From a virus: DNA of 64,000 bases. Positions 1 through 64,000 of the stretch are shown here, piece by piece. Position 1 is the first letter of the stretch; the number at the start of each line of letters is the position of its first letter. The position numbers were made by a program, and so were the translations under genes. Under the pieces are notes generated by a model. It was not told the origin of the DNA. It was given only the letters and a program-made list of their open reading frames with translations, and made no database searches. The stretch lies in the IMG/VR virus record IMGVR_UViG_3300012000_000008, positions 26,749 to 90,748 of that record; one strand, written 5' to 3'.

Positions 1-987
1 AATGATACCAATCCAAACCCATTCCAGATTCAAATTTATGCAAAAGATCCAAACGGGACATCCAACAGCTACATAAATGCAGTAAGTGGTGGTCTTGTTA
101 TCCGTGGCCAGAATTCAGTGGGACTTTTAAACAATTATAACGCCACCATTTCACCTCAAATACAGGTTGCAAACAATGGCCAAGTAATATTTACCCCCAA
201 CATTCCTAATCAGAGCTATGGCACACCAGGCAATTTACTCAATGGTATCACCAGAGTTTTAAGCACTGCATATTTTGATAAAGATGTTCTTGTTGCTGGC
301 ACTCTAACAACGTCAATTCTATGTGCTTACAGTACCATAGTTTCTGAAACTACTGCTTTGAGTGTAATCAATAGTAGCAATGCAACAGAAACTGCAACAA
401 TTGTAAATACCAACCCCAATAATGCGCAAAACATCTTAAGAGTTTCAGGCAATTCAGGATCAGGTGTAACACCTTATATGATTGTTAAAGATAGTAACAC
501 CACCAGTGGCCCTGGTGTAGTGGCAATTAATGTTGAACCAGGATCTTTTGATACATATTCATTATTGCTTTCAGGCAGCTTAGGAGTCAATTCAATAGGA
601 GTTCCCAATGGTACGGACAAAGCTTACATCAGATCCAGTGACATTACTCTAGTTGGAGGCTCTGCAGGAACAGGCACAGTAACTGTGAGTGGCAATTTAA
701 GAACTTCACAGGACATAATTGCATTCTCTACATCTGATATTTCATTAAAAGAAAACATAAAACCAATTAGTAATGCATTAATAAAACTTAAAAAATTAAA
801 TGGTGTGCATTTTAAATGGAAAGATGGTACTGTTTACAACGGTGAAGACTATGGAGTAATTGCACAAGAAGTTGAACATATAATGCCTGAAATAGTTATC
901 ACCAGAGCAAATGGTAAGAAAGCAGTTAGATATGAAAAATTAATACCATTAATTATTGAAGCTATTAAAGAAATAGGAGATAGATAA
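1..987 (+). CDS. Tail fibre protein, C-terminal part, with peptidase S74 intramolecular chaperone domain (5'-truncated)
   Basis: Frame is open from position 1. The C-terminus SDISLKENI...GVIAQEVE...VRYEKLIPLIIEAIKE is the S74 signature. Confidence 0.85.
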   Translation, partial: NDTNPNPFQIQIYAKDPNGTSNSYINAVSGGLVIRGQNSVGLLNNYNATISPQIQVANNGQVIFTPNIPNQSYGTPGNLLNGITRVLSTAYFDKDVLVAGTLTTSILCAYSTIVSETTALSVINSSNATETATIVNTNPNNAQNILRVSGNSGSGVTPYMIVKDSNTTSGPGVVAINVEPGSFDTYSLLLSGSLGVNSIGVPNGTDKAYIRSSDITLVGGSAGTGTVTVSGNLRTSQDIIAFSTSDISLKENIKPISNALIKLKKLNGVHFKWKDGTVYNGEDYGVIAQEVEHIMPEIVITRANGKKAVRYEKLIPLIIEAIKEIGDR

Positions 988-988
988 A

Positions 989-1645
989 GTGGCTGCCGGT
1001 AATTTACCTACATCCGGCCCTGTAAGTTTTGGTGCAACAGCTGCTGCTGATAGTAGTTTAAATAATTTTGTAAATGTAAAAAGAATTACAGCCACCAATA
1101 CAGCTAATACATCTCTTTCTTCTCTTATATATTATTTTGAAAATTATGTTAAACCGCCTGGTGATCCAAGCAATGTTTTAATTCCCGGTCCTCCTTATGC
1201 TATTTCTGAAACAAGAAACTTAGAGATTATGGTGTTCCGTGTTTCCATTAAAAATGAATCTACCTCCACTTATGGAAATAATGATGATGCTGGTGTTTAT
1301 GTTCAAGTACTTACACCTGCTGGAAGAAACTATAATTTAAGCTGCACAGGTCTTGGCAGCACAACAGTAGCTGCTGGAGCAACCTATCTTTTTGGCGGTT
1401 ACAGTGGTGCATGGGATGCTAGTGCAACAAAAACTGTTACAATACAAGATGCTACAACTCTTGCAACAATGACTATAGATATTACACCAGCTTATTCTAC
1501 TGGTCAATCATATTCTACTTCAACTAGTACAGTAGCTGCACCTGCAGGCACAATTTATAATACCACAAACCCCAGTGTTGCAGGATCTGATTATCAAACT
1601 TTTTACAGTGGAAAATTAGACCCCTCAGGGAGACCAAATGGATAA
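989..1645 (+). CDS. Putative virion/tail-fibre-associated protein
   Basis: Thr/Ser/Gly-rich; the N-terminal LPTSGPVSF motif is common in proteins that follow S74 fibres. Confidence 0.55.
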   Translation: MAAGNLPTSGPVSFGATAAADSSLNNFVNVKRITATNTANTSLSSLIYYFENYVKPPGDPSNVLIPGPPYAISETRNLEIMVFRVSIKNESTSTYGNNDDAGVYVQVLTPAGRNYNLSCTGLGSTTVAAGATYLFGGYSGAWDASATKTVTIQDATTLATMTIDITPAYSTGQSYSTSTSTVAAPAGTIYNTTNPSVAGSDYQTFYSGKLDPSGRPNG

Positions 1646-2429
1646 TATTATTTTAATGCAGGAAAAAGCTAAAACTTTTATTGTTAAAGTATTTTATGAT
1701 AAAAGCGGATATGATTCATTTTTGTATTTTACAAACAATGGCACAGTTATAGAAAAAAGCAATTTGGAAGATAAAAAATGTTGTTTTTTTAACTTAATTA
1801 ATAACAATTTTTTAGAGATTGATTCAAAAAATATAACAGGGTTTGAAGTTGAGCATATTTCATTTAATAGTTATTGTAACCCAGAAAAAACAACAGAGTC
1901 TGAATTAATTGAACAAAAAAATAAAATTTATAATTTTATAGATACAATTAATAAGAAAATTAATTATGATTATGAAAACTTTTTTTATGTGAAGCAATTT
2001 CTAGATGAAAGCACTTTTTGTAGTAGATTTGCTTTAGAGTTTGATCAAATTAATGATAAAGATGCTTATATAAAAGAATTGTCTTTTTTAAAAAACACAT
2101 CGCGCAATTTCAAAACTACCTTTATTATTAAAAAATTTGGACTATCAAGCAATAAGTTTGATTCAGTAGATAATATTGAATTAGAAGGTTTTAAAGCAAA
2201 TTGGTTGCAGTACATTAATAACTTTGCAGCCATATTTATTGAATACTTAAAAACAGAAAATAATAAAATTACTGATAATGATATCGACTATAAAAAAGAA
2301 ATGGATAATTTAGTTAGTGAAATAGAAAAAGATATAAAAAATGTTAATCTTTCTGGTGCTAAAACAATTAATGAAGCATTGAGTCTCTGGCCTGTTTTAA
2401 TTTCTCCCCCACCATTTTTTATTGAATAA
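1638..2429 (+). CDS. Hypothetical protein
   Basis: 263-aa ORF coupled to both neighbours. Confidence 0.6.
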   Translation: MDNIILMQEKAKTFIVKVFYDKSGYDSFLYFTNNGTVIEKSNLEDKKCCFFNLINNNFLEIDSKNITGFEVEHISFNSYCNPEKTTESELIEQKNKIYNFIDTINKKINYDYENFFYVKQFLDESTFCSRFALEFDQINDKDAYIKELSFLKNTSRNFKTTFIIKKFGLSSNKFDSVDNIELEGFKANWLQYINNFAAIFIEYLKTENNKITDNDIDYKKEMDNLVSEIEKDIKNVNLSGAKTINEALSLWPVLISPPPFFIE

Positions 2430-3157
2430 TGTACAATTTATTAATTGCTACAACTTCTTGTAAAAAATATTTAAGCACAAGAGTAAACGCAATTAAAAAT
2501 TCTTGGAATTATAATGGTATTTATAAAAATTTTAAAATAACTCACTTATTCTTTATAGGAGGCAATGATGAAAAACAAGAAAATGATTTAATTACGTTAA
2601 AATGTAGAGATGATTATTGTTCATTATCTGGTAAAACCTATAGTGTTTTAAAATATATCAATGATAATTTACATTTTGATTATCTTATTAAGACAAATGA
2701 CGATAGTTATGTAAACATTGAAAAATTTTGTGATTCAAATTTTGAAAATTATGATTATGGTGGCTATTGCTGTATTAATACAGATATGGATGTTTTACAA
2801 CAAACAGATTTTGCACAGGGTGGGTTTTATTTTCTTTCTTGCAAATCAACAGAATATATTTTAAATACTGAAGGGGAACTATCACTTTTAAATAATCTTA
2901 ATAGTTCTATTGAAGATCAGAACATTGGCAGAATAATGGCGCAAAAAAATAATCTTAAATTCTTAAAATTAAATAATTTTCCAAAAATTGATATGCCTTT
3001 TCATATTTGCGAGGAAGGTATGAGCATACACCCTGTTCATCATACATTAATGAGAGAACTTTATACCAATAAAAACCATTTTAATAAACAATTAAGTATT
3101 TTAAAATATAAATCATTTACAAGTGATTATGGTATAAGAAGAACAATAAAAAAATGA
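2429..3157 (+). CDS. Glycosyltransferase, GT31/galactosyltransferase-like
   Basis: Motifs DDYCSLSGKT, KTNDDSYVN, FAQGGFYFLS and IEDQNIG. Confidence 0.75.
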   Translation: MYNLLIATTSCKKYLSTRVNAIKNSWNYNGIYKNFKITHLFFIGGNDEKQENDLITLKCRDDYCSLSGKTYSVLKYINDNLHFDYLIKTNDDSYVNIEKFCDSNFENYDYGGYCCINTDMDVLQQTDFAQGGFYFLSCKSTEYILNTEGELSLLNNLNSSIEDQNIGRIMAQKNNLKFLKLNNFPKIDMPFHICEEGMSIHPVHHTLMRELYTNKNHFNKQLSILKYKSFTSDYGIRRTIKK

Positions 3158-3816
3158 AACAATTAGTATTTTTAGTAAATATTACAAAAATTGAACATAT
3201 ACTAAATTTTTCAAATTTTTATTATATTACTGATAAAAAATTCACTATTAATGCAGATAATATTATAAAAGTCGATGTAGAGGACAAATATGAAAATTTA
3301 GCACTTAAAACTTTTTTAGGGTATAAAGAATTTAAAAGAAAAAATATTAAGTTTGACTTTTTATGTAGAGTTGACACTGATACTTATATAGATTTTAAAA
3401 ATCTATATAATTCAAAATTTGAAAATAGAAAAAATTATGGATTTATAAATTATGGAAATAGCTTTTTACACGAAAAAAATTTTAATAAATTTCCTTTTTC
3501 TCCAGGGTTTACAGAATATTTTTTAGGAGGTGGCTATATGATCAACAAAGATTCATTTAATAATTTAAAAATAGACCATTTTATTAATTTAATATATGGA
3601 AATATAGAAAAAAATGTTGATATGTGTTTTGAAGATGTGATTACTAGCTTAGCATTAAAAGAACAAAATCAAACCATGGTACATTCAGGAGCATGGATAG
3701 ACAAGAAAAATAACTGTACTTCTTCTTGCAACAATTCTTTTTTTCATTCTTTAAAATTTTATAATGAAAAAAAATTTAAACTTATAAATAAATTACAAAA
3801 CAAAAATTTAGCTTAA
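3154..3816 (+). CDS. Glycosyltransferase, GT31-like
   Basis: Motifs DKYENLALKT, RVDTDTYI, GGGYMI and FEDVIT. Confidence 0.7.
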   Translation: MKQLVFLVNITKIEHILNFSNFYYITDKKFTINADNIIKVDVEDKYENLALKTFLGYKEFKRKNIKFDFLCRVDTDTYIDFKNLYNSKFENRKNYGFINYGNSFLHEKNFNKFPFSPGFTEYFLGGGYMINKDSFNNLKIDHFINLIYGNIEKNVDMCFEDVITSLALKEQNQTMVHSGAWIDKKNNCTSSCNNSFFHSLKFYNEKKFKLINKLQNKNLA

Positions 3817-4298
3817 TTATTTTTTAAAATATAACAATTATAATAATTTTTAAAGCCCAAATTAAAAGCACCTTTTTGACTCAATATATTTTCTGGATGA
3901 ATTTTTGCAATTAAATATGGTACTTGTTTTTTGTGTTTTCTTAAAATTTTATAAAAAATATCATATAACATAAAATTGTTTTTATCTCTAATAATTTTTT
4001 TAAATTTATTTTTAATTAATTTTAAATGTTTTGTATTTAAAAAAACTGCAAGCTCTAAATTTTTAGATATATAAATTTCTGCAAACGGCATTTTTCTATA
4101 AGTTATTATATAAAAAGCAAGATAATTTTTTTTTCTTAGTTTTTTTACATGCTCATTAAAAGAAGGTAACTGTTTTTGCTGGCTTTCAGATTCTATTTCT
4201 ATATTTTTTTTTTGAAATCTTTCTCTAAGTGTATCATATGTAAATTCTAAATGATTCTTATTATATGTGTCCAAGAATTGCATTTGTATATACTGCAT
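3813..4298 (-). CDS. GNAT-like acetyltransferase (PseH/RimL-like)
   Basis: C-terminal AKIHPENILSQKGAFNLGF resembles the GNAT motif; PSFNEH near the N-terminus. Confidence 0.5.
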   Translation of the reverse strand: MQYIQMQFLDTYNKNHLEFTYDTLRERFQKKNIEIESESQQKQLPSFNEHVKKLRKKNYLAFYIITYRKMPFAEIYISKNLELAVFLNTKHLKLIKNKFKKIIRDKNNFMLYDIFYKILRKHKKQVPYLIAKIHPENILSQKGAFNLGFKNYYNCYILKNN

Positions 4299-4312
4299 GT
4301 AACTATTTATAA

Positions 4313-4918
4313 GTGAAAAATACAGATCTACAGTTGCTTTATAAAACAGTAAATCTTTTTGAACAAAATTTATGTAATTACACAGGAAGCAAATATGCAG
4401 TATCTGTTGACTGCTGTACCAATGCTCTTTTGTTATGCTTTCAGTATTTAAATCCTAAAACTATTATTTTGCCTAAAAATACTTTTATTGGTGTGGCATC
4501 AGCTGCAACTCATTTAGGAATAAGAGTAAAATTTAAAGATATAAAATGGAATGGTATGTATAAAATAGAACCATTAAATGTATTTGATTGTGCAAGAAGA
4601 TTCACAAGCAACATGTACATAAAAAATTCATTTATGTGTTTATCTTTTCATTACAAAAAACATTTAAAAATAGGCAGGGGTGGCGCTATTCTCTTAGATA
4701 ACTATGAAGCTTATGAATGGTTTTTAAAAGCTAGAAATTGTGGTAAAGATATAAGTCTTCCTCTGTTTAAACAGACCTTTGACGTTTGTGGTTGGAATAT
4801 GCTTTTGCATCCTGAACTTGCTAAAAAAGGAATTAAATTATTAAAAAAAATGCCTAAAAATAATCTAGATCTACCATATGAGTTCTATGGCAATCTAAAC
4901 AAACAAATTACATATTAA
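4313..4918 (+). CDS. Short DegT/DnrJ/EryC1 family PLP sugar aminotransferase
   Basis: Motifs YAVSVDCCTNAL, DCA and CLSFHYKKHLKIGRGGAIL; much shorter than typical family members. Confidence 0.8.
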   Translation: MKNTDLQLLYKTVNLFEQNLCNYTGSKYAVSVDCCTNALLLCFQYLNPKTIILPKNTFIGVASAATHLGIRVKFKDIKWNGMYKIEPLNVFDCARRFTSNMYIKNSFMCLSFHYKKHLKIGRGGAILLDNYEAYEWFLKARNCGKDISLPLFKQTFDVCGWNMLLHPELAKKGIKLLKKMPKNNLDLPYEFYGNLNKQITY

Positions 4919-6204
4919 ACATGAAATCCGCGTTTTTCTTCAGCAAAAGGAAAATTATTTTGTTCTAAATAAAATCTTAACGGCGATTTATAATATTTGT
5001 TTTTTAATTCTGGAGATAACCATAGAAACTCTTGTACTAATTTTTTATCTAAGAACGGATATCTAGCTTCTATACCCAAACAACCCATCACATACTCGTC
5101 CTTAGTAATGTATTCCTTCATAGTACCATTATAAAAGTTTTTCCAAGGAAAATATTGTGCTAAATTATCAGGAAAAACACCTTTAAAACAAGAAGTACCA
5201 TCTAATTCATAAATATTTTTTATAAAATAATCGCCCATTATTTCATCACATCCAGTACCAGAAAGAAAAATTTTACAATTATTCATTTTGCCTTTTTTTC
5301 CTATAAACAACAAAGGCAATGTAGAAGAATCTTTTATAAAATGGTATTCAGTGTTTTCTTGTAATTCACAGTATTTACGCAAAAAAACTGTTAAAAGAGA
5401 ATTATTAAATTTGTTATAAAATATAAATTCAGTATTTTTTAATAACAATTTTCTTTGTTCTAAAACCTCTATATTTTCATTATTTAAAATACTAAAACAA
5501 TGAAAATTTTTATTTAAATTTAATAATTCTGCTGCTATACATCCACTGTCGTACCCGCTACTTAAACCTATAAAAATTTTTTTATCTGTATTGCTTCTTT
5601 TAAAAATGGATTCTTTAAAGGCTGCAATCCAATCGTTGTAAGAGGTTTTATATTGATTTAAATCAAAAACAGTATTTGTAATATGGTTTATACTATCAGG
5701 TGTTTCGAATACAATAGTTGTATTAGGAGCACAAGGCATTATATTTTTTAAATTTAAACTTATAAGTGCGCTCTTGTAAGTGCTAGCGTGAACCCCTCTA
5801 TCTGTAGAAAAATATATTGGTTTTGTTTTAAAAGTATCTGTTGTAACTAAAATTTTTTTTAAATTATTGTCTTTTAATATTATAGCAAACTCACCATCTA
5901 AATATTTTGCATAATTATCACCGTATTTAAGATAGCATTCTATAATAAAATCTGCTTCATCAATTCCAACATAATTATAAATTTCACCGTTAAAAATTAC
6001 TTCTATATTTTTTTTAACTCTTGGTTGTAGACAATCACCTGTTATTTTTAATTGATTATGTATAAATGTACCACCATTGTTTTTAAGGACTGATGTTTTA
6101 TCAGGACCTCTAAAACACATTAAACTATTGGCCAAACAAATTTCTTGTTCAGTTAATAATTTAGAAGTATATAAAATACTACACATATTTTTTATACTCC
6201 TCAA
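4915..6204 (-). CDS. Asparagine synthetase-like glutamine amidotransferase
   Basis: Motifs FRGPD, FNGEIYN, LSSGYDS, SGTGCDE and EARYPFLD. Confidence 0.85.
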   Translation of the reverse strand: MRSIKNMCSILYTSKLLTEQEICLANSLMCFRGPDKTSVLKNNGGTFIHNQLKITGDCLQPRVKKNIEVIFNGEIYNYVGIDEADFIIECYLKYGDNYAKYLDGEFAIILKDNNLKKILVTTDTFKTKPIYFSTDRGVHASTYKSALISLNLKNIMPCAPNTTIVFETPDSINHITNTVFDLNQYKTSYNDWIAAFKESIFKRSNTDKKIFIGLSSGYDSGCIAAELLNLNKNFHCFSILNNENIEVLEQRKLLLKNTEFIFYNKFNNSLLTVFLRKYCELQENTEYHFIKDSSTLPLLFIGKKGKMNNCKIFLSGTGCDEIMGDYFIKNIYELDGTSCFKGVFPDNLAQYFPWKNFYNGTMKEYITKDEYVMGCLGIEARYPFLDKKLVQEFLWLSPELKNKYYKSPLRFYLEQNNFPFAEEKRGFHV

Positions 6205-6961
6205 TTAATTTTTTTAAAGTTAAAAATTTATTTTGAGGTGCATCGTTTTTGTTATTTAAAATATAGGGGTCGAAATTATTTTTTAATAGTTGATCATTAG
6301 AAAACCATGGTTTTTTCTTACCAACAAAATGAACTATTTTTGCAGTTTTTAGAGTGTTAAGATTTAAGTTTTCAGTAGTTACAAGATATTCTTCAGGCAA
6401 TTTATATGTTTTATTTTTAAAAATTTTATTAAACACCCCTTGATTACCATGCCATTTAAATTTTGTTAATAAAGAAATAGCTTCATTATAATTCTCTTCA
6501 GTTAAATATTTTTTTCCTATAACCATTAATCCTGCATTAAACCCCCCATTAAAATTTAAGATTTTTTCATCAGCTTCAGTCATTTTTTGATTTATAACTG
6601 CACAGAAATCATGATTACAATTAAAAAGTAAACTTATGTCACCTCTGCAAAGCATATCTGTATCTAAATAAATGACCTTATCATATTCAGATAATAAGAA
6701 TATTTCAAATCTGCAAGCAGGGGTTAATGACCAATTGTACGAAAACCTTAAATTTTTCTTATATTTAAGCTTGTCAAAATATTTAAATTCTATATTTTTA
6801 TAAATTTTTAATAAGCTTTCTTTATTTTCCTTTTTGAAATTTTTTTCAACAAAAATTAAATACGGTATTTCTAATTTATTATGTGTAATCAAGCTTTTTA
6901 AAAAGATTTTCATACCAGGTATAAAATCTTCCGTTACAAAAGAAACAAAACACATTTTCAT
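6179..6961 (-). CDS. Glycosyltransferase family 8
   Basis: Motifs YLDTDML, FNAGLMV, GNQG and HFVGKKKPW. Confidence 0.85.
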   Translation of the reverse strand: MKMCFVSFVTEDFIPGMKIFLKSLITHNKLEIPYLIFVEKNFKKENKESLLKIYKNIEFKYFDKLKYKKNLRFSYNWSLTPACRFEIFLLSEYDKVIYLDTDMLCRGDISLLFNCNHDFCAVINQKMTEADEKILNFNGGFNAGLMVIGKKYLTEENYNEAISLLTKFKWHGNQGVFNKIFKNKTYKLPEEYLVTTENLNLNTLKTAKIVHFVGKKKPWFSNDQLLKNNFDPYILNNKNDAPQNKFLTLKKLIEEYKKYV

Positions 6962-7713
6962 AAATAAATTAACGAATCATCGGTATTTAATAAAAAAAAA
7001 TTTTTGTTATAAAAAACTTCTTTTTCATATTCTTCTACTGCTGCTAGAAGCACTTTATGAGGATTAAAAATAACTTTATTATTCTTAACGGTTTTTCCAA
7101 AATTATGATAAATTTTATTTATTATATTTTTTACAATTTTAGCAGGGCCCGCAATCAAATCATCTCTTAAAATAGCATTAGAACAAAAAGATGTTTTATC
7201 AATACATTGTTTTTCAATAGTAATTATCTTCTCTTCAGATAAAAAAGTTTTTAACCATTCTGTTTTAGAACAAAATAAATTGAGTTTATTAAAATTAAAA
7301 TTTATTTCTTCTTTTATTAAGCAATCTGGTCTTGTTAAAATTATAAAATCATAACTATTATCAACTAGTTCTAATACTTTATTTTTTTTTCTTAAAGACT
7401 TTAATTGATTTAAAAATGCTGCAGTTAAATTATTTAAAAATAATTTTGAAGCTATATTTTCCTTTGATCTTAAAGTAGAGTCACAAATTTCGTCTTCTTT
7501 TTCCAACACAATTTTTTTAGTATTTGTTAAGCTAAAGCTATATTCAGATACCAAATCTTTAAAATTATAAAACCTTTTATCATTTAAATAAGATTTAGTG
7601 GTGTAACTATGAATAAAAATATCACAATTGTATTTTTTTATTGTTTTTTCTAAACCAATTTTACAGTACGGATAATGTCTAAAATGGCCGGCTAAACATA
7701 GAGCAGTTTTCAT
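6958..7713 (-). CDS. Putative glycosyltransferase-like protein
   Basis: MKTALCLAGHFR N-terminus and YDFIILTRPD motif, typical of viral glycan islands. Confidence 0.55.
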   Translation of the reverse strand: MKTALCLAGHFRHYPYCKIGLEKTIKKYNCDIFIHSYTTKSYLNDKRFYNFKDLVSEYSFSLTNTKKIVLEKEDEICDSTLRSKENIASKLFLNNLTAAFLNQLKSLRKKNKVLELVDNSYDFIILTRPDCLIKEEINFNFNKLNLFCSKTEWLKTFLSEEKIITIEKQCIDKTSFCSNAILRDDLIAGPAKIVKNIINKIYHNFGKTVKNNKVIFNPHKVLLAAVEEYEKEVFYNKNFFLLNTDDSLIYL

Positions 7714-7755
7714 TAATTTATTGATATTTAATATTGAAGAAGCTATAATAAAGAT

Positions 7756-8622
7756 ATGATTTTATTGACTGGATCAAGCGGGTTTATTGGTAAACATATT
7801 TACAATATACTTAAAAAATATTATGGTGTCATTCCTTATGATAAAAAATGTGGCAAAGATCTTTTAAATATAAAACAACTTGAAAAATCTATACAAAAGT
7901 GTGAAATTGTTGTGCATGCTGCAGCTGAAGCAAATTTTGAAAATATGGAAGTTTTTGATAAAAGCTATTCAAGCACTTCTATGAATATACAAGGCACTCA
8001 TAATATTGCGCATTTATGCTCTAAACATGAAAAAAAATTAATTTTTATCTCTACGTGTTGTGTGTATGGAAATGCTAGTAAATTTGTAGAAGAAATTAAG
8101 GTATATCCTAAAGATCTTTATAGTTTTTCTAAACTAGCTGGTGAAAATATTATTTTTGGATATCACAAAAATTTTGATTTACAATTTATTATTTTAAGAA
8201 TAGCTACCTGCTATGGTCCTAATATGAGACCTGAGTTAGGCATTGCAAAATTTATTTATAATGCCAGCAAGAACATACCACTTCCTATACATGGTAATGG
8301 AAAGCAAACCCGTACATTTACACATGTATACGATATTGCACAGGGGGTATTAAAATCAATAAAGTTTTTTAATATAGCAAAAAATAATATTATAAATATA
8401 AGTACCACTGAACAGACCTCAGCATTACAAGCTGCAAAAGACATCATAAGACTGTGTAAAAGCAAATCACCACTACAGTTTGTTAAACAAAGAAAACATC
8501 AAATTTTTAAGGAAAATGTGAGCAACCATAAAGCTATGCAACTTTTAAAATGGTCCCCTAAGTATAATTGGCAAAAAGGAATATGCCAAACCATTAAAAC
8601 ATATGTTAATCAAAAATATTGA
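7756..8622 (+). CDS. NAD-dependent epimerase/dehydratase
   Basis: TGSSGFIG Rossmann motif, YxxxK (YSFSK), GNGKQTRTF. Confidence 0.9.
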   Translation: MILLTGSSGFIGKHIYNILKKYYGVIPYDKKCGKDLLNIKQLEKSIQKCEIVVHAAAEANFENMEVFDKSYSSTSMNIQGTHNIAHLCSKHEKKLIFISTCCVYGNASKFVEEIKVYPKDLYSFSKLAGENIIFGYHKNFDLQFIILRIATCYGPNMRPELGIAKFIYNASKNIPLPIHGNGKQTRTFTHVYDIAQGVLKSIKFFNIAKNNIINISTTEQTSALQAAKDIIRLCKSKSPLQFVKQRKHQIFKENVSNHKAMQLLKWSPKYNWQKGICQTIKTYVNQKY

Positions 8623-9343
8623 ATATGAAATTGTGGAGCATTGCAATTTAAGATGTAAAAATTGCAATAAGTTTAGTTATATTAAAGAACACAATTGCAT
8701 TGATATAGATCAGATAAAAAAAGACTTTTTTTTATTAAGCAAAAGATTTACACTTGAAAATTTTACCATCCTAGGCGGTGAACCGTTGCTTCACCCTGAT
8801 TTAAACAATATAATTTTACTAGCAAAAAAGGCATTTAATAATAGTGCTATAAAAATAATTACAAACGGTGCTTTATTTTTTAAAAAAGATTTTATTTTTT
8901 TAAATCTCTTATCAGCAAAAAACATAACTTTAGAAATTTCCAAATATGAACTTAATATTGATTATGAAAAAATAAAAAATATTTGCAAAAAATTTAATAT
9001 TAATTTTATTTTAACTGAAAAGCAATATTTTAAAGATTTTGTTGATAAAAGCGGTTCATGCGATCCAGACAAAAGTTTTAAAAGATGTAGAGAATTGGTT
9101 TATTGCCCAAGTTTTTTTAATGGTAAACTCTTTCAATGCGGATATTCAAAAAGCAGCGAATTTTTAACTAAAACAAGCAGACTTTCAAATTTTGCTTTAG
9201 ATAAAGGTATAGATATAAGCAGCACAGATGAACAAATTTACAAATATTTGACTGCACCTGTTCCAACTTGTAAATTTTGTAGTGTTGATGCAGAGTTTCA
9301 TCCATGGAGGCAACTAAGCTCACAGGAAATAAAAAATATATGA
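8603..9343 (+). CDS. Radical SAM protein
   Basis: CNLRCKNC (CxxxCxxC), GGEPLLHP and a C-terminal CKFC. Confidence 0.9.
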   Translation: MLIKNIEYEIVEHCNLRCKNCNKFSYIKEHNCIDIDQIKKDFFLLSKRFTLENFTILGGEPLLHPDLNNIILLAKKAFNNSAIKIITNGALFFKKDFIFLNLLSAKNITLEISKYELNIDYEKIKNICKKFNINFILTEKQYFKDFVDKSGSCDPDKSFKRCRELVYCPSFFNGKLFQCGYSKSSEFLTKTSRLSNFALDKGIDISSTDEQIYKYLTAPVPTCKFCSVDAEFHPWRQLSSQEIKNI

Positions 9344-10104
9344 ATGTTTGTTTTTTTTATTCAGTTTATAATAGATATAATATACTAAAACAAAACTTAA
9401 CTCTTTTAAAAAATAACAATATTTCCAACATAGTATTTTTAATTGATAAGACTAAAAGCTATAACTTAAATAACTTAAAAGCAATTAATTTAGTTAAAAA
9501 TTCAAATTTAATTTACAAAGTTAATACTTCACACAAAGGCTCTTTCTGTACTTTTATAGATTTTTTTTATAATTTAAAAAAATTTCCTGACTATTCTATT
9601 TTTATAGAGGATGACTGTTTGCTTACAAATGAGTTCTTTGAATTTCATAATATGGTATCAAACAACTTAAGCTATTTTATTAAAAATAATATAGCCTTGG
9701 TTTCACCGTTTGGTTTTAACTATGCTACTGACAATAATTTTAGTTTATCTAACATTGATTGCAGTCTTATAAAAGGAAATCTGTGGGGATGTGGTTATAT
9801 TGCGCCTTTTATAGAGCAGTTTTTTAAAGAAAAAAAATTTAATGCAGATGGTACTTTTTATTTGGATTTAAATGTCCTTAATTATTTTTCTTCACAGAAT
9901 AAAAGTATAGCTGTTGCTAGTCACAATCTTATTTCTTATGAGGGCCTAAAAGATAGTAGAGATTACGATCAATTAAAACACTGTATTGATCATCCCATGT
10001 TTAAAGCTAATTTAAATTTTAAAGAGCTAAACATAGAATTTAACAATAATAATCATTCATTCCTACAAAAACATAATTTTTTTAGAAATAATTGCATTTG
10101 TTAA
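9304..10104 (+). CDS. Putative glycosyltransferase (GT-A fold)
   Basis: IFIEDDCL and LWGCG motifs; island context. Confidence 0.55.
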   Translation: MEATKLTGNKKYMNVCFFYSVYNRYNILKQNLTLLKNNNISNIVFLIDKTKSYNLNNLKAINLVKNSNLIYKVNTSHKGSFCTFIDFFYNLKKFPDYSIFIEDDCLLTNEFFEFHNMVSNNLSYFIKNNIALVSPFGFNYATDNNFSLSNIDCSLIKGNLWGCGYIAPFIEQFFKEKKFNADGTFYLDLNVLNYFSSQNKSIAVASHNLISYEGLKDSRDYDQLKHCIDHPMFKANLNFKELNIEFNNNNHSFLQKHNFFRNNCIC

Positions 10105-10123
10105 AAAGTTTTTAAATAATTTT

Positions 10124-10828
10124 ATGCAAATATTAATACCCATGGCAGGAATGGGGTTAAGATTTAAAAATGCTGGTTTTGAAGTACCTAAACCGCTCAT
10201 TAAAGTTAAAAATAAAACCCTCATTGAACATTCTGTAGAGACACTCAATATTAGCGGCCAATACATTTTTATAACAAGAAAATACTGGAATGAGTATGAT
10301 TCTATATTGTCTGAAATATTAAAAAAATTAAGTCCCGATTCTATTGAAATTAAAATTGACTACAATACAAATGGAAGTGTTGATTCATGTCTTTTATCTG
10401 AACCTTTTTTAAAAAAAAATGATGAATTAATAACTACTAACTGTGATCAATATTTAAAATGGAACTCAAATGAGTTTCTGCACTATATGAATAGCAACCA
10501 AGCAGCAGGTGGTATTCTTACTTTTACTTCTACTGATCCTAGACATTCTTTCGCAAAAATAAATCAAAATAGAGTTATACAAATTGTAGAAAAAAAAGCT
10601 ATTAGTAATTGTTCACTTGTAGGTGTACATTATTTTAAAAAGAGTAAGTATTTTTTATATTCTGGAAAAAAATTAAAAAAGATAGTTAAAAACAGAGAAT
10701 GCTATGTTTCTGAAACATATAATTTATTAATTGAAAAAAAATTAAAAGTAATTTATTTTAATTTAGAAAATGGGTACTATCCCCTAGGTGTTCCTGAGGA
10801 TTTAAATAATATAAATGAAATTGTTTAA
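10124..10828 (+). CDS. Sugar-phosphate nucleotidyltransferase
   Basis: IPMAGMGLRF...PKPLI; LGVPEDL. Confidence 0.85.
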   Translation: MQILIPMAGMGLRFKNAGFEVPKPLIKVKNKTLIEHSVETLNISGQYIFITRKYWNEYDSILSEILKKLSPDSIEIKIDYNTNGSVDSCLLSEPFLKKNDELITTNCDQYLKWNSNEFLHYMNSNQAAGGILTFTSTDPRHSFAKINQNRVIQIVEKKAISNCSLVGVHYFKKSKYFLYSGKKLKKIVKNRECYVSETYNLLIEKKLKVIYFNLENGYYPLGVPEDLNNINEIV

Positions 10829-11138
10829 TTTAAATAATATGAAATTAGGCTGGTTTGTAGGTAATTTTGAACCAACAGCATTTAAAACAAGTAATTTTGA
10901 AGTTTCCTATAAACTACACAGAAAAAATGAAAAATGGGATAAACATTTTCATACCACAGTAACTGAAATAAACTTAATCATAAGAGGAAAAATGAAAATA
11001 CAAGGCAAATTGCTCTTTAGTCATGATATTTTTATTTTAGAGCCTTATGAAATTGCGGACCCTGAATTTTTACAAGATACAGAAATTATTTGTGTTAAAA
11101 CACCTTCAGCTAACGATAAAGTGGTTGTTAAATTTTAA
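10815..11138 (+). CDS. Small cupin protein (capsule-cluster type)
   Basis: Motifs GWFVGNFEP, HFH...TEIN and VKTPS..DK. Confidence 0.75.
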   Translation: MKLFNLNNMKLGWFVGNFEPTAFKTSNFEVSYKLHRKNEKWDKHFHTTVTEINLIIRGKMKIQGKLLFSHDIFILEPYEIADPEFLQDTEIICVKTPSANDKVVVKF

Positions 11139-11907
11139 TTTTATATTTATTATCTAAGAAACCACTAACACTTAAACAATCATACTCTAATTTGTAAGAG
11201 ACCAATTTATTATCATTAACAACATTTGTATTCTTATAACCTTCAATTAACATTAATGCAGGTGTGCCACCACCAACAGACCCCTCAATTACATAAGGCA
11301 TAAAAGCAGTTTTCATTTTTTTAAGCTCATTTTTTAAGGTAAAGCTACTTCTTACAAAATAACATCCTTCTTTTATTAAATTAAATGTAGAATCAATATT
11401 ATTAGTAAAAAATTCTTTAAAAATAGTTTCAGTATAGATATTATTTTTAACCTTAACAAAATTTTTTAAAGTATTTTTATCTATGCTTTGATAAACACAT
11501 AAAATATCAAAAACTTTATTTATCAAAAAAGAGTCTATATCTTTAATTATTATATTGTCTGTATCTACCTGTAACACATGTTCATAGCTGTCTAAAAATT
11601 CTAACACCATGAGATGTTTTAAGCAGTTAGCAATTGAACCTGTTTTTCTGAAAAACATTTCATTTATTTTTTTACTATTTGGATGTTTAGGTACAAGAGT
11701 GTCAGCCTTATAAAACTCAAAAAAATCATATGTAAATACTTTAAAGTCTTTACACTTTAAAGACAAATATTTTTTTTCTTCTTCATTATTTACAACAAAT
11801 CTACAATGCATAGATGTATTTGGATTACTAATACGCAAACTTAAATACAGTCTTTCTAAAAAATTAAAATATTTTTTATTGCAGCTTGTTATTACTATTG
11901 CAGACAT
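11128..11907 (-). CDS. Putative nucleotide-diphospho-sugar transferase
   Basis: VLQVDTDNII DxD motif; island context. Confidence 0.45.
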   Translation of the reverse strand: MSAIVITSCNKKYFNFLERLYLSLRISNPNTSMHCRFVVNNEEEKKYLSLKCKDFKVFTYDFFEFYKADTLVPKHPNSKKINEMFFRKTGSIANCLKHLMVLEFLDSYEHVLQVDTDNIIIKDIDSFLINKVFDILCVYQSIDKNTLKNFVKVKNNIYTETIFKEFFTNNIDSTFNLIKEGCYFVRSSFTLKNELKKMKTAFMPYVIEGSVGGGTPALMLIEGYKNTNVVNDNKLVSYKLEYDCLSVSGFLDNKYKIKI

Positions 11908-11943
11908 AGTTGATATTGTTTAAATATATATAATAATTATCTT

Positions 11944-12600
11944 GTGCATAGTAAATATCTATTTTTAGTACCTCATGCAGATGATGAAGCACTAGGGTTT
12001 GGTGGAACTATTGCAAAATTATGTGAAAAAGGCAATGAAGTAACTGTTGCTATTGTGCAAGCACCAAACAACAGTCGTGCTGCTAAACAACTTGAAAATG
12101 CTTTTAAAGCTAAAGAAATTTTAGGCTATAAAGATTTAGATTTTATTTCTATACCCAATGATGTATTTTGTAATGATTTATTTTTCTTAAAGAACAAAAT
12201 TGAAGATTATATTTTATCTAAAACACCTACAGTGATTTACACTTCTTTTGTTGCAGATAATCACCAAGACCATAAAAATCTTTACAGAGCTGTATCAATT
12301 GCATGCAGACCTTCTGGACCATGCAAATCAGTAAGAACTATTTTTGCCGGAGAAATAATTTCTTCTTATGATCAATCATTAGGAGTAGAAAGAATAATTT
12401 TTACACCTAATTACTATGAAACACTTGAATTAAGCCATATAAACAAAAAAATCATGGCATTGGAAGCATATGAATATGAGATACAAGCCTCTCCTCACCC
12501 AAGGTCAAAAGAATCAATAGTTGCCAAGAGTATAGTAAGGGGATCAGAAAGCAACAGCATGTATGCTGAAGCTTTTATGATGCTAAGAACTATAATTTAG
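11944..12600 (+). CDS. PIG-L/LmbE family deacetylase
   Basis: PHADDEALG, HQDH and PHPRS...AEAF. Confidence 0.9.
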   Translation: MHSKYLFLVPHADDEALGFGGTIAKLCEKGNEVTVAIVQAPNNSRAAKQLENAFKAKEILGYKDLDFISIPNDVFCNDLFFLKNKIEDYILSKTPTVIYTSFVADNHQDHKNLYRAVSIACRPSGPCKSVRTIFAGEIISSYDQSLGVERIIFTPNYYETLELSHINKKIMALEAYEYEIQASPHPRSKESIVAKSIVRGSESNSMYAEAFMMLRTII

Positions 12601-13384
12601 AAAGTTCATCTTTATACTGTTTTAAAAATTTTAATAAAATATTATAGCCTGAAGGGCCATTATTTTTTAAAACACTACTTAAAACAAAACTGCTAAAATT
12701 ATCTTTTATTTTGTCGGAATTAACTAAGAAAGGTTTTTTATCACCACCAAAATGTAAAAATTTTATATCTGTATGAATATTTTTTTTATTAATAAAAGGC
12801 GTAGATAAAAAATAATTTTCTGGTAACATAGTAACTTTATCATTAAAAAAAGCATTAAGAGGGCCTTGATTACCTAGCCAGCTGTTAACACTACTTATTT
12901 TTAATAATTCCTCTACGACACTATCATTCAAGTATTTTTTACCTATTACCATTAATCCAGCATTAAATGATTTGTCCGGACAAAACCCAGAGTAATTAAA
13001 ATTTTTACTATTAACACCGTCAGGATGTGGGTGATATACTGCACCAAAATCACATTGTAAATCAAAAAGTTCATTTATGTTTGACAAACATATCATATCC
13101 AAATCTAAAAAAATAATTTTTTCATAATTTTTAAGTCTAAAAATATTGTATCTAACCAAAGGATTAATGTTCCATTTTCTAACAGCCCGGCCACAAAACT
13201 TTGGCATTGCAGGCTCATCAATAAAAAGCACATTATTACATAATTGCTTATTTTTAACTGTTATTTTTTCTTCTTCTATAGCTAAAAAGTCAAACTTTTT
13301 TGATGTGTTGCGTATGATGGTATTTTGTAAAACTTTAAGTGCAGGAATGTAGTTGTTAGAAACAGTAACTACTATAGCTTGCAT
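12590..13384 (-). CDS. Glycosyltransferase family 8 (paralog of 6179..6961)
   Basis: FLDLDMI, FNAGLMVIGKKYL, GNQG and HFGGDKKP. Confidence 0.85.
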   Translation of the reverse strand: MQAIVVTVSNNYIPALKVLQNTIIRNTSKKFDFLAIEEEKITVKNKQLCNNVLFIDEPAMPKFCGRAVRKWNINPLVRYNIFRLKNYEKIIFLDLDMICLSNINELFDLQCDFGAVYHPHPDGVNSKNFNYSGFCPDKSFNAGLMVIGKKYLNDSVVEELLKISSVNSWLGNQGPLNAFFNDKVTMLPENYFLSTPFINKKNIHTDIKFLHFGGDKKPFLVNSDKIKDNFSSFVLSSVLKNNGPSGYNILLKFLKQYKDELSKL

Positions 13385-13463
13385 AAATTATATTAATACT
13401 TTTCTACTTGCAATCAAGAAAAAGAAATGTTGAATTTTAAAATTTAAAGATTAATATAGATAT

Positions 13464-13664
13464 ATGCACATTGAGAAGTATACAGCTTATGTTAAAGATA
13501 CCCTAACCAAAAAAAGTTTTAAACTTTCCATGGATGGAGACTGCCCCATGGAAGCACACAAGAGTTTCTACAATAGAATTAACAACTATCAAGAAATTGT
13601 TAAAATTACTGATGCCAGTAATGCTACCATATATGACTCAAACACAGGCTTCATAAATAGTTAA
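13464..13664 (+). CDS. Hypothetical protein
   Basis: 66-aa ORF with a promoter-like element upstream. Confidence 0.55.
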   Translation: MHIEKYTAYVKDTLTKKSFKLSMDGDCPMEAHKSFYNRINNYQEIVKITDASNATIYDSNTGFINS

Positions 13665-13844
13665 ATGATCATAGATTTTTTTGATGAAGCCAAACCTTGC
13701 CCTCCTGAAATTAAAAATTGTGAAGAACTCAGAAAGCAATACAAGCAGGATTTAAATTCTTTAAACCCCAGAACATGCAAACCTTGCCAGCTAACCAGCC
13801 TAAAAAACAAATATCTCAACATTATACAACACAAAGATAAATGA
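13665..13844 (+). CDS. Small Cys-containing protein (59 aa, not in ORF track)
   Basis: MIIDFFDEAKPCPPEIKNCEEL...CKPC fills the gap exactly between two genes. Confidence 0.6.
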   Translation: MIIDFFDEAKPCPPEIKNCEELRKQYKQDLNSLNPRTCKPCQLTSLKNKYLNIIQHKDK

Positions 13845-14158
13845 TTGAAGCACTAACAGTTTATTTTGTAGCCCAAGCTGCAACTGTGTTTTGGTTTTAT
13901 TCACCCATTAAAACTTCATTGTTTTATATGTTTACTAAAGAACACACTTTTAATAGTGACAATTTTGATTTACTTTTATTGTCCAAAAGCTCATTATTCA
14001 AAGTCTTGACTTGCACTTTTTGTTTCAGTTTCTGGACCAGCATTGCTGTTGCATGTGTGATATCACATGATGCAAAATCTTTTATTTTTAATCTGTCATT
14101 TACCATTGTGATGGTATATCTTTATGAGCAAATTTTAAATTTCTTAAAGAAAGGTTGA
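13841..14158 (+). CDS. Small membrane protein with CxxC motif
   Basis: Hydrophobic segments; LTCTFCFSFW. Confidence 0.6.
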   Translation: MIEALTVYFVAQAATVFWFYSPIKTSLFYMFTKEHTFNSDNFDLLLLSKSSLFKVLTCTFCFSFWTSIAVACVISHDAKSFIFNLSFTIVMVYLYEQILNFLKKG

Positions 14159-14188
14159 TTAAATAATTTTTTATAATATCATATTTTT

Positions 14189-14365
14189 ATGACAGAAAAC
14201 CAAGAGCTACAAACTGAACTAACTGTGCAAGATTTGAGAATTGTTGCCAATTTAATTGAATTGGCATCTGGCAAAGGCCTTCTAAAGGCCAGTGATTTGA
14301 CTGTGGTGGGCAAGGTGTTTGATAAGATTGCTGCTGTATTGAAGATGCTAAAACATGAAGTTTGA
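14189..14365 (+). CDS. Small conserved phage protein (58 aa, not in ORF track)
   Basis: MTENQELQTELTVQDLRIVANLIELASGKG...VGKVFDKI resembles small myovirus proteins. Confidence 0.6.
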   Translation: MTENQELQTELTVQDLRIVANLIELASGKGLLKASDLTVVGKVFDKIAAVLKMLKHEV

Positions 14366-14567
14366 ATTGGTAACTGTTGAGAATACTGATCATGGTGTGC
14401 ATGTTAAAGTGCTTGCCAACAACAAAGAAGTGGGCATTTTATATTTGAGCCATGATGAAGTTGATGCATTGTTAGATCTGATACGCCATGGAGCAGTCAA
14501 CAGCTCCACAGAATTTAAAGACTCTTTGTTTTTAGACAGTCTTTATGATGAAGATGATGACAGTTAA
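14355..14567 (+). CDS. Hypothetical protein
   Basis: Acidic 70-aa ORF in an operon. Confidence 0.55.
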   Translation: MKFELVTVENTDHGVHVKVLANNKEVGILYLSHDEVDALLDLIRHGAVNSSTEFKDSLFLDSLYDEDDDS

Positions 14568-14599
14568 TCAAACTGTCTTTTTTTTGATTAAATATATTA

Positions 14600-14815
14600 A
14601 TGAAGAAGATAGACCTTGTAGAGTCTATATGTGAAGAGTTTACAGATGTTGTCATAACTGACAAGAAGAAGAACTCTGTAATATTGCATTTGCCTAAAAA
14701 ATATTTTAAAGAACTCAATAACCGTTTGACTGACAAGGGGTTTGAGCTTACTTTTAAAAAAGCTGTTAGCCCTAGCCACATTACTGTGTCTTATACACTC
14801 ATAAAAAACAAGTAG
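14600..14815 (+). CDS. Hypothetical protein
   Basis: 71-aa ORF preceded by TAAATA. Confidence 0.55.
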   Translation: MKKIDLVESICEEFTDVVITDKKKNSVILHLPKKYFKELNNRLTDKGFELTFKKAVSPSHITVSYTLIKNK

Positions 14816-14847
14816 ATTAATCTCTTAGTTTCCTTTATACTAATGTT

Positions 14848-15516
14848 ATGTTAGCATTTGATAAAGCTTCTCATAGCTACCGCAACATCTATACAGATGA
14901 GCAGTATATATCGGCAACCACTCTTCTGAATAAATTTAAAAAGAAGTTTGATGCCGATTTTCATGCCAAAAGAACTGCTGCCAAAGAAGGTGTTACTCCA
15001 GAAGAAATAAAAGCTCGTTGGAAGAAAATGAATGAAGAAAGCAAAGTCAAAGGCAGTGCCATTCATGAGGCCATTGATGCATTTAACAAAACTGGTGAAA
15101 TCAATGACCAGTACAAAGATCTGCTGGCCTCAGTTGCAGCATTAGGGTTATATGATGTTAGCAAGATCAAATGTGAAGAGTTAGTATACAATCATGTTTT
15201 TAAACTTGCTGGCACTGCTGATATTATTGAAGATTTAGGTTCCAGCTTCAATGTTTATGACTTTAAGACCAACAAGAAGTTTAATCTGTTCTCTCCTTAT
15301 GGTGCAAATCTCTTGGATCCTGTTTCTCATTTGAGTGACTGTGAATACAACATATATGCATTGCAATTGTCTTTGTATGCATTCATGTACAAGAGCATGA
15401 CAGGCAAAAGAGTGGGCAAATTAGCCATCATTTACCTGACCCCTGAGAGCAAAACTGAAATATATCAAGCTCCTTATTTGTACACTGACATTAAGAATTT
15501 GTTAGTCCATGTCTAG
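14848..15516 (+). CDS. PD-(D/E)XK exonuclease
   Basis: GSAIHE, LAGTAD, YDFKT and YALQLSLY. Confidence 0.85.
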   Translation: MLAFDKASHSYRNIYTDEQYISATTLLNKFKKKFDADFHAKRTAAKEGVTPEEIKARWKKMNEESKVKGSAIHEAIDAFNKTGEINDQYKDLLASVAALGLYDVSKIKCEELVYNHVFKLAGTADIIEDLGSSFNVYDFKTNKKFNLFSPYGANLLDPVSHLSDCEYNIYALQLSLYAFMYKSMTGKRVGKLAIIYLTPESKTEIYQAPYLYTDIKNLLVHV

Positions 15517-15955
15517 AATCAATTGGGATGTGCATGCCTTGCTACTAGCATGGGCTGCCACGTTGAGAAGTGAAGACCCTTACATGAAGGTGGGTGCCTG
15601 CGCCCTGGGCCATAGCAATGAAGTACTTGGTGTATCGTACAATGGATTGGCTCCAGGAAAAATTGTAACGGAAGAGTTTTGGGTTGACCGCAACAAACGC
15701 AGACCATTCATGATTCATGCTGAGGCCAATCTCTTGGCCAGAATTAAACGCAATGATGCCAAGACCATGGGTGTCACATTGCAACCTTGCAGTTGTTGCG
15801 CTCAAAGCATTGTGGCCCATGGTATTAAAAAAGTGGTATATACAGAGAAGTATGATTTTGACAAAGGAGGGTTAGACATATTAAAGTTTTATGGTGTGGA
15901 CCTCATTTGCATTCCTAAAGATTATATCATAAGTAAACTCAATGAGATTTCTTGA
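15509..15955 (+). CDS. dCMP deaminase
   Basis: RSEDPYMKVGA, HAE and PCSCC. Confidence 0.9.
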   Translation: MSRINWDVHALLLAWAATLRSEDPYMKVGACALGHSNEVLGVSYNGLAPGKIVTEEFWVDRNKRRPFMIHAEANLLARIKRNDAKTMGVTLQPCSCCAQSIVAHGIKKVVYTEKYDFDKGGLDILKFYGVDLICIPKDYIISKLNEIS

Positions 15956-16382
15956 CATTATTATTGACAATTCTCCTGTAAAAGAAGCCAAACTATATGG
16001 GCCTGCACAGAAAGCAGCTGAGAGGCCTGACTCAGGTGTTACCATTCAAAACCCTGCTGCTTACCATGTGATTCAAGATTGTGCCAATATTACTAAAAAG
16101 TATCTGCCTGTGTATATATTTGGTTTGTATGCCCATCCTTTTGAAGAACTCAAAGGTAAATTTAACTTTCAAGACATCAAAGAATTTGTAGATGCAGCTT
16201 TTTCAGATGTGACCATGAATCAATTGCTGGTCTTAATTCTGGATAAAGTTAAAAAACTGCCTTATGTGCCTGCCAAGAATGTTAATGATCCCTATGGTGA
16301 TTATGAAAGCTATGAAGGGGCAAATGAAAGAGATGTAGTGTCGCTGCTTTGCAGAGCGTTTAATGTCCCTGTGCTAAAGTAA
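15942..16382 (+). CDS. Hypothetical protein
   Basis: 146-aa ORF. Confidence 0.6.
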   Translation: MRFLDIIIDNSPVKEAKLYGPAQKAAERPDSGVTIQNPAAYHVIQDCANITKKYLPVYIFGLYAHPFEELKGKFNFQDIKEFVDAAFSDVTMNQLLVLILDKVKKLPYVPAKNVNDPYGDYESYEGANERDVVSLLCRAFNVPVLK

Positions 16383-16383
16383 C

Positions 16384-16683
16384 TTAAACTAGTTCTTTAG
16401 CAACTTTTATGGGCTTGAAATTCAAATCCAATTTGAATGCATTTACTGCTCTCCCATCATCAAAATGTTTGATGAACTCAGATGCAGTTTTATTCAACTT
16501 GGCTTTGAATGCCTGGGTTTTGCTTCTGTTTTTGACCAATAGATAGGCATAATCAGGAAAAACACCAACTTTGTCCAAATTGCGAACTCTGTCTCTCAGA
16601 GCTCTGGCAATGGCACAATTCTGAGGATTGGTTCTTTCTCCTTCATTTATATGCTTATCTTTGATGCCGAGGTTTAATCTCAT
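16384..16683 (-). CDS. Hypothetical protein
   Basis: 99-aa ORF with CAIARAL motif; TAAATA upstream. Confidence 0.6.
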   Translation of the reverse strand: MRLNLGIKDKHINEGERTNPQNCAIARALRDRVRNLDKVGVFPDYAYLLVKNRSKTQAFKAKLNKTASEFIKHFDDGRAVNAFKLDLNFKPIKVAKELV

Positions 16684-16716
16684 GTAATTATTTAGGCGTA
16701 AGAATAAATAATTTTA

Positions 16717-17076
16717 ATGAAACTCATAGTACCTTTTATTACTTTGCAAGAACAACTCAGAGTATTTCACTGGCAAAGCAACACATATGGCCAACACAAA
16801 GCTTTTGGCAAAGCATATGAACACTTGGGCGATCTCATTGATTCTTTTGTAGAAGTATATTCTGGTAAATATGGCAAACCCAAAGCCAAATTAAAATATA
16901 ATTTTTCACTGAGTAATTTTGAAGAAGGGTATGTGGAATTTATTGACAGCGGTTTAAGCTTCCTGGATTCTTTAGAGGAGGACCTGGATCTGGCCAAGGA
17001 CAGTGATTTGCTTAACATTCGTGATGAAATGAAAGCAGTGTTGAATAGATTGAAGTACCTGTTAACATTGAAGTAA
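16717..17076 (+). CDS. Ferritin/Dps-like four-helix protein (phage DUF5856 type)
   Basis: VFHWQ...HKAFG...IDSFVEVYSG...LLNIRDEM...KYLLTL. Confidence 0.75.
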   Translation: MKLIVPFITLQEQLRVFHWQSNTYGQHKAFGKAYEHLGDLIDSFVEVYSGKYGKPKAKLKYNFSLSNFEEGYVEFIDSGLSFLDSLEEDLDLAKDSDLLNIRDEMKAVLNRLKYLLTLK

Positions 17077-17429
17077 TGCAACACGGTTATTGGAGTTATT
17101 GTAACACAGGAAAATGCTCTGTGTGCAATACACCATGGCCTGTAAAATTTAAAAGCCCCACAGTAACATATTTGGAATCAACAGGTTATTGCAACAACTA
17201 CCGTTCTGTATATTTTCCTAGCAATGCAGGTGATGGTTTGGAGCATGTAGGCGGGGTTTTTCATGGCGGTGAGTTGCAGCTACCTGCAGGTATCACAGGA
17301 GAAGAATTAATACTTTTAAGAAAGCAATTGAATGAAGATTATAAACACTTGGAGGGTAGATCAGGTGGTTTAGAAGAATGTAAAAAAAGAAGTGCCTTGG
17401 AAGGTTATAATCTGGATAATATTAAATAA
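17076..17429 (+). CDS. Hypothetical Cys-containing protein
   Basis: 117-aa ORF coupled to the upstream gene. Confidence 0.5.
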   Translation: MQHGYWSYCNTGKCSVCNTPWPVKFKSPTVTYLESTGYCNNYRSVYFPSNAGDGLEHVGGVFHGGELQLPAGITGEELILLRKQLNEDYKHLEGRSGGLEECKKRSALEGYNLDNIK

Positions 17430-17447
17430 CTGCTATAATGTGACTAT

Positions 17448-17518
17448 GCCCCTATGGTGTAATGGTAGCACTGATCCCTTTCAAGGATCTAGCCTCGGGT
17501 CAGAACCGGGTAGGGGTA
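17448..17518 (+). tRNA. trnE: tRNA-Glu(TTC) with atypical T-loop
   Basis: Acceptor GCCCCTA/TAGGGGT; anticodon arm GATCC-CTTTCAA-GGATC; T-loop GTCAGAA. Confidence 0.85.
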
Positions 17519-17537
17519 ATGAGTTCTTTTACAGATT

Positions 17538-17615
17538 TGCTGGGTGGGCGTTTTAGCACTTTCCTTGCTCTTTAGAGCAACCGAAGAGAGAAGTGCGCCA
17601 GATCGTTCACCAGCA
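17538..17615 (+). ncRNA. Putative structured RNA of unknown family inside the tRNA cluster
   Basis: Nested stems TGCTGG(G)TGGGCG/CGTTCACCAGCA, GCACTT/AAGTGC and TTGCTC-TTTA-GAGCAA; GC-rich. Confidence 0.5.
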
Positions 17616-17619
17616 TGTT

Positions 17620-17703
17620 GGGCAGGTCGCATAGCGGCAATTGCCGGTGACTGTAGATCACCTCTCTTAATTGAGTACGAAGGTTCGAGTCCTTCCCTGC
17701 CCA
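17620..17703 (+). tRNA. trnY: tRNA-Tyr(GTA)
   Basis: GGGCAGG/CCTGCCC; GGTGA-CTGTAGA-TCACC; long variable arm; TTCGAGT T-loop. Confidence 0.92.
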
Positions 17704-17713
17704 TTTTTTTAAT

Positions 17714-17795
17714 TCCTAGGTGGCGGAATGGTAGACGCACCGGACTGTTAATCCGGCGTAGAAATACACTGTTGGTTCAAGTCCAACCCTAGGAG
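17714..17795 (+). tRNA. trnN: tRNA-Asn(GTT) with extended variable arm
   Basis: TCCTAGG/CCTAGGA; CCGGA-CTGTTAA-TCCGG; variable region CGTAGAAATACACT. Confidence 0.88.
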
Positions 17796-17802
17796 CGTTT
17801 AT

Positions 17803-17883
17803 GCCGGGGTGCCAGAGCGGTCAAATGGACCTGATTTGTAATCAGGCGCGCAAGCTACGCAGGTTCAAATCCTGTCCCCGGCC
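17803..17883 (+). tRNA. trnT: tRNA-Thr(TGT) with extended variable arm
   Basis: GCCGGGG/CCCCGGC; CCTGA-TTTGTAA-TCAGG; variable region CGCGCAAGCTAC. Confidence 0.85.
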
Positions 17884-17895
17884 CATTATTTTTTT

Positions 17896-17966
17896 TGCCT
17901 TGTGGTGTAATGGTAACACAACAGACTCTGGATCTGTTTTTCTTGGTTCAAGTCCAAGCAAGGCAG
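17896..17966 (+). tRNA. trnQ: tRNA-Gln(CTG)
   Basis: TGCCTTG/CAAGGCA; ACAGA-CTCTGGA-TCTGT. Confidence 0.92.
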
Positions 17967-17975
17967 AGTTGAATT

Positions 17976-18977
17976 GTGATGAATAGCTTATACAATAATA
18001 CAGTGAAACATTGTTTGGTATTGGGTGCAGGCGGTTTTATTGGCAGTCATTTAGTTACGAAACTTGTGAACCAAGGATGTTGGGTCAGAGGGGTAGACAT
18101 TAAAACCCCAGAGTATGATGCTACAGATGCACATGAATTTCTTACTTTTGATTTGAGAAATGCTGCACTAGTAGCAGAATCATTTGATTTTCTACCTAGA
18201 AATGTTGTGTTTGATGAAGTGTATCAATTGGCAGCTGACATGGGTGGTGCTGGTTATATTTTCTCCGGTGAACATGATGCTGATGTGATGCACAATTCAG
18301 CGCTCATCAATTTGCATGTGTGTGAACATGCAGTGAAATTCAAGGCCAAGAAAGTGTTCTATTCTTCTTCTGCTTGCATGTATCCTGAACACAATCAAAT
18401 GGATCCTAACAACCCTAATTGTGCGGAGCATTCTGCTTACCCTGCCAACCCTGACAGTGAATATGGCTGGGAGAAACTGTTCAGTGAACGCTTGTATTTG
18501 GCTTTTCACCGCAATTATGGGTTGGATGTGCGCATTGCACGTTTTCACAACATATTTGGACCTCTGGGTTCATGGAACAATGGCAAAGAGAAAGCACCTG
18601 CTGCTATATGCAGAAAAGTAGCACAAGCTGCAAATCATGGTGAAATAGAGATTTGGGGTGATGGCAACCAAACTCGCAGTTTTCTCTACATAGAAGAATG
18701 TTTAGAAGCAGTGGAAAGGCTCGTGAATTCAAGTTTCTTGGGTCCAGTAAATATTGGCTCAGAAGAAATGATCACTATCAATGAATTGGTTGATAAAGTG
18801 AGTAAAATTGCAGGTAAATCATTGACCAAGAAGCATATACCAGGACCACTGGGTGTCAGGGGCCGCAATTCAGATAATAAACTCATTAAAGAAAAGCTTG
18901 GCTGGGCTCCTCATTTGCCAGTAGAATATGGATTGCAAAAAACCTATGAATGGATTCATTCACAGGTGAACAAATAA
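17976..18977 (+). CDS. GDP-mannose 3,5-epimerase-like NAD-dependent epimerase
   Basis: GAGGFIG, QLAADMGGAGYI, SSSACMYPE, YGWEK and EKAPAAICRK. Confidence 0.9.
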   Translation: MMNSLYNNTVKHCLVLGAGGFIGSHLVTKLVNQGCWVRGVDIKTPEYDATDAHEFLTFDLRNAALVAESFDFLPRNVVFDEVYQLAADMGGAGYIFSGEHDADVMHNSALINLHVCEHAVKFKAKKVFYSSSACMYPEHNQMDPNNPNCAEHSAYPANPDSEYGWEKLFSERLYLAFHRNYGLDVRIARFHNIFGPLGSWNNGKEKAPAAICRKVAQAANHGEIEIWGDGNQTRSFLYIEECLEAVERLVNSSFLGPVNIGSEEMITINELVDKVSKIAGKSLTKKHIPGPLGVRGRNSDNKLIKEKLGWAPHLPVEYGLQKTYEWIHSQVNK

Positions 18978-19094
18978 TTAATATTGTATCAACTTTTTGT
19001 TTATAATTTTTTTTACAATGTCTAGAAATAGAAAAGTTATTTTTAACCCCTGTTAGGTGCTTGATAATTTTGAATTTACAATTAAAATTTAAAT

Positions 19095-19172
19095 GTGCCT
19101 GTAGCTCAGTAATTTTAGAGCAATGCCCTTCTAAGGCATAGGTCGTGGGGGAGGAGCCCACCAGGCACGCCA
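19095..19172 (+). tRNA. trnR: tRNA-Arg(TCT) with atypical D- and T-loops and encoded CCA
   Basis: GTGCCTG/CAGGCAC-G-CCA; ATGCC-CTTCTAA-GGCAT; T-loop GGAGGAG; D-loop lacks GG. Confidence 0.85.
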
Positions 19173-19204
19173 TTGATTTTGCATATTTATATATAAATGT
19201 TTAT

Positions 19205-19477
19205 ATGTCTGACAGAATAAATAATTTTATGAGAGATTGTGCATGGGTCAGAGCTGGTTTATATTTTCTAATTGCTGCTATTCCTGCACTCATGGTGGAT
19301 TTGCAACAATATAAATCTTTTGCTGATATTTCTGACATTGCTTTAGCAGTTATAATTGGCAATTTTATTCTGCAAGGTCTCATTGCAGTCAGGGCTTTTA
19401 TTGACCAATCTTTGAGCCGAGTTCAAAAGGAAAAGAAAGAAAAGAAAGTAGAACTCATAAACGAAAAGACTAATTAA
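19205..19477 (+). CDS. Putative holin (2 TM, charged C-tail)
   Basis: Two hydrophobic helices and a KEKKEKK tail, upstream of the endolysin. Start moved to ATG 19205 because the longer ORF overlaps the tRNA. Confidence 0.5.
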   Translation: MSDRINNFMRDCAWVRAGLYFLIAAIPALMVDLQQYKSFADISDIALAVIIGNFILQGLIAVRAFIDQSLSRVQKEKKEKKVELINEKTN

Positions 19478-19483
19478 TTATAT

Positions 19484-19948
19484 ATGAAAAACTTCTTACC
19501 TTTTGTTCTCATTCCATTTTTACTTGTTGGATGTGCTACTAATGATGGTGGCAGTGGTGGTTCTGATGTGGGTGGTACCACCCCTAAGCAAGCAGTAGAG
19601 AGTGCATTGCCTTACATTGCTCCTGCTGTGACATTGGCTTGCACAGTGGTACTTGAACAAGCAGTTTCTCCTGATGATCGTGTTGAGAAGGCCAACATGA
19701 TCAATCATGTGGCAACAGTAGTTGAAGGGCTTACCCGTGGTGCTACCCCCACTCCTGATCAATTGCAGAAAGCTCTTACTGACTACCTGCCAGTTGAGAA
19801 GACTCACTGGGCCAAGTACATCACAGTAGTCAAGGACATATATGCTGCACAATTTGCTAAACTAGGTGGTGATGCCAAGCTTGGAGTAGATGTTCTTAAT
19901 GCTATTGCCAAGGGTTGCAAGACTGCCACAGACGAGTACGTACAGTAA
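19484..19948 (+). CDS. Lipoprotein
   Basis: Lipobox LLVGC. Confidence 0.7.
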   Translation: MKNFLPFVLIPFLLVGCATNDGGSGGSDVGGTTPKQAVESALPYIAPAVTLACTVVLEQAVSPDDRVEKANMINHVATVVEGLTRGATPTPDQLQKALTDYLPVEKTHWAKYITVVKDIYAAQFAKLGGDAKLGVDVLNAIAKGCKTATDEYVQ

Positions 19949-20145
19949 TGCCTGGCATAGCTGAAGCAATCATAGGCGCCATTTCTGGGATATTTCAAGC
20001 CATAAACAATGTGTTTGGTGCCAAGAATACCAAAGAGATGAAAGACAGGCAAGTCAAACAGAAAGAAGCTGATCATCAGAATCAATTGGAAAAAGCCATC
20101 AAGGAGAAAGACATTGAAACCATTCGTCGTCTTCTTTCTGAGTAG
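19948..20145 (+). CDS. Small protein with amphipathic N-terminus (possible i-spanin-like)
   Basis: MPGIAEAIIGAISGIFQAI followed by a coiled coil; overlaps the next lipoprotein gene. Confidence 0.5.
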   Translation: MPGIAEAIIGAISGIFQAINNVFGAKNTKEMKDRQVKQKEADHQNQLEKAIKEKDIETIRRLLSE

Positions 20146-20530
20146 TTTGCTTCTAGCTGGGTGCGCTACTGTGACACCAGACAAAGTTAAAGATAATACT
20201 GCTTCTTTTGATTCTACTACACCAGCGAATTATGATAATTATAACTCTGGTATCATTGGATTCACTGAAGATGGCAGTGGCATTTTAACTTCCTTTGGAG
20301 TGCAGAGATATAACAATCTTATCAAAGATTATAAAATCAGATTCAAGGTGAACAAAGGTGTAGAATTAAATGAAAATGCAGGCATCTCTGATTATGTGGA
20401 TAAGAATAAAAATGTACTTGCTAAAATTGACTCTCAGCATTTTGTTTATTATGGCATTTTAAATTCATGGAGAAAAGATGGTGTAGAGCCTGATTCATTG
20501 TGGGACAAAGCCAAAGAATTAATTAAATGA
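20114..20530 (+). CDS. Lipoprotein (possible o-spanin-like)
   Basis: Lipobox LLAGC. Confidence 0.65.
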   Translation: MKPFVVFFLSSLLLAGCATVTPDKVKDNTASFDSTTPANYDNYNSGIIGFTEDGSGILTSFGVQRYNNLIKDYKIRFKVNKGVELNENAGISDYVDKNKNVLAKIDSQHFVYYGILNSWRKDGVEPDSLWDKAKELIK

Positions 20531-20682
20531 GATATTTTTTAATTTTAATAGCAATGATGATGGTTTCTTGTTCTCCTGTGCAAGAGTCAAAAGAACACAA
20601 AACTAAATATGCTGATGTGCCTACCATGCAGTCAGCAGAAGATGCAAACACTAAAGACTTTACAGAACAATCATTTAAATAA
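20527..20682 (+). CDS. Small lipoprotein (51 aa, not in ORF track)
   Basis: MRYFLILIAMMMVSC signal/lipobox; ATGA overlap with the upstream gene. Confidence 0.55.
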   Translation: MRYFLILIAMMMVSCSPVQESKEHKTKYADVPTMQSAEDANTKDFTEQSFK

Positions 20683-20688
20683 TAGCAT

Positions 20689-21285
20689 ATGGGATGGTCA
20701 TCCAGAGACAATAATTTAAGAAGGTCAACACCAAAACCGGTTCCTGCTTCTACACCTGCACCTGTGGAGAAAAAACCGGTTACCCCTCCACCTAGTAACA
20801 TCGCTGTGGATTTATCAGTTTTAGATGAAAGAAGTGCTAAGAATGTAGCAACTTTGCATGCAAGAGTGCAGTCTATATTTCGTGATTGGATAGCAGAATG
20901 CCAAATTATAGCCAAGGCTCATGGCTATGAATACAAAGCCATTTCTGGTAATAGAACTTGGGAAGAACAAGCCAAAATTTATGCACAAGGTAGAACTGCT
21001 CCAGGTAAAATAGTTACTAATGCTAAACCCGGGTACAGCAATCATAATTTTGGCATTGCTGTAGACATGGGTGTTTTTAAAGACGGTAAATATTTGGACG
21101 GTAACAACCCTTCAGAAGCAGAAATGTTTCATCGCAAAGCTGCTACCATTGCTGAGAAATATGGCATAGAGTGGGGAGGCAGTTGGAAGTCCTTCAAAGA
21201 TTACCCCCACTTTGAATATAAAACTGGCAAAGCATTGGCTCAATTGCGTCAATTGGTCACAGAAGGCAAAGACATTTTTGCATAA
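20689..21285 (+). CDS. Endolysin, M15 L-Ala-D-Glu peptidase
   Basis: RTWEEQAKIYAQGRT, SNHNFGIAVD and WGGSWKSFKDYPHFE. Confidence 0.9.
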   Translation: MGWSSRDNNLRRSTPKPVPASTPAPVEKKPVTPPPSNIAVDLSVLDERSAKNVATLHARVQSIFRDWIAECQIIAKAHGYEYKAISGNRTWEEQAKIYAQGRTAPGKIVTNAKPGYSNHNFGIAVDMGVFKDGKYLDGNNPSEAEMFHRKAATIAEKYGIEWGGSWKSFKDYPHFEYKTGKALAQLRQLVTEGKDIFA

Positions 21286-21455
21286 GTAATGGTGTGACTT
21301 TCAAAGATTACTACAAAAAAATAAAGAAAAAAAAGAAAAATACATTGCCTCAAGCCAACAATACTCACACTGATTCTTCCAACATGCCTGGTACCGCTGC
21401 TTTGCCTGCTGCTTCTGCTGGCATGCAACCCAGACTGTCTTGATGCATTTATGGC

Positions 21456-21484
21456 TTGATTTTTGCCATGTTTATAAATATAAT
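21456..21484 (+). promoter_or_regulatory. Sigma70-like promoter overlapping a TATAAATA late box, upstream of tmRNA
   Basis: TTGATT-17 nt-TATAAT, with TATAAATA at 21473-21480. Confidence 0.55.
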
Positions 21485-21505
21485 TGTGTTGTTCTTTGAC
21501 ATGAT

Positions 21506-21909
21506 GGGCCAGTACATGGAATCGATTGAACTGTGGAATTCATGGACGCAAGCACTGGGGCATGCCAGTATAAAATAGCAAACAAAATTAAATGCCGAAG
21601 ATACCTTCGACATGGCCATGAGTCTGGAACAGGCTGATGCAATTCTTGCTCAGCATGGCTTTGTAGACTCAGAAGCTGAACTCGAGTTAGTTTAACTCGA
21701 TCGTCTTGTTGTAGATTGAGATTGGTAAAACAAGGCGTGTTACAAATCTCTGACTTGGTGTGTTGTGATGGTTATCTGCCAAGCGTATAAAACTATCATA
21801 TGAAATGCGTTTAGCTTGGTTGCATGCATTTTGAATTTTAACCAAGATAAGCTTGTAGAGTCAATGAATGAAATTGTTCAAGACGTGGGTTCAAATCCCA
21901 CCTGGTCCA
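21506..21909 (+). ncRNA. ssrA: tmRNA
   Basis: Acceptor GGGCCAG/CTGGTCC with G3-U70; 3' end CAAGACGTGGGTTCAAATCCCAC; internal tag frame 21594-21695 ending in a stop-codon hairpin. Confidence 0.9.
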
Positions 21910-21932
21910 CATGAAAATATATGTGTTGATAA

Positions 21933-22742
21933 ATGCTTGCAATGCATTATAATAATAATGTGAAAGAAGTATTTTTTATTAATGGCATGCCTCGCTCAGG
22001 CAGCACTTTGCTTTGCAACATTCTGGCTCAAAATCCAGATTTCCATGTGACACCCACCAGTGGTCTGAGTGAAATGATCAGAGGCATTCATCAATTCTGG
22101 AAACAAAACCCAGTAATCAAAGCTTCTGAAACACCAGAAAAACAATTGCAAATCATCAAAGATCTTTTTCAAAGCTATCACTCTGACACAGAACGCCCTG
22201 TGGTGTTCAACAAGAGCAGAGGATGGTCATCTATGATTGAACTGGTGGAAAATGCTTTGGATCGTCCCATTAAAATTTTAACCACCACCAGAAGAATCAC
22301 ATGCATTCTATCATCTTTGGAAAAATTGTACCGCAAAGAAATAAAGCTTGTTAATAGTCCCATGGAAATTGGTCCCATGATGGCTACCCTGGAAGGCAGA
22401 ATTACCATGTGGACCAATCAAGATGGACTGGTGGGAGGCACATTCAATACCATCAGAGATGCATGCATGAGGGGCCACCGAGACAAGTTTCATTTTGTAG
22501 ATTTTGAAGAACTCACATCCACACCCAAGAGAGTCATGCAATCTGTGTACAAGTTTCTGGACAGAGACTATTATGACCATGACTTCAATAACATTGCTCA
22601 ATACACCAAAGAGAATGATGCAGAGCATGGATTCACAGATTTGCATACTATTCGGCCTGAAATCAAGCCGGTCAAAGATGATAGCAAAGAAATATTGGGT
22701 CATTTGCATGAAAATTTTAAAAATTTTCACTTTAATTTTTAA
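21933..22742 (+). CDS. Sulfotransferase
   Basis: GMPRSGSTLL PAPS-binding motif; HDFNNI. The true start may be GTG 21960. Confidence 0.85.
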   Translation: MLAMHYNNNVKEVFFINGMPRSGSTLLCNILAQNPDFHVTPTSGLSEMIRGIHQFWKQNPVIKASETPEKQLQIIKDLFQSYHSDTERPVVFNKSRGWSSMIELVENALDRPIKILTTTRRITCILSSLEKLYRKEIKLVNSPMEIGPMMATLEGRITMWTNQDGLVGGTFNTIRDACMRGHRDKFHFVDFEELTSTPKRVMQSVYKFLDRDYYDHDFNNIAQYTKENDAEHGFTDLHTIRPEIKPVKDDSKEILGHLHENFKNFHFNF

Positions 22743-22762
22743 AATAAAACATAAATAACTAT

Positions 22763-23053
22763 ATGAGCGAAAGAACTAAAGTAGATGTACTATTTGACAG
22801 TGTTTACACTATCAACCAAGTATTGGGCAATGAAAACAAAGGTGATGGTCAAAGAGGCGCACTCAAGGCCAATGTTGACTACATCAAGCATTGCTTGAAA
22901 AAAGAGGAATACACTCAGGTGCTAACAACTGAACAGACACAAGCTCTTAACAAAGCTGTTGCAGATGCAGAAGCTAAGATTGCTACTCTGCCTGTGCCAG
23001 AAGATGAAGCTAAGCGCGCTGAAAAACAAGCTCAGTTCAAGCCCAAAGCCTGA
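22763..23053 (+). CDS. Hypothetical protein
   Basis: 96-aa ORF with TAAATA upstream. Confidence 0.6.
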   Translation: MSERTKVDVLFDSVYTINQVLGNENKGDGQRGALKANVDYIKHCLKKEEYTQVLTTEQTQALNKAVADAEAKIATLPVPEDEAKRAEKQAQFKPKA

Positions 23054-23065
23054 GTATAACACTGC

Positions 23066-23962
23066 ATGTATAGTATCCTGCACGTAGAAGGCGGCGCTGG
23101 AAAAAATATTGTGGCCACCAATGTGGTCAGGAACATCAAAAAAACACATCCAGACAGAAAGCTGGTGGTTGTAGCACCATATCCTGAGGTGTTTTTGCAC
23201 AATCCTCATGTGCATCGTGTATATAAGACTGGTGTGTGTCCTTATTTTTACGAAGATTACATTCAAAACAAAGATACTCTGGTGTTTAAGCATGAACCAT
23301 ACAACAGCAATGATGTTATTACTAGAAAATGCAGCTTAGCACAAGCATGGTGTCAAAGCTTAGGGTTGGAATTGGATAGAAATGCACCTGAATTATTTTT
23401 TAATAACATTGAAAGACAAAACAGCAATGTCTTATTGAATCAAATCAACACAGACAAACCCATTATTGCACTGCAGATCAATGGAGGCATGGGCAACAAA
23501 CAGAACCAAATTAATTTTAATTGGTTCAGAGATTTGCCTCCTTTCTATGCACAAGCTTTGATCAATCAATATGCAGATCGTTTCACTTTTGTGCAAATCA
23601 AGAATTCTCACCAAGTAGCTTTGCAAGGTGCATTGCAAGTGGATTTGTCTTTGAGAGAAATATTCTTAATTTTAGCTCAATGCAAGGGTGCTATTGGCAT
23701 TGATTCAGTGGTGCAGCATGCCATGGCTGCTTTTGGTAAATCGAGCTTGGTTTTTTGGATCGGCAACAACCCCACAGTTTTTGGTTACGATATGCACACC
23801 AACATGGTTGCCAATGTGCCTGCTGCTGATAATCTGGAAAGTTATCTGGACCCTTACCCTCTTAATACTCATGGGCATCAGTGCCCTGCTGGCTACCGCA
23901 TGGTGGATTTGTTTGATGCCAAGGAAATTATTAGTAATTTTGAAAAATTATTTTTGGCTTAA
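23066..23962 (+). CDS. GT9/heptosyltransferase-like glycosyltransferase
   Basis: EGGAGKN, PEVFLHNP, IGIDSVVQHA and VFGY. Confidence 0.7.
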   Translation: MYSILHVEGGAGKNIVATNVVRNIKKTHPDRKLVVVAPYPEVFLHNPHVHRVYKTGVCPYFYEDYIQNKDTLVFKHEPYNSNDVITRKCSLAQAWCQSLGLELDRNAPELFFNNIERQNSNVLLNQINTDKPIIALQINGGMGNKQNQINFNWFRDLPPFYAQALINQYADRFTFVQIKNSHQVALQGALQVDLSLREIFLILAQCKGAIGIDSVVQHAMAAFGKSSLVFWIGNNPTVFGYDMHTNMVANVPAADNLESYLDPYPLNTHGHQCPAGYRMVDLFDAKEIISNFEKLFLA

Positions 23963-26900
23963 ACGCTGTTGAATTGTATTTTTCGCAAAGTGCCATTCAA
24001 ATTGATTACTAGCCAGCCAGCTGCTGCACCTGCTGTAGCTGTGGTGCTCAATGGCCATGTGGTGCTGCCCATGGCCCATTGATTGCTGGCAGTTGCAGTA
24101 GCAAATGCACCCATGGCAATGACACCAGACAAACTGCCAGTAGACACATTGGCTTGATTGCCAATGATAACATTATTAGACCCTATGGTGTTGGTGCACC
24201 CTGCGCTCAATCCCAAGAAATTGTTACCATTGCCTGAAGTATTGCAGAGACCAGCTACTCGACCCAAGAAATTGTTATCATTGCCTGTGGTGTTGCAACG
24301 GCCAGCTGCATATCCAAAGAAATTGTTGTTATTGCCTGTGGTGTTACAAAAGCCAGCACTTCTTCCCATGAAATTGTTGCAACTGCCTGCATTGTTATTG
24401 TAGCCAGCACGTCTTCCTAGAAAATTGTTGTCATTGCCTGTGCAGCTGTTACGACCAGCTCTGTATCCAAAGAAATTGTTGTAAGCACCTGTGGTGTTGC
24501 TAAAGCCAGCACTTGGTCCCAAGAAATTGTTGTTACCGCCTGTGCAGTTGTTACGGCCAGCCGCATATCCAAAGAAATTGTTGTTATTGCCTGTGGTGTT
24601 ACAAAAGCCAGCATATCTTCCCATGAAGATATTGGCACCGCCTGTGCAGTTGTTACGGCCAGCACGGTATCCAACAAAGATATTGTTGTTACCACTTGTG
24701 TTACAAAACCCTGCACGGTATCCTAAGAAATTGTTGCTGCTACCAGTGCAGTTATTATAGCCAGCACCATCACCAAAGAAATTGTTATTTCTGCCTGTGG
24801 TATTGCTACATCCAGCATTTCTTCCCAAGAAATTGTTGTAACGGCCTGTGGTGTTGGAACGGCCAGCATATCTGCCTAAGAAATTGTTGTAACTGCCTGT
24901 GCAGTTGCAGTAGCCAGCATCATATCCAAAGAAATTGTTGTGGTTGCCTGTGCAGTTGCAATAACCAGCAAATCTTCCCAAGAAATTGTTGTGGTTGCCT
25001 GTGGTATTGCCAAAGCCAGCATTGTTTCCAAAGAAATTGTTGTGGCTGCCTGTGGTGTTGTTACGGCCAGCAACGAATCCCAAGAAATTGTTCGAGTTAC
25101 CTATGGTGTTGCTATAGCCAGCAATTCTTCCCAAGAAATTGTTGCCACTGCCTGAGGTTAATGCATTACCAGCACTCAATCCAAATACAAAATTATGACT
25201 GCCCGTAGCATTATTGTTACCTGTGGTACTATCACCAATGAATACGTTAGGACCTGGGTTAGTACCTTTTAATGTTCTTATAGATATATCTGCAGAAGAT
25301 AATACTATTTGATTGGTTTGGGTGGCTATGGCTCTTGTACCAAGAACTATGACCCCTGACAGACTGCCAGTACTAACGTTAGCACCATTGCCAATGATAA
25401 CATTATTAGACCCTATAGTGTTGGTGCTCCCTGCATTTAATCCCAAGAAATTGTTGTCATTGCCTGTGCAGTTGCAATAGCCAGCACGGTATCCCAAGAA
25501 ATTGTTGCTATTGCCTGTGGAGTTGCAGTAGCCAGCACGGTATCCCAAGAAATTGTTGTAACGGCCTGTGGTATTATATTTACCAGCACTTTGTCCTATG
25601 AAATTGTTGTGACTGCCTGTGGTGTTGCTACGGCCAGCATTACCTCCAAAGAAATTGTTGCTACCGCCTGTGGTGTTGGAAAAGCCAGCATATCTGCCCA
25701 AGAAATTATTGTAACTGCCTGTGGTGTTGCAGTAGCCAGCATATCTGCCCAAGAAATTATTGTAACTGCCTGTGGTGTTGCAGTAGCCAGCACGACTTCC
25801 CAAGAAACTATTAAAGTTGCCTGTGGTGTTGTAAAAGCCAGCATGGAATCCAAAGAAATTGTTGTTACTGCCTGTGGTGTTAAATGCACCTGCTGCTATT
25901 CCCAAGAAATTGTTGTAATTGCCTGTGGTGTTAGATGCACCTGCTGCAGGCCCCAAGAAGTTATTGCCACTGCCACTGTAATTGGAAAAACCAGCATTGC
26001 ACCCCAAAAAGTTATTAAAAGAACCAACATTATTTGCCCGGCCAGCATTTTCACCCAAGAAATTGTTAAAACCACCAGAACTAAGCCCATTGCCCGCACT
26101 CAATCCAACTGCAAAATTGCCAGTTTGACTTGCATTACCATTGCCTGCAGCAGTACCAATGAAAACGTTTTGCAATGCATCACTTGCAAACCTGGTGGTT
26201 AGCAAATACAAATCAGTGGCACTCAAGCTGGTGGTGCTCAAACCGCTGGCCAATGTTAAATTGCCACCAATGTACACATCACCTGCAGAATTTACAGAAA
26301 AGGCAGTGGCGCTGAATGGATTGCCTATGGTAGTATTATTGAACAGATAAATGCCACCAGAAGCAAATGCATTTATGGAGTTATTAGCAAAAGAAGAACT
26401 GTTCAATGCATTTGTATTGGCAGATATGACTGTAGACCCCGGATGCACTGCATTGGCTTGCTTGCCAATGGCTGTACTATTGAATGCTGTAGCATTGGAA
26501 TCAATGCCTTGTGCATAAGCATAATTTCCAGATGCAACAGAATTATAACCTTGTGCATGAGATCCTGTGCCAGATGCCAATGTGAACACTCCCTCTGAAT
26601 GAGAACCTACACCTGTTGCAGAAGTATTGAACCCTTGCGCTACTGTATTAAAATTAGTAGCTGTATTGTCAAAAAACTCAACTTGAAGGTTGTTTTTTAT
26701 TTTGAGTGACACATCATTGTCATCATAAAATACTGCCACAGGCTGTGCTCCTGTTTGTTTGACTGTGAGTGCAGGGCCTGTTCCAGTGTTAACCACACTC
26801 AATGCACTGGTGACTGAAACAATGGTATCAATGTAAGAGAAATCACCCAAAGCTGTCAAGCTGCCAGCAATCAAAGCATTGCCTCCTACAAACAAATTGT

Positions 26901-27057
26901 TAGAAGCAGAAAGACTGCCAGCCAGGTGAAAATCACCCAAAAATGGTTCACTTGCTGAAGCTATGGGATCAGATGCAGAATCTGGATAGCCTGCTGAAGC
27001 ATTGGTATGGTGACCTCTTCTGTGTAGTTTGTTATGAAAGCGAGCATTTCCTGCCAT
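23959..27057 (-). CDS. Tail fibre/adhesin with 17-aa N-T-T-G-x-x-N-N-F-L-G repeats
   Basis: Two arrays of beta-helical-type repeats plus YadA-head-like ASG.SHA.G repeats. Confidence 0.8.
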   Translation of the reverse strand: MAGNARFHNKLHRRGHHTNASAGYPDSASDPIASASEPFLGDFHLAGSLSASNNLFVGGNALIAGSLTALGDFSYIDTIVSVTSALSVVNTGTGPALTVKQTGAQPVAVFYDDNDVSLKIKNNLQVEFFDNTATNFNTVAQGFNTSATGVGSHSEGVFTLASGTGSHAQGYNSVASGNYAYAQGIDSNATAFNSTAIGKQANAVHPGSTVISANTNALNSSSFANNSINAFASGGIYLFNNTTIGNPFSATAFSVNSAGDVYIGGNLTLASGLSTTSLSATDLYLLTTRFASDALQNVFIGTAAGNGNASQTGNFAVGLSAGNGLSSGGFNNFLGENAGRANNVGSFNNFLGCNAGFSNYSGSGNNFLGPAAGASNTTGNYNNFLGIAAGAFNTTGSNNNFFGFHAGFYNTTGNFNSFLGSRAGYCNTTGSYNNFLGRYAGYCNTTGSYNNFLGRYAGFSNTTGGSNNFFGGNAGRSNTTGSHNNFIGQSAGKYNTTGRYNNFLGYRAGYCNSTGNSNNFLGYRAGYCNCTGNDNNFLGLNAGSTNTIGSNNVIIGNGANVSTGSLSGVIVLGTRAIATQTNQIVLSSADISIRTLKGTNPGPNVFIGDSTTGNNNATGSHNFVFGLSAGNALTSGSGNNFLGRIAGYSNTIGNSNNFLGFVAGRNNTTGSHNNFFGNNAGFGNTTGNHNNFLGRFAGYCNCTGNHNNFFGYDAGYCNCTGSYNNFLGRYAGRSNTTGRYNNFLGRNAGCSNTTGRNNNFFGDGAGYNNCTGSSNNFLGYRAGFCNTSGNNNIFVGYRAGRNNCTGGANIFMGRYAGFCNTTGNNNNFFGYAAGRNNCTGGNNNFLGPSAGFSNTTGAYNNFFGYRAGRNSCTGNDNNFLGRRAGYNNNAGSCNNFMGRSAGFCNTTGNNNNFFGYAAGRCNTTGNDNNFLGRVAGLCNTSGNGNNFLGLSAGCTNTIGSNNVIIGNQANVSTGSLSGVIAMGAFATATASNQWAMGSTTWPLSTTATAGAAAGWLVINLNGTLRKIQFNSV
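24180..26090 (-). repeat. 51-bp coding tandem repeat arrays (approximate limits)
   Basis: For example, AGCCAGCATATCTGCCCAAGAAATTATTGTAACTGCCTGTGGTGTTGCAGT is repeated exactly at 25683-25784. Confidence 0.85.
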
Positions 27058-27073
27058 ATAATATTATTTATTA

Positions 27074-28174
27074 TCAATACCCAGAATAAGTTTTTTTGTA
27101 AATAAATTTTTTATCATCATCTGCAGATTTTGACAGCTGCACACTTGTTTTTAGCTCTTTTTCATATCTAATCACATACACAATTACAATATCACCAATT
27201 TCCATGAGAACTGCCAATAACAAACATACCCATGCAGTTATCTCCCAATTTAACAGAGCTGAAAATGATAGTTTTATTATGTTATCAGAACCAACTATTT
27301 GAACTGCATTGTATTGTACATTCAATTTGGAAGCTATGGTAGATAGAGCTGCATTCACATCTACAACAGCATCTTCTAATTCCTTGAAGGTACTAGCAGC
27401 ATTTACTTGTTTCTTTATTTTTATTAATTTTTCTTCTAACAAAACATTGGCTTGTTTCAGTTGATTAATAGCATCTTTGGTTTGATTTTGTACAAGCAGT
27501 GTTTCTCTTGATATTTTCTCTGCAGCAGCTTTGTTTTCAATTTCTGCTTGACTCTGCAATTTTCTCACTTCTGCTTGTAATTCTTTGGTTCTGGGGCCCT
27601 CTCCTACTTTTCCTGTTGAATAATCTGCTTTTACCCCTGTTTTTTCATCAATAACTTTTTGATTGGCATCATTAATTTCTATGTTCAATTGGGTTTTTTT
27701 CTGAGAATGGTGTTCTTCTATTTCTGCAATTTTGTTTCTCTCTTGATCTTTAATTTTTATTTCTTCTTCTGCAGCATTTTTTTTGCTCTGAATTTCAAAA
27801 GAGTTAATTTGCTCACTAATAGTTAATTTGCTCAGTTTGACGCTGTCTTGCAAGCCAGTTTCTGCATAAAAACCAGAGAAGTCAAATATGGTGGGCAAGA
27901 GACTCAAGAATGCACACAACAATGCAGCTTTCTTGGGAAATTTTTCACGTCCAAACAAAATAATTTTAACACAATAAGGCAAACCTACCACTCCTAATGC
28001 AGCCAATGCTACCAGAAACCAATTCCATGAAACCAATATAAAATTCAATGCATGAAAAGCAAAACAGTATGCAACACCAATTATGATCCAATAAACTATG
28101 TCTATGGCTTGTGCAGATACTTTATGTGAAGTATCAAATCCAAAAATGGTAGGATAGCTAGTCTTAAGCTGCAC
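27074..28174 (-). CDS. DUF4407-like membrane/coiled-coil protein
   Basis: N-terminal TM helices, a long coiled coil with GKVGEGP, and a C-terminal TM. Confidence 0.55.
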   Translation of the reverse strand: MQLKTSYPTIFGFDTSHKVSAQAIDIVYWIIIGVAYCFAFHALNFILVSWNWFLVALAALGVVGLPYCVKIILFGREKFPKKAALLCAFLSLLPTIFDFSGFYAETGLQDSVKLSKLTISEQINSFEIQSKKNAAEEEIKIKDQERNKIAEIEEHHSQKKTQLNIEINDANQKVIDEKTGVKADYSTGKVGEGPRTKELQAEVRKLQSQAEIENKAAAEKISRETLLVQNQTKDAINQLKQANVLLEEKLIKIKKQVNAASTFKELEDAVVDVNAALSTIASKLNVQYNAVQIVGSDNIIKLSFSALLNWEITAWVCLLLAVLMEIGDIVIVYVIRYEKELKTSVQLSKSADDDKKFIYKKTYSGY

Positions 28175-28182
28175 CCTATTAT

Positions 28183-28350
28183 TTACTTTTTCTTTTTTTT
28201 GGATTTGGCCTTTTTTTTAGGCTTTTTAGCTACAGGATCAATGGTCAAATCAGTGAAATCATGAATTTTGTATTTTCTAGCAAAAATCCAATCTTCTATT
28301 TGGAACTTTGTATTGTAATATAAATCAATTATTCTGTCTAGTAAGTTCAT
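28183..28350 (-). CDS. Small protein with Lys-rich tail (55 aa, not in ORF track)
   Basis: [12 protein letters not shown]...[14 protein letters not shown]. Confidence 0.5.
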
Positions 28351-28380
28351 GTAATTATTTATTCTCTATTAAATAATTTC

Positions 28381-28833
28381 ATGGGATTTGCTGTAAAACT
28401 AGGTACTCAATTGAAGATAAACAAGGGTATTCCATTGGAAGCTAAAGTTTCTGATGATTATTTTATACAGCCTACACCTACACCAACGCCTACACCTACA
28501 CCAACTGCAACACCTACACCAACTGCAACACCAACACCTACACCAACGCCTACGCCTACACCTACACCTACACCAACTGCAACGCCTACACCTACACCAA
28601 CGCCTACACCAACGCCTACACCAACTGCAACACCTACACCTACACCTACACCAACTGCAACGCCTACACCAACTGCAACACCAACACCAACTGCAACCCC
28701 TACACCTACACCTACACCAACACCAACTGCAACTCCTACACCAACACCAACTGCAACTCCTACACCAACACCAACTGCAACTCCTACACCTACACCCGGA
28801 TCCTTGGGAGGTGTAGGTGGAGGAGGCATTTAA
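28381..28833 (+). CDS. Pro-Thr repeat protein
   Basis: A 30-aa head followed by ~110 aa of PT/PTAT; TAAATA upstream. Confidence 0.7.
28471..28797 (+). repeat. (CCNACN)n hexamer repeat encoding PT/AT
   Basis: Visible directly; varies at wobble positions. Confidence 0.9.
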
Positions 28834-28834
28834 A

Positions 28835-29692
28835 ATGAACATTTATTTTAGCTTCTGGCAGAGTGGTTGGAGAAAGAGCAATCTAAACATGGACATGTGG
28901 AGATTGAGTTTTGAATTGGTTAAGAAGCATTATGGTAATAAAAAACTGTATCTTATTACTGACACGCAAAGCATGCATCTTTTTAAAAATTATGATTTTA
29001 CCGAAATTTTACCCATTTTAGATGGCATACCCGATTTTCAAAAAGTATGGTGCTTGGGCAAAATTTTTGCATACAAACATGCAGTTAGCATGGGCCCATT
29101 CTTGCATTTGGATGCTGATGTATTCTTATGGGAGCCATTGCCTGAATCTTTGCTGCAATCTGAAGTTTTTTGTCAATCACCTGACAAGCCCAGATTATTT
29201 GAAAAAGGATTAAAATTTTCACCTTATGATATTGATCATGTTAAAAAAGAATATGGCAAAGTGCCCCAAGACTGGCAAACATTGCTGGATACTAACTATG
29301 ATATCCAAGCTTATAATGTGGGCATATTTGGTGGAACAAATTTAAAATTCATTTCAGAATATTGTGACTATGTGTTAGAAATGGTAAATGATTCACAGTT
29401 TTATGATTTGTGGAGAGGCATAAACAAAGGTTACAGTGTTCATGCATGTTTGCCTTGCATGTTGGAACAAATGAATTTAACTTTGTTTGCAGAGAAGAAA
29501 AACATAAAGATTAACTGTCTCCTGGATGATTTTTATGATTTAAAAAATAAATCTTATCTCAAATACAGTCATTTAATGTTGCTCAAAGACAAACATTACA
29601 TTATGCAAAGGGTATCCGAAAGAGTAAGAAAAAATCCTATTGATTTAGAAGTAAAAAAAGTTTCTATTGATGAATGGAATATACATGTCTGA
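28835..29692 (+). CDS. Putative glycosyltransferase (DUF6734-like)
   Basis: [29 protein letters not shown] and LEQ. Confidence 0.6.
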
Positions 29693-29846
29693 AAATTGCA
29701 AATTTTGGATAGACAGGCAGAAAACACAATGTGGAAAACCTGCTACCCAGGTGTTTTCAATACCTGGCATGCAACCACAAGAAGTTTGTGAAGAACACTA
29801 CCAAGCTTGGATGCATCATTTTGGTTTAAATACAGAAAAAAAATAA
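29685..29846 (+). CDS. Small C3H zinc-finger-like protein (53 aa, not in ORF track)
   Basis: CKFW...TQCGKPA...VCEEH. Confidence 0.55.
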   Translation: MSENCKFWIDRQKTQCGKPATQVFSIPGMQPQEVCEEHYQAWMHHFGLNTEKK

Positions 29847-29854
29847 ATAATTTT

Positions 29855-30037
29855 ATGCACAAATGTGAATTCATAGTGGATGTTGATGCAAGAACACCTT
29901 GTAATGAGCAGGCTTCAGATCAAGATTTTATTTATGAGAATAATGTGAAAAGATTTTATTGTCAAAAACACCTCAAAAAGACGCTGTCCATGTTAGGTTA
30001 CGACAGAACATCCAGTTTGTACGATACAGAAGAATGA
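29855..30037 (+). CDS. Small C3H zinc-finger-like protein
   Basis: CEFI...TPCNEQA...YCQKH; ATG follows a TAAATA box. Confidence 0.55.
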   Translation: MHKCEFIVDVDARTPCNEQASDQDFIYENNVKRFYCQKHLKKTLSMLGYDRTSSLYDTEE

Positions 30038-30039
30038 TA

Positions 30040-30573
30040 TTATTTTAATTGTTTGTTTGCGCACAAGCAATGTTCATGATAAGGGCAAGGCCTGCAGCGC
30101 CCTTGTTTATTAAATTCATTGTCATAATAAATGTCTGGCCGTATACACGTGCCACCATGGGGAACTTGGCATTTGCCAGGGCCACCTGTCATTTCTTCAA
30201 TCCATGTTTTGGAACATGTCTTCATGGTTTCTTGCCTCTCATACCAATCTCTTTCATTCTTTTCAGTTTGTTCTCTGAGCTGCTTCATTTCTTCTGCAGT
30301 CATTCTGGACTTGCCTCTGGCTTTCTTGAGCAGTTTTAACCGGGCCAAAGCATGCAAATTAATGGCAAAAGGCTTCTTGCCTGCAGGCAACAGTTTCATT
30401 TGTACTTGATCTGGTGGAATGCGTTGACGCAAAAGCCGTTTAGCCTCTGTGCATACAAAATGCTCCTCAAACTGTTCCAAGTTACCAAATCTCAGTGATT
30501 GCTTGTTTATGGTCATGCCAGAAACACGTTTCTCAATGCCAGTTACTATGCAACTCATGACTTTTGAACTCAT
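30040..30573 (-). CDS. Hypothetical Cys-rich protein
   Basis: CIVTG N-terminus; C-terminal CIRPDIY...CRPCPYHEHCLC. Confidence 0.65.
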   Translation of the reverse strand: MSSKVMSCIVTGIEKRVSGMTINKQSLRFGNLEQFEEHFVCTEAKRLLRQRIPPDQVQMKLLPAGKKPFAINLHALARLKLLKKARGKSRMTAEEMKQLREQTEKNERDWYERQETMKTCSKTWIEEMTGGPGKCQVPHGGTCIRPDIYYDNEFNKQGRCRPCPYHEHCLCANKQLK

Positions 30574-30636
30574 GTTTTTATTATACAGGAAAAAAAATAG
30601 CTTTCCATTGTTTTTATTTTATCATATAATATTAAC

Positions 30637-30954
30637 ATGCAGGAACTAGAAGAAATTCTGTGTGAATTGTACCATGCTTCAGAAGAAGCTGGCAAAGAAA
30701 TTTATGTGGATACAGATGTGTATGAAGAAGAAGGTTTTTATATTGTTATCAGTCATAAAGGACACATTGGTGCATTTGGCATAATTACAGAAGAAAATGG
30801 GCATGAGCACAACATATTTCTGTTACTGGATGACAAGCGCATCAAATACTTGCATGATGAAGGGTTTCATTTGAATGATTTCTACCAGGCCATGGGTGAA
30901 AAACTGTTCATTAAATTGACAAAAGAAGCATTTATTGCTGAAATGACCAAATAA
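30637..30954 (+). CDS. Hypothetical acidic protein
   Basis: 105-aa ORF with TATAAT 6 nt upstream. Confidence 0.6.
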   Translation: MQELEEILCELYHASEEAGKEIYVDTDVYEEEGFYIVISHKGHIGAFGIITEENGHEHNIFLLLDDKRIKYLHDEGFHLNDFYQAMGEKLFIKLTKEAFIAEMTK

Positions 30955-31017
30955 ACCAGTAGATCTTGGTTTTTTATATGTTATAATTTATTAATCATGA
31001 GAGGAGGTAAGAAACAA

Positions 31018-31218
31018 ATGACAATCGACTATACGAACAAGGATCTGCGTGCTAAGACCTTTTTCGTTAAGATTGAGCGTAGCCGCAGCGGTGAGTTTAT
31101 CGTGAAGCGTGCCAAGGTTCTTAACCAGAAGAACCAGTATGCTCGTTCCATTAGCCGTGTTGATGCTCGCGATCTAACCCGCGCCATCAACCGCAGTGGT
31201 GGTCTTAACGTTGCCTAA
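31018..31218 (+). CDS. Small basic protein, probably highly expressed
   Basis: SD GAGGAGGT, CGT/CGC/AAC/AAG codon bias, downstream terminator. Confidence 0.7.
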   Translation: MTIDYTNKDLRAKTFFVKIERSRSGEFIVKRAKVLNQKNQYARSISRVDARDLTRAINRSGGLNVA

Positions 31219-31253
31219 TTTTATTTAGGCGCTTAATTAATTAAGCGAGTACC

Positions 31254-31296
31254 AGAGGGGTGCAAGAGTCAAAAGCTTTTGCACCCCTCTTTTTTT
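31254..31296 (+). terminator. Rho-independent terminator
   Basis: AGAGGGGTGCAAGAG...CTTTTGCACCCCTCT followed by a T-run. Confidence 0.8.
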
Positions 31297-31331
31297 CTTG
31301 TAATGCCCCTGATTTCCCTTATAATATGGGC

Positions 31332-31553
31332 ATGATAAAAGAACCACCGTTTCCAATTGGATTCAAGAAACCCATTGTAAATTTACCTGCTGAAAAAATG
31401 CGTAACCGCTTTGGTCGCATGGTGTATGAAGGAAAAGTCGGGGGAGCTATAGAAATACATACAGCACAATCGTGGAAAGAAAATAAGAAATATTTTTTTG
31501 CTGATGGCGCAAGAAGCGCTGTTAAAAATTTTTCAAAAAACGTCTGCAATTAA
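31332..31553 (+). CDS. Hypothetical protein
   Basis: ATG 6 nt after TATAAT; PPFPIGFKKP. Confidence 0.5.
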   Translation: MIKEPPFPIGFKKPIVNLPAEKMRNRFGRMVYEGKVGGAIEIHTAQSWKENKKYFFADGARSAVKNFSKNVCN

Positions 31554-32323
31554 AGCTTTTTGTACCTACCACAGCTTCTAAATTTAAGACCGTAATATTT
31601 AAACCACTTATTTAACAGCTCAGCGCTAACGTTATTTAGCTGCTTTCTAATCTGTAATTTATTAAGATGTTGTTTGAAATAAAAATCTATAAGAATTTTT
31701 TTATCTGGTATAGGCTTCTCAATGCCTATTACACGGTCTAAAGTTATATTATAGGTTTTAAACCATTTATAAATTAAAGAAGCGCTGACTTTATAAATCC
31801 TACTTATTTCTTTAGGTGTTTTATTTTGTAAGAGATTAATTAAAGTCTCTTTATTAGGTTTTTTAAAACAATATTCTCTATTTTTTTTAGGGGGTATATT
31901 AAGCATTTTAAACCATTTGCAGACTGTCATATCAGAAACATTGAATTTAGTAGCAATTTTTTTAAAGGACATATTGCGGTTAAAATACATTTTCTCTAAA
32001 ATTGTTTTTTTAGGAAGCTTTTTTGTAATAGTAATTTTAATTAAATGGTATTGATTACTATTTAGATTTCGCCTTCTACCATAAGACATAGCACTTAGTG
32101 CATTTTTAAGTTTATTATTTTTTGGATATGCTTTACATAAAATTAAATGTGCAAAATAATGTTCTCTAGGGGTGAGAATTATAATATTGTTTTTGTTATT
32201 GGAGCCTCCTAAACATTTTGGTTTTATATGATGTCTTTCCGTATAGTTAAAGTTTGTTTTATTAGAAGAACGAGATGATATGAATTTTCTATATAAATCT
32301 TTATAATAGAAAGAACTTTTCAT
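31550..32323 (-). CDS. HNH homing endonuclease with C-terminal HTH repeats
   Basis: ERHHIKPKCLGGSN...LTPREHYFAHLIL; three repeats ending in KWFK. Confidence 0.85.
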   Translation of the reverse strand: MKSSFYYKDLYRKFISSRSSNKTNFNYTERHHIKPKCLGGSNNKNNIIILTPREHYFAHLILCKAYPKNNKLKNALSAMSYGRRRNLNSNQYHLIKITITKKLPKKTILEKMYFNRNMSFKKIATKFNVSDMTVCKWFKMLNIPPKKNREYCFKKPNKETLINLLQNKTPKEISRIYKVSASLIYKWFKTYNITLDRVIGIEKPIPDKKILIDFYFKQHLNKLQIRKQLNNVSAELLNKWFKYYGLKFRSCGRYKKL

Positions 32324-32400
32324 AAAATTATTTATGTCCGTATACTATTAGCCCAAATAACTTCTTGAAAAAAGTAAAATTTCTTTTATTATAAAAGCAC

Positions 32401-32664
32401 ATGAAGATTATTAAAAAAGATTTTGATAATGTAGTAAATGACTGTGCTGCAGTCAACATTGCCAGAACCAGAGGTGGCACAGTAATTGAATTAACCTTCA
32501 AACCACATGCAGGATCCACACAAGGGCACAAGGTGTACATAACAAAAAAAGAAGTGAATTCTTTGATTACTAACCTTAAATCTACTGTAGATGCATATGA
32601 ATGTATGCATGACCCTTATGGATACTATTACAAGAAGACAGCAGTTGCTGGACGGGATTCATAA
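32401..32664 (+). CDS. Hypothetical protein
   Basis: 87-aa ORF. Confidence 0.55.
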   Translation: MKIIKKDFDNVVNDCAAVNIARTRGGTVIELTFKPHAGSTQGHKVYITKKEVNSLITNLKSTVDAYECMHDPYGYYYKKTAVAGRDS

Positions 32665-32887
32665 CTTATCTACAGATGAGATAGAAACTCGTCGTCATGA
32701 GTTGGACATGTACTTTTTAACAGGTATACCACCACTGTGGGCTGTCAGCAAAGCCAAAAGTTTCTTGGACGTAGACTATTTAGATGATCGTTTTCTGGAA
32801 CACTATCAATGCATGCTCAACATGGAATGCCTGGACAGATGCAAAAGTTTCAAGTTAGTACCAGTACTGGAATTTATATACAATTAA
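32591..32887 (+). CDS. Hypothetical protein (start uncertain)
   Basis: ORF overlaps the upstream gene. Confidence 0.45.
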   Translation: MHMNVCMTLMDTITRRQQLLDGIHNLSTDEIETRRHELDMYFLTGIPPLWAVSKAKSFLDVDYLDDRFLEHYQCMLNMECLDRCKSFKLVPVLEFIYN

Positions 32888-34707
32888 TCTGATTCAATAA
32901 ACGTCAAGGTTGCGTATTGCTCTTTTGAATTTGAATCTAAAGGAGTGAATACTAACCACAATTCATCTCTCTGGCCTGCAACAGAGCAACCCAATCTTAA
33001 AAACTTTTCAAACCTACTACCCTCTAAATTAATAGAATTGTTAATATTAGACACACCAGAAGCAATTACAGTACCACCAGTAACTGTAACTGTGTTATCC
33101 GGTACTACAGCATATTGAAAGTTACTGTTTACATCCACATCATTCCATGTAACTGCAGATCCTCCCAGCGTAGGATTAATTACCAATTCATAACGAAATC
33201 CTGCAGGAGATGATGCGCTTTGAGGCAAATCATATATACTTGCATTTAAAACTTCGTTTACACTATCAAGCTTTTGTGACTGTAATCTTACCCCTATAAG
33301 TGCCCTTCTATTTTTTGAAGTGGTAATGGTAATAGCAGTAGTACCGGTATCTACTGCACGTGTCACCCCAGTAAAATCTGCACCAGCTTCTGACATGATG
33401 GAGCAACATATAATTTTCATGGTAGCAGTACCTGCTCCAATCTGCCTTATCTCTGCTCTTACAGGCAAGTTGGGTGTGAGCATGTAAGCACCTGCCACGT
33501 TACCTGCATTGTTGAATGCATGGCAGTAACATATTTGACCATCAATGCAAAAACCAAAACGAGTACGGCCTACACCCAACCACTCATAATCAATGATAAA
33601 GATATTAGCAGCAGACAATTGCAATGTCTTGCCACTGGGGCCTTTACCGTCTAATTTGTCTATGTTCCAATCCTCACGTCGAGCTGATACAGTGGGCACC
33701 AAGAAGCCATTGTTTTGCTGTATAACAGCAATAGAACTAGGAGAATCAGTTTGTGTTTCAAAGTACAATCCACAATTAGGATTATAAGGAGCAGCAGTTA
33801 AGCTTTGGAACGATCCAATTCTTTTGATGGCATTGGAAACAGGTGTAAGAACTCCAGTATACAAGCACAATTGAGACTTGCCTGGTTGGTAATTGAACCT
33901 CTGCGTGGTTTGACGTATGGCATATGCACCATTGGCAGCTGCTGATAGTGTGACACTGGCATCTGTGCCTTCACCTGTAAATTGCACTACAGCACCTGTG
34001 CCCACAGCTGTTTGTGACCAGAATAAACTTGATTTGTTGTGCAATGTTTTGCTGTCAAAAAGAGTAGTAGGAAATGAAACTCTTAATCTGCTAAAAGCAT
34101 CCAAGTTACCAGAATCAAGCGGGTAGGCCACATTTATTGATGCAGAAGCAGGGTTTAAAACAGTTACAGAACCTGCAATAGGAAGTGTTTGTGCAGCACT
34201 AACGCCCACTGTGTTGATTACTTGCAGTGCAGTGACTGGATTGAGTATAGTTATTGCACCAGAAACTGCAGCTGTGTTAATAACTGTGGCCAGAAGAGAT
34301 GTAACTGGGTTGAGTATGGTCACATTACCTGATACTGGAGTAGTTCCATACGGTATAACAGAAACTGCTCCCATTTCATAACTAATGCCAGATACAACAG
34401 CTGTGCTTGTTCTGATAACTTGAGCATGAGTACTGGTACCTGTAGTATAATGATCTACCAGCCCAACATCCCCAATATCCACATTGCTGGCAGACAGAAC
34501 CAATTGAATGTCTGATGCATTTGCCAGGTATGTTATGACACCATATTTGGGATAAACATACAGTGAGCTAACAGAAGCTGTAGAAGAATCAGCATACTCC
34601 CACTTGACAACTGAAATAGGAGGAAATCTTGCATCGTCCTGAATTTGAACAAACTTCTGGTATTCCACCAATTCTTGATTGCTTCTTACATCTGGGTTAT
34701 AAGACAT
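32884..34707 (-). CDS. Virion structural protein (probable lectin-like/beta-sandwich C-terminal domain)
   Basis: DAFSRLRVSFPTTLFD, YQPGKSQ and WLGVGRTRFGF motifs seen in phage structural proteins; V/I-T-I/V-LNP repeats. Confidence 0.65.
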   Translation of the reverse strand: MSYNPDVRSNQELVEYQKFVQIQDDARFPPISVVKWEYADSSTASVSSLYVYPKYGVITYLANASDIQLVLSASNVDIGDVGLVDHYTTGTSTHAQVIRTSTAVVSGISYEMGAVSVIPYGTTPVSGNVTILNPVTSLLATVINTAAVSGAITILNPVTALQVINTVGVSAAQTLPIAGSVTVLNPASASINVAYPLDSGNLDAFSRLRVSFPTTLFDSKTLHNKSSLFWSQTAVGTGAVVQFTGEGTDASVTLSAAANGAYAIRQTTQRFNYQPGKSQLCLYTGVLTPVSNAIKRIGSFQSLTAAPYNPNCGLYFETQTDSPSSIAVIQQNNGFLVPTVSARREDWNIDKLDGKGPSGKTLQLSAANIFIIDYEWLGVGRTRFGFCIDGQICYCHAFNNAGNVAGAYMLTPNLPVRAEIRQIGAGTATMKIICCSIMSEAGADFTGVTRAVDTGTTAITITTSKNRRALIGVRLQSQKLDSVNEVLNASIYDLPQSASSPAGFRYELVINPTLGGSAVTWNDVDVNSNFQYAVVPDNTVTVTGGTVIASGVSNINNSINLEGSRFEKFLRLGCSVAGQRDELWLVFTPLDSNSKEQYATLTFIESD

Positions 34708-34741
34708 TATAAATATTTAATAGAAAGTATAAATATATTAT

Positions 34742-35002
34742 ATGGCAGATAACATTACATACACTTACGTAGACAATTTTCAAACCCGTATTTTTAACAG
34801 TTTTGTTAATTTAACCAAAGCTAATCCTACTGCTTATCCTGCTATTTCTTCTGTAAAATATGAATACAATGACACAGCACTAGGTGGCTCTAATGTGCCT
34901 GTTTTAACAGCAGTTTACATATATGATCAGTGGGCATTCCGTGTGGCATCGCTATCTGGATTTAGCACAGCTGGTGGCTTGCAGACACCTTATGGCCCAT
35001 AA
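34742..35002 (+). CDS. Small protein homologous to the N-terminus of 32884..34707
   Basis: YPAISSVKYEYND versus FPPISVVKWEYAD. Confidence 0.6.
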   Translation: MADNITYTYVDNFQTRIFNSFVNLTKANPTAYPAISSVKYEYNDTALGGSNVPVLTAVYIYDQWAFRVASLSGFSTAGGLQTPYGP

Positions 35003-35037
35003 GTTGCACTAGTATATTTTTCATATATAATGATTGT

Positions 35038-35184
35038 ATGGCTGGCAAAGGATCTAAACCTCGTCCTGTAAAGAAAAAGACATTTGATAATAACTTTGAT
35101 CAAATTAACTGGTCAACTGTTCAGAATCAACAAGTTAGAAACTTTGTATCCAAAAAAGGCAAAAAGATTTACAAATATTCTTGA
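35038..35184 (+). CDS. Small conserved phage protein (48 aa, not in ORF track)
   Basis: MAGKGSKPRPV...FDNNFDQINW; TATAAT 6 nt upstream. Confidence 0.65.
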   Translation: MAGKGSKPRPVKKKTFDNNFDQINWSTVQNQQVRNFVSKKGKKIYKYS

Positions 35185-35215
35185 CAGCAGCCATTGTTTC
35201 CGTTACAATAGTATT

Positions 35216-35509
35216 ATGAAATTGACACCTGAAGCTGAGCAGTACTTGGATACTCTGGAAATGCTATCCAAATCTTTTGATTTCTATGAGATGGAGAGCC
35301 GCAAGCTAGATAAAGAAGCAGCAGGCTTGGAGTTTCAAGCTGATGGTGAAGATTTTGCTGCAAAACTAGAAAAAGTTGATAAGAAAATGGAAGAACTGTA
35401 TGTGCGTTACACAAAAGACCGTAAAATTTATTTGGATACCATTCAACAAGTAAAGAATTATTTCTTCAACAAATATGGGGTAGTTCTGGACCTGGACGAA
35501 TACAAATAA
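35216..35509 (+). CDS. Hypothetical coiled-coil protein
   Basis: ATG follows a TTGACA-17-TACAAT promoter. Confidence 0.6.
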   Translation: MKLTPEAEQYLDTLEMLSKSFDFYEMESRKLDKEAAGLEFQADGEDFAAKLEKVDKKMEELYVRYTKDRKIYLDTIQQVKNYFFNKYGVVLDLDEYK

Positions 35510-35820
35510 TGCCCTGGAAAAGAATTAAACAAGGCGCTCCCTTCACTTTTCAAGAGCTAGTCTTCTTCTCACCTCGTCAATTTGATACTCCTGTAGAACT
35601 AGAAGAAAAAGAATTCATTTTTCGTCTCAAAGTGTGTGTAAATTCTGGACGTTGCTTCACAGGTCCTTTTTATGATGATGTGGCCGGTGAAGAAGAAATA
35701 ACTAGTAAAGAATTTAAAAATCTCATGGACATGGTACACAGTACCCCTGGCATTATTATAACAGGCAAAGAGTATGTGAGGTATGATGACTATGGGGGTT
35801 TAAAAAAGATTTACGGGTAG
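35509..35820 (+). CDS. Hypothetical protein
   Basis: 103-aa ORF with TAATG coupling. Confidence 0.55.
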   Translation: MPWKRIKQGAPFTFQELVFFSPRQFDTPVELEEKEFIFRLKVCVNSGRCFTGPFYDDVAGEEEITSKEFKNLMDMVHSTPGIIITGKEYVRYDDYGGLKKIYG

Positions 35821-35822
35821 AT

Positions 35823-36073
35823 GGCCCAGTAGTCCAACGGCAGAGACAAACGACTTTATTTGGAGTCCTTACATAGGAATATGTATGAAAAAAGCTGTAA
35901 ATTCGGTGAACGCTTAACTGCCAATACCGAGCCAAACCTATAGGGAGGTGTAGAGACTATAATCAGCTACTCAGAACGGGTAAAGGTATAGTCCAGACCA
36001 CAAACATAATGGTAGCGAAAGCTATAGTGGTAAGAAAATCGTTCAAGTGTCAGTTCGAGTCTGACCTGGGCCA
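35823..36073 (+). tRNA. trnL: tRNA-Leu(TAA), short variable loop, interrupted by a group I intron (exons 35823-35856 and 36035-36073)
   Basis: GGCCCAG/CTGGGCC-A; the spliced anticodon arm is AACGA-CTT^AAAA-TCGTT; T-arm GTCAG-TTCGAGT-CTGAC. Confidence 0.88.
35857..36034 (+). mobile_element. Group I intron (IC3-like), 178 nt, no ORF
   Basis: P1 GACTT/GAGTC with U-G at the splice site; P3 AGCTG/CAGCT; core AAATTCGGTGAA...AATACCGAGCC; P7 GACTA/TAGTC; terminal G. Confidence 0.88.
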
Positions 36074-36082
36074 TAATATTTT

Positions 36083-36370
36083 ATGAGCATAGACAATATA
36101 TTAAAACAAATCATTGGACATCAGAAGATGTTTGCATGGATTATCAAAGAAACAGAAAAAATCTTTAAAAAGATTGTGGATTTGGAAACAAAACAATTTG
36201 ATGCTAAAAAATATGAAAAGCTCAGAGACATGCTCATAGAATTGCAGTTAAGATATCAGCAAGATAGAATACAATATCAAAAATCTTTTAAACTCTTAAA
36301 AAAGACATTCAAAGAAAATTACGGCATTAACATTGTAGCTTTATTAGAAAGTGATATTGGTGCAAAATGA
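36083..36370 (+). CDS. Hypothetical coiled-coil protein (paralog of 35216..35509)
   Basis: Shared EL..RY..DR..Y and YG motifs. Confidence 0.6.
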   Translation: MSIDNILKQIIGHQKMFAWIIKETEKIFKKIVDLETKQFDAKKYEKLRDMLIELQLRYQQDRIQYQKSFKLLKKTFKENYGINIVALLESDIGAK

Positions 36371-36404
36371 TGGCATTACTCTGTAAGCATAGTATAATAC
36401 TAGT

Positions 36405-36605
36405 ATGAAATTGACAGATCTTATGGACAAAAAAATATTGTTTGTTCATTTTCCTGTGTCTAAGCATGCAGTCATTGAAGGAACAGTAAAAGAATTATCG
36501 CCTTCTAAAAATTTTGTAAAAATAAATAATGATTGGTATTTGATTGAAAATATCAGGATTCTGGAATTATTTTCTGATGATAAGAAGAAATTAGGCTTTA
36601 GCTAA
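36405..36605 (+). CDS. Hypothetical protein
   Basis: 66-aa ORF with TATAAT 6 nt upstream. Confidence 0.6.
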   Translation: MKLTDLMDKKILFVHFPVSKHAVIEGTVKELSPSKNFVKINNDWYLIENIRILELFSDDKKKLGFS

Positions 36606-37391
36606 TTCATTGTCCGCATAATTATAAAAATGTTTGTATGCATGCAAAAAGGCCACATCTGCTTGTTCATGCATGGGCACAGTCCATCCACTCTTGTCAA
36701 ACCAATTGCCCTGATTTTTTGAATCATATTGTGCCCAGTCTGCCCAAATTCCTGTTTTTAGATTAGCATGTTGAAATACGAAACTTAAACTAGCATCTGA
36801 CCATTCAACAGGCCTGGTGTCCAGTGCATAAATTTCATTCCAATTAATGTTTTTTATGTTTTTAAAGGCTTGAATAAAGCTGGTTCTTTTGAAAATAGTA
36901 CCACCGCATGCACCATAGCTTTGCAAAGAACCATTTCTATTCCAATGATTTCTTGTGTTCTTGTTTTCATTGTGTAGATTGCATAAAAAATTAAAAAGCT
37001 CAGGCTTCCACAATGGTCCATTGGCCCCTTCCAAATCAAGATCAGGGTATTTTGCTATACGTCTCTTGCACCAAACATCATCTTCAAACAAAATTATGTA
37101 ATCTGTGTCGTTCAAATAACCTGTACAAGAGGCATATATTCTTTCCAACCATTTCAAATTTGTCTCTAAGTTGTGTACAGGCCGGCCAAAATGCTTTGAG
37201 CTAATACCTGATTGATTGATCTGTGTTAAATTGACGGAAAATTTTTCTTTAATAACATCATACTTCTTGCTACCATCTTCAATTAAATCTATTTTCTCTG
37301 TTGGATAATATTTTCTAAAACTTTCAATAGCTTTGTAACATGCAACTAGTTTATGACCAGACTGATACCAAACACCAATACTATAATGCAT
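36591..37391 (-). CDS. Putative glycosyltransferase (GT-A)
   Basis: LIEDG, ILFEDDVW and YGACGGTIF. Confidence 0.6.
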   Translation of the reverse strand: MHYSIGVWYQSGHKLVACYKAIESFRKYYPTEKIDLIEDGSKKYDVIKEKFSVNLTQINQSGISSKHFGRPVHNLETNLKWLERIYASCTGYLNDTDYIILFEDDVWCKRRIAKYPDLDLEGANGPLWKPELFNFLCNLHNENKNTRNHWNRNGSLQSYGACGGTIFKRTSFIQAFKNIKNINWNEIYALDTRPVEWSDASLSFVFQHANLKTGIWADWAQYDSKNQGNWFDKSGWTVPMHEQADVAFLHAYKHFYNYADNELAKA

Positions 37392-38625
37392 ACTCTACCT
37401 TTTTTAGCCATCCTTTGTTTTTGCTCACAGGCCATATGCACAATTTTCTGGGTTTATTGCAGCATCTTACTGTTACTGAACGCATATTTTTTTGAAACGT
37501 CAATTCTTCTTTTGCATTCTCCCAATTTAAATCCCCACGGTAAACTACTTGTTCCCTGCTATCTAAAACTGCAAAATACCAAAAAGTATAATCATCAGCT
37601 TTTTCAATATCATTTATATTCCATTTCAAACTTAAATTCATATTTTTTATAAACCCGTTCTCCCAAGTGTCTGCATCAACGTAATTATTGGGAGGATTTA
37701 CACCCATGATAGTATCTTGTTGTAACCTTTTGTTCTTGAAATCTATGCCTGCATACAATTCATAATCATGGTGAGTTCTCTCTGTGCCCAATCCATACTC
37801 ACCCAAATCAATTTTATTGTCTTCTTCTTGCAACATGTGACGCAGCCTTTTTTTACTCAACACATCTCTTTCCCACCAAGTTAATTCAGTTAAATTGGAG
37901 TCTTTAAGTTTTTGATCATGGTCTGACCAGTGCTTGGTTCTGCCTTCTCTAGTATATTCATGCCACACCACAGTTCTGTGAGGATGAAATAAATCATATC
38001 CCAGAGTAAATGATCTGATGCTCAAACTAATTTCATCACCTGCAAAATAAATGTTTGGATCATATTTGTATTCTTGGCAATGTTGACCCAGAGTGAAAAA
38101 GAAATGACCACTTACAAACCTGGCAGCAACAGGTTTTTCTAGTTTCCTCCAATCTGGTATGGCATGAGGGCGGAACAAAATAGTTCCAGAGCTTGTAAAA
38201 TCATCAGCAACCATTTTGTACGGTTCAATATTTAGCTTTACATTGTCAGCTGGTCTGTACATGCCTGCATAAGAAGTTAAGATAGGCTTTTTACTGCCAG
38301 TTTGCTGCATCATGTCTATCAATTGTTCATCCCAGTGTTCTGCAAACCTATGGTGTGAATCCAACTGCAATGTATATTCTTCATCATCGTACATTTTTTG
38401 AATATGGTGACGAGCCCAGCACAATCCTTTGCTTTGCTGCCATGGTACATGCATAATTCTAAATTTGTCATTATTTTCAAATTCAGCCAAAGATTCATTT
38501 TCATCTCTCTGAAAACATATTCCAAAAGTCAGTTTTTCAGGATATTTAGCATTTTTTATGCAATCTCTAATGGTGGGCAGTAGCTCTGGGTCTCTGTAAG
38601 ATGCAATTTGAACAAAAATACTCAT
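37381..38625 (-). CDS. GT60 family protein GlcNAc transferase (Skp1-hydroxyproline GlcNAc-T-like)
   Basis: IFVQIASYRDPEL, SKGLCWARH, LQLDSHHRF, YFAGDEI, GYDLFHP and YGLGTERT. Confidence 0.85.
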   Translation of the reverse strand: MSIFVQIASYRDPELLPTIRDCIKNAKYPEKLTFGICFQRDENESLAEFENNDKFRIMHVPWQQSKGLCWARHHIQKMYDDEEYTLQLDSHHRFAEHWDEQLIDMMQQTGSKKPILTSYAGMYRPADNVKLNIEPYKMVADDFTSSGTILFRPHAIPDWRKLEKPVAARFVSGHFFFTLGQHCQEYKYDPNIYFAGDEISLSIRSFTLGYDLFHPHRTVVWHEYTREGRTKHWSDHDQKLKDSNLTELTWWERDVLSKKRLRHMLQEEDNKIDLGEYGLGTERTHHDYELYAGIDFKNKRLQQDTIMGVNPPNNYVDADTWENGFIKNMNLSLKWNINDIEKADDYTFWYFAVLDSREQVVYRGDLNWENAKEELTFQKNMRSVTVRCCNKPRKLCIWPVSKNKGWLKKVEYAL

Positions 38626-38704
38626 TATAATATATAAACCAAATTATTAGAGTTTCCATAAAATATAAAACACTGTTATTTTTAAATTTTTTATAAATAA
38701 TTAA

Positions 38705-40339
38705 GTGCAGTCTTTTAATGTAGTATTGTCCAGTATTCAGACAACACCAGCATACCCTGCTTTTCTTGATCATTACTTGTTTTTGGATCCTGCTTATGGA
38801 TTAAATTTTACTTACCCTAATACTGCTTATGGTGGACTATTCTATGTACCAACCAGTGCATCTAATCCGCAAAATTTATGGTTTGCTTCTTATAACCCTG
38901 CATGTTGTTTTGGCGGTCTTACAGCTTATGACCTCATAAACTCTCAGCCTTTCATTCTGTCTGGTGTTGGTCTAGGTAAAATGCTTAGCTTCTACAACAC
39001 CACATCTGCCAGAGAGTATGTATTTTCAGTTTATAAAAATTCAGTTTACACAGATTTTAGTACAAACAACGATTTTACTGTAGCAGCTGTATTTTCTGCC
39101 AGTAATTTCTCTAGTTCTTCTTTTAAGAGAATAGTTTCCAAAGGCCACTGGTCTCTGGAGCCAGGATATCTTATTCAAATTGATGATAGTGGCAAAGTAT
39201 TAACAGGCATAGGCTCTCTTAGTGGCTTTGTGCCCGGTGCCAGTGCTTTGTATGTGCAAACTATTAGTTCTTGTTTGAATAATAATTGGTTTAATCATGT
39301 GGCAGTAACAGTGAACAGAACAACCAACATTTTAAACTTGTATGTAAATGGTGTTAAGCAGTATCTGAGACCAGCTCTGAATCAAAATGTATCCTTTTTG
39401 TTTAATGCTAGTGGGTATGATATTGATTTTACCACTGCTGCACCAATTTTGTGTGCATCGTCCAATAATTCCTTATTTTTGGGTGGAGCATATGAGGATA
39501 TTAATAATCCCAATGCTGGTGAATTTTATAGTGGTTATATTACTGATGTTAAAATTTTTAACAATGCATTGTCACAGCCTGAAGTAGAGCAAGATTTAAA
39601 TTCTTATTTTTGGTTTACTTCTTCATCTTATGTTTATGCATTAACCACAAGCGGTGGTGTTATATTTCCCTATGGGTACCAAAAACAAAATGTTACTCAT
39701 TATCTTGATTTGAGTGCATTCAAAGGACCAATAACCTTAACATACATTCCTTCAGCTATAGATAATACATATTTTCCAACACTCAAAATTCTTTACAATT
39801 TTGGTGACAATACTACAGCAGAAGTCGATAAAACTGCCATTGGCAATGCTTCCTTCTACAAGAACAATTTAAATGTGGTCACAGGGCCAAATCCAGTTTT
39901 GCCCAACAATTATTATGTGTCTCATGATTATTGGCCTCAAAATAATGATATAACTTCTTTTGCTCCATCTATATCTGTTATTACAGGGGATTCTGTATAC
40001 AACATCTTTAATATTAATTTTAGCCTTGTTCCTGATTCAATTTATAGTTTGGGTGATTTTAGATTACTCAATAGAAATGATTTAAACAGCGCTGGTAACA
40101 AGGCATTTGTTGTTGCAGAAACTGAATATAATGATTTTTATTTAAATAATTTTGTAGTTTCAGAAAATAAAGAATTAATTGTTTCTTCTGTTGCCTTGTC
40201 TGCTGCAACGCCCACCCCCACTCCTACCCCCACCTCCACTCCTACCCCTACCCCCACTCCTACACCCACTCCTACACCTGTTCCTAGTACTGGCATTGGA
40301 TTTGGCATGATTGGCTCCACATTTATTGTTGGTGGATAA
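38705..40339 (+). CDS. LamG/concanavalin-like virion protein with C-terminal PT repeat
   Basis: WFNHVAVT..LYVNG and YSGYITDVKIFNNALS; TPTPTP tract at 40208-40279. Confidence 0.75.
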   Translation: MQSFNVVLSSIQTTPAYPAFLDHYLFLDPAYGLNFTYPNTAYGGLFYVPTSASNPQNLWFASYNPACCFGGLTAYDLINSQPFILSGVGLGKMLSFYNTTSAREYVFSVYKNSVYTDFSTNNDFTVAAVFSASNFSSSSFKRIVSKGHWSLEPGYLIQIDDSGKVLTGIGSLSGFVPGASALYVQTISSCLNNNWFNHVAVTVNRTTNILNLYVNGVKQYLRPALNQNVSFLFNASGYDIDFTTAAPILCASSNNSLFLGGAYEDINNPNAGEFYSGYITDVKIFNNALSQPEVEQDLNSYFWFTSSSYVYALTTSGGVIFPYGYQKQNVTHYLDLSAFKGPITLTYIPSAIDNTYFPTLKILYNFGDNTTAEVDKTAIGNASFYKNNLNVVTGPNPVLPNNYYVSHDYWPQNNDITSFAPSISVITGDSVYNIFNINFSLVPDSIYSLGDFRLLNRNDLNSAGNKAFVVAETEYNDFYLNNFVVSENKELIVSSVALSAATPTPTPTPTSTPTPTPTPTPTPTPVPSTGIGFGMIGSTFIVGG

Positions 40340-40363
40340 CCTTAATTTTTCCTGTATAATAAA

Positions 40364-40768
40364 TTGGTGAAGTTTGACAAGCTTAAAGAAATTTCTATTG
40401 CCATGGCCCCCAAGCATCCTTCCGATCAAAGATGCAGACATTTCTCATTCATTCTCAACAAGAAAAAAATATTAGCTATTGGTTTTAACAGGCAGAAAAC
40501 GCACCCATTCAATTTGAAGTATAATTTTGTTAATCGCAGAAACATACCCATCAATGATTTAGTGGGTATACACTCAGAATTAAATGCTTTAATTAGGCTC
40601 GGGACAGATGATGTGCAGGGGTTAACAATGGTAAACACCCGTGTGAATCGCAAAGGGGAAATTGATTTATCCATGCCTTGCACAGGCTGTCAGAGTTTTT
40701 TGAAAACATTAGATTTCAAGAAAATCTATTATTCTACTAAAGCTGGATTCTTTGAAAGATTTTCTTAA
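40364..40768 (+). CDS. CMP/dCMP deaminase-family zinc protein
   Basis: IHSE...SMPCTGC and KTHP. Confidence 0.75.
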   Translation: MVKFDKLKEISIAMAPKHPSDQRCRHFSFILNKKKILAIGFNRQKTHPFNLKYNFVNRRNIPINDLVGIHSELNALIRLGTDDVQGLTMVNTRVNRKGEIDLSMPCTGCQSFLKTLDFKKIYYSTKAGFFERFS

Positions 40769-40776
40769 ATTTTTTT

Positions 40777-41031
40777 ATGTCAAAACGCAAAATTGAATGT
40801 TTTATTGCATGCAGCTGTCACTCAGAGGGCATTTATCTGGTAAAACAAGCAGATGATGACTTTTTGTATTTGTCATTTTTTTCACAAGGCATTAATCCAA
40901 AAAGATTCAATTGGAGAGACAAATGCAGATACATATGGAATGTACTGAAGCATGGCAAACCCTTTGAAGATGAATTGGTCATGGACAAGCTAGCAGTTGC
41001 AAAGCTTAAAAAAATATTAAATAAAATTTAG
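40777..41031 (+). CDS. Hypothetical protein
   Basis: 84-aa ORF with CSCHSE. Confidence 0.55.
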   Translation: MSKRKIECFIACSCHSEGIYLVKQADDDFLYLSFFSQGINPKRFNWRDKCRYIWNVLKHGKPFEDELVMDKLAVAKLKKILNKI

Positions 41032-41032
41032 T

Positions 41033-41260
41033 ATGGCAACTTCAAAAACTAATCCACAAGCAGGCACCAGAACTCCAGGCTTCAGAACATCCATTAATAG
41101 AATTAGAATACTGGATGGCAAAGAAGTAAAACCCATTTGGTATTGTGGCAAATGGGAAGGCCATGGGTCTTACATGGCAGGTCATATTGATGGCATTACT
41201 GTGATGGATGCCCATGGCAAGCCGCTGCCTTTTCGTTCCATAGGCAATTTAGAGCCTTGA
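41033..41260 (+). CDS. Hypothetical protein
   Basis: 75-aa ORF. Confidence 0.6.
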   Translation: MATSKTNPQAGTRTPGFRTSINRIRILDGKEVKPIWYCGKWEGHGSYMAGHIDGITVMDAHGKPLPFRSIGNLEP

Positions 41261-41290
41261 TTAAAATATAAATTCCTTTATAATTTACCT

Positions 41291-41551
41291 ATGCAAATTA
41301 GTATAGGTAAAAATCTGCTTAGCATTGACAGAGGCACTTCCAAATTGGACATCCGTATTCCATTTATTAGGATTGGTAAATTTAATGATGGGGATGGTGG
41401 TTATGATGTTAAGTTTCAAGTTGACATCACCACTTACATTGGTTATACTGATTATGATTATGGCAATTCTATTACCTTTATGGTTTTTGGTTTTGGATTC
41501 GATTATTGGTGGTCTGACAAGTTAGAAGTTACTGAAGATGACGACTTCTGA
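41291..41551 (+). CDS. Hypothetical protein
   Basis: 86-aa ORF after TTGATT...TATAAT. Confidence 0.55.
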   Translation: MQISIGKNLLSIDRGTSKLDIRIPFIRIGKFNDGDGGYDVKFQVDITTYIGYTDYDYGNSITFMVFGFGFDYWWSDKLEVTEDDDF

Positions 41552-42185
41552 AGCAGTAAGTATTTTTACTGAAAAATATGGTGCATTTGTGTGTCCCACA
41601 AATGATGATGCTAATGATTGCTTGAATCAACACAACACCAACACATATGCTTATGCCATGGTAGCGGATGGCGATGTTGTGGTGCTTGGTGAAGGCACCA
41701 ATGGCAGAAAAAACGTCATGTATCCAGGATTTAGAGCATTGTCGCACCAGAAAGTGTTTATTGCTGCTGCAGCACACCATGTTTGCAAGAATGTGGTAAG
41801 ATTAATTTTACCCACAAGATACAAGAATGAAAAAGCTTTTAATCCCAATTTTAATAAAAAAACTGACAAAATAGAAGATTTTAAAACAATGTTACAAATT
41901 AGCACATGCATTGAAGAACAACTATTTAAAGAATTCAATTTTCATGACAAGTCAACTGTGGATAAGAACATGGAATATTACCACCGAAGACTTGAACAGC
42001 TAGGTATGCAAGAGAACCCATGGTTTACCTCTTTGATGTCTCCTTTGCTTAGATCTCAAGGAAGTGACATGGGTGGATTTAAGGAATGGGTAGCAGAATG
42101 GGATCTATTTCCCAATGGCAAAGGTATCAGGTCATATGTAAGTAAGATATTGGGTGGGTATTACACTGACAAAGGATTCAAATGA
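41538..42185 (+). CDS. Hypothetical protein
   Basis: 215-aa ORF in an operon. Confidence 0.65.
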   Translation: MTTSEAVSIFTEKYGAFVCPTNDDANDCLNQHNTNTYAYAMVADGDVVVLGEGTNGRKNVMYPGFRALSHQKVFIAAAAHHVCKNVVRLILPTRYKNEKAFNPNFNKKTDKIEDFKTMLQISTCIEEQLFKEFNFHDKSTVDKNMEYYHRRLEQLGMQENPWFTSLMSPLLRSQGSDMGGFKEWVAEWDLFPNGKGIRSYVSKILGGYYTDKGFK

Positions 42186-43156
42186 AATTTGATGTGCATT
42201 TAAACTTGGAGCAATTTCCTACATCCAGAAGTTCATCAACTCTCATTTATTCTTCTGTGGATGACTTGGCTGAATTTGTTAAGCGCAACGAAATTGATGC
42301 TGCTGTTACCCTTTACCCTAGGGATGGCTACAAATATATGGAGAAATTTGCTGCTAAGACACCAGGTGTGAAGCATTATGGTGTGCAAGTGCTCATGGGC
42401 ATTGATGCAGGTGATGCCACAGATATTAAAAAACTTCAATTGGATGCCACAGACAACAGCAAAGAGTATTGCAGAGGCATAAAGATTGCCTCACACAGAG
42501 GTTGGTGGAGCAGAGATGGTAAAATAGATAGTGGTCTGGACTATGGCGCAGAATCTAACAAGATACACAAATGGTTAAAACAGCTACCAGAAAATTATAT
42601 TGTTTCTATGCACATGCAAGGCGATCCTATTAACAATTCAGCTTCTATTCCCATGACAGTAGGCATGTATGCTTACAAATATCCTCATCTTAAATTCATA
42701 ATGAATCACATGGGTGATTATGGTCAAGGCGGTCTTTCCAATAGACCCAAGAATTATGTTACTGTTACCAAAGATGGTGAAACCAATCTTTTTCCGGCTT
42801 TCCGTTATGCTCATTCCAGAGCTCTCTGCAAAGCAGCAGTTGAGTATGCCAACATTCAGCACAATATTATACTGGATACTTCAGTCTATATTCCTAACAA
42901 GAGTGAGGTATTGCAGGGATGTCACCGGTGGGCCATTGGTAGTGATTATCCATTTTGCAAAAAAGATTATTTGTTTTTGGATGAAGAGAAGAAATTTATC
43001 AGGGACATGGGTGCAGATGCAGTTAAAAAAATGCATGAAAATACAAAGTGGTTTTTTGAATCTGAATATCAAGAATTAATAAACAGGAATATAGAACTAA
43101 ATAAATTTAATGACTTCCATGCAAGAGCATCTAAAAGAGCTGCTGTTGCAGCTTGA
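42182..43156 (+). CDS. Amidohydrolase-family TIM-barrel metalloprotein
   Basis: DVHL, GIKI, MHMQG, NHMG, LDTS and GSDYPF. Confidence 0.8.
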   Translation: MKFDVHLNLEQFPTSRSSSTLIYSSVDDLAEFVKRNEIDAAVTLYPRDGYKYMEKFAAKTPGVKHYGVQVLMGIDAGDATDIKKLQLDATDNSKEYCRGIKIASHRGWWSRDGKIDSGLDYGAESNKIHKWLKQLPENYIVSMHMQGDPINNSASIPMTVGMYAYKYPHLKFIMNHMGDYGQGGLSNRPKNYVTVTKDGETNLFPAFRYAHSRALCKAAVEYANIQHNIILDTSVYIPNKSEVLQGCHRWAIGSDYPFCKKDYLFLDEEKKFIRDMGADAVKKMHENTKWFFESEYQELINRNIELNKFNDFHARASKRAAVAA

Positions 43157-43595
43157 AAAAAAATATCCTAAAGGTTCTGCAATTTGTTCTAAAAGCCATT
43201 TAAAAATGGCGCTGTATGATTGGAACAAAGAAAAAAATTGGGATAGCAAGAATTCATTCATTTATTCTTTTGAAGACAAGGGGTATATTTTCTATGCATT
43301 TACCACCAGAGAACCCAGACACTGTACTATAAGACATTTCTTTGTTTTGGAGGAATACAGAGGCAAAGGTATAGGCAGAAAAATTATTGAAATGGTTAAA
43401 ACTCACATGAGAATGAGAAGTATAAAGAGATTTAGATTTTTTTGCAACAAGCCTGCCATTGAATTTTATACAAAATTAGGATTTAAATACCAAGGTGAAA
43501 GTAAGCAAGGGCTGCCATTTGTTTATTGCGATAGAGACACATTGAAAAGTATAAAAGATAAAAAACAATTAAAAAAATTATTTAAAGTTTATTAA
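43110..43595 (+). CDS. GNAT acetyltransferase
   Basis: FVLEEYRGKGIG and PAIEFYTKLGF. Confidence 0.85.
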   Translation: MTSMQEHLKELLLQLEKKYPKGSAICSKSHLKMALYDWNKEKNWDSKNSFIYSFEDKGYIFYAFTTREPRHCTIRHFFVLEEYRGKGIGRKIIEMVKTHMRMRSIKRFRFFCNKPAIEFYTKLGFKYQGESKQGLPFVYCDRDTLKSIKDKKQLKKLFKVY

Positions 43596-44005
43596 TTCCA
43601 GCTTTCTTTTTTAGCCCCATAATATTCTCTTGCATATCCACCATCTAATAGTAACTGTCTTAAACTTTTACCATCCACAAAGACATCTCCTAAAATTCTA
43701 CCTCCAAACTTATCCCACGTTATAACTTGAATTTTTATATCTTTGGCATTTTGTATGAGATTTTTTGTAAAAAAGCATGCTTGTTCTCCCATTTGATTCT
43801 CATGTTCACTATGTGCTCTGAATCCTTTTTCTGGTGTATCCACACCCCATATTCTTACTTTAAGTTTATTGCCTAATTCTTTGGGTAAAAAATCTACTTG
43901 AACTTCTACTGTGTCTCCATCTATGGCTCTTGTCACTTTCCAAGTGTATAATTCTTGACCGAAAGACATGGAACATAAACATAAAAATAAAAATAATTTT
44001 TTCAT
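43592..44005 (-). CDS. Thermonuclease (SNase-like) with signal peptide
   Basis: IDGDT, RIWGVDTPE and DKFGGRILG. Confidence 0.9.
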   Translation of the reverse strand: MKKLFLFLCLCSMSFGQELYTWKVTRAIDGDTVEVQVDFLPKELGNKLKVRIWGVDTPEKGFRAHSEHENQMGEQACFFTKNLIQNAKDIKIQVITWDKFGGRILGDVFVDGKSLRQLLLDGGYAREYYGAKKESWN

Positions 44006-44008
44006 TTA

Positions 44009-44437
44009 TTAAACAACAGCACAAGCTTTTTGATACTGCTGAACAACATTACTGTGCAATTCTCTCCCATACTTTAAATCATCTTTTTCCACAGGGCATC
44101 TAGATTTTCTCATTAATTCTAAAGCCTCTTTTCTGTTTAAAAACCTATCTTTATCAGTGTAAAAACCATCAACAAATCTGTCATAATAGTTTCCTCTGTC
44201 TCTAAAGTACTCAAATGATTTTTCATCATTTACAGGAAAATCATAATTTTCTTCTTGATGCATCACAAAAAATGCATCATAATGGCTGTCCCCGGTGTAA
44301 ATATAGCCTGTTTTTTTATCATAAATAGCTGCTGCAATTATGTTTTCACCTGTATAATTTATTTGTGTATATAAAGGTGAAGGTCTTATAACAGACATCT
44401 CCATAATAATCATATCTAAAACTTTATTAAATTTCAT
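44009..44437 (-). CDS. Hypothetical protein
   Basis: IIAAAI...H...GFYTDKDRFLNRKEA motif seen in phage proteins. Confidence 0.6.
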   Translation of the reverse strand: MKFNKVLDMIIMEMSVIRPSPLYTQINYTGENIIAAAIYDKKTGYIYTGDSHYDAFFVMHQEENYDFPVNDEKSFEYFRDRGNYYDRFVDGFYTDKDRFLNRKEALELMRKSRCPVEKDDLKYGRELHSNVVQQYQKACAVV

Positions 44438-44527
44438 TTTTATACATAGTTATTTATTATTAAAAATTTTAAACTAAGTAAATAACCTTATGGATTGGAT
44501 GGATATTTATTTAAAAGAACTTGTACA

Positions 44528-45619
44528 TTATTTTTCTGCAGACATATCAACAGCTTTATTAAAAATTAAACCTTTTGCATACTCCCTTAATTCTTCACTA
44601 GTTACTTCTTCGCCTGAGGCAATGTTAACTACGCTCAAATTATCCACCTCTCCTCTGCCATAAGGATCATTTTCATCAAATTTCACATCTCCAAAAGCTC
44701 TAAATCTTAAACCATTATGGACAAACTCTACATCAATGTCATCATATGGGCCCCACCCTGGCTTTTGTTCAGCATTTTCATCTCTATTTAAATGTTCTTC
44801 TCTTGGATCTTTTTTAGCTAAAGAATGAATGTATTGATGGGTGTAAGGCAATTCCTTGGAAAGTTTTTTTATTTGAACAGGGCCTTTGTTAATATGTAAT
44901 TTTAGTTTTTCAAATTCTTTAGCAGGCATTTCAGCATCTTCACTATGTTTATGCTTATCTTGTGTGCACCCAGCATAATCAGCCTTGCATCTGCCACATG
45001 ACCAAAATTTACCCTTGAGCTCGGGGTATGTATTTTCAATGGCTTGTACTGCTTTGTCAGTAAGCACCACTTGTCTCTTGCCTTGAATTGTTTCTACATC
45101 AAAAATGCCCTCCTCTACACCCTTATCAACTTGTAATTTTTTAGAGCTAGTATCAAAACCACCTTTGGACATGTCAGTAATAATGTCTTTGTATTTGGAG
45201 ACATTTAATTCTTCTGCATTCTCTTCTGCATCCTTAATCTTCTCATCCCTCTCATTCTCTCTATCCTTATACTTGTCCATGGCTTGATCAAACTTGGTTT
45301 TTCTTTGATCTGCATAATCTTCCGAATTTTCGGTGGGTGCGTGTCTATATAGGTTTCTTAATTCATCTTCCGGAAGCCCGGAATTTCTTAATTGATTGAC
45401 CAATTGCTTGGCTTCTACAGATTGCTGAGGTGTTACATGTCCTCCTGCTTTTTTTACATCGGTAAAAATAGAAATTAAACGCTCTTTTAGTTCCGGTATT
45501 TTACTCTCATCAGGAAGACCATATTTGACCATTCTCATTATGTTTGAGCCCAATTCTTTTTTAGTTTTAGAGAGATTGTCTATGTATGATTCAAATATAA
45601 GATGCGCATCTTTATTCAT
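44528..45619 (-). CDS. Putative internal head polyprotein
   Basis: DAHLIFESY N-terminus; four E-[ND]-[AS]-E motifs separating segments. Confidence 0.55.
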   Translation of the reverse strand: MNKDAHLIFESYIDNLSKTKKELGSNIMRMVKYGLPDESKIPELKERLISIFTDVKKAGGHVTPQQSVEAKQLVNQLRNSGLPEDELRNLYRHAPTENSEDYADQRKTKFDQAMDKYKDRENERDEKIKDAEENAEELNVSKYKDIITDMSKGGFDTSSKKLQVDKGVEEGIFDVETIQGKRQVVLTDKAVQAIENTYPELKGKFWSCGRCKADYAGCTQDKHKHSEDAEMPAKEFEKLKLHINKGPVQIKKLSKELPYTHQYIHSLAKKDPREEHLNRDENAEQKPGWGPYDDIDVEFVHNGLRFRAFGDVKFDENDPYGRGEVDNLSVVNIASGEEVTSEELREYAKGLIFNKAVDMSAEK

Positions 45620-45625
45620 GTTTAA

Positions 45626-46399
45626 TTATTTATTGTTTGGAAATAATTTAAAATCAAATACTTTTTCAAAGGTTTTGGGGTCTTGCTTGTAATGCTCTTT
45701 TGATTCATCATGTGAATTAGTAGTATATTGCCAGCAAAACGATAATTCATCTGGTACCTTGAATCCGAAGAATTTAAATACATCCTTCTGTATATCTACT
45801 ACAGCTTGATCATTCCAATTATGGCCAATACCTACAAACCCTGCATCAATATTATCTAATAAATTCTTTTCATTTAAGGTGGTATGTCTATTCTCAAGCC
45901 AGGTTAATCTTTCAATTAATTTCTGATATATACTATTGGCTTGACCCCATCTCACGCTTGCAAAGAACACAACGCAATCAGACTCTAGAAGCGGTTTGGA
46001 TATTTTCCAGAGCTCATCATCCTTATTGTTAATAGAAGCCCAGCAGCGATGATGACCTGATGGATTTTTATTTTTATCTTTCAAAGCCGCATCCTTAGTA
46101 CCACAGTGATTACCATAACGCGAAGATACATTACCCTCGCAACAATGTATAGTTAGTAGAGGCACTTCAATTAACTTAATATTTTTATCCGCTAATTCAT
46201 TTCTTAAATGATACGCAAGTAAAGTACTCTTAGGCTTATCATCTTTATGGCCTTCCCACCGATTAGAGGTAGTTAAAAATAATATATTTTCTTTTGTTTT
46301 AAGATATTCTTTAAAATTTTTTATAGAGCGCTGCACTGGTGCAGGACTGGAGTTAATTTTCTCCGTTATCATTTGTAAATATACTTGCTCTAGATTCAT
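45626..46399 (-). CDS. Flavodoxin/NADPH-dependent FMN reductase-like protein
   Basis: TTSNR, CEGNVS and FASVRWGQANSIYQKLIERL. Confidence 0.75.
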   Translation of the reverse strand: MNLEQVYLQMITEKINSSPAPVQRSIKNFKEYLKTKENILFLTTSNRWEGHKDDKPKSTLLAYHLRNELADKNIKLIEVPLLTIHCCEGNVSSRYGNHCGTKDAALKDKNKNPSGHHRCWASINNKDDELWKISKPLLESDCVVFFASVRWGQANSIYQKLIERLTWLENRHTTLNEKNLLDNIDAGFVGIGHNWNDQAVVDIQKDVFKFFGFKVPDELSFCWQYTTNSHDESKEHYKQDPKTFEKVFDFKLFPNNK

Positions 46400-47463
46400 T
46401 GGCAGTGGTAGTTTTGAAACCTTCTCGCAGCTTTAGCAGTTGCATTATTTTTATTCTTTTGTCTTGCATGCAAAGCTCTGGCCTTAGAACAAGTAACTTT
46501 GCCTTTTACTTGGCGCTTTAATATACCTGGTCTCACAGGATCATGTATGTTCTTTTCATGAATAGGGTTCTTTCTAGTTAAAACAAAATCAGTAGCATCA
46601 TGTGTGCCATGGCCTGGTTGTGTTGTAAAAATAGATTTTTTAGCGTGAGTAAATCCCAATCTGTCAGCGAATTTTTTAATCAGTCTCTCATATACTTTTT
46701 CTCTGCTTGAAGAATACATCTCATCTTCTAGTAAGTTACTCTTGCCAGACGCAGAAAATGATACTAAATTAACTTTGTAGTTTTCAATAATATCTTTTAT
46801 GAATGCCATGGCATTATTTAATACAGAAGAAACATCTGCATCACCTACCATAGAAATAGAACCTCCATGTTTTGGATCATTAATTGTCTTAAAAGTAATT
46901 TCTGCAGCAGGTAAGTTATCTATGTGTAATTTAGAAAATGCTAAGAGCTCTCTTTTGGAAGGCTCTTTGTCTGGCTTGGGAATAGCAACAACAGCATTAT
47001 ACTCATATATAACAGGCTTACCAATTTTGTTTTTTATTGTTGTATAGTATGTAACTTCTTCTGCTCTTACTCCTCCTTCTGAATCATAATCTTTCATTGG
47101 TTCAATGACCCAGTTTGCCTTTGTTTTTATATTGGGAAAAGATTGAAATAATTCTAGCAATACACTTTCATTTAACTTATGCTGTGATCTAATAATTTGA
47201 TCATACTTATGTTGACCTAGAGATTTTTGAATTTGATTCCATTTAGATTTCCATTGAGTTAATAGGGTTGATGGTACTTCTTTCCATGATGTCCACGCAT
47301 CTTCATTCTCAGGGGTAACAACAGAAACTAAATCTGGTGTCCAAGTAGCACCAGTAGATTGTCTTCCTTTAGGTGTATGCACTATTTTAAAAGTCTTTCC
47401 ATAATTAGAATCCCAATCTATAGGTTGTCTGGATTCAGTAAAAAATTCTTTAAACGTTTTCAT
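46396..47463 (-). CDS. Putative internal head protein
   Basis: MKTFKEFFTE resembles the T4 capsid-targeting sequence; basic C-terminal module. Confidence 0.55.
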   Translation of the reverse strand: MKTFKEFFTESRQPIDWDSNYGKTFKIVHTPKGRQSTGATWTPDLVSVVTPENEDAWTSWKEVPSTLLTQWKSKWNQIQKSLGQHKYDQIIRSQHKLNESVLLELFQSFPNIKTKANWVIEPMKDYDSEGGVRAEEVTYYTTIKNKIGKPVIYEYNAVVAIPKPDKEPSKRELLAFSKLHIDNLPAAEITFKTINDPKHGGSISMVGDADVSSVLNNAMAFIKDIIENYKVNLVSFSASGKSNLLEDEMYSSSREKVYERLIKKFADRLGFTHAKKSIFTTQPGHGTHDATDFVLTRKNPIHEKNIHDPVRPGILKRQVKGKVTCSKARALHARQKNKNNATAKAARRFQNYHCQ

Positions 47464-48530
47464 ACAGGCTTCACATATCCAATCTTATTAAACTTAACCC
47501 CTAAAATTTCTTTATGTGCTTGAATCTTGGCTTTAATTTTAATCTTAGCACCTATTTGATCAGTAGGAAACTTGTATGTGATAAATTTATTACCTTGTGC
47601 ATCTTTTAATTTATAAACATTATAACCAGGTGAATATTGATCCCTTGGAGGTACAAATTTGTAATTATATAATTCCAATTCACCTTCATAACGATCTCCA
47701 ACCTTACCCACGTACTGAGCTGTAGAAGTTTCCTGATTCTTTTTAGTGACATCATCATAATACATCTGAGCAAAAGCTTGTATGGCTTGAGCAGTGTCTG
47801 TCTCAGCATACTTGGGGTCAGCATTCTTAGCAAGAAATGCAAAGTATCCAGGATCTTCAAGGTAAACATCTGGGAATGATTTGCCTCTATATTTACCAAA
47901 AGTAAACACAGGTGTAGCTTTAGATCTGCCTATTAAATGTTCTCTGGTTTGATCTCCATACAACTCTACTCTTACATTCTTAACAACGCTTCTTGATAAA
48001 GCTTTTTGAACTGATGTAACAATGTCTGTAGATAGGTTGCCAAAGTAAATAGGATTCTTAATCCAATTGCGTATTGCAGCTGGTAGTATTCTAAATCTCC
48101 AGAAAGTGTAGTAAACTTGATGCTTACCAGTTACATCAATAAAGTAATAGTTTTCTGGCCCGTCTTTTGGGTTGACCACAGCATCATTATGCTTTTTTAA
48201 CATTTCATATGCTTTATCTTTTTGTTCTTGGGGTACTTCTTTCCAAGGTAGAATACCACCAGTAGCTACTGCACCTTCTGCATTCTCAGCTTTGGCTAGT
48301 TTATCATAATACTTTGGGTCTTCAAATAAATGATCCATAGCAATTTTTCTTGCAGTTACGTTATTACCGGTATGTTCGTGCTCTACTTTAATTCCTTTAT
48401 CTAATTGAGCTTGAAGAGTTTTAATATCTACATTATGTTTTTTAGCCAAATCTTCTAGTGTTTTGCCTGCAGCCAAACCTTTTAAATTATAAGCTTCAAA
48501 TATAAGATATGAATCGAGGTCTAAAGGCAT
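47460..48530 (-). CDS. Multidomain protein: DUF5661-like N-terminus, FGKYRG module, C-terminal OB-like fold
   Basis: GIKVEHEHT...IAMDHLFEDPKYY; FTFGKYRGK; YVGKVGDR. Confidence 0.65.
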   Translation of the reverse strand: MPLDLDSYLIFEAYNLKGLAAGKTLEDLAKKHNVDIKTLQAQLDKGIKVEHEHTGNNVTARKIAMDHLFEDPKYYDKLAKAENAEGAVATGGILPWKEVPQEQKDKAYEMLKKHNDAVVNPKDGPENYYFIDVTGKHQVYYTFWRFRILPAAIRNWIKNPIYFGNLSTDIVTSVQKALSRSVVKNVRVELYGDQTREHLIGRSKATPVFTFGKYRGKSFPDVYLEDPGYFAFLAKNADPKYAETDTAQAIQAFAQMYYDDVTKKNQETSTAQYVGKVGDRYEGELELYNYKFVPPRDQYSPGYNVYKLKDAQGNKFITYKFPTDQIGAKIKIKAKIQAHKEILGVKFNKIGYVKPV

Positions 48531-48680
48531 ATAATTATTTATAAAATATAAGAATATTAGTTTTTGTCAATAAAAAAAATTGATTTTTTTTAAAAAGAGA
48601 ATATAAATATAATTGCTAGTACACATTGTGGCTAGCATTGGACCTAATAGGCCAAAAAAACAAAGAGAGGAGGTAATTAT

Positions 48681-49202
48681 ATGGGAAATAATGGTGACCT
48701 GCCTGTGGAAAGCGGAAAAGCTTATACAGGCCGTGTAGTTCCAAGCTTTACAGCTTGGCCATCGCTAAGAGATGAATTCCTTACACCTTTTGATAGGGTA
48801 TTCGATAAACTAACTAGTGACTTATTCCCTAGCTTGTCTAAGGAGTTTGGTATTGGTTTGTTTGAGAAGGAATCTTATCCTAAAGTTGACATTATTGATC
48901 ACAAAGATCGTGTCTCTATTGAAGCAGAGATTCCTGGTCTGAAGAAAGATCAAATTACTGTTGACGTAAAGGATGGTGTTTTAACTATCTCAGGTCAGAA
49001 GCAATCCAAGAGAGAAGAACAAGAAGAAGGCAATTACGTTCGCAGAGAACTGAAACGTAGTTCATTCCGACGTTCTTTTGCATTGGGTGATAATCTAGAT
49101 CATGACAATGTTAAAGCACAATTCCAAGATGGAATCCTGGTCATTGACGTTGCAAAAGTCAAGCCTGTGGAAACTAAAGCCAAGATCATTGATATCAAAT
49201 AA
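48681..49202 (+). CDS. Hsp20/alpha-crystallin small heat shock protein
   Basis: YPKVDI, AEIPGL, LTISG, SFRRSF and AQFQDGIL; SD GAGGAGGT. Confidence 0.95.
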   Translation: MGNNGDLPVESGKAYTGRVVPSFTAWPSLRDEFLTPFDRVFDKLTSDLFPSLSKEFGIGLFEKESYPKVDIIDHKDRVSIEAEIPGLKKDQITVDVKDGVLTISGQKQSKREEQEEGNYVRRELKRSSFRRSFALGDNLDHDNVKAQFQDGILVIDVAKVKPVETKAKIIDIK

Positions 49203-49222
49203 TAGTATATCAGTGGTTAGCT

Positions 49223-49257
49223 AGAACCCGCTAGTATGTCCTGGCGGGTTCTTTTTT
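49223..49257 (+). terminator. Rho-independent terminator
   Basis: AGAACCCGCTAG-tatgtc-CTGGCGGGTTCT followed by a T-run. Confidence 0.85.
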
Positions 49258-49347
49258 AAAAAATACATGTATAAGTAATTCTAATAACTTTTATAAGGTC
49301 TAACTTTTTTCTAATGTTTTTCAATCTCGTCTGTCTAACTTATATGC

Positions 49348-49478
49348 TTGCAAATAAACTAACAGCCATTTTAAATAGTTTCATGAGGGAGGACCTCACA
49401 TGCTAAAAGATTGCATGATGCTAGCAACTTTATTGCTAGAGAATGGAGTACAAGCCGCATTCTGAGTGCGGCTTTTTT
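49348..49478 (+). promoter_or_regulatory. Promoter plus structured leader with terminator (attenuator-like) upstream of the PEP-CTERM operon
   Basis: TTGCAA-17-TTAAAT; three hairpins; terminator AAGCCGCA-ttctgag-TGCGGCTT-TTTT; 21-codon ORF at 49400-49465. Confidence 0.55.
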
Positions 49479-49490
49479 AATGATCAATTT

Positions 49491-50990
49491 ATGAAAAAAC
49501 TAATAGCAATACTAACATTAACTGCTGCAGCAGTTCTTAACACCAATGCTAATACTATTCTCATAGACTTTGGTGCTTCAGGTGCAGGGTGGTATGGAGG
49601 GGCATCTGTGGTAGGAGCAGACGCCAATGGCAATTACTGGAACAGCATTACTTCTGGTTCCTACTATTCTAATCTGTTAGATACCACAGGCACTGCAACT
49701 ACTGTGAGTGGGTTTGGATTCATGACTGGCATGGCGTTTAATAGTTATAATGGCCCTGCGGGTGCTACTTCCAATCCTCTGACTCAAGCACAGATTAATG
49801 CAACTGTGTTTACATCAGGTGCTGGTATTTTTGGAGTTAAAGAGGCATTAGTCGATTACATAGCAACTACAACCAGTGTACCAAGTGTAAGATGGAGCAT
49901 AGACAATTTAGATACATCCTCCTTATATACAGTAAAATTTTATGGGTCAGCAAAGTTTCAAAATGATTATGCTACTAAATTAAGAGTATATAGTGACAAT
50001 ACTTTTGGTTTAGGTAGTCTGCTAGCCACTGCAACTGCTAATTATCAAAGCCCCACTCAATCCTGGGTGATTAATACTGCTGATATTGGTGTACTAAGCA
50101 ATTTAACTACCACTGGTTCTCTTTATTTTGAAATGACTGGTGCCAACGGAGGCACAGGTATCATAAATGCCATGAGCATTGAAACTGTGGCTATTCCTGA
50201 ACCTAATACATATGGCTTGTTAATGCTTGGATTTTTATTAATATGGATTATGAAAACCATAAACAAAACTAAAGCTGGAGTACTGGTTGCATTGATTGCC
50301 ATTTGCAGTTTAGCTCCAGCACATGCTCAACTTTTAATTAATTGGGATCTACCGACCAGCTCAACAAACAGAAGTGTTGTTTCTAATTTTAATGAAAAAG
50401 GTCTATCTTCTAGCACCATTGAAATGGCATCAGGAATCACGCCATCAAGTATTTCAAATGCTTGGGGAGGAATAAGCTGGACCTCTGGTGGTACTGATCC
50501 TTTTAATAATGCTACAACTAACAATGATTATTTCGCTTTTAGCATAACAGCTAATTCTGGATACCAAGTAACAATAAACGGGGTTTCCAATCTTGGCATA
50601 CAAGTAAGCGCTTCAGGACCAAGATATTGGCATTTGCTTTACAGTACAACTAATGATAATGGTGCATTTATTAATCCTCTTAGGAATTATGGCCCCTTTG
50701 AAGTATCAATACCAACCACTTCTAGTTTAATCACAGACATTACAAATGCATTGAATGCTTCATTTGCTGCAAATCCTATCACTATTTCTGAAGCAACAGG
50801 GTATTTTCGTTTGGTTGGTTATGGAGGCGCTGTAAGTTCTGGAAGTGGGAGAATTGCAGCTGCAGGAACTAATGATTTTGGATTGGTAGGATCTGTATAC
50901 ACAATACCAGAGCCTTCAATTGTTAGCCTTGCTCTTGTGGGACTTCTTGCTCTAAGAAAGAAAATTTATGAAAACAACAAACAAAACTAA
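49491..50990 (+). CDS. Double PEP-CTERM protein (two signal peptide/domain/PEP-CTERM units in one frame)
   Basis: MKKLIAIL signal; IPEPNTYGLLMLGFLLIWI; an internal signal MKTINKTK...AHA; terminal IPEPSIVSLALVGLLALRKK. Confidence 0.85.
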   Translation: MKKLIAILTLTAAAVLNTNANTILIDFGASGAGWYGGASVVGADANGNYWNSITSGSYYSNLLDTTGTATTVSGFGFMTGMAFNSYNGPAGATSNPLTQAQINATVFTSGAGIFGVKEALVDYIATTTSVPSVRWSIDNLDTSSLYTVKFYGSAKFQNDYATKLRVYSDNTFGLGSLLATATANYQSPTQSWVINTADIGVLSNLTTTGSLYFEMTGANGGTGIINAMSIETVAIPEPNTYGLLMLGFLLIWIMKTINKTKAGVLVALIAICSLAPAHAQLLINWDLPTSSTNRSVVSNFNEKGLSSSTIEMASGITPSSISNAWGGISWTSGGTDPFNNATTNNDYFAFSITANSGYQVTINGVSNLGIQVSASGPRYWHLLYSTTNDNGAFINPLRNYGPFEVSIPTTSSLITDITNALNASFAANPITISEATGYFRLVGYGGAVSSGSGRIAAAGTNDFGLVGSVYTIPEPSIVSLALVGLLALRKKIYENNKQN

Positions 50991-51687
50991 AACTGGTTTG
51001 CTTGCTGCATTGCTGGCCATCTTTAGTCTAAACACCATTAATGCAGAAATTATATTCACAGAAGACTTTGAGGATGGTGCATGGACTGGCTTCAGTTCCT
51101 ACCCTTCAGCAAATACTTCAGTACTCAACTCTGGTGATACCATATATGGTGCACCTGCCACTGGTGCCCCTGGAACTTACATTGTAGCTCCTGGTGGCTC
51201 CAAACTGGGTAAAATGTGGCCATTATACTGGTCACCAGGCAATGTGACCACATCCACATTTGTTCTGTATAATGACTACTATGCAACACCTGAAACTGGA
51301 TGGGTGCCTTATTTGCAAGGCAAACAAGTAAAAATATCCATGGATGTGTACATATCCAGCTATGATCCCATGCAAGCCAGCACTGATGTGAACATATTTG
51401 CCAAGTTCTTTAACCAGGACTATTCATACTACTATGATTGGGCATCAGTAATTACTTCTGTCAAAGATACCCTGCTAGACACATGGGTAACCAGAGAAAT
51501 AACTGTAACTGTGCCCAATGATGTTTCCATCATACAGTTTGGATTGGAAATGACTCAAAAAAATTATAGCTCTGGAGCTGTTAATGTTGATAACATGGCA
51601 ATTCAAATAGTACCAGAACCTTCAGCAGGTGCTTTGATAGTAGCTGGTACTGGTTGTTTGGTAGCCCTCAGAAGGTTCAGAAAATAA
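50968..51687 (+). CDS. PEP-CTERM protein
   Basis: Signal peptide; VPEPSAGALIVAGTGCLVALRRFRK. Confidence 0.9.
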   Translation: MKTTNKTKTGLLAALLAIFSLNTINAEIIFTEDFEDGAWTGFSSYPSANTSVLNSGDTIYGAPATGAPGTYIVAPGGSKLGKMWPLYWSPGNVTTSTFVLYNDYYATPETGWVPYLQGKQVKISMDVYISSYDPMQASTDVNIFAKFFNQDYSYYYDWASVITSVKDTLLDTWVTREITVTVPNDVSIIQFGLEMTQKNYSSGAVNVDNMAIQIVPEPSAGALIVAGTGCLVALRRFRK

Positions 51688-52611
51688 ATGATAAGAGTTG
51701 CACTCTGCATTCTGCTATTTCTGCATGCTAGCATGGTGCAGAGTGCAACCTATCAACTGGTGTGGCAAGATGAATTCAATCAATTCACCAGTGGCACTTA
51801 CAACAGATGGGACGTTGATAGAAATGCATGGAATGTGGAAGTTGTTGATAATCCTAATAACAATGAAATTCAGCAGTACAGAGATAACAGAGACAATGTA
51901 AGAATAGAAGTAGATACTTCCAACACTTCTGATGGTATTCTTGTGTTAGAGGCCAGGAGACAGAACTTCTCTCAAAACCTGGGAGCATGGACTTCAGGCA
52001 GAATCAATACCAAGAACAAGATGGAAATAACTTATGGCAAGGTTGAAGTTTCTGCTAAATTGCCTTCCTTGCCAGGTAGCTGGCCAGCCATATGGATGCT
52101 GGGCAGCAATTATGGCAGTGCAGGATGGCCTGCCAGTGGTGAAATTGATATCATGGAAATGGGACGCAATACAGGGTGGAACTATATAAACAGCACTGTG
52201 CACTGGGAGTATAATGGCCATGCTTCATATGGCACAGGTAACTATCAGTCTGGTTCTCCATTGCTTTTAAATTCAGCATCCACTGCATTTCATGTTTATG
52301 GATTAGAGTGGACACCAGATTTTATAAAAACATATGTGGATGGCAATTTGTTATGGACCATAAACATGCCTGTGCCTGGTATTGATCCTTTTGATAATCC
52401 TTTCTTTATGATTCTTAACAATGCCATGGGTGGTGATATTGGAGGCACGGTAGATTCTTCTAGCAACATTTCTCGTATGGAAGTGGATTATGTAAAGGTA
52501 TACCAATCAGCTGACATAGCTGGCAACACCTTGGCAATCCCGGAAATGCAAATAAATCATTTGCTTATAACTAGCTTGCTGTTGTTATTAACAAGGAGAA
52601 ATAGTTTATGA
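51688..52611 (+). CDS. GH16 (laminarinase-like) glycoside hydrolase with degenerate PEP-CTERM tail
   Basis: LVWQDEF, WPAIWML, GEIDIME and FHVYGLEW; tail IPEMQ...LLLLLTRR. Confidence 0.9.
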   Translation: MIRVALCILLFLHASMVQSATYQLVWQDEFNQFTSGTYNRWDVDRNAWNVEVVDNPNNNEIQQYRDNRDNVRIEVDTSNTSDGILVLEARRQNFSQNLGAWTSGRINTKNKMEITYGKVEVSAKLPSLPGSWPAIWMLGSNYGSAGWPASGEIDIMEMGRNTGWNYINSTVHWEYNGHASYGTGNYQSGSPLLLNSASTAFHVYGLEWTPDFIKTYVDGNLLWTINMPVPGIDPFDNPFFMILNNAMGGDIGGTVDSSSNISRMEVDYVKVYQSADIAGNTLAIPEMQINHLLITSLLLLLTRRNSL

Positions 52612-53552
52612 AAAATAAAAATTACATCACCTGGCTGGCTGCATTGCTAATTGTTGCAGTCACTAACATTTGTAATGCAGACTCAGTGTTGTTTGATTTT
52701 GGTCGTCATGATAATACCAATGGAATGACTGTGACAGGTGCTATCAGCCCCAGTGGTGTAGTGGTAGGATCGGCAACTGCTATTGGTGATACAACCAGCT
52801 ATGTATGGAATTCAGTAGGAGCAACCAACCAATTACAAGCATTAAATAACCCCTCTTATACTGGGTTTCAAACACAAGCTGGTGTTTCTGTGGGCTGGAG
52901 CATTGGTAATTTGCTTAGCAATCCTGTATCAGTAACCAACAATGCTTACACACAATCCAATGGATTTTTGAATGGTGGCTTAAAGCAAATCTCCGGTCAA
53001 TCTACCAGTATAAATCCAAGCTTTTCATTGCTAGGAAAATATGCTGTTGCTAATGCAACAGGAGACTATTGGTTTGTAGACAATACTACTGCTACCACAG
53101 GAGGAGCAGCTAGAGCAGGGTTTACTTTGTATGGTTTGGATCCTAATTTGCAATATTCTTTCACCATGTTTGGATCTAGAAGTGGCACTTTAGCCCGATA
53201 TACAAGGTATGTTTTAATTGGAAACAATGTAGGAGATGCAATTCTTCAAACCACAGGCACTGACATTGGAGCTAGCAATGCCACAGGATTGGGTGGCGAC
53301 ACAGGCCTCTACAATGGCAATGACAACAAGACAGCAACAGTCAGTAATATAACTCCTCTGTCTGATGGTACCATATCATTATTATTTTACTCCAGAAGTG
53401 ATGCAAACTTCTCAGCAAACTATTCAACAGACGTGGGCAATACATTTGGTTATTTAAATTTAATGGAAGTAAGCTATATCCCTGAACCTGCAACAAGCAA
53501 TCTTATGATAGCATTTTTGATTTTTTATTCTATATTGGGAAGGAGAAAATGA
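52608..53552 (+). CDS. PEP-CTERM protein (paralog of the first domain of 49491..50990)
   Basis: LFDFG...WNS...FGS...LNLMEV; IPEPATSNLMIAFLIFYSILGRRK. Confidence 0.88.
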   Translation: MKNKNYITWLAALLIVAVTNICNADSVLFDFGRHDNTNGMTVTGAISPSGVVVGSATAIGDTTSYVWNSVGATNQLQALNNPSYTGFQTQAGVSVGWSIGNLLSNPVSVTNNAYTQSNGFLNGGLKQISGQSTSINPSFSLLGKYAVANATGDYWFVDNTTATTGGAARAGFTLYGLDPNLQYSFTMFGSRSGTLARYTRYVLIGNNVGDAILQTTGTDIGASNATGLGGDTGLYNGNDNKTATVSNITPLSDGTISLLFYSRSDANFSANYSTDVGNTFGYLNLMEVSYIPEPATSNLMIAFLIFYSILGRRK

Positions 53553-54004
53553 ATGAGCTATCAAAATTTATTAAAACTATTGGCAATAGTTGCTATGCTT
53601 CCTCTGACCATATGCAAAGTTTCTTACCTGCTTATAAAGCATATCACAAGAGGCAAAACATTAGAAGAAACATTTTTAAAATGGGGACGGCGGGAATTGC
53701 CGGACTTATAGTTGCATGTTTAAGCATGTCGTATATAAATACTAATGAGTTAGATATTGATACAGCTGCAGGAGAATATGTGAATAAAATACCTGAAAAA
53801 AAGATAGTTTTTGAAGGCAATGTTTCAGAAGTTACTGTCTTTATCAAGACAAATATAAAAGAAAAAACTGATACATTGTGTCTAAAAGAATATTTTAATG
53901 GTGAAGATGTGTGGGGAGTGTATGTACGTGGTGATGAAAAATTTAGGTTTTATTACCAGTGCATGGGCAAAGGCAAATATATTGTTTTTACTACGGAAGA
54001 ATAG
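53549..54004 (+). CDS. Single-TM protein (anti-sigma-like topology)
   Basis: Basic stretch followed by one TM helix; ATGA-coupled to the PEP-CTERM operon. Confidence 0.55.
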   Translation: MNELSKFIKTIGNSCYASSDHMQSFLPAYKAYHKRQNIRRNIFKMGTAGIAGLIVACLSMSYINTNELDIDTAAGEYVNKIPEKKIVFEGNVSEVTVFIKTNIKEKTDTLCLKEYFNGEDVWGVYVRGDEKFRFYYQCMGKGKYIVFTTEE

Positions 54005-54038
54005 TTGATTTTTTTTATATTTTATGCATAATAGTTAT

Positions 54039-54398
54039 ATGAAAAAGTTTTTACTGCTATGCACGATAGGTCTTGCTTCTGTGGCCATGTCTCAAAATAT
54101 CAATATTGCTGACAAGCCAAGCATTGTTATTAAATTGGTAAAGAATGATGCTGGTGAAATTTTATTAAAGATTTCTGGTCATAGTCAACCTGTAGAATTA
54201 TGCTTGGGGGATGAAAAAATTGCAATTCTCTATGAACAGGATACTGCTGTTAATTTGTCTCAATGCGGTTTTGAATCTAAGATTCTGTCTCTGAGTACAG
54301 AGAGTGGTTCTGCAGGTTCTAAAATTGATGCACAGCCCATAGTGCCTCCAGTAACTCCTGCAGTTTTTTCCAACCCCTCTGCAGCTACTCCTTTTTAA
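54039..54398 (+). CDS. Secreted protein
   Basis: MKKFLLLCTIGLASVAMS signal; Pro-rich C-terminus. Confidence 0.6.
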   Translation: MKKFLLLCTIGLASVAMSQNINIADKPSIVIKLVKNDAGEILLKISGHSQPVELCLGDEKIAILYEQDTAVNLSQCGFESKILSLSTESGSAGSKIDAQPIVPPVTPAVFSNPSAATPF

Positions 54399-54852
54399 GT
54401 TTAACAAAATCTGGTGGTAATGCTCCCCAATCATCAACAACAAAGCATTTTTCTATTTTTATTTCATAAGTTTTTTCAGCCCATTCTTTTAGTCTTTCGT
54501 TGTAATTACTTCTTTTGCTAGCATTTCCTACTGGCATAGTACCATAATTCATGTCATAAGCCCACAATTTATTTTTATATTCAAATATGCATACAGCATG
54601 TCCAAACACCATGCTTGAATCTTTGCCATCAATTTTTATATCTTCTTTGTATCTGAAAATATATCCAAATATGGAAGAATAAACCCTGGGGGTAGTTTCT
54701 GTTTTTAATACCAAGCTAGCTCTGGAAGAATATATTAAAGATTCCAGAAAACAAGAGTTGGGCAATTGAGTGTAATTATAGGGTTTATAGGCTTTGTTTT
54801 TACTCCATGTAAATCCAGTCTCAAAGGCCAAAAAGATTGCTGTTAAAAACAA
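54385..54852 (-). CDS. Membrane-anchored transglutaminase/papain-like Cys-His-Asp protein
   Basis: NSCFLES, GHAVC and WAYD. The frame stays open to a possible ACG start at 54894. Confidence 0.5.
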   Translation of the reverse strand: MFLTAIFLAFETGFTWSKNKAYKPYNYTQLPNSCFLESLIYSSRASLVLKTETTPRVYSSIFGYIFRYKEDIKIDGKDSSMVFGHAVCIFEYKNKLWAYDMNYGTMPVGNASKRSNYNERLKEWAEKTYEIKIEKCFVVDDWGALPPDFVKLKKE

Positions 54853-54941
54853 ACCTATTGCAACACAACACTTTAAAATGCGTATAATCTTCGTATAATT
54901 ATTTAGCTTGTAAAGCCAAGTTTTTCATGTATATTTAGATC

Positions 54942-55853
54942 ATGCAATTGTCATTGTGCTGTCAAAGCAATTTGTTACATGAAGGTGGGGTCAAGTTCCG
55001 TACTATGACTGTTACTCAGTTCAAGAAAAAACCATTGCAAGAATCATTGAATATATTATGTTCTAGAATTATTACTAATTTCCATACATTGGAGCGCACT
55101 GTTAATTTGTGCAAACACATGGGTCTTGCGGGCATGCGCATTGGCAGTGATCTGATTCCTGTTATCAACCATCCTGATCTCAATTTAGACTTTCATAAGC
55201 TTCCTATGCAAAATGAAATAATGCATGCAATTAACAAAGCCAAATATGCCATGCAACAGTCTGGATTGCGCTTCTCTGCACATCCTTCTGAATTTATTAG
55301 TCTTACATCTGAAAACCCTAAAGTGGTGGCTAACAGCATTCGTGATCTTATTGCCCACGCTCTTGTGTTTGAATTGCTTGGGTTGCCAGAATCTTATGAA
55401 GCCCCGCTTAACATTCATATACGCAAAGATGGAGACCCAGAGTTAATTTACCACAATGTAATGCGTAGCTTGAAACAATGCCCCACATGCGTAACTAAAC
55501 GTCTTGTTTTTGAAAATAATGATAACAAATCAGGGGTGTGGAGCATCAAGAATTTGGTGCATTATTTTCATGGTCGGTTAGGAATTCCTATTACCTATGA
55601 TAACTTACATCATGAAATGCTTTCTGATGGGTTGTCACACCATCAAGCTTTTGATGCTGCTTATGATACCTGGGGCAGTTTTATGCCCATATTTCACTAT
55701 TCAGAAGGCATTAAAGGCACTAGGAAACATGCAGACTATGCTAAATCTCTGCCTGTTGACTATGGTAGACCGGTTATTTGGGAAGTAGAATTAAAAGCCA
55801 AAGACAAAGCCATCAAGCGCATGATCAAACAACATGAAGTATCTCATCATTGA
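54942..55853 (+). CDS. uvsE: UV damage endonuclease
   Basis: LSLCC, SAHPSEF, FENND, YDNLHH, FHYSE, RKHAD and ELKAKD. Confidence 0.92.
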   Translation: MQLSLCCQSNLLHEGGVKFRTMTVTQFKKKPLQESLNILCSRIITNFHTLERTVNLCKHMGLAGMRIGSDLIPVINHPDLNLDFHKLPMQNEIMHAINKAKYAMQQSGLRFSAHPSEFISLTSENPKVVANSIRDLIAHALVFELLGLPESYEAPLNIHIRKDGDPELIYHNVMRSLKQCPTCVTKRLVFENNDNKSGVWSIKNLVHYFHGRLGIPITYDNLHHEMLSDGLSHHQAFDAAYDTWGSFMPIFHYSEGIKGTRKHADYAKSLPVDYGRPVIWEVELKAKDKAIKRMIKQHEVSHH

Positions 55854-56667
55854 TGCTACCAACTTACTGTACCGCACATGGCATGTCACCCAGCAAGCTC
55901 CAGCTGATATTTTAATTCTTACCTATCTCAGAAGCATCAGAAAGTATTTGAATGAATTTAAACCTGATGCAAGTTACTCAGTTTCTGATAAAAGATTGAC
56001 ACATGGTGTGAAGAATTATCGCAGACAAGATGCAGATTACAAACAAAATCGTGACAAAAGTTTATGGCAAAGTGTGCATGAATCGGAAGACACCATAGAA
56101 CAGCTTACCACACACTTGGGCATTGTAAATTTGTTTCCCGGCATTCTAGAAGCAGATGATGTAATAGCTTATTTGTGCAGAACATTGCAAGGCCATAAAA
56201 CTGTGGTATCAACAGATAACGACATGGCACAGTTGATCTGTGAAGATGTGCAATTGTACTCTCCAGTTAAAAAAATATTAGTAACAATGGAAAATTTTGA
56301 GCAACACTATCCTGTGAACAAAAACAGATTCTTACTATACAAAAGTATCATAGGAGATGCTGCAGACAATATCAAAGGCATACCTGGTTATGGCAAGGTT
56401 AAAGCCAAAAAGCTTACAGAAAACTTTGAACATGAACATCTAAAGTTAACTGAAGATCAAAGGAAAACCTTGAAGTACAATTTAGAAATGGTAGATTTGA
56501 AACATGGCTTGAAAGTGCATCCAGAAGAAGAAGCAGTTTATAAAGAGCAATTGGATAGCAAAGTTTCAAACCCTAATTTTAATGCCTTTTTAGACATGTG
56601 CAAAGAACATAAGATGCATTCCATTGTTTCTGATTCAGCATCTTGGAGCCATTTGTTACCCAGTTGA
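55834..56667 (+). CDS. 5'-3' exonuclease (T4 RNase H / Pol I 5' domain)
   Basis: IIDATN, YKQNR, LEADDVIA, STDND and GDAADNIKGIPGYG. Confidence 0.9.
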   Translation: MKYLIIDATNLLYRTWHVTQQAPADILILTYLRSIRKYLNEFKPDASYSVSDKRLTHGVKNYRRQDADYKQNRDKSLWQSVHESEDTIEQLTTHLGIVNLFPGILEADDVIAYLCRTLQGHKTVVSTDNDMAQLICEDVQLYSPVKKILVTMENFEQHYPVNKNRFLLYKSIIGDAADNIKGIPGYGKVKAKKLTENFEHEHLKLTEDQRKTLKYNLEMVDLKHGLKVHPEEEAVYKEQLDSKVSNPNFNAFLDMCKEHKMHSIVSDSASWSHLLPS

Positions 56668-56697
56668 AATTCGCATAATATCTTATAATATATTTCT

Positions 56698-57384
56698 ATG
56701 GGTATGTTTGATCATGTTATTATAGAAGGCTTGAAACTGCCCAAGCTTCCTGCAGAAATTAATGCTTTTTTAAAAGCTAATGATGCTGCATTGCCGGCAG
56801 ATTTTCAGACCAAAGATCTAGACAATACCCTGGCTACTTATACTATCAGAGAGAATGGCCAGGTTTACTTGACAGAATATGTGCCTACAGGTAAAAAAGT
56901 CCCTTATGAACCTATCTGGAAGTCGCTCACTGATAATAGAAGCTTCCTAGAAAGAGTTTATTCAAACGTTAAATATGGTTATTACAAAGACAAGTCTAAA
57001 TCAAATCTAGTAGAAGAAAGAAAGGCTGTACAATCCAAAGTAAAATTTACAAGCACATTTAATGCTTTCATTTATCATGAAATTGCTGGCCGTTATCTGG
57101 ATGCAGAATATGAATTTACTGTTGTAGATGGCAAAGTAACCAAAGTAAAATTGCTTAGAATTGAGCTAGAATCAGAAGCTTCTGCCAATAAACGCAAAGC
57201 AGGTGATGCTGCTTTTAAAGCCAAGATGGATGCTTCTTTTGAAGCCAGAAGAAAATTTACTTCTCTGTGGTATTACCCAATTCTTAAAGAAATTTACAAC
57301 CCATTTGTGTTTTTCTCTAAATTAATAATTCAAGCCGTGTGTAACAAAATAATAAGTTGGACATACCGCTGGCATGGCATCTAA
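56698..57384 (+). CDS. Hypothetical protein
   Basis: MGMFD...FQTKDL phage motif. Confidence 0.65.
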   Translation: MGMFDHVIIEGLKLPKLPAEINAFLKANDAALPADFQTKDLDNTLATYTIRENGQVYLTEYVPTGKKVPYEPIWKSLTDNRSFLERVYSNVKYGYYKDKSKSNLVEERKAVQSKVKFTSTFNAFIYHEIAGRYLDAEYEFTVVDGKVTKVKLLRIELESEASANKRKAGDAAFKAKMDASFEARRKFTSLWYYPILKEIYNPFVFFSKLIIQAVCNKIISWTYRWHGI

Positions 57385-57544
57385 CAATACATACACTCTC
57401 AAAGTAGAGCAAAATGAAATTACGGAAGAATACTATGTTATTCTGCCTGAGCAGCTTCTCAAAAAATTAAACTGGAAACCTGGAGATACAATTAGTTGGC
57501 ATATTAAAAAAGATGGTTCTATTTTTGTTAAAAAAGCAGAATAA
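57374..57544 (+). CDS. AbrB/MazE-like small protein (56 aa, not in ORF track)
   Basis: YVILPEQLLKKLNWKPGDTISW...DGSI. Confidence 0.7.
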   Translation: MASNNTYTLKVEQNEITEEYYVILPEQLLKKLNWKPGDTISWHIKKDGSIFVKKAE

Positions 57545-57552
57545 AATATGAT

Positions 57553-58095
57553 ATGAACAAGCAGGTGCATAGAATTTTAGGTAAATATCTTGACGGGCAT
57601 GCATTTTCTAAAAATGATTTTTTAGAAAAAATATATTTTATTTTTTGGAGATGGTTTTATAAAATTAAAGCTTTGCCATATACAATACAATATCTTTATC
57701 AGAGAATCACCAGAGGGTTTGATGATTTGGATAAATGGAATGCTGCATGGTATATAGCAAGAAAAGCTGCTCCTGTTCTTCGTGCATGGAGAACAGGAAA
57801 AATGCATGGATCTGCTCTCAAGTGGCACAGAGAAGACCGCCATGGCAACATCATAGAGCTCTCTGTAGAAGAAGTGTATGCTGGGAGCAAAGAAGAAGGA
57901 TGGGAAGGACCCAACGCATTTACAATGGAAGAATGGCAAGCCATATTGGATGATATCATATTTGCTTTTCAGTGGCAGATAGATTTTGATTCCTTTGATG
58001 GCACTGTAGATGACAAAGAATATAAACAAGGCATGAAGAGGCAGAAAAGAGGATTAAAACTGTTTGCTATTTATTTTAATAGCTTGTGGGATTGA
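57553..58095 (+). CDS. Hypothetical protein
   Basis: C-terminal EWQAILDDIIFAF...GLKLFAIYFNSLWD phage motif. Confidence 0.7.
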   Translation: MNKQVHRILGKYLDGHAFSKNDFLEKIYFIFWRWFYKIKALPYTIQYLYQRITRGFDDLDKWNAAWYIARKAAPVLRAWRTGKMHGSALKWHREDRHGNIIELSVEEVYAGSKEEGWEGPNAFTMEEWQAILDDIIFAFQWQIDFDSFDGTVDDKEYKQGMKRQKRGLKLFAIYFNSLWD

Positions 58096-58131
58096 TTTTT
58101 TATGTACAGTGTTTATATTAGAGATAGGGTT

Positions 58132-58296
58132 ATGAAGCTAAAGGAGAACGACCGTTTAAAAGATGACTTAAATGCAGTTCTCAAGAAACATGGCATAGGT
58201 GTTGATGAAGCCATGATGGTGCTGGATGAAATTTTTTATGATAAGTATAATGGTCATAAATCTATGAATTGTATTGCTGAGATCAATGGCAAATGA
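58132..58296 (+). CDS. Hypothetical protein
   Basis: Small ORF coupled to the next gene. Confidence 0.45.
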   Translation: MKLKENDRLKDDLNAVLKKHGIGVDEAMMVLDEIFYDKYNGHKSMNCIAEINGK

Positions 58297-58544
58297 TTAT
58301 TAAATTTGGAGCTGATAAATCTGATGCTTATGCTTCTTGGGCTAAGATTGAGAATGTCTACATAAGTAGACCATTTTTTAAAATTGTTCTTGACAATGGA
58401 ATGGGTATCTATATGCTCAATAGTTACAAATGTAATCTGCTGCCTCGTTTTTCTTTTCAACACAGTTCTGGTTATTTAAAATTTGGTATTAGATGGTTAA
58501 AAGGTTGCATTGAATTTCAGTACAACAAGGTGTTTGCTACATGA
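58293..58544 (+). CDS. Hypothetical protein
   Basis: 83-aa ORF. Confidence 0.5.
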   Translation: MIIKFGADKSDAYASWAKIENVYISRPFFKIVLDNGMGIYMLNSYKCNLLPRFSFQHSSGYLKFGIRWLKGCIEFQYNKVFAT

Positions 58545-58614
58545 CCACTTCAACTGTTCTTATTTGTGTTGCAGTGTTGTTGTATGTATTATACTTGCGT
58601 GAAAGATTTAAAGA

Positions 58615-58884
58615 TTAATTTTCAAGATACTCTTGTATCTTTTGTTTTAGTTGCTTTCTCCTTTGTCGCTGTCTTCTGTCTAGCACTGTTACAAGTGTTG
58701 CAACTGATATGGGGAAGAAAAATCTCAGGAAAAATTGAAGGTGATCCTGATTGGTCAACTGATCAAAATATACAGTGTATAGTTCGTGAATACCCAACAA
58801 AGTCCAGATCATAGCTGGTGCAAATAAAACCCAGAACACAATATTGTAGCTTTTGCTGAAGTGGCTTTTGATTTTTTGCAGCAT
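58615..58884 (-). CDS. Small 2-TM membrane protein
   Basis: Two hydrophobic helices and a basic tail; ATG follows TAAATAATTAT. Confidence 0.6.
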   Translation of the reverse strand: MLQKIKSHFSKSYNIVFWVLFAPAMIWTLLGIHELYTVYFDQLTNQDHLQFFLRFFFPISVATLVTVLDRRQRQRRKQLKQKIQEYLEN

Positions 58885-58899
58885 ATAATTATTTAGCAC

Positions 58900-59103
58900 A
58901 TGAAGCATATTTTTACAAAGATTTGGTTGATTTGGTCTCGTACCATTGATCACCGAGTAGGTTTATCAGATTCAGACAAGCCAGACATACCCAATCTCAA
59001 AGTGCGGGATGCTAATATAAGCCTAATTCTTAGAACACTCATAGTGTTAGTAAATTTTATAACATGCGGATTCATTATAGCCAATGTTATACATCACTGG
59101 TAA
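58900..59103 (+). CDS. Small membrane protein
   Basis: C-terminal NFITCGFIIANVIHHW motif common in aquatic phages. Confidence 0.65.
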   Translation: MKHIFTKIWLIWSRTIDHRVGLSDSDKPDIPNLKVRDANISLILRTLIVLVNFITCGFIIANVIHHW

Positions 59104-59258
59104 TGAACAGAATACAGTACAATGCTGCTCAGTTGTATCTGGAAAAATGTGAGTACAGGTTAAAACTACAGAACTCCAGAGCTTTTATTTTAATATTATC
59201 AGTAACATTTGTTACAATTTTCTTTTATATTTTAAAATTTATAGTAGCATTACCATAA
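59103..59258 (+). CDS. Small membrane protein
   Basis: TAATG coupling; C-terminal TM helix. Confidence 0.45.
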   Translation: MNRIQYNAAQLYLEKCEYRLKLQNSRAFILILSVTFVTIFFYILKFIVALP

Positions 59259-59377
59259 TATTCATTTATACTAATAATAGTTCACATTAAATGTTGGGTG
59301 GCAGTTACCGTAATTGTGAACTGATTCGGTATCCATATCCTAGCATACGTTTTGTGGTGTGCGTTAAAACCACTTAA

Positions 59378-62300
59378 TTATTTAAGTTTTTTAATTTGTG
59401 CTTCTAATTGCTCTATGCGCTCCAACAAGTTCTTGATTACTGTGCCATGATATGGAATGGCTTGATCATAATTCATGACCAATGCAGCACTGGCAGGTGA
59501 CACAAAGCCATCTGCATCAATCTGCTCTTGAACATTGGCATTTCCTACTATGCTAATAAGGTGATCAAAACCAGCTCTCATGACTTGTTGAGCAATAAAC
59601 CCACTCTTTTTGCCAGGATTTTCTGCATCTTTCCAATTGAAAGTAACAGCAGAAACACCTTTAACAAAATTAGTAGCATCTTCTAGGGTAATTGGCACAA
59701 TGTTGTCTTTTAATCTCTCATCAGAAGATGCATTGAACTCTGGGCTCTGAATGCGTGAAGAGCATGTGAGTGAGTAAGGATTGGGAGTTGTGCCTGTGGT
59801 AGTGCTTGCTCCACTGGAATTCAAGTAACCATAAGGTTGAGCAATAGCAGCATTTCTGCTTGAATTGATGCTCACATAACCATTCAGTGTGCTGCTACCA
59901 ATTGCAACACCTGTTCCAACTGCTCCTCCATTCACAGGAGATTGAGCCAAAAGATTGAGTTGGCCATTGTTGGTGTTAATCCACATGCCATTGCCTGAAC
60001 CTCTGGCATGAATATGGGTATTACCGTCATCATATATTTGTGTATTATTATTACCGAAACCAATGTAACCGCTCAATGCATCATTATTAACCACTTTGGC
60101 TGTACCTGTGCCATACACATTGATGGCACCATCATCTGTAATTTGTAATAGACTGGCTGTATAAGCATTGTTAATTATTTCCAGACCACCAGCGGAATTC
60201 AAACGGAAAAACTTGCTGGGTGTAGTTGCAGAACCATATGTGTTGGTTACTGATGCAAAATCATGATAACCTGTGCCACCTTTATTGGCATATCCAGCAA
60301 TTTGTAATGTTGGGTTAGCAGTAGAATTAGCCAATGTTACTATACCTGAAGCACTTAAACTACCAAATAAAACACCAGAAAGAGGCGATGTGCTGGAGCC
60401 AATAACTAATTGATTGCTAGCTGTAGCTAAAGCATTAGTGCCCAAAACAATGACACCTGACAAGCTGCCAGTAGACACATTGGCTGTATTGCCTATGATA
60501 ACGTTATTAGAACCAATAGTATTAGCGCATCCTGCACAATTGCCTATGAAATTATTGTTAAAACCTGTACTATTATTAAAACCAGCTTTGTAACCTAAGA
60601 AGTTGTTTCTGTTGCCTGTGGAGTTGTTGAGGCCAGTAGCATATCCCAAGAAATTATTGCAACTGCCTGTGGTGTTTAAACGGCCAGCAGAGTATCCAAT
60701 GAAATTATTGCCAGCACCTGTGTTATTTGCATAGCCAGCTTGATATCCCAAGAAATTGTTGTATTTACCTGAGGTGTTAAATACACCCGATTTTTGTCCA
60801 AAAAAATTGTTATCATTGCCTGTAGTATTTCTTATTCCAGCACAAGTTCCCAAAAAATTGTTGTAATTGCCTGTATAATTGTAGTTGCCAGCTAGGAATC
60901 CAAAGAAATTGTTGCCTTTGCCTATGGTGTTGCAAAAACCAGCATTATATCCTAAGAAATTATTATTACTGCCTGTGGTATTACGATAACCTGTTTTATT
61001 TCCTAAGAAATTGTTATCATAGCCTGAAGTATTGCTTCGACCGGCTTGTCTTCCTATAAAATTGTTTTTGCAGCCTGTAGTATTAAGTCTACCAGCTTGA
61101 AATCCAAGGAAATTGTTATCACATCCTGTGGTGTTACTAAGGCCAGCAAGTACACCAAAGAAATTGTTATTACTGCCTGTGCAGTTGCAAAGGCCAGCAT
61201 TTTGTCCCAAGAAATTGTTGTTACTGCCTGTGGTGTTGCTACAGCCAGCACGTGATCCAAATACAAAATTGTGTGTGCCTGTGGTTGTATTTTTGCCTGT
61301 GGAAGCATCGCCCAAGAACACATTGAATGCAGCAGAAGGAGCTGTGACCAGGGTTCTTCCTGCTAAAAATATGTTATTAGTACTCAATGCAGGTGTGCTC
61401 AGAGCACCTGTCATGGTGTCACCAGACAGCTTAACATACTGTGAACCTAATGCATAATTGGCACTAACTGTGCTCCAGTTGCTCCATGCAGCAGAATTAT
61501 TTTGTGTGGTGGTATATACTGAATTCCATGATGCTGAAGTTGTTGTAATCAAGCTAATATCTACACCGGAAAGATAAGCAGCAGAATTAGTAGTTAAATT
61601 GGTATACGCTTGAGACCAATTGGCACTATTTGTATTTGTGGTTGTCCAATTGGAATCATATTTGGCTGAATTAGAATTAAAAGAAGTATAAACAGAATTC
61701 CATGAACCAGATGCAGCTGCTAACAGACTGATGTCTGCACCAGAGAGGTAAGCAGCAGAGTTAGCAACTAAATTGGTATAAGCCTGTGACCAATTGGCAC
61801 TATTAGTATTGGTGGTGGTATAGTTGCTGTTCCATTGATCACTGTTGCCACTTATTGTGCATAAAGCAGGCAGTGTTGTTGAAGTAACAGCAAGACTACC
61901 GAATAATGTGCCGGTTAGTGGGGCAACAGCAGCACCAATGACCAATGTATTGGAGACAGTAGCAACTGCACTAAGACCTATGACTACAGAACCAGATAAA
62001 TTATTAGAAGCAGTATTGGCTCTGTGACCCATGATGATGTTGTTGGACCCAATGGTGTTGGTACAACCTGCATAATTACCAATAAATATGTTGGTTTGTC
62101 CAAAATTGGTACAATAGCCTGAACGGTTGCCTATGATTGTGTTGCTAAAGCCAGAGCAAATGCAACCACCTGAGTATGAACCTATGATAACATTTCTTGA
62201 AGAGCTAGTACCAGTTCTACCAGCAAAATGACCAATAAAAACATTATTTGAAGCATTACCAAAAGTGTTTATGCCTGCTTGCCTGCCAATTATTACATTA

Positions 62301-64000
62301 AATAATCCAGAATTAAGAGCACCTGCCATTTGTCCAATATGTACATTCATGCTGCCAGTGGCACCACAGCCAGCTATTTGTCCAATTGAAACATTATCAT
62401 ATCCTGTGGTGTTGACACAACCTGCTTCATTTCCAATAAATACATTGCTATTGCCAGTTGTGTTTTTACACCCTGTTTTATTGCCTATAAAAACATTTCT
62501 GCTACCAGTGGTGTTTACCCTGCCTGCATTGAATCCCATAAAAGCATTATCGCTTCCAGTAGAATTATTGTTGCCAGCACTGATACCAAACATAAAATTG
62601 GTATTGCCTGTGGTATTATCATTACCTGTGGAACTGTCACCAATGAACACATTGGGACCAGCTAATATTCCTGACAATGTTCTGATACTGCTAGATCCTC
62701 CACTCAACACAATTTGATTTGTTTGAGTTGCAATGGCACCAGTGCCCAGCACAATAGTGCCACTCAAAGCGCTGGTGGCAACAGTGGCTGTACGGCCCAT
62801 GATAATATTGTCAGAGCCAATGATGTTTCTGTCTCCCGCAGAAAGCCCCATGAATATGTTGTTAAATCCTGTGGTATTATTATTGCCCACTCTGGAACCA
62901 ATGAATATGTTATCACGCCCAGTGGTATTGCTTGTTCCTGTGCATGTTCCAATGATATTGTTGCAATATCCATTGGTGTTTATGCCTGACCTTCTGCCAA
63001 TGATAGTGTTATAACGGCCTGTTTGTGCCAAATAACCTGCATCATTTCCAATAAAAGTGTTGTTTGAGCCAGTGGTGTTGCGATAGCCTGCTCTGGAACC
63101 AAAGAAATTGTTATTACCGCCACCTGTGTTGTATTGACCACTGGCTCGTCCCAAGAAAATGTTGCTACTGCCTGAAGTGTTTCTGCAGCCTACACAATAG
63201 CCCATGAAAATGTTGTTACTGCCTGTGGTGTTAACACAACCGGCTTTCTGTCCAAAAATAAAATTGTGTGTGCCTGTGGTGGTTCTTTCTCCAGTAGTAC
63301 TATCACCAATGAACACATTGTTAGCAGCAGAAGGAGCAGTGATTAATGTATTGCCTGCTAAAAATATGTTATTAGTACTCAATGCAGGTGTGCTCAGAGC
63401 ACCAGTCATGGTATCACCAGACAATTTTACATACTGAGAACCCAAAGCATAATTGGCACTAACTGTGCTCCAGTTGCTCCATGCTGCACTATTGGTATTG
63501 GTGGTGGTATAATTGCTGTTCCACTGATCACTGTTGCCACCTGAAACTGTTATGTATCCGTTACTGCTGATGGCACCATTCACAGTAAGTTCAGCACCAG
63601 GGAAACTCTCATTGATGCCTACAAATCCTCTGCTACCCGGATTAGCATTGCCCACATGCAACACTTCAATACCATCACCATCATAGAAACTAGCCACATC
63701 ATATGGGCCAGCAGCTTGATACACAAATAATGCAGGCCCAGGTCCTGTGTTGTAAACACTCAATGCACTGGTGGTTGTGAATATGGTGTTTTTAAATGTG
63801 CTGGAACCCAAAGCAGTCAAGTTGCCTTGCACAGTTAAATTGTTGGGCACAATTAAATTGGTTGGCAAGCTCAGTGTTACAGAATTGTTACCAGTATTGC
63901 TACCTGCAGGGGTGGCTACTATTTGATTGGCAGTGCCATTGATGGTGTACAAGGCATTGTTGTATCCTGTTTGCCAGTTGGCACTGTTGGCATTGGTAGT
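59378..64000 (-). CDS. Long tail fibre with NTTG repeats and C-terminal S74 chaperone (5'-truncated)
   Basis: Frame is open to the window end; three repeat arrays; SDERLKDNI...GFIAQQV...MNYDQ. Confidence 0.85.
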   Translation of the reverse strand, partial: TTNANSANWQTGYNNALYTINGTANQIVATPAGSNTGNNSVTLSLPTNLIVPNNLTVQGNLTALGSSTFKNTIFTTTSALSVYNTGPGPALFVYQAAGPYDVASFYDGDGIEVLHVGNANPGSRGFVGINESFPGAELTVNGAISSNGYITVSGGNSDQWNSNYTTTNTNSAAWSNWSTVSANYALGSQYVKLSGDTMTGALSTPALSTNNIFLAGNTLITAPSAANNVFIGDSTTGERTTTGTHNFIFGQKAGCVNTTGSNNIFMGYCVGCRNTSGSSNIFLGRASGQYNTGGGNNNFFGSRAGYRNTTGSNNTFIGNDAGYLAQTGRYNTIIGRRSGINTNGYCNNIIGTCTGTSNTTGRDNIFIGSRVGNNNTTGFNNIFMGLSAGDRNIIGSDNIIMGRTATVATSALSGTIVLGTGAIATQTNQIVLSGGSSSIRTLSGILAGPNVFIGDSSTGNDNTTGNTNFMFGISAGNNNSTGSDNAFMGFNAGRVNTTGSRNVFIGNKTGCKNTTGNSNVFIGNEAGCVNTTGYDNVSIGQIAGCGATGSMNVHIGQMAGALNSGLFNVIIGRQAGINTFGNASNNVFIGHFAGRTGTSSSRNVIIGSYSGGCICSGFSNTIIGNRSGYCTNFGQTNIFIGNYAGCTNTIGSNNIIMGHRANTASNNLSGSVVIGLSAVATVSNTLVIGAAVAPLTGTLFGSLAVTSTTLPALCTISGNSDQWNSNYTTTNTNSANWSQAYTNLVANSAAYLSGADISLLAAASGSWNSVYTSFNSNSAKYDSNWTTTNTNSANWSQAYTNLTTNSAAYLSGVDISLITTTSASWNSVYTTTQNNSAAWSNWSTVSANYALGSQYVKLSGDTMTGALSTPALSTNNIFLAGRTLVTAPSAAFNVFLGDASTGKNTTTGTHNFVFGSRAGCSNTTGSNNNFLGQNAGLCNCTGSNNNFFGVLAGLSNTTGCDNNFLGFQAGRLNTTGCKNNFIGRQAGRSNTSGYDNNFLGNKTGYRNTTGSNNNFLGYNAGFCNTIGKGNNFFGFLAGNYNYTGNYNNFLGTCAGIRNTTGNDNNFFGQKSGVFNTSGKYNNFLGYQAGYANNTGAGNNFIGYSAGRLNTTGSCNNFLGYATGLNNSTGNRNNFLGYKAGFNNSTGFNNNFIGNCAGCANTIGSNNVIIGNTANVSTGSLSGVIVLGTNALATASNQLVIGSSTSPLSGVLFGSLSASGIVTLANSTANPTLQIAGYANKGGTGYHDFASVTNTYGSATTPSKFFRLNSAGGLEIINNAYTASLLQITDDGAINVYGTGTAKVVNNDALSGYIGFGNNNTQIYDDGNTHIHARGSGNGMWINTNNGQLNLLAQSPVNGGAVGTGVAIGSSTLNGYVSINSSRNAAIAQPYGYLNSSGASTTTGTTPNPYSLTCSSRIQSPEFNASSDERLKDNIVPITLEDATNFVKGVSAVTFNWKDAENPGKKSGFIAQQVMRAGFDHLISIVGNANVQEQIDADGFVSPASAALVMNYDQAIPYHGTVIKNLLERIEQLEAQIKKLK
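61359..63488 (-). repeat. Internal ~135-bp duplication within the fibre gene (61359-61493 and 63354-63488)
   Basis: Identical peptide AAWSNWSTVSANYALGSQYVKLSGDTMTGALSTPALSTNNIFLAG occurs twice. Confidence 0.85.

What the first reader, a model, noticed from the sequence alone, without database searches (positions are those of the whole stretch)
49491..54398. Phage-encoded operon of PEP-CTERM (exosortase-substrate) surface proteins
Seen: four overlapping or abutting genes carry five signal peptides and five PEP-CTERM-type tails (IPEPNTY, IPEPSIV, VPEPSAG, degenerate IPEMQ, IPEPATS; each followed by a TM and usually basic residues). They sit among typical phage genes and share the phage's CpG depletion, so they look long-resident. 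Known: PEP-CTERM is the Gram-negative sorting signal processed by exosortase, linked to exopolysaccharide/floc formation, and abundant in Verrucomicrobia and Planctomycetes. No exosortase is visible in this window. Inference: the phage uses the host exosortase to remodel the infected cell surface (superinfection exclusion, aggregation, grazing protection or glycan foraging). I do not know of this being described for phages.
Basis: partly seen in the sequence, partly recalled or inferred. Interest (0 to 1): 0.82.

Follow-up and report, generated by a model that had tools for sequence, protein, structure and literature searches.

The report
Phage-carried PEP-CTERM surface-protein gene cluster
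A large uncultured T4-like phage, probably of Verrucomicrobia, carries a swappable cluster of host-derived secreted proteins (sugar-binding modules and a beta-glucanase) ending in the PEP-CTERM tag, which only a bacterial exosortase is known to read and which the phage lacks, so it probably re-dresses infected cells through the host's own sorting machinery.

Summary
Window 49491-53552 encodes five modules in four ORFs. [quoted passage not shown] Four tails are canonical. The GH16 glucanase tail is degenerate (PEM) here but canonical in three orthologues.

The contig is an IMG/VR virus record (90.7 kb, CheckV 42%) with T4-type clamp loader and baseplate wedge. A syntenic relative carries the gp23 capsid gene.

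A strict tail pattern hits only the island in the whole contig. It finds 43 tails in 32 of 65 related viral contigs, always on one side of a conserved Cys-His-Asp peptidase-like gene.

No exosortase was found in 11 viral records, two of them CheckV-complete. M1, M2 and M3 have their best cellular homologues in one small-genome verrucomicrobial family, where 28 of 34 genomes encode exosortase.

The phage copies are ameliorated (CpG o/e 0.15 against 0.9-1.35) and under purifying selection (dN/dS 0.07-0.31).

Use of the host exosortase and the purpose (surface or slime remodelling versus glucan foraging) remain inferred.

New here: cargo swapping between close relatives, and an in-frame "tail plus next signal peptide" junction in three phages.

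This scan has already noted phage-borne PEP-CTERM genes on other, unrelated phage DNA. I found no published description in the library searched.

The parts
49223..49252 (+). Terminator-like hairpin after hsp20 (12 pairs plus T-run)
   Evidence: conserved base for base in L003.
49452..49474 (+). Second hairpin plus T-run, 16 nt before the start of gene 1. It closes a leader of about 290 nt.
   Evidence: It lies inside the 49443 ORF extension, so 49491 is the likely start.
49491..50249 (+). Module M1: signal peptide, beta-sandwich-type 'DFG...NAMSI' domain, PEP (50196) and helix. It has no stop and runs in frame into M2.
   Evidence: TIGR02595 20 bits; orthologues at 69-81% in L003 and L004; 43% to a 265-aa verrucomicrobial PEP-CTERM protein, L089.
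50250..50990 (+). Module M2: MKTINKTK signal peptide, unknown domain, IPEPSIV tail (PEP at 50907), helix, RKK
   Evidence: (52% identity, E 1.3e-54, to the N-terminal domain of a large protein in G320).
50968..51687 (+). Module M3: signal peptide, CBM-like beta-sandwich, VPEPSAG tail (PEP at 51613)
   Evidence: AF2 pLDDT 81; Foldseek E 3e-9 to CBM-family sandwiches; dN/dS 0.07-0.31.
51688..52611 (+). GH16 beta-glucanase with signal peptide, intact EIDIME catalytic motif (52141-52158) and a degenerate tail IPEMQ...TRRNSL (52537-52608)
   Evidence: PF00722, 66 bits; orthologues P0034-36 have canonical PEP tails; identity collapses just before the PEP codons.
52608..53552 (+). Module M5: signal peptide, beta-sandwich-type domain, IPEPATS tail (PEP at 53481). 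Absent from the closest relative.
   Evidence: (35-42% to verrucomicrobial PEP-CTERM proteins).
53549..54004 (+). Y: bitopic membrane protein (cytoplasmic N-terminus, one helix, 'NxLDIxTxxGE'), conserved at the end of the cargo in relatives
   Evidence: no family hit.
54024..54398 (+). Z: small secreted protein with a conserved C-terminus PPV...ATP[FY]
   Evidence: no family hit.
54385..54852 (-). X: membrane-anchored papain/transglutaminase-like protein with conserved Cys33, His84 and Asp99. It flanks the cargo site in 65 viral contigs.
   Evidence: (VIA Z 5.8 vasohibin, 5.7 AvrPphB, 4.8 LapG).
48681..49202 (+). Hsp20 small heat-shock gene, the conserved left flank of the island
   Evidence: PF00011, 5.9e-25; 93% in L003.

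Best explanation
The island is the cargo bay of a conserved envelope-directed cassette in a lineage of large phages. The window's phage is T4-like with a genome of roughly 215-230 kb. A second group, with genomes of about 130-170 kb and no Pfam Gp23 hit in the four records tested, shares the cassette. The cargo genes were taken from Verrucomicrobiota, most likely from the host's own small-genome family, and have long been kept by the phages. Proposed mechanism: in the infected cell each module is exported by Sec through its signal peptide and held in the inner membrane by the PEP-CTERM helix. The host's exosortase, which the phage does not encode, then cleaves at the PEP motif and passes the protein to the outer surface or exopolysaccharide layer. 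The infected cell thus displays phage-chosen glycan-binding modules (M3, probably M1 and M5) and a beta-glucan hydrolase (GH16). My preferred purpose is remodelling of surface glycan or slime in the phage's interest, such as masking or cutting receptors, excluding other phages, or keeping progeny from sticking. I prefer this because the cargo turns over quickly between near-identical phages, as conflict loci do. Shown: gene anatomy, phage context, origin, selection, absence of a phage exosortase and its presence in the donor family. Inferred: export, exosortase processing, final location and purpose.
For: Anatomy and HMM hits. Phage identity: clamp loader 2.4e-78 and baseplate wedge 7e-42, virion proteins, gp6 about 25% identical to cyanomyovirus gp6, IMG/VR record at CheckV 42%. 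The syntenic relative G002 has gp23 at 2.9e-89, and the complete 229.7-kb relative G470 has gp23 at 7.8e-91. Spread: 43 canonical tails in 32 of 65 viral contigs that carry X; TIGR02595 passes its cut-off in 9 of 10 related records tested. Origin: best cellular homologues are M3 in G001 (51%, 8.9e-59), M1 in G309 (43%, 2.4e-42) and M2 in G320 (52%, 1.3e-54). All three genomes are in the family-of-G001 list. M5 and GH16 also have verrucomicrobial relatives. Exosortase is present in 28 of 34 genomes of that family and was not found in 11 viral records, two of them 100% complete. Selection and age: PEP and one Arg are invariant in the 14-sequence alignment A1; dN/dS is 0.07-0.31 with pS about 0.7 between lineages; island CpG o/e is 0.15 against 0.9-1.35 in the cellular loci. 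Cargo nature: M3 has a CBM-like fold, GH16 keeps its EIDIME motif, and relatives carry PATR beta-helix proteins and a GH13 enzyme. Turnover: G000 and G002 share flanks at 86-93% protein identity, but only M1, M3 and GH16 are common to both islands.
Against: There is no direct evidence of expression, export or cleavage. The host is not identified: the candidate family has GC 48-58% and normal CpG, against 36-40% and strong CpG depletion in the phage, so composition gives no support. Three of the five window tails (M2, M5, GH16) are below both HMM cut-offs, and no window tail reaches the PF07589 cut-off. The GH16 tail has lost PEP in this phage. M1 has no stop codon or basic cluster of its own. 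X occurs in some phages with no PEP-CTERM cargo (L067, L079), so the cassette is not tied to that signal alone. Glycoside hydrolases plus binding modules fit nutrient foraging at least as well as surface remodelling.
Confidence: 0.5

Rival explanations
1. Same export and sorting route, but the purpose is metabolic. The phage equips the infected cell with extra surface beta-glucan (laminarin-type) capture and hydrolysis to fuel replication, as an auxiliary metabolic gene set.
For: The GH16 has an intact catalytic motif. M3 has a CBM-like fold. A GH13 alpha-amylase-domain protein occupies the same locus in G470. Verrucomicrobia are documented active laminarin degraders (PMC3335022, title and abstract seen).
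Against: Cargo differs between phages whose flanks are about 90% identical. The GH16 is missing from the more distant relatives L004-L009. It has lost its PEP motif here. Many cargo proteins are PATR beta-helix, adhesin-like proteins with no enzyme domain.
Confidence: 0.25
2. The tails work only as C-terminal membrane anchors. The proteins stay in the inner membrane facing the periplasm, and no exosortase is involved.
For: No exosortase on any phage record. The GH16 copy with PEM keeps its helix and basic end. The M1 tail is followed directly by another hydrophobic segment.
Against: P-E-P is kept in all 43 phage tails, while the helix residues vary freely. A mere anchor would not need it. The tails remain recognisable to TIGR02595 in 9 of 10 relatives tested.
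Confidence: 0.12
3. The conserved neighbour X, a periplasm-facing Cys-His-Asp peptidase-like protein, is the phage's own processing enzyme for these tails or for host PEP-CTERM proteins. It would replace or override the exosortase.
For: X flanks the cargo site in 65 viral contigs and in both gene orders. It has conserved C33, H84 and D99 (C33 and H84 invariant, D99 in at least 90% of 27 sequences) and a papain/transglutaminase-like fold. Fold matches include vasohibin (a C-terminal residue peptidase) and LapG (a periplasmic adhesin-releasing protease).
Against: The fold scores are middling (Z 5.8, below the tool's caution line of 8). X occurs without any PEP-CTERM cargo in L067 and L079. It has no similarity to exosortase. 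The model has mean pLDDT 67.
Confidence: 0.08
4. The island is not phage DNA. It is a chimeric assembly or a piece of cellular genome, or freshly captured inert host DNA.
For: All five modules have verrucomicrobial homologues. The contig is only 42% complete and linear.
Against: Both junctions recur in an independent contig with flanks at 86-93% identity. The same cargo type is found in two CheckV-complete phage genomes. The island shares the phage's GC and extreme CpG depletion, unlike the cellular homologues. M3 is under purifying selection, with synonymous sites saturated between phage lineages.
Confidence: 0.03

Closest known systems
Bacterial PEP-CTERM / exosortase (EpsH) sorting system (Haft et al. 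2006, PMC1569441; TIGR02595, PF07589)
   Same: N-terminal signal peptide, near-invariant Pro-Glu-Pro, transmembrane helix, basic cluster, several copies per genome, diverse passenger domains, abundance in Verrucomicrobia (abstract read).
   Different: The genes are encoded by lytic-type large phages that have no exosortase. They are packed as abutting or overlapping genes, and even as in-frame tandems, whereas the paper describes mostly single-gene operons. One tail is degenerate.
Phage-encoded envelope proteins that ride a host sorting route, such as the T5 Llp lipoprotein (Lol pathway) or the prophage-borne LPXTG sortase substrate SasX of Staphylococcus aureus (recalled from memory, not checked here)
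   Same: A phage supplies the cargo with the host's address tag and relies on the host enzyme. Known roles are receptor masking, exclusion or colonisation.
   Different: A different sorting system (exosortase), a different host phylum, multi-gene swappable cargo, and glycan-binding or hydrolysing passengers.
Viral carbohydrate-active enzyme genes treated as auxiliary metabolic genes (for example bioRxiv 10.1101/2024.12.20.629349, abstract seen)
   Same: A phage-borne glycoside hydrolase of host origin (GH16 here, GH13 in a relative).
   Different: Here the enzyme carries both export and surface-sorting signals. It sits among non-enzymatic surface modules in a hypervariable locus.
Phage-borne PEP-CTERM cassettes noted earlier in this scan on unrelated phages (e1-5919078, e1-5325584, e1-3299303, e1-3274673)
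   Same: Secreted proteins with PEP-CTERM-type tails, no phage exosortase, and cassette-like exchange of passenger domains.
   Different: Those are one- or two-gene morons in phages of 48-68 kb or soil phages. This one is a five-module cluster in a T4-like phage of about 220 kb with a verrucomicrobial donor family. It also has a GH16, in-frame tandem junctions and a conserved X/Y/Z frame. I did not re-test those notes.

Membership tests
PEP-CTERM sorting domain (TIGR02595 / PF07589) | Pro-Glu-Pro motif close to the C-terminus | tested here: met
   M2, M3 and M5 have PEP 23-27 residues from the end. In M1 it lies 264 residues from the ORF end because of the in-frame fusion. GH16 has PEM, but its orthologues P0034-36 have PEP.
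PEP-CTERM sorting domain (TIGR02595 / PF07589) | Hydrophobic transmembrane stretch after PEP, then a basic cluster | tested here: met
   C-terminal Kyte-Doolittle maxima are 2.1-2.6 in all five modules. Basic ends are RKK, RRFRK, TRR and GRRK. For M1 the basic residues are those of the next signal peptide (KTINKTK).
PEP-CTERM sorting domain (TIGR02595 / PF07589) | N-terminal signal peptide | tested here: met
   Sequence inspection and hydropathy show a basic n-region, a hydrophobic core and an AxA-like site (TNA, AHA, INA, VQS, CNA). No dedicated predictor was available.
PEP-CTERM sorting domain (TIGR02595 / PF07589) | Score over the curated HMM cut-off | tested here: inconclusive
   TIGR02595 (cut-off 16): M3 scores 17.9 and 22.2 bits; M1 scores 20 bits in the six-frame search but 14.5 in the protein scan. 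M2, M5 and GH16 have no TIGR02595 hit. No window tail reaches the PF07589 cut-off of 20.7; the best is 18.3 bits for the M1-M2 ORF, with M2 only as a second unlisted stretch. Cellular homologues of M3 carry PF07589, and relatives pass.
PEP-CTERM sorting domain (TIGR02595 / PF07589) | Co-occurrence with an exosortase (EpsH, PF09721) in the same genome | tested here: not met
   Not found in the contig or in 10 related viral records, two of them CheckV 100%. It is met in the candidate donor or host family (28 of 34 genomes). Membership of the sorting system therefore depends on the host.
PEP-CTERM sorting domain (TIGR02595 / PF07589) | Exosortase-dependent C-terminal processing | not testable with these tools
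   Needs expression with and without exosortase, then mass spectrometry.
Glycoside hydrolase family 16 | PF00722 over its cut-off and the catalytic E-x-D-x-x-E motif | tested here: met
   66.3 bits against a cut-off of 22. EIDIME at residues 152-157. It is 40-45% identical to many annotated GH16 beta-glucanases.
Beta-sandwich carbohydrate-binding modules (CBM4/9/16/22-like) | Jelly-roll beta-sandwich fold with a sugar-binding cleft | tested here: inconclusive
   The M3 model has pLDDT 81. The Foldseek top hit is 2c26 at E 3.4e-9, and many CBM22, CBM16 and CBM11 chains score about 1e-6. The Pfam CBM_4_9 hit is only E 0.042. Binding residues were not examined.
Papain / transglutaminase-like cysteine peptidases (for X) | Cys-His-Asp triad on the papain-like fold | tested here: inconclusive
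   C33 and H84 are invariant and D99 is kept in at least 90% of 27 sequences. Fold matches are vasohibin Z 5.8, AvrPphB 5.7, SseI 5.2, CPR-C4 5.0 and LapG 4.8; Foldseek gives E about 1e-3. No Pfam hit. Triad geometry in the model was not checked.
T4-like myoviruses (Straboviridae-type) | T4-type core genes (gp6 baseplate wedge, clamp loader, gp23 capsid) | tested here: met
   phrog_219 at 7e-42 and phrog_168 at 2.4e-78 on the contig. gp23 PF07068 scores 2.9e-89 in the syntenic relative G002 and 7.8e-91 in G470. It was not found on this 42%-complete contig itself.

The most novel reading that the evidence does not exclude
The recurrent in-frame junction (PEP motif, membrane helix, M[K/R]TxNKTK, second hydrophobic core, AxA site) would make a true envelope polyprotein. 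One translated chain would thread out-in-out across the inner membrane. Two host enzymes would cut it into separate surface proteins: signal peptidase after the internal signal peptide and exosortase at the PEP motif. The K-rich stretch would serve both as the basic cluster of one signal and as the n-region of the next. The cassette also supplies a stop codon for the upstream gene in its other two frames, so modules can be shuffled in any frame without loss. A phage peptidase (X) may take part.
Probability: 0.2. Interest if true: 0.75.

Novelty: new variant of a known kind. Interest (0 to 1): 0.6.

Why it matters
The exosortase pathway is still a largely genomic inference, with few defined substrates and no simple handle. 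A phage lineage has kept dozens of PEP-CTERM tails under selection while lacking the enzyme. This argues independently that the tag is read in vivo, and it offers compact natural substrates (240-315 aa) for testing cleavage.

It also gives a host-prediction marker. Three modules point to one small-genome verrucomicrobial family, a phylum with almost no characterised phages.

It shows that large lytic-type phages invest in re-dressing the outer surface or slime of abundant polysaccharide-degrading bacteria, which bears on aggregation, carbon flow and phage exclusion in nature.

The swappable, frame-tolerant signal-peptide/tail junction is a possible natural design for modular surface display.

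Tried and rejected
- **M3 in deposited phages.** M3 had no match in 50,697 deposited phage genomes.
- **M5 in IMG/VR.** The pattern scan found no relative of M5. It appears to be a private acquisition of this phage.
- **PHROGs.** No family matched M1, M2, M3, X, Y or Z.
- **X in Pfam.** Neither X nor 26 relatives had a Pfam family.
- **Rfam.** Nothing credible in 48400-55100, including the 290-nt leader.
- **X as a dedicated partner of PEP-CTERM cargo.** Weakened, because L067 and L079 have X followed directly by the 88-aa membrane protein and hsp20, with no cargo.
- **Y and Z as a spanin pair.** Rejected. Z has no lipobox cysteine in L003, and Y and Z have no family hits.
- **G001 itself as the host.** Not supported by composition: GC 52-58% and CpG o/e 0.9, against 36% and 0.2 for the phage. 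Only the family-level signal is used.
- **The 49443 start.** Rejected in favour of 49491 because of the hairpin.
- **The GH16 tail as a frameshifted copy of the canonical tail.** Not supported. The DNA alignment shows replacement of sequence from just before the PEP codons onward, not an indel.
- **Promoter scan.** Uninformative: 30 sites against 24 expected.

Full report
**1. What is in the sequence**

On the + strand there are four ORFs: 49443/49491-50990, 50968-51687, 51688-52611 and 52608-53552. They overlap by 23 nt, abut exactly, and overlap by 4 nt.

The first ORF holds two modules in one reading frame. M1 is a signal peptide, a passenger domain, IPEPNTY and a hydrophobic helix. It is followed, with no stop codon, by an ATG at 50250 that opens M2 (MKTINKTK signal peptide, passenger, IPEPSIV, helix, RKK).

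The remaining tails are:
- M3: VPEPSAG...RRFRK
- GH16 enzyme: IPEMQ...TRRNSL
- M5: IPEPATS...GRRK

Each of the five modules has exactly two strongly hydrophobic segments, one at each end. A conserved hairpin with a T-run at 49452-49474 lies inside the 49443 extension, so gene 1 most likely starts at 49491.

**2. Are the tails PEP-CTERM, and is this beyond chance?**

TIGR02595 passes its 16-bit cut-off for M3 (17.9 and 22.2 bits). For M1 it passes in the six-frame search (20 bits) but scores 14.5 in the whole-protein scan. M2, M5 and the GH16 tail have no TIGR02595 hit. No window tail reaches the PF07589 cut-off; the M1-M2 ORF scores 18.3 bits against 20.7, with M2 only as a second unlisted stretch.

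Homology fills part of that gap:
- Cellular relatives of M3 (44-48% identical) carry PF07589, and Pro-Glu-Pro and one Arg are invariant in the joint alignment.
- Three orthologues of the GH16 end in canonical VPEPS, IPEPS or IPEPA tails.
- Verrucomicrobial relatives of M1 and M5 are short proteins with canonical tails.

A strict pattern (P[ED]P, 13 uncharged hydrophobic residues, at least two K/R) run over all six frames of the whole 90.7-kb contig hits only the four island tails.

The degenerate GH16 tail is a local replacement. DNA identity to the close relative collapses just before the PEP codons and stays low into M5, which that relative lacks.

**3. Is it a phage?**

The window is the last 64 kb of a single 90,748-bp IMG/VR virus record, linear, with CheckV completeness 42%. 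The contig encodes:
- a T4-type clamp loader and baseplate wedge
- large virion proteins and a glycosyltransferase
- five tRNAs
- a UV-endonuclease-like nuclease and a 5'-3' exonuclease just right of the island

Its gp6 is only about 25% identical to cyanomyovirus gp6, so it is a distant T4-like phage.

An independent contig (G002, 97.7 kb) is syntenic from 47460 to 63952 at 63-93% protein identity (most genes 76-93%) and carries gp23. A CheckV-complete 229.7-kb relative (G470) also has gp23. Misassembly or cellular origin is therefore very unlikely.

**4. The island is a cargo bay in a wider cassette**

A small membrane-anchored protein X (54385-54852, minus strand) has invariant Cys33 and His84 and a near-invariant Asp99 (at least 90% of 27 sequences), and a papain/transglutaminase-like predicted fold. 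Best matches are vasohibin, AvrPphB, SseI, a CPR cysteine protease and LapG, with middling Z values of 4.8-5.8. It is a rare family: 52 representatives among 1.84 billion proteins.

Sixty-five IMG/VR contigs carry X. In 32 of them the strict pattern finds 43 PEP-CTERM tails, all on the cargo side of X (within about 7 kb) and none in the roughly 7 kb on its other side. Many of the tail-less loci simply end just after X.

In those relatives examined that carry cargo, the cargo is followed by Y (a bitopic membrane protein) and, where the contig extends far enough, Z (a small secreted protein ending ATP[F/Y]).

Cargo differs even between near-identical phages:
- G002 shares M1 (its tail broken there), M3 and GH16. 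It lacks M2 and M5 and has a PATR beta-helix module instead.
- G470 has a GH13-domain protein, a pilin-like protein and four PEP-CTERM tails.
- Some phages have X with no cargo, so X is not strictly tied to the tag.

**5. What the modules are**

- M3 folds as a CBM-like beta-sandwich between its two signal helices (pLDDT 81; Foldseek 3e-9).
- The GH16 keeps its catalytic EIDIME motif.
- M1 and M5 belong to a verrucomicrobial set of small PEP-CTERM proteins that begin '...DFG...' and end '...N-A/L-M/I-x-I...IPEP'. The Atlas model of M5 resembles accessory beta-sandwich domains.
- M2 matches the N-terminal domain of a large verrucomicrobial protein.

**6. Origin and host**

A sample of 200 genomes was drawn from across the class of G001. 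In it, M1's best hit is G309 (43%, 2.4e-42) and M2's is G320 (52%, 1.3e-54). M3's best cellular hit is G001 itself (51%, 8.9e-59), a 'Verrucomicrobia bacterium' MAG; only 1 of 301 sampled genomes of the phylum had a full-length homologue.

All three genomes belong to the same family list of 34 small genomes (1.3-2.2 Mb). The closest named relative of the GH16 is also verrucomicrobial. Exosortase (PF09721) is over its cut-off in 28 of those 34 genomes.

The cellular loci have GC 48-63% and CpG o/e 0.9-1.35, against GC 40% and CpG o/e 0.15 for the island. M3 shows dN/dS 0.07-0.31, with synonymous differences near saturation between the two phage groups. The genes are therefore old, ameliorated, selected residents of phage genomes.

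**7. No phage exosortase**

PF09721 finds nothing at E<=1 in this contig or in ten related viral records. These include G470 and G474, both CheckV 100% and both carrying PEP-CTERM cargo.

**8. Mechanism and purpose**

The parsimonious route has three steps: Sec export, anchoring by the tail helix, then cleavage and transfer by the host exosortase, as proposed for bacterial PEP-CTERM proteins (Haft 2006). Conservation of P-E-P across 43 phage tails, while the helix residues drift, is the best indirect sign that the tag is still read.

Purpose is unresolved. Hydrolases plus binding modules fit glucan foraging. The fast cargo turnover, the adhesin-like PATR proteins and the envelope-directed frame (X, Y, Z) fit surface or slime remodelling in a conflict setting. 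I lean to the latter.

**9. The in-frame junction**

The same junction (tail helix, M[K/R]TxNKTK, signal-peptide core, AxA) joins two modules in one ORF in three phages, with different partners on each side:
- window 50193-50330 (M1-M2)
- L003 4137-4270 (PATR module-M3)
- the 522-aa ORF of G470

At 50968 the same cassette (65 nt, 78% identical) sits out of frame and supplies the upstream stop. The cassette gives TGA or TAA in its two other frames. Fusions are thus expected about one time in three, and they are tolerated.

The predicted topology (out, in, out) is self-consistent, so a polyprotein cut by signal peptidase and exosortase is possible. Internal initiation is the alternative.

**10. 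Novelty**

I found no paper in the held library that describes phage-encoded PEP-CTERM clusters. The only near mention is a PEP-CTERM domain in a Dehalococcoides mobile element.

This scan has noted phage-borne PEP-CTERM genes before on other, unrelated phages. I did not re-test those notes.

The present case adds:
- a T4-like host-range context with a family-level donor signal
- a five-module cluster including a GH16
- the X/Y/Z frame
- the tandem junction

Noticed in passing
window 50193-50330; L003:4137-4270; L093:1796-3364 (minus strand): An in-frame junction (PEP motif, helix, M[K/R]TxNKTK, signal-peptide core) fuses two PEP-CTERM modules into one ORF in three phages with different partner modules. 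The same cassette gives a stop codon in its other two frames (seen at window 50968).
   Followed up: partly
window 54385-54852 (minus strand): X is a rare phage protein family (52 representatives in 1.84 billion) with an N-terminal membrane anchor, a conserved Cys-His-Asp set and a papain/transglutaminase-like fold (best matches vasohibin, AvrPphB, LapG). It marks the cargo site in 65 IMG/VR contigs.
   Followed up: partly
window 53549-54398: Y (bitopic membrane protein with 'NxLDIxTxxGE') and Z (small secreted protein with a conserved C-terminal ATP[F/Y]) follow the cargo in the cargo-bearing relatives examined. Neither matches any family. Z's conserved aromatic end next to a vasohibin-like peptidase is an untested coincidence.
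   Followed up: no
window 49203-49490: The 288-nt leader between hsp20 and gene 1 has two hairpin plus T-run elements (49223-49252 and 49452-49474), both conserved in L003 while the middle varies. The second ends 16 nt before the start codon. There is no Rfam match, so this may be an attenuator or regulatory leader.
   Followed up: partly
whole window and L001/L002: CpG is extremely depleted across the phage contig (o/e 0.15-0.53) while GpC is in excess (1.2-1.7). The second phage group (L004-L009) is less depleted (0.52-0.68), and verrucomicrobial loci are about 0.9-1.35.
   Followed up: no
window 1-14000: A very AT-rich stretch (GC 22-29%, against 34-45% elsewhere). The first-stage notes call it a glycan-biosynthesis island. 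I did not examine it.
   Followed up: no
L028:9993-13720 (G470): The complete 229.7-kb relative carries, at the same locus, a secreted 1051-aa protein with a GH13 alpha-amylase domain and a 186-aa protein with a prepilin-like N-terminus. L055 has a pilin-type N_methyl protein (PF07963).
   Followed up: partly
L004-L009 versus window 50968-51687: M3 is 64-79% identical between the T4-like group and the second phage group (about 130-170 kb, no Gp23 hit in the four records tested: G003, G004, G471, G474). The neighbouring X is only 34-43% identical. M3 is either much more constrained or was exchanged between phage lineages.
   Followed up: no
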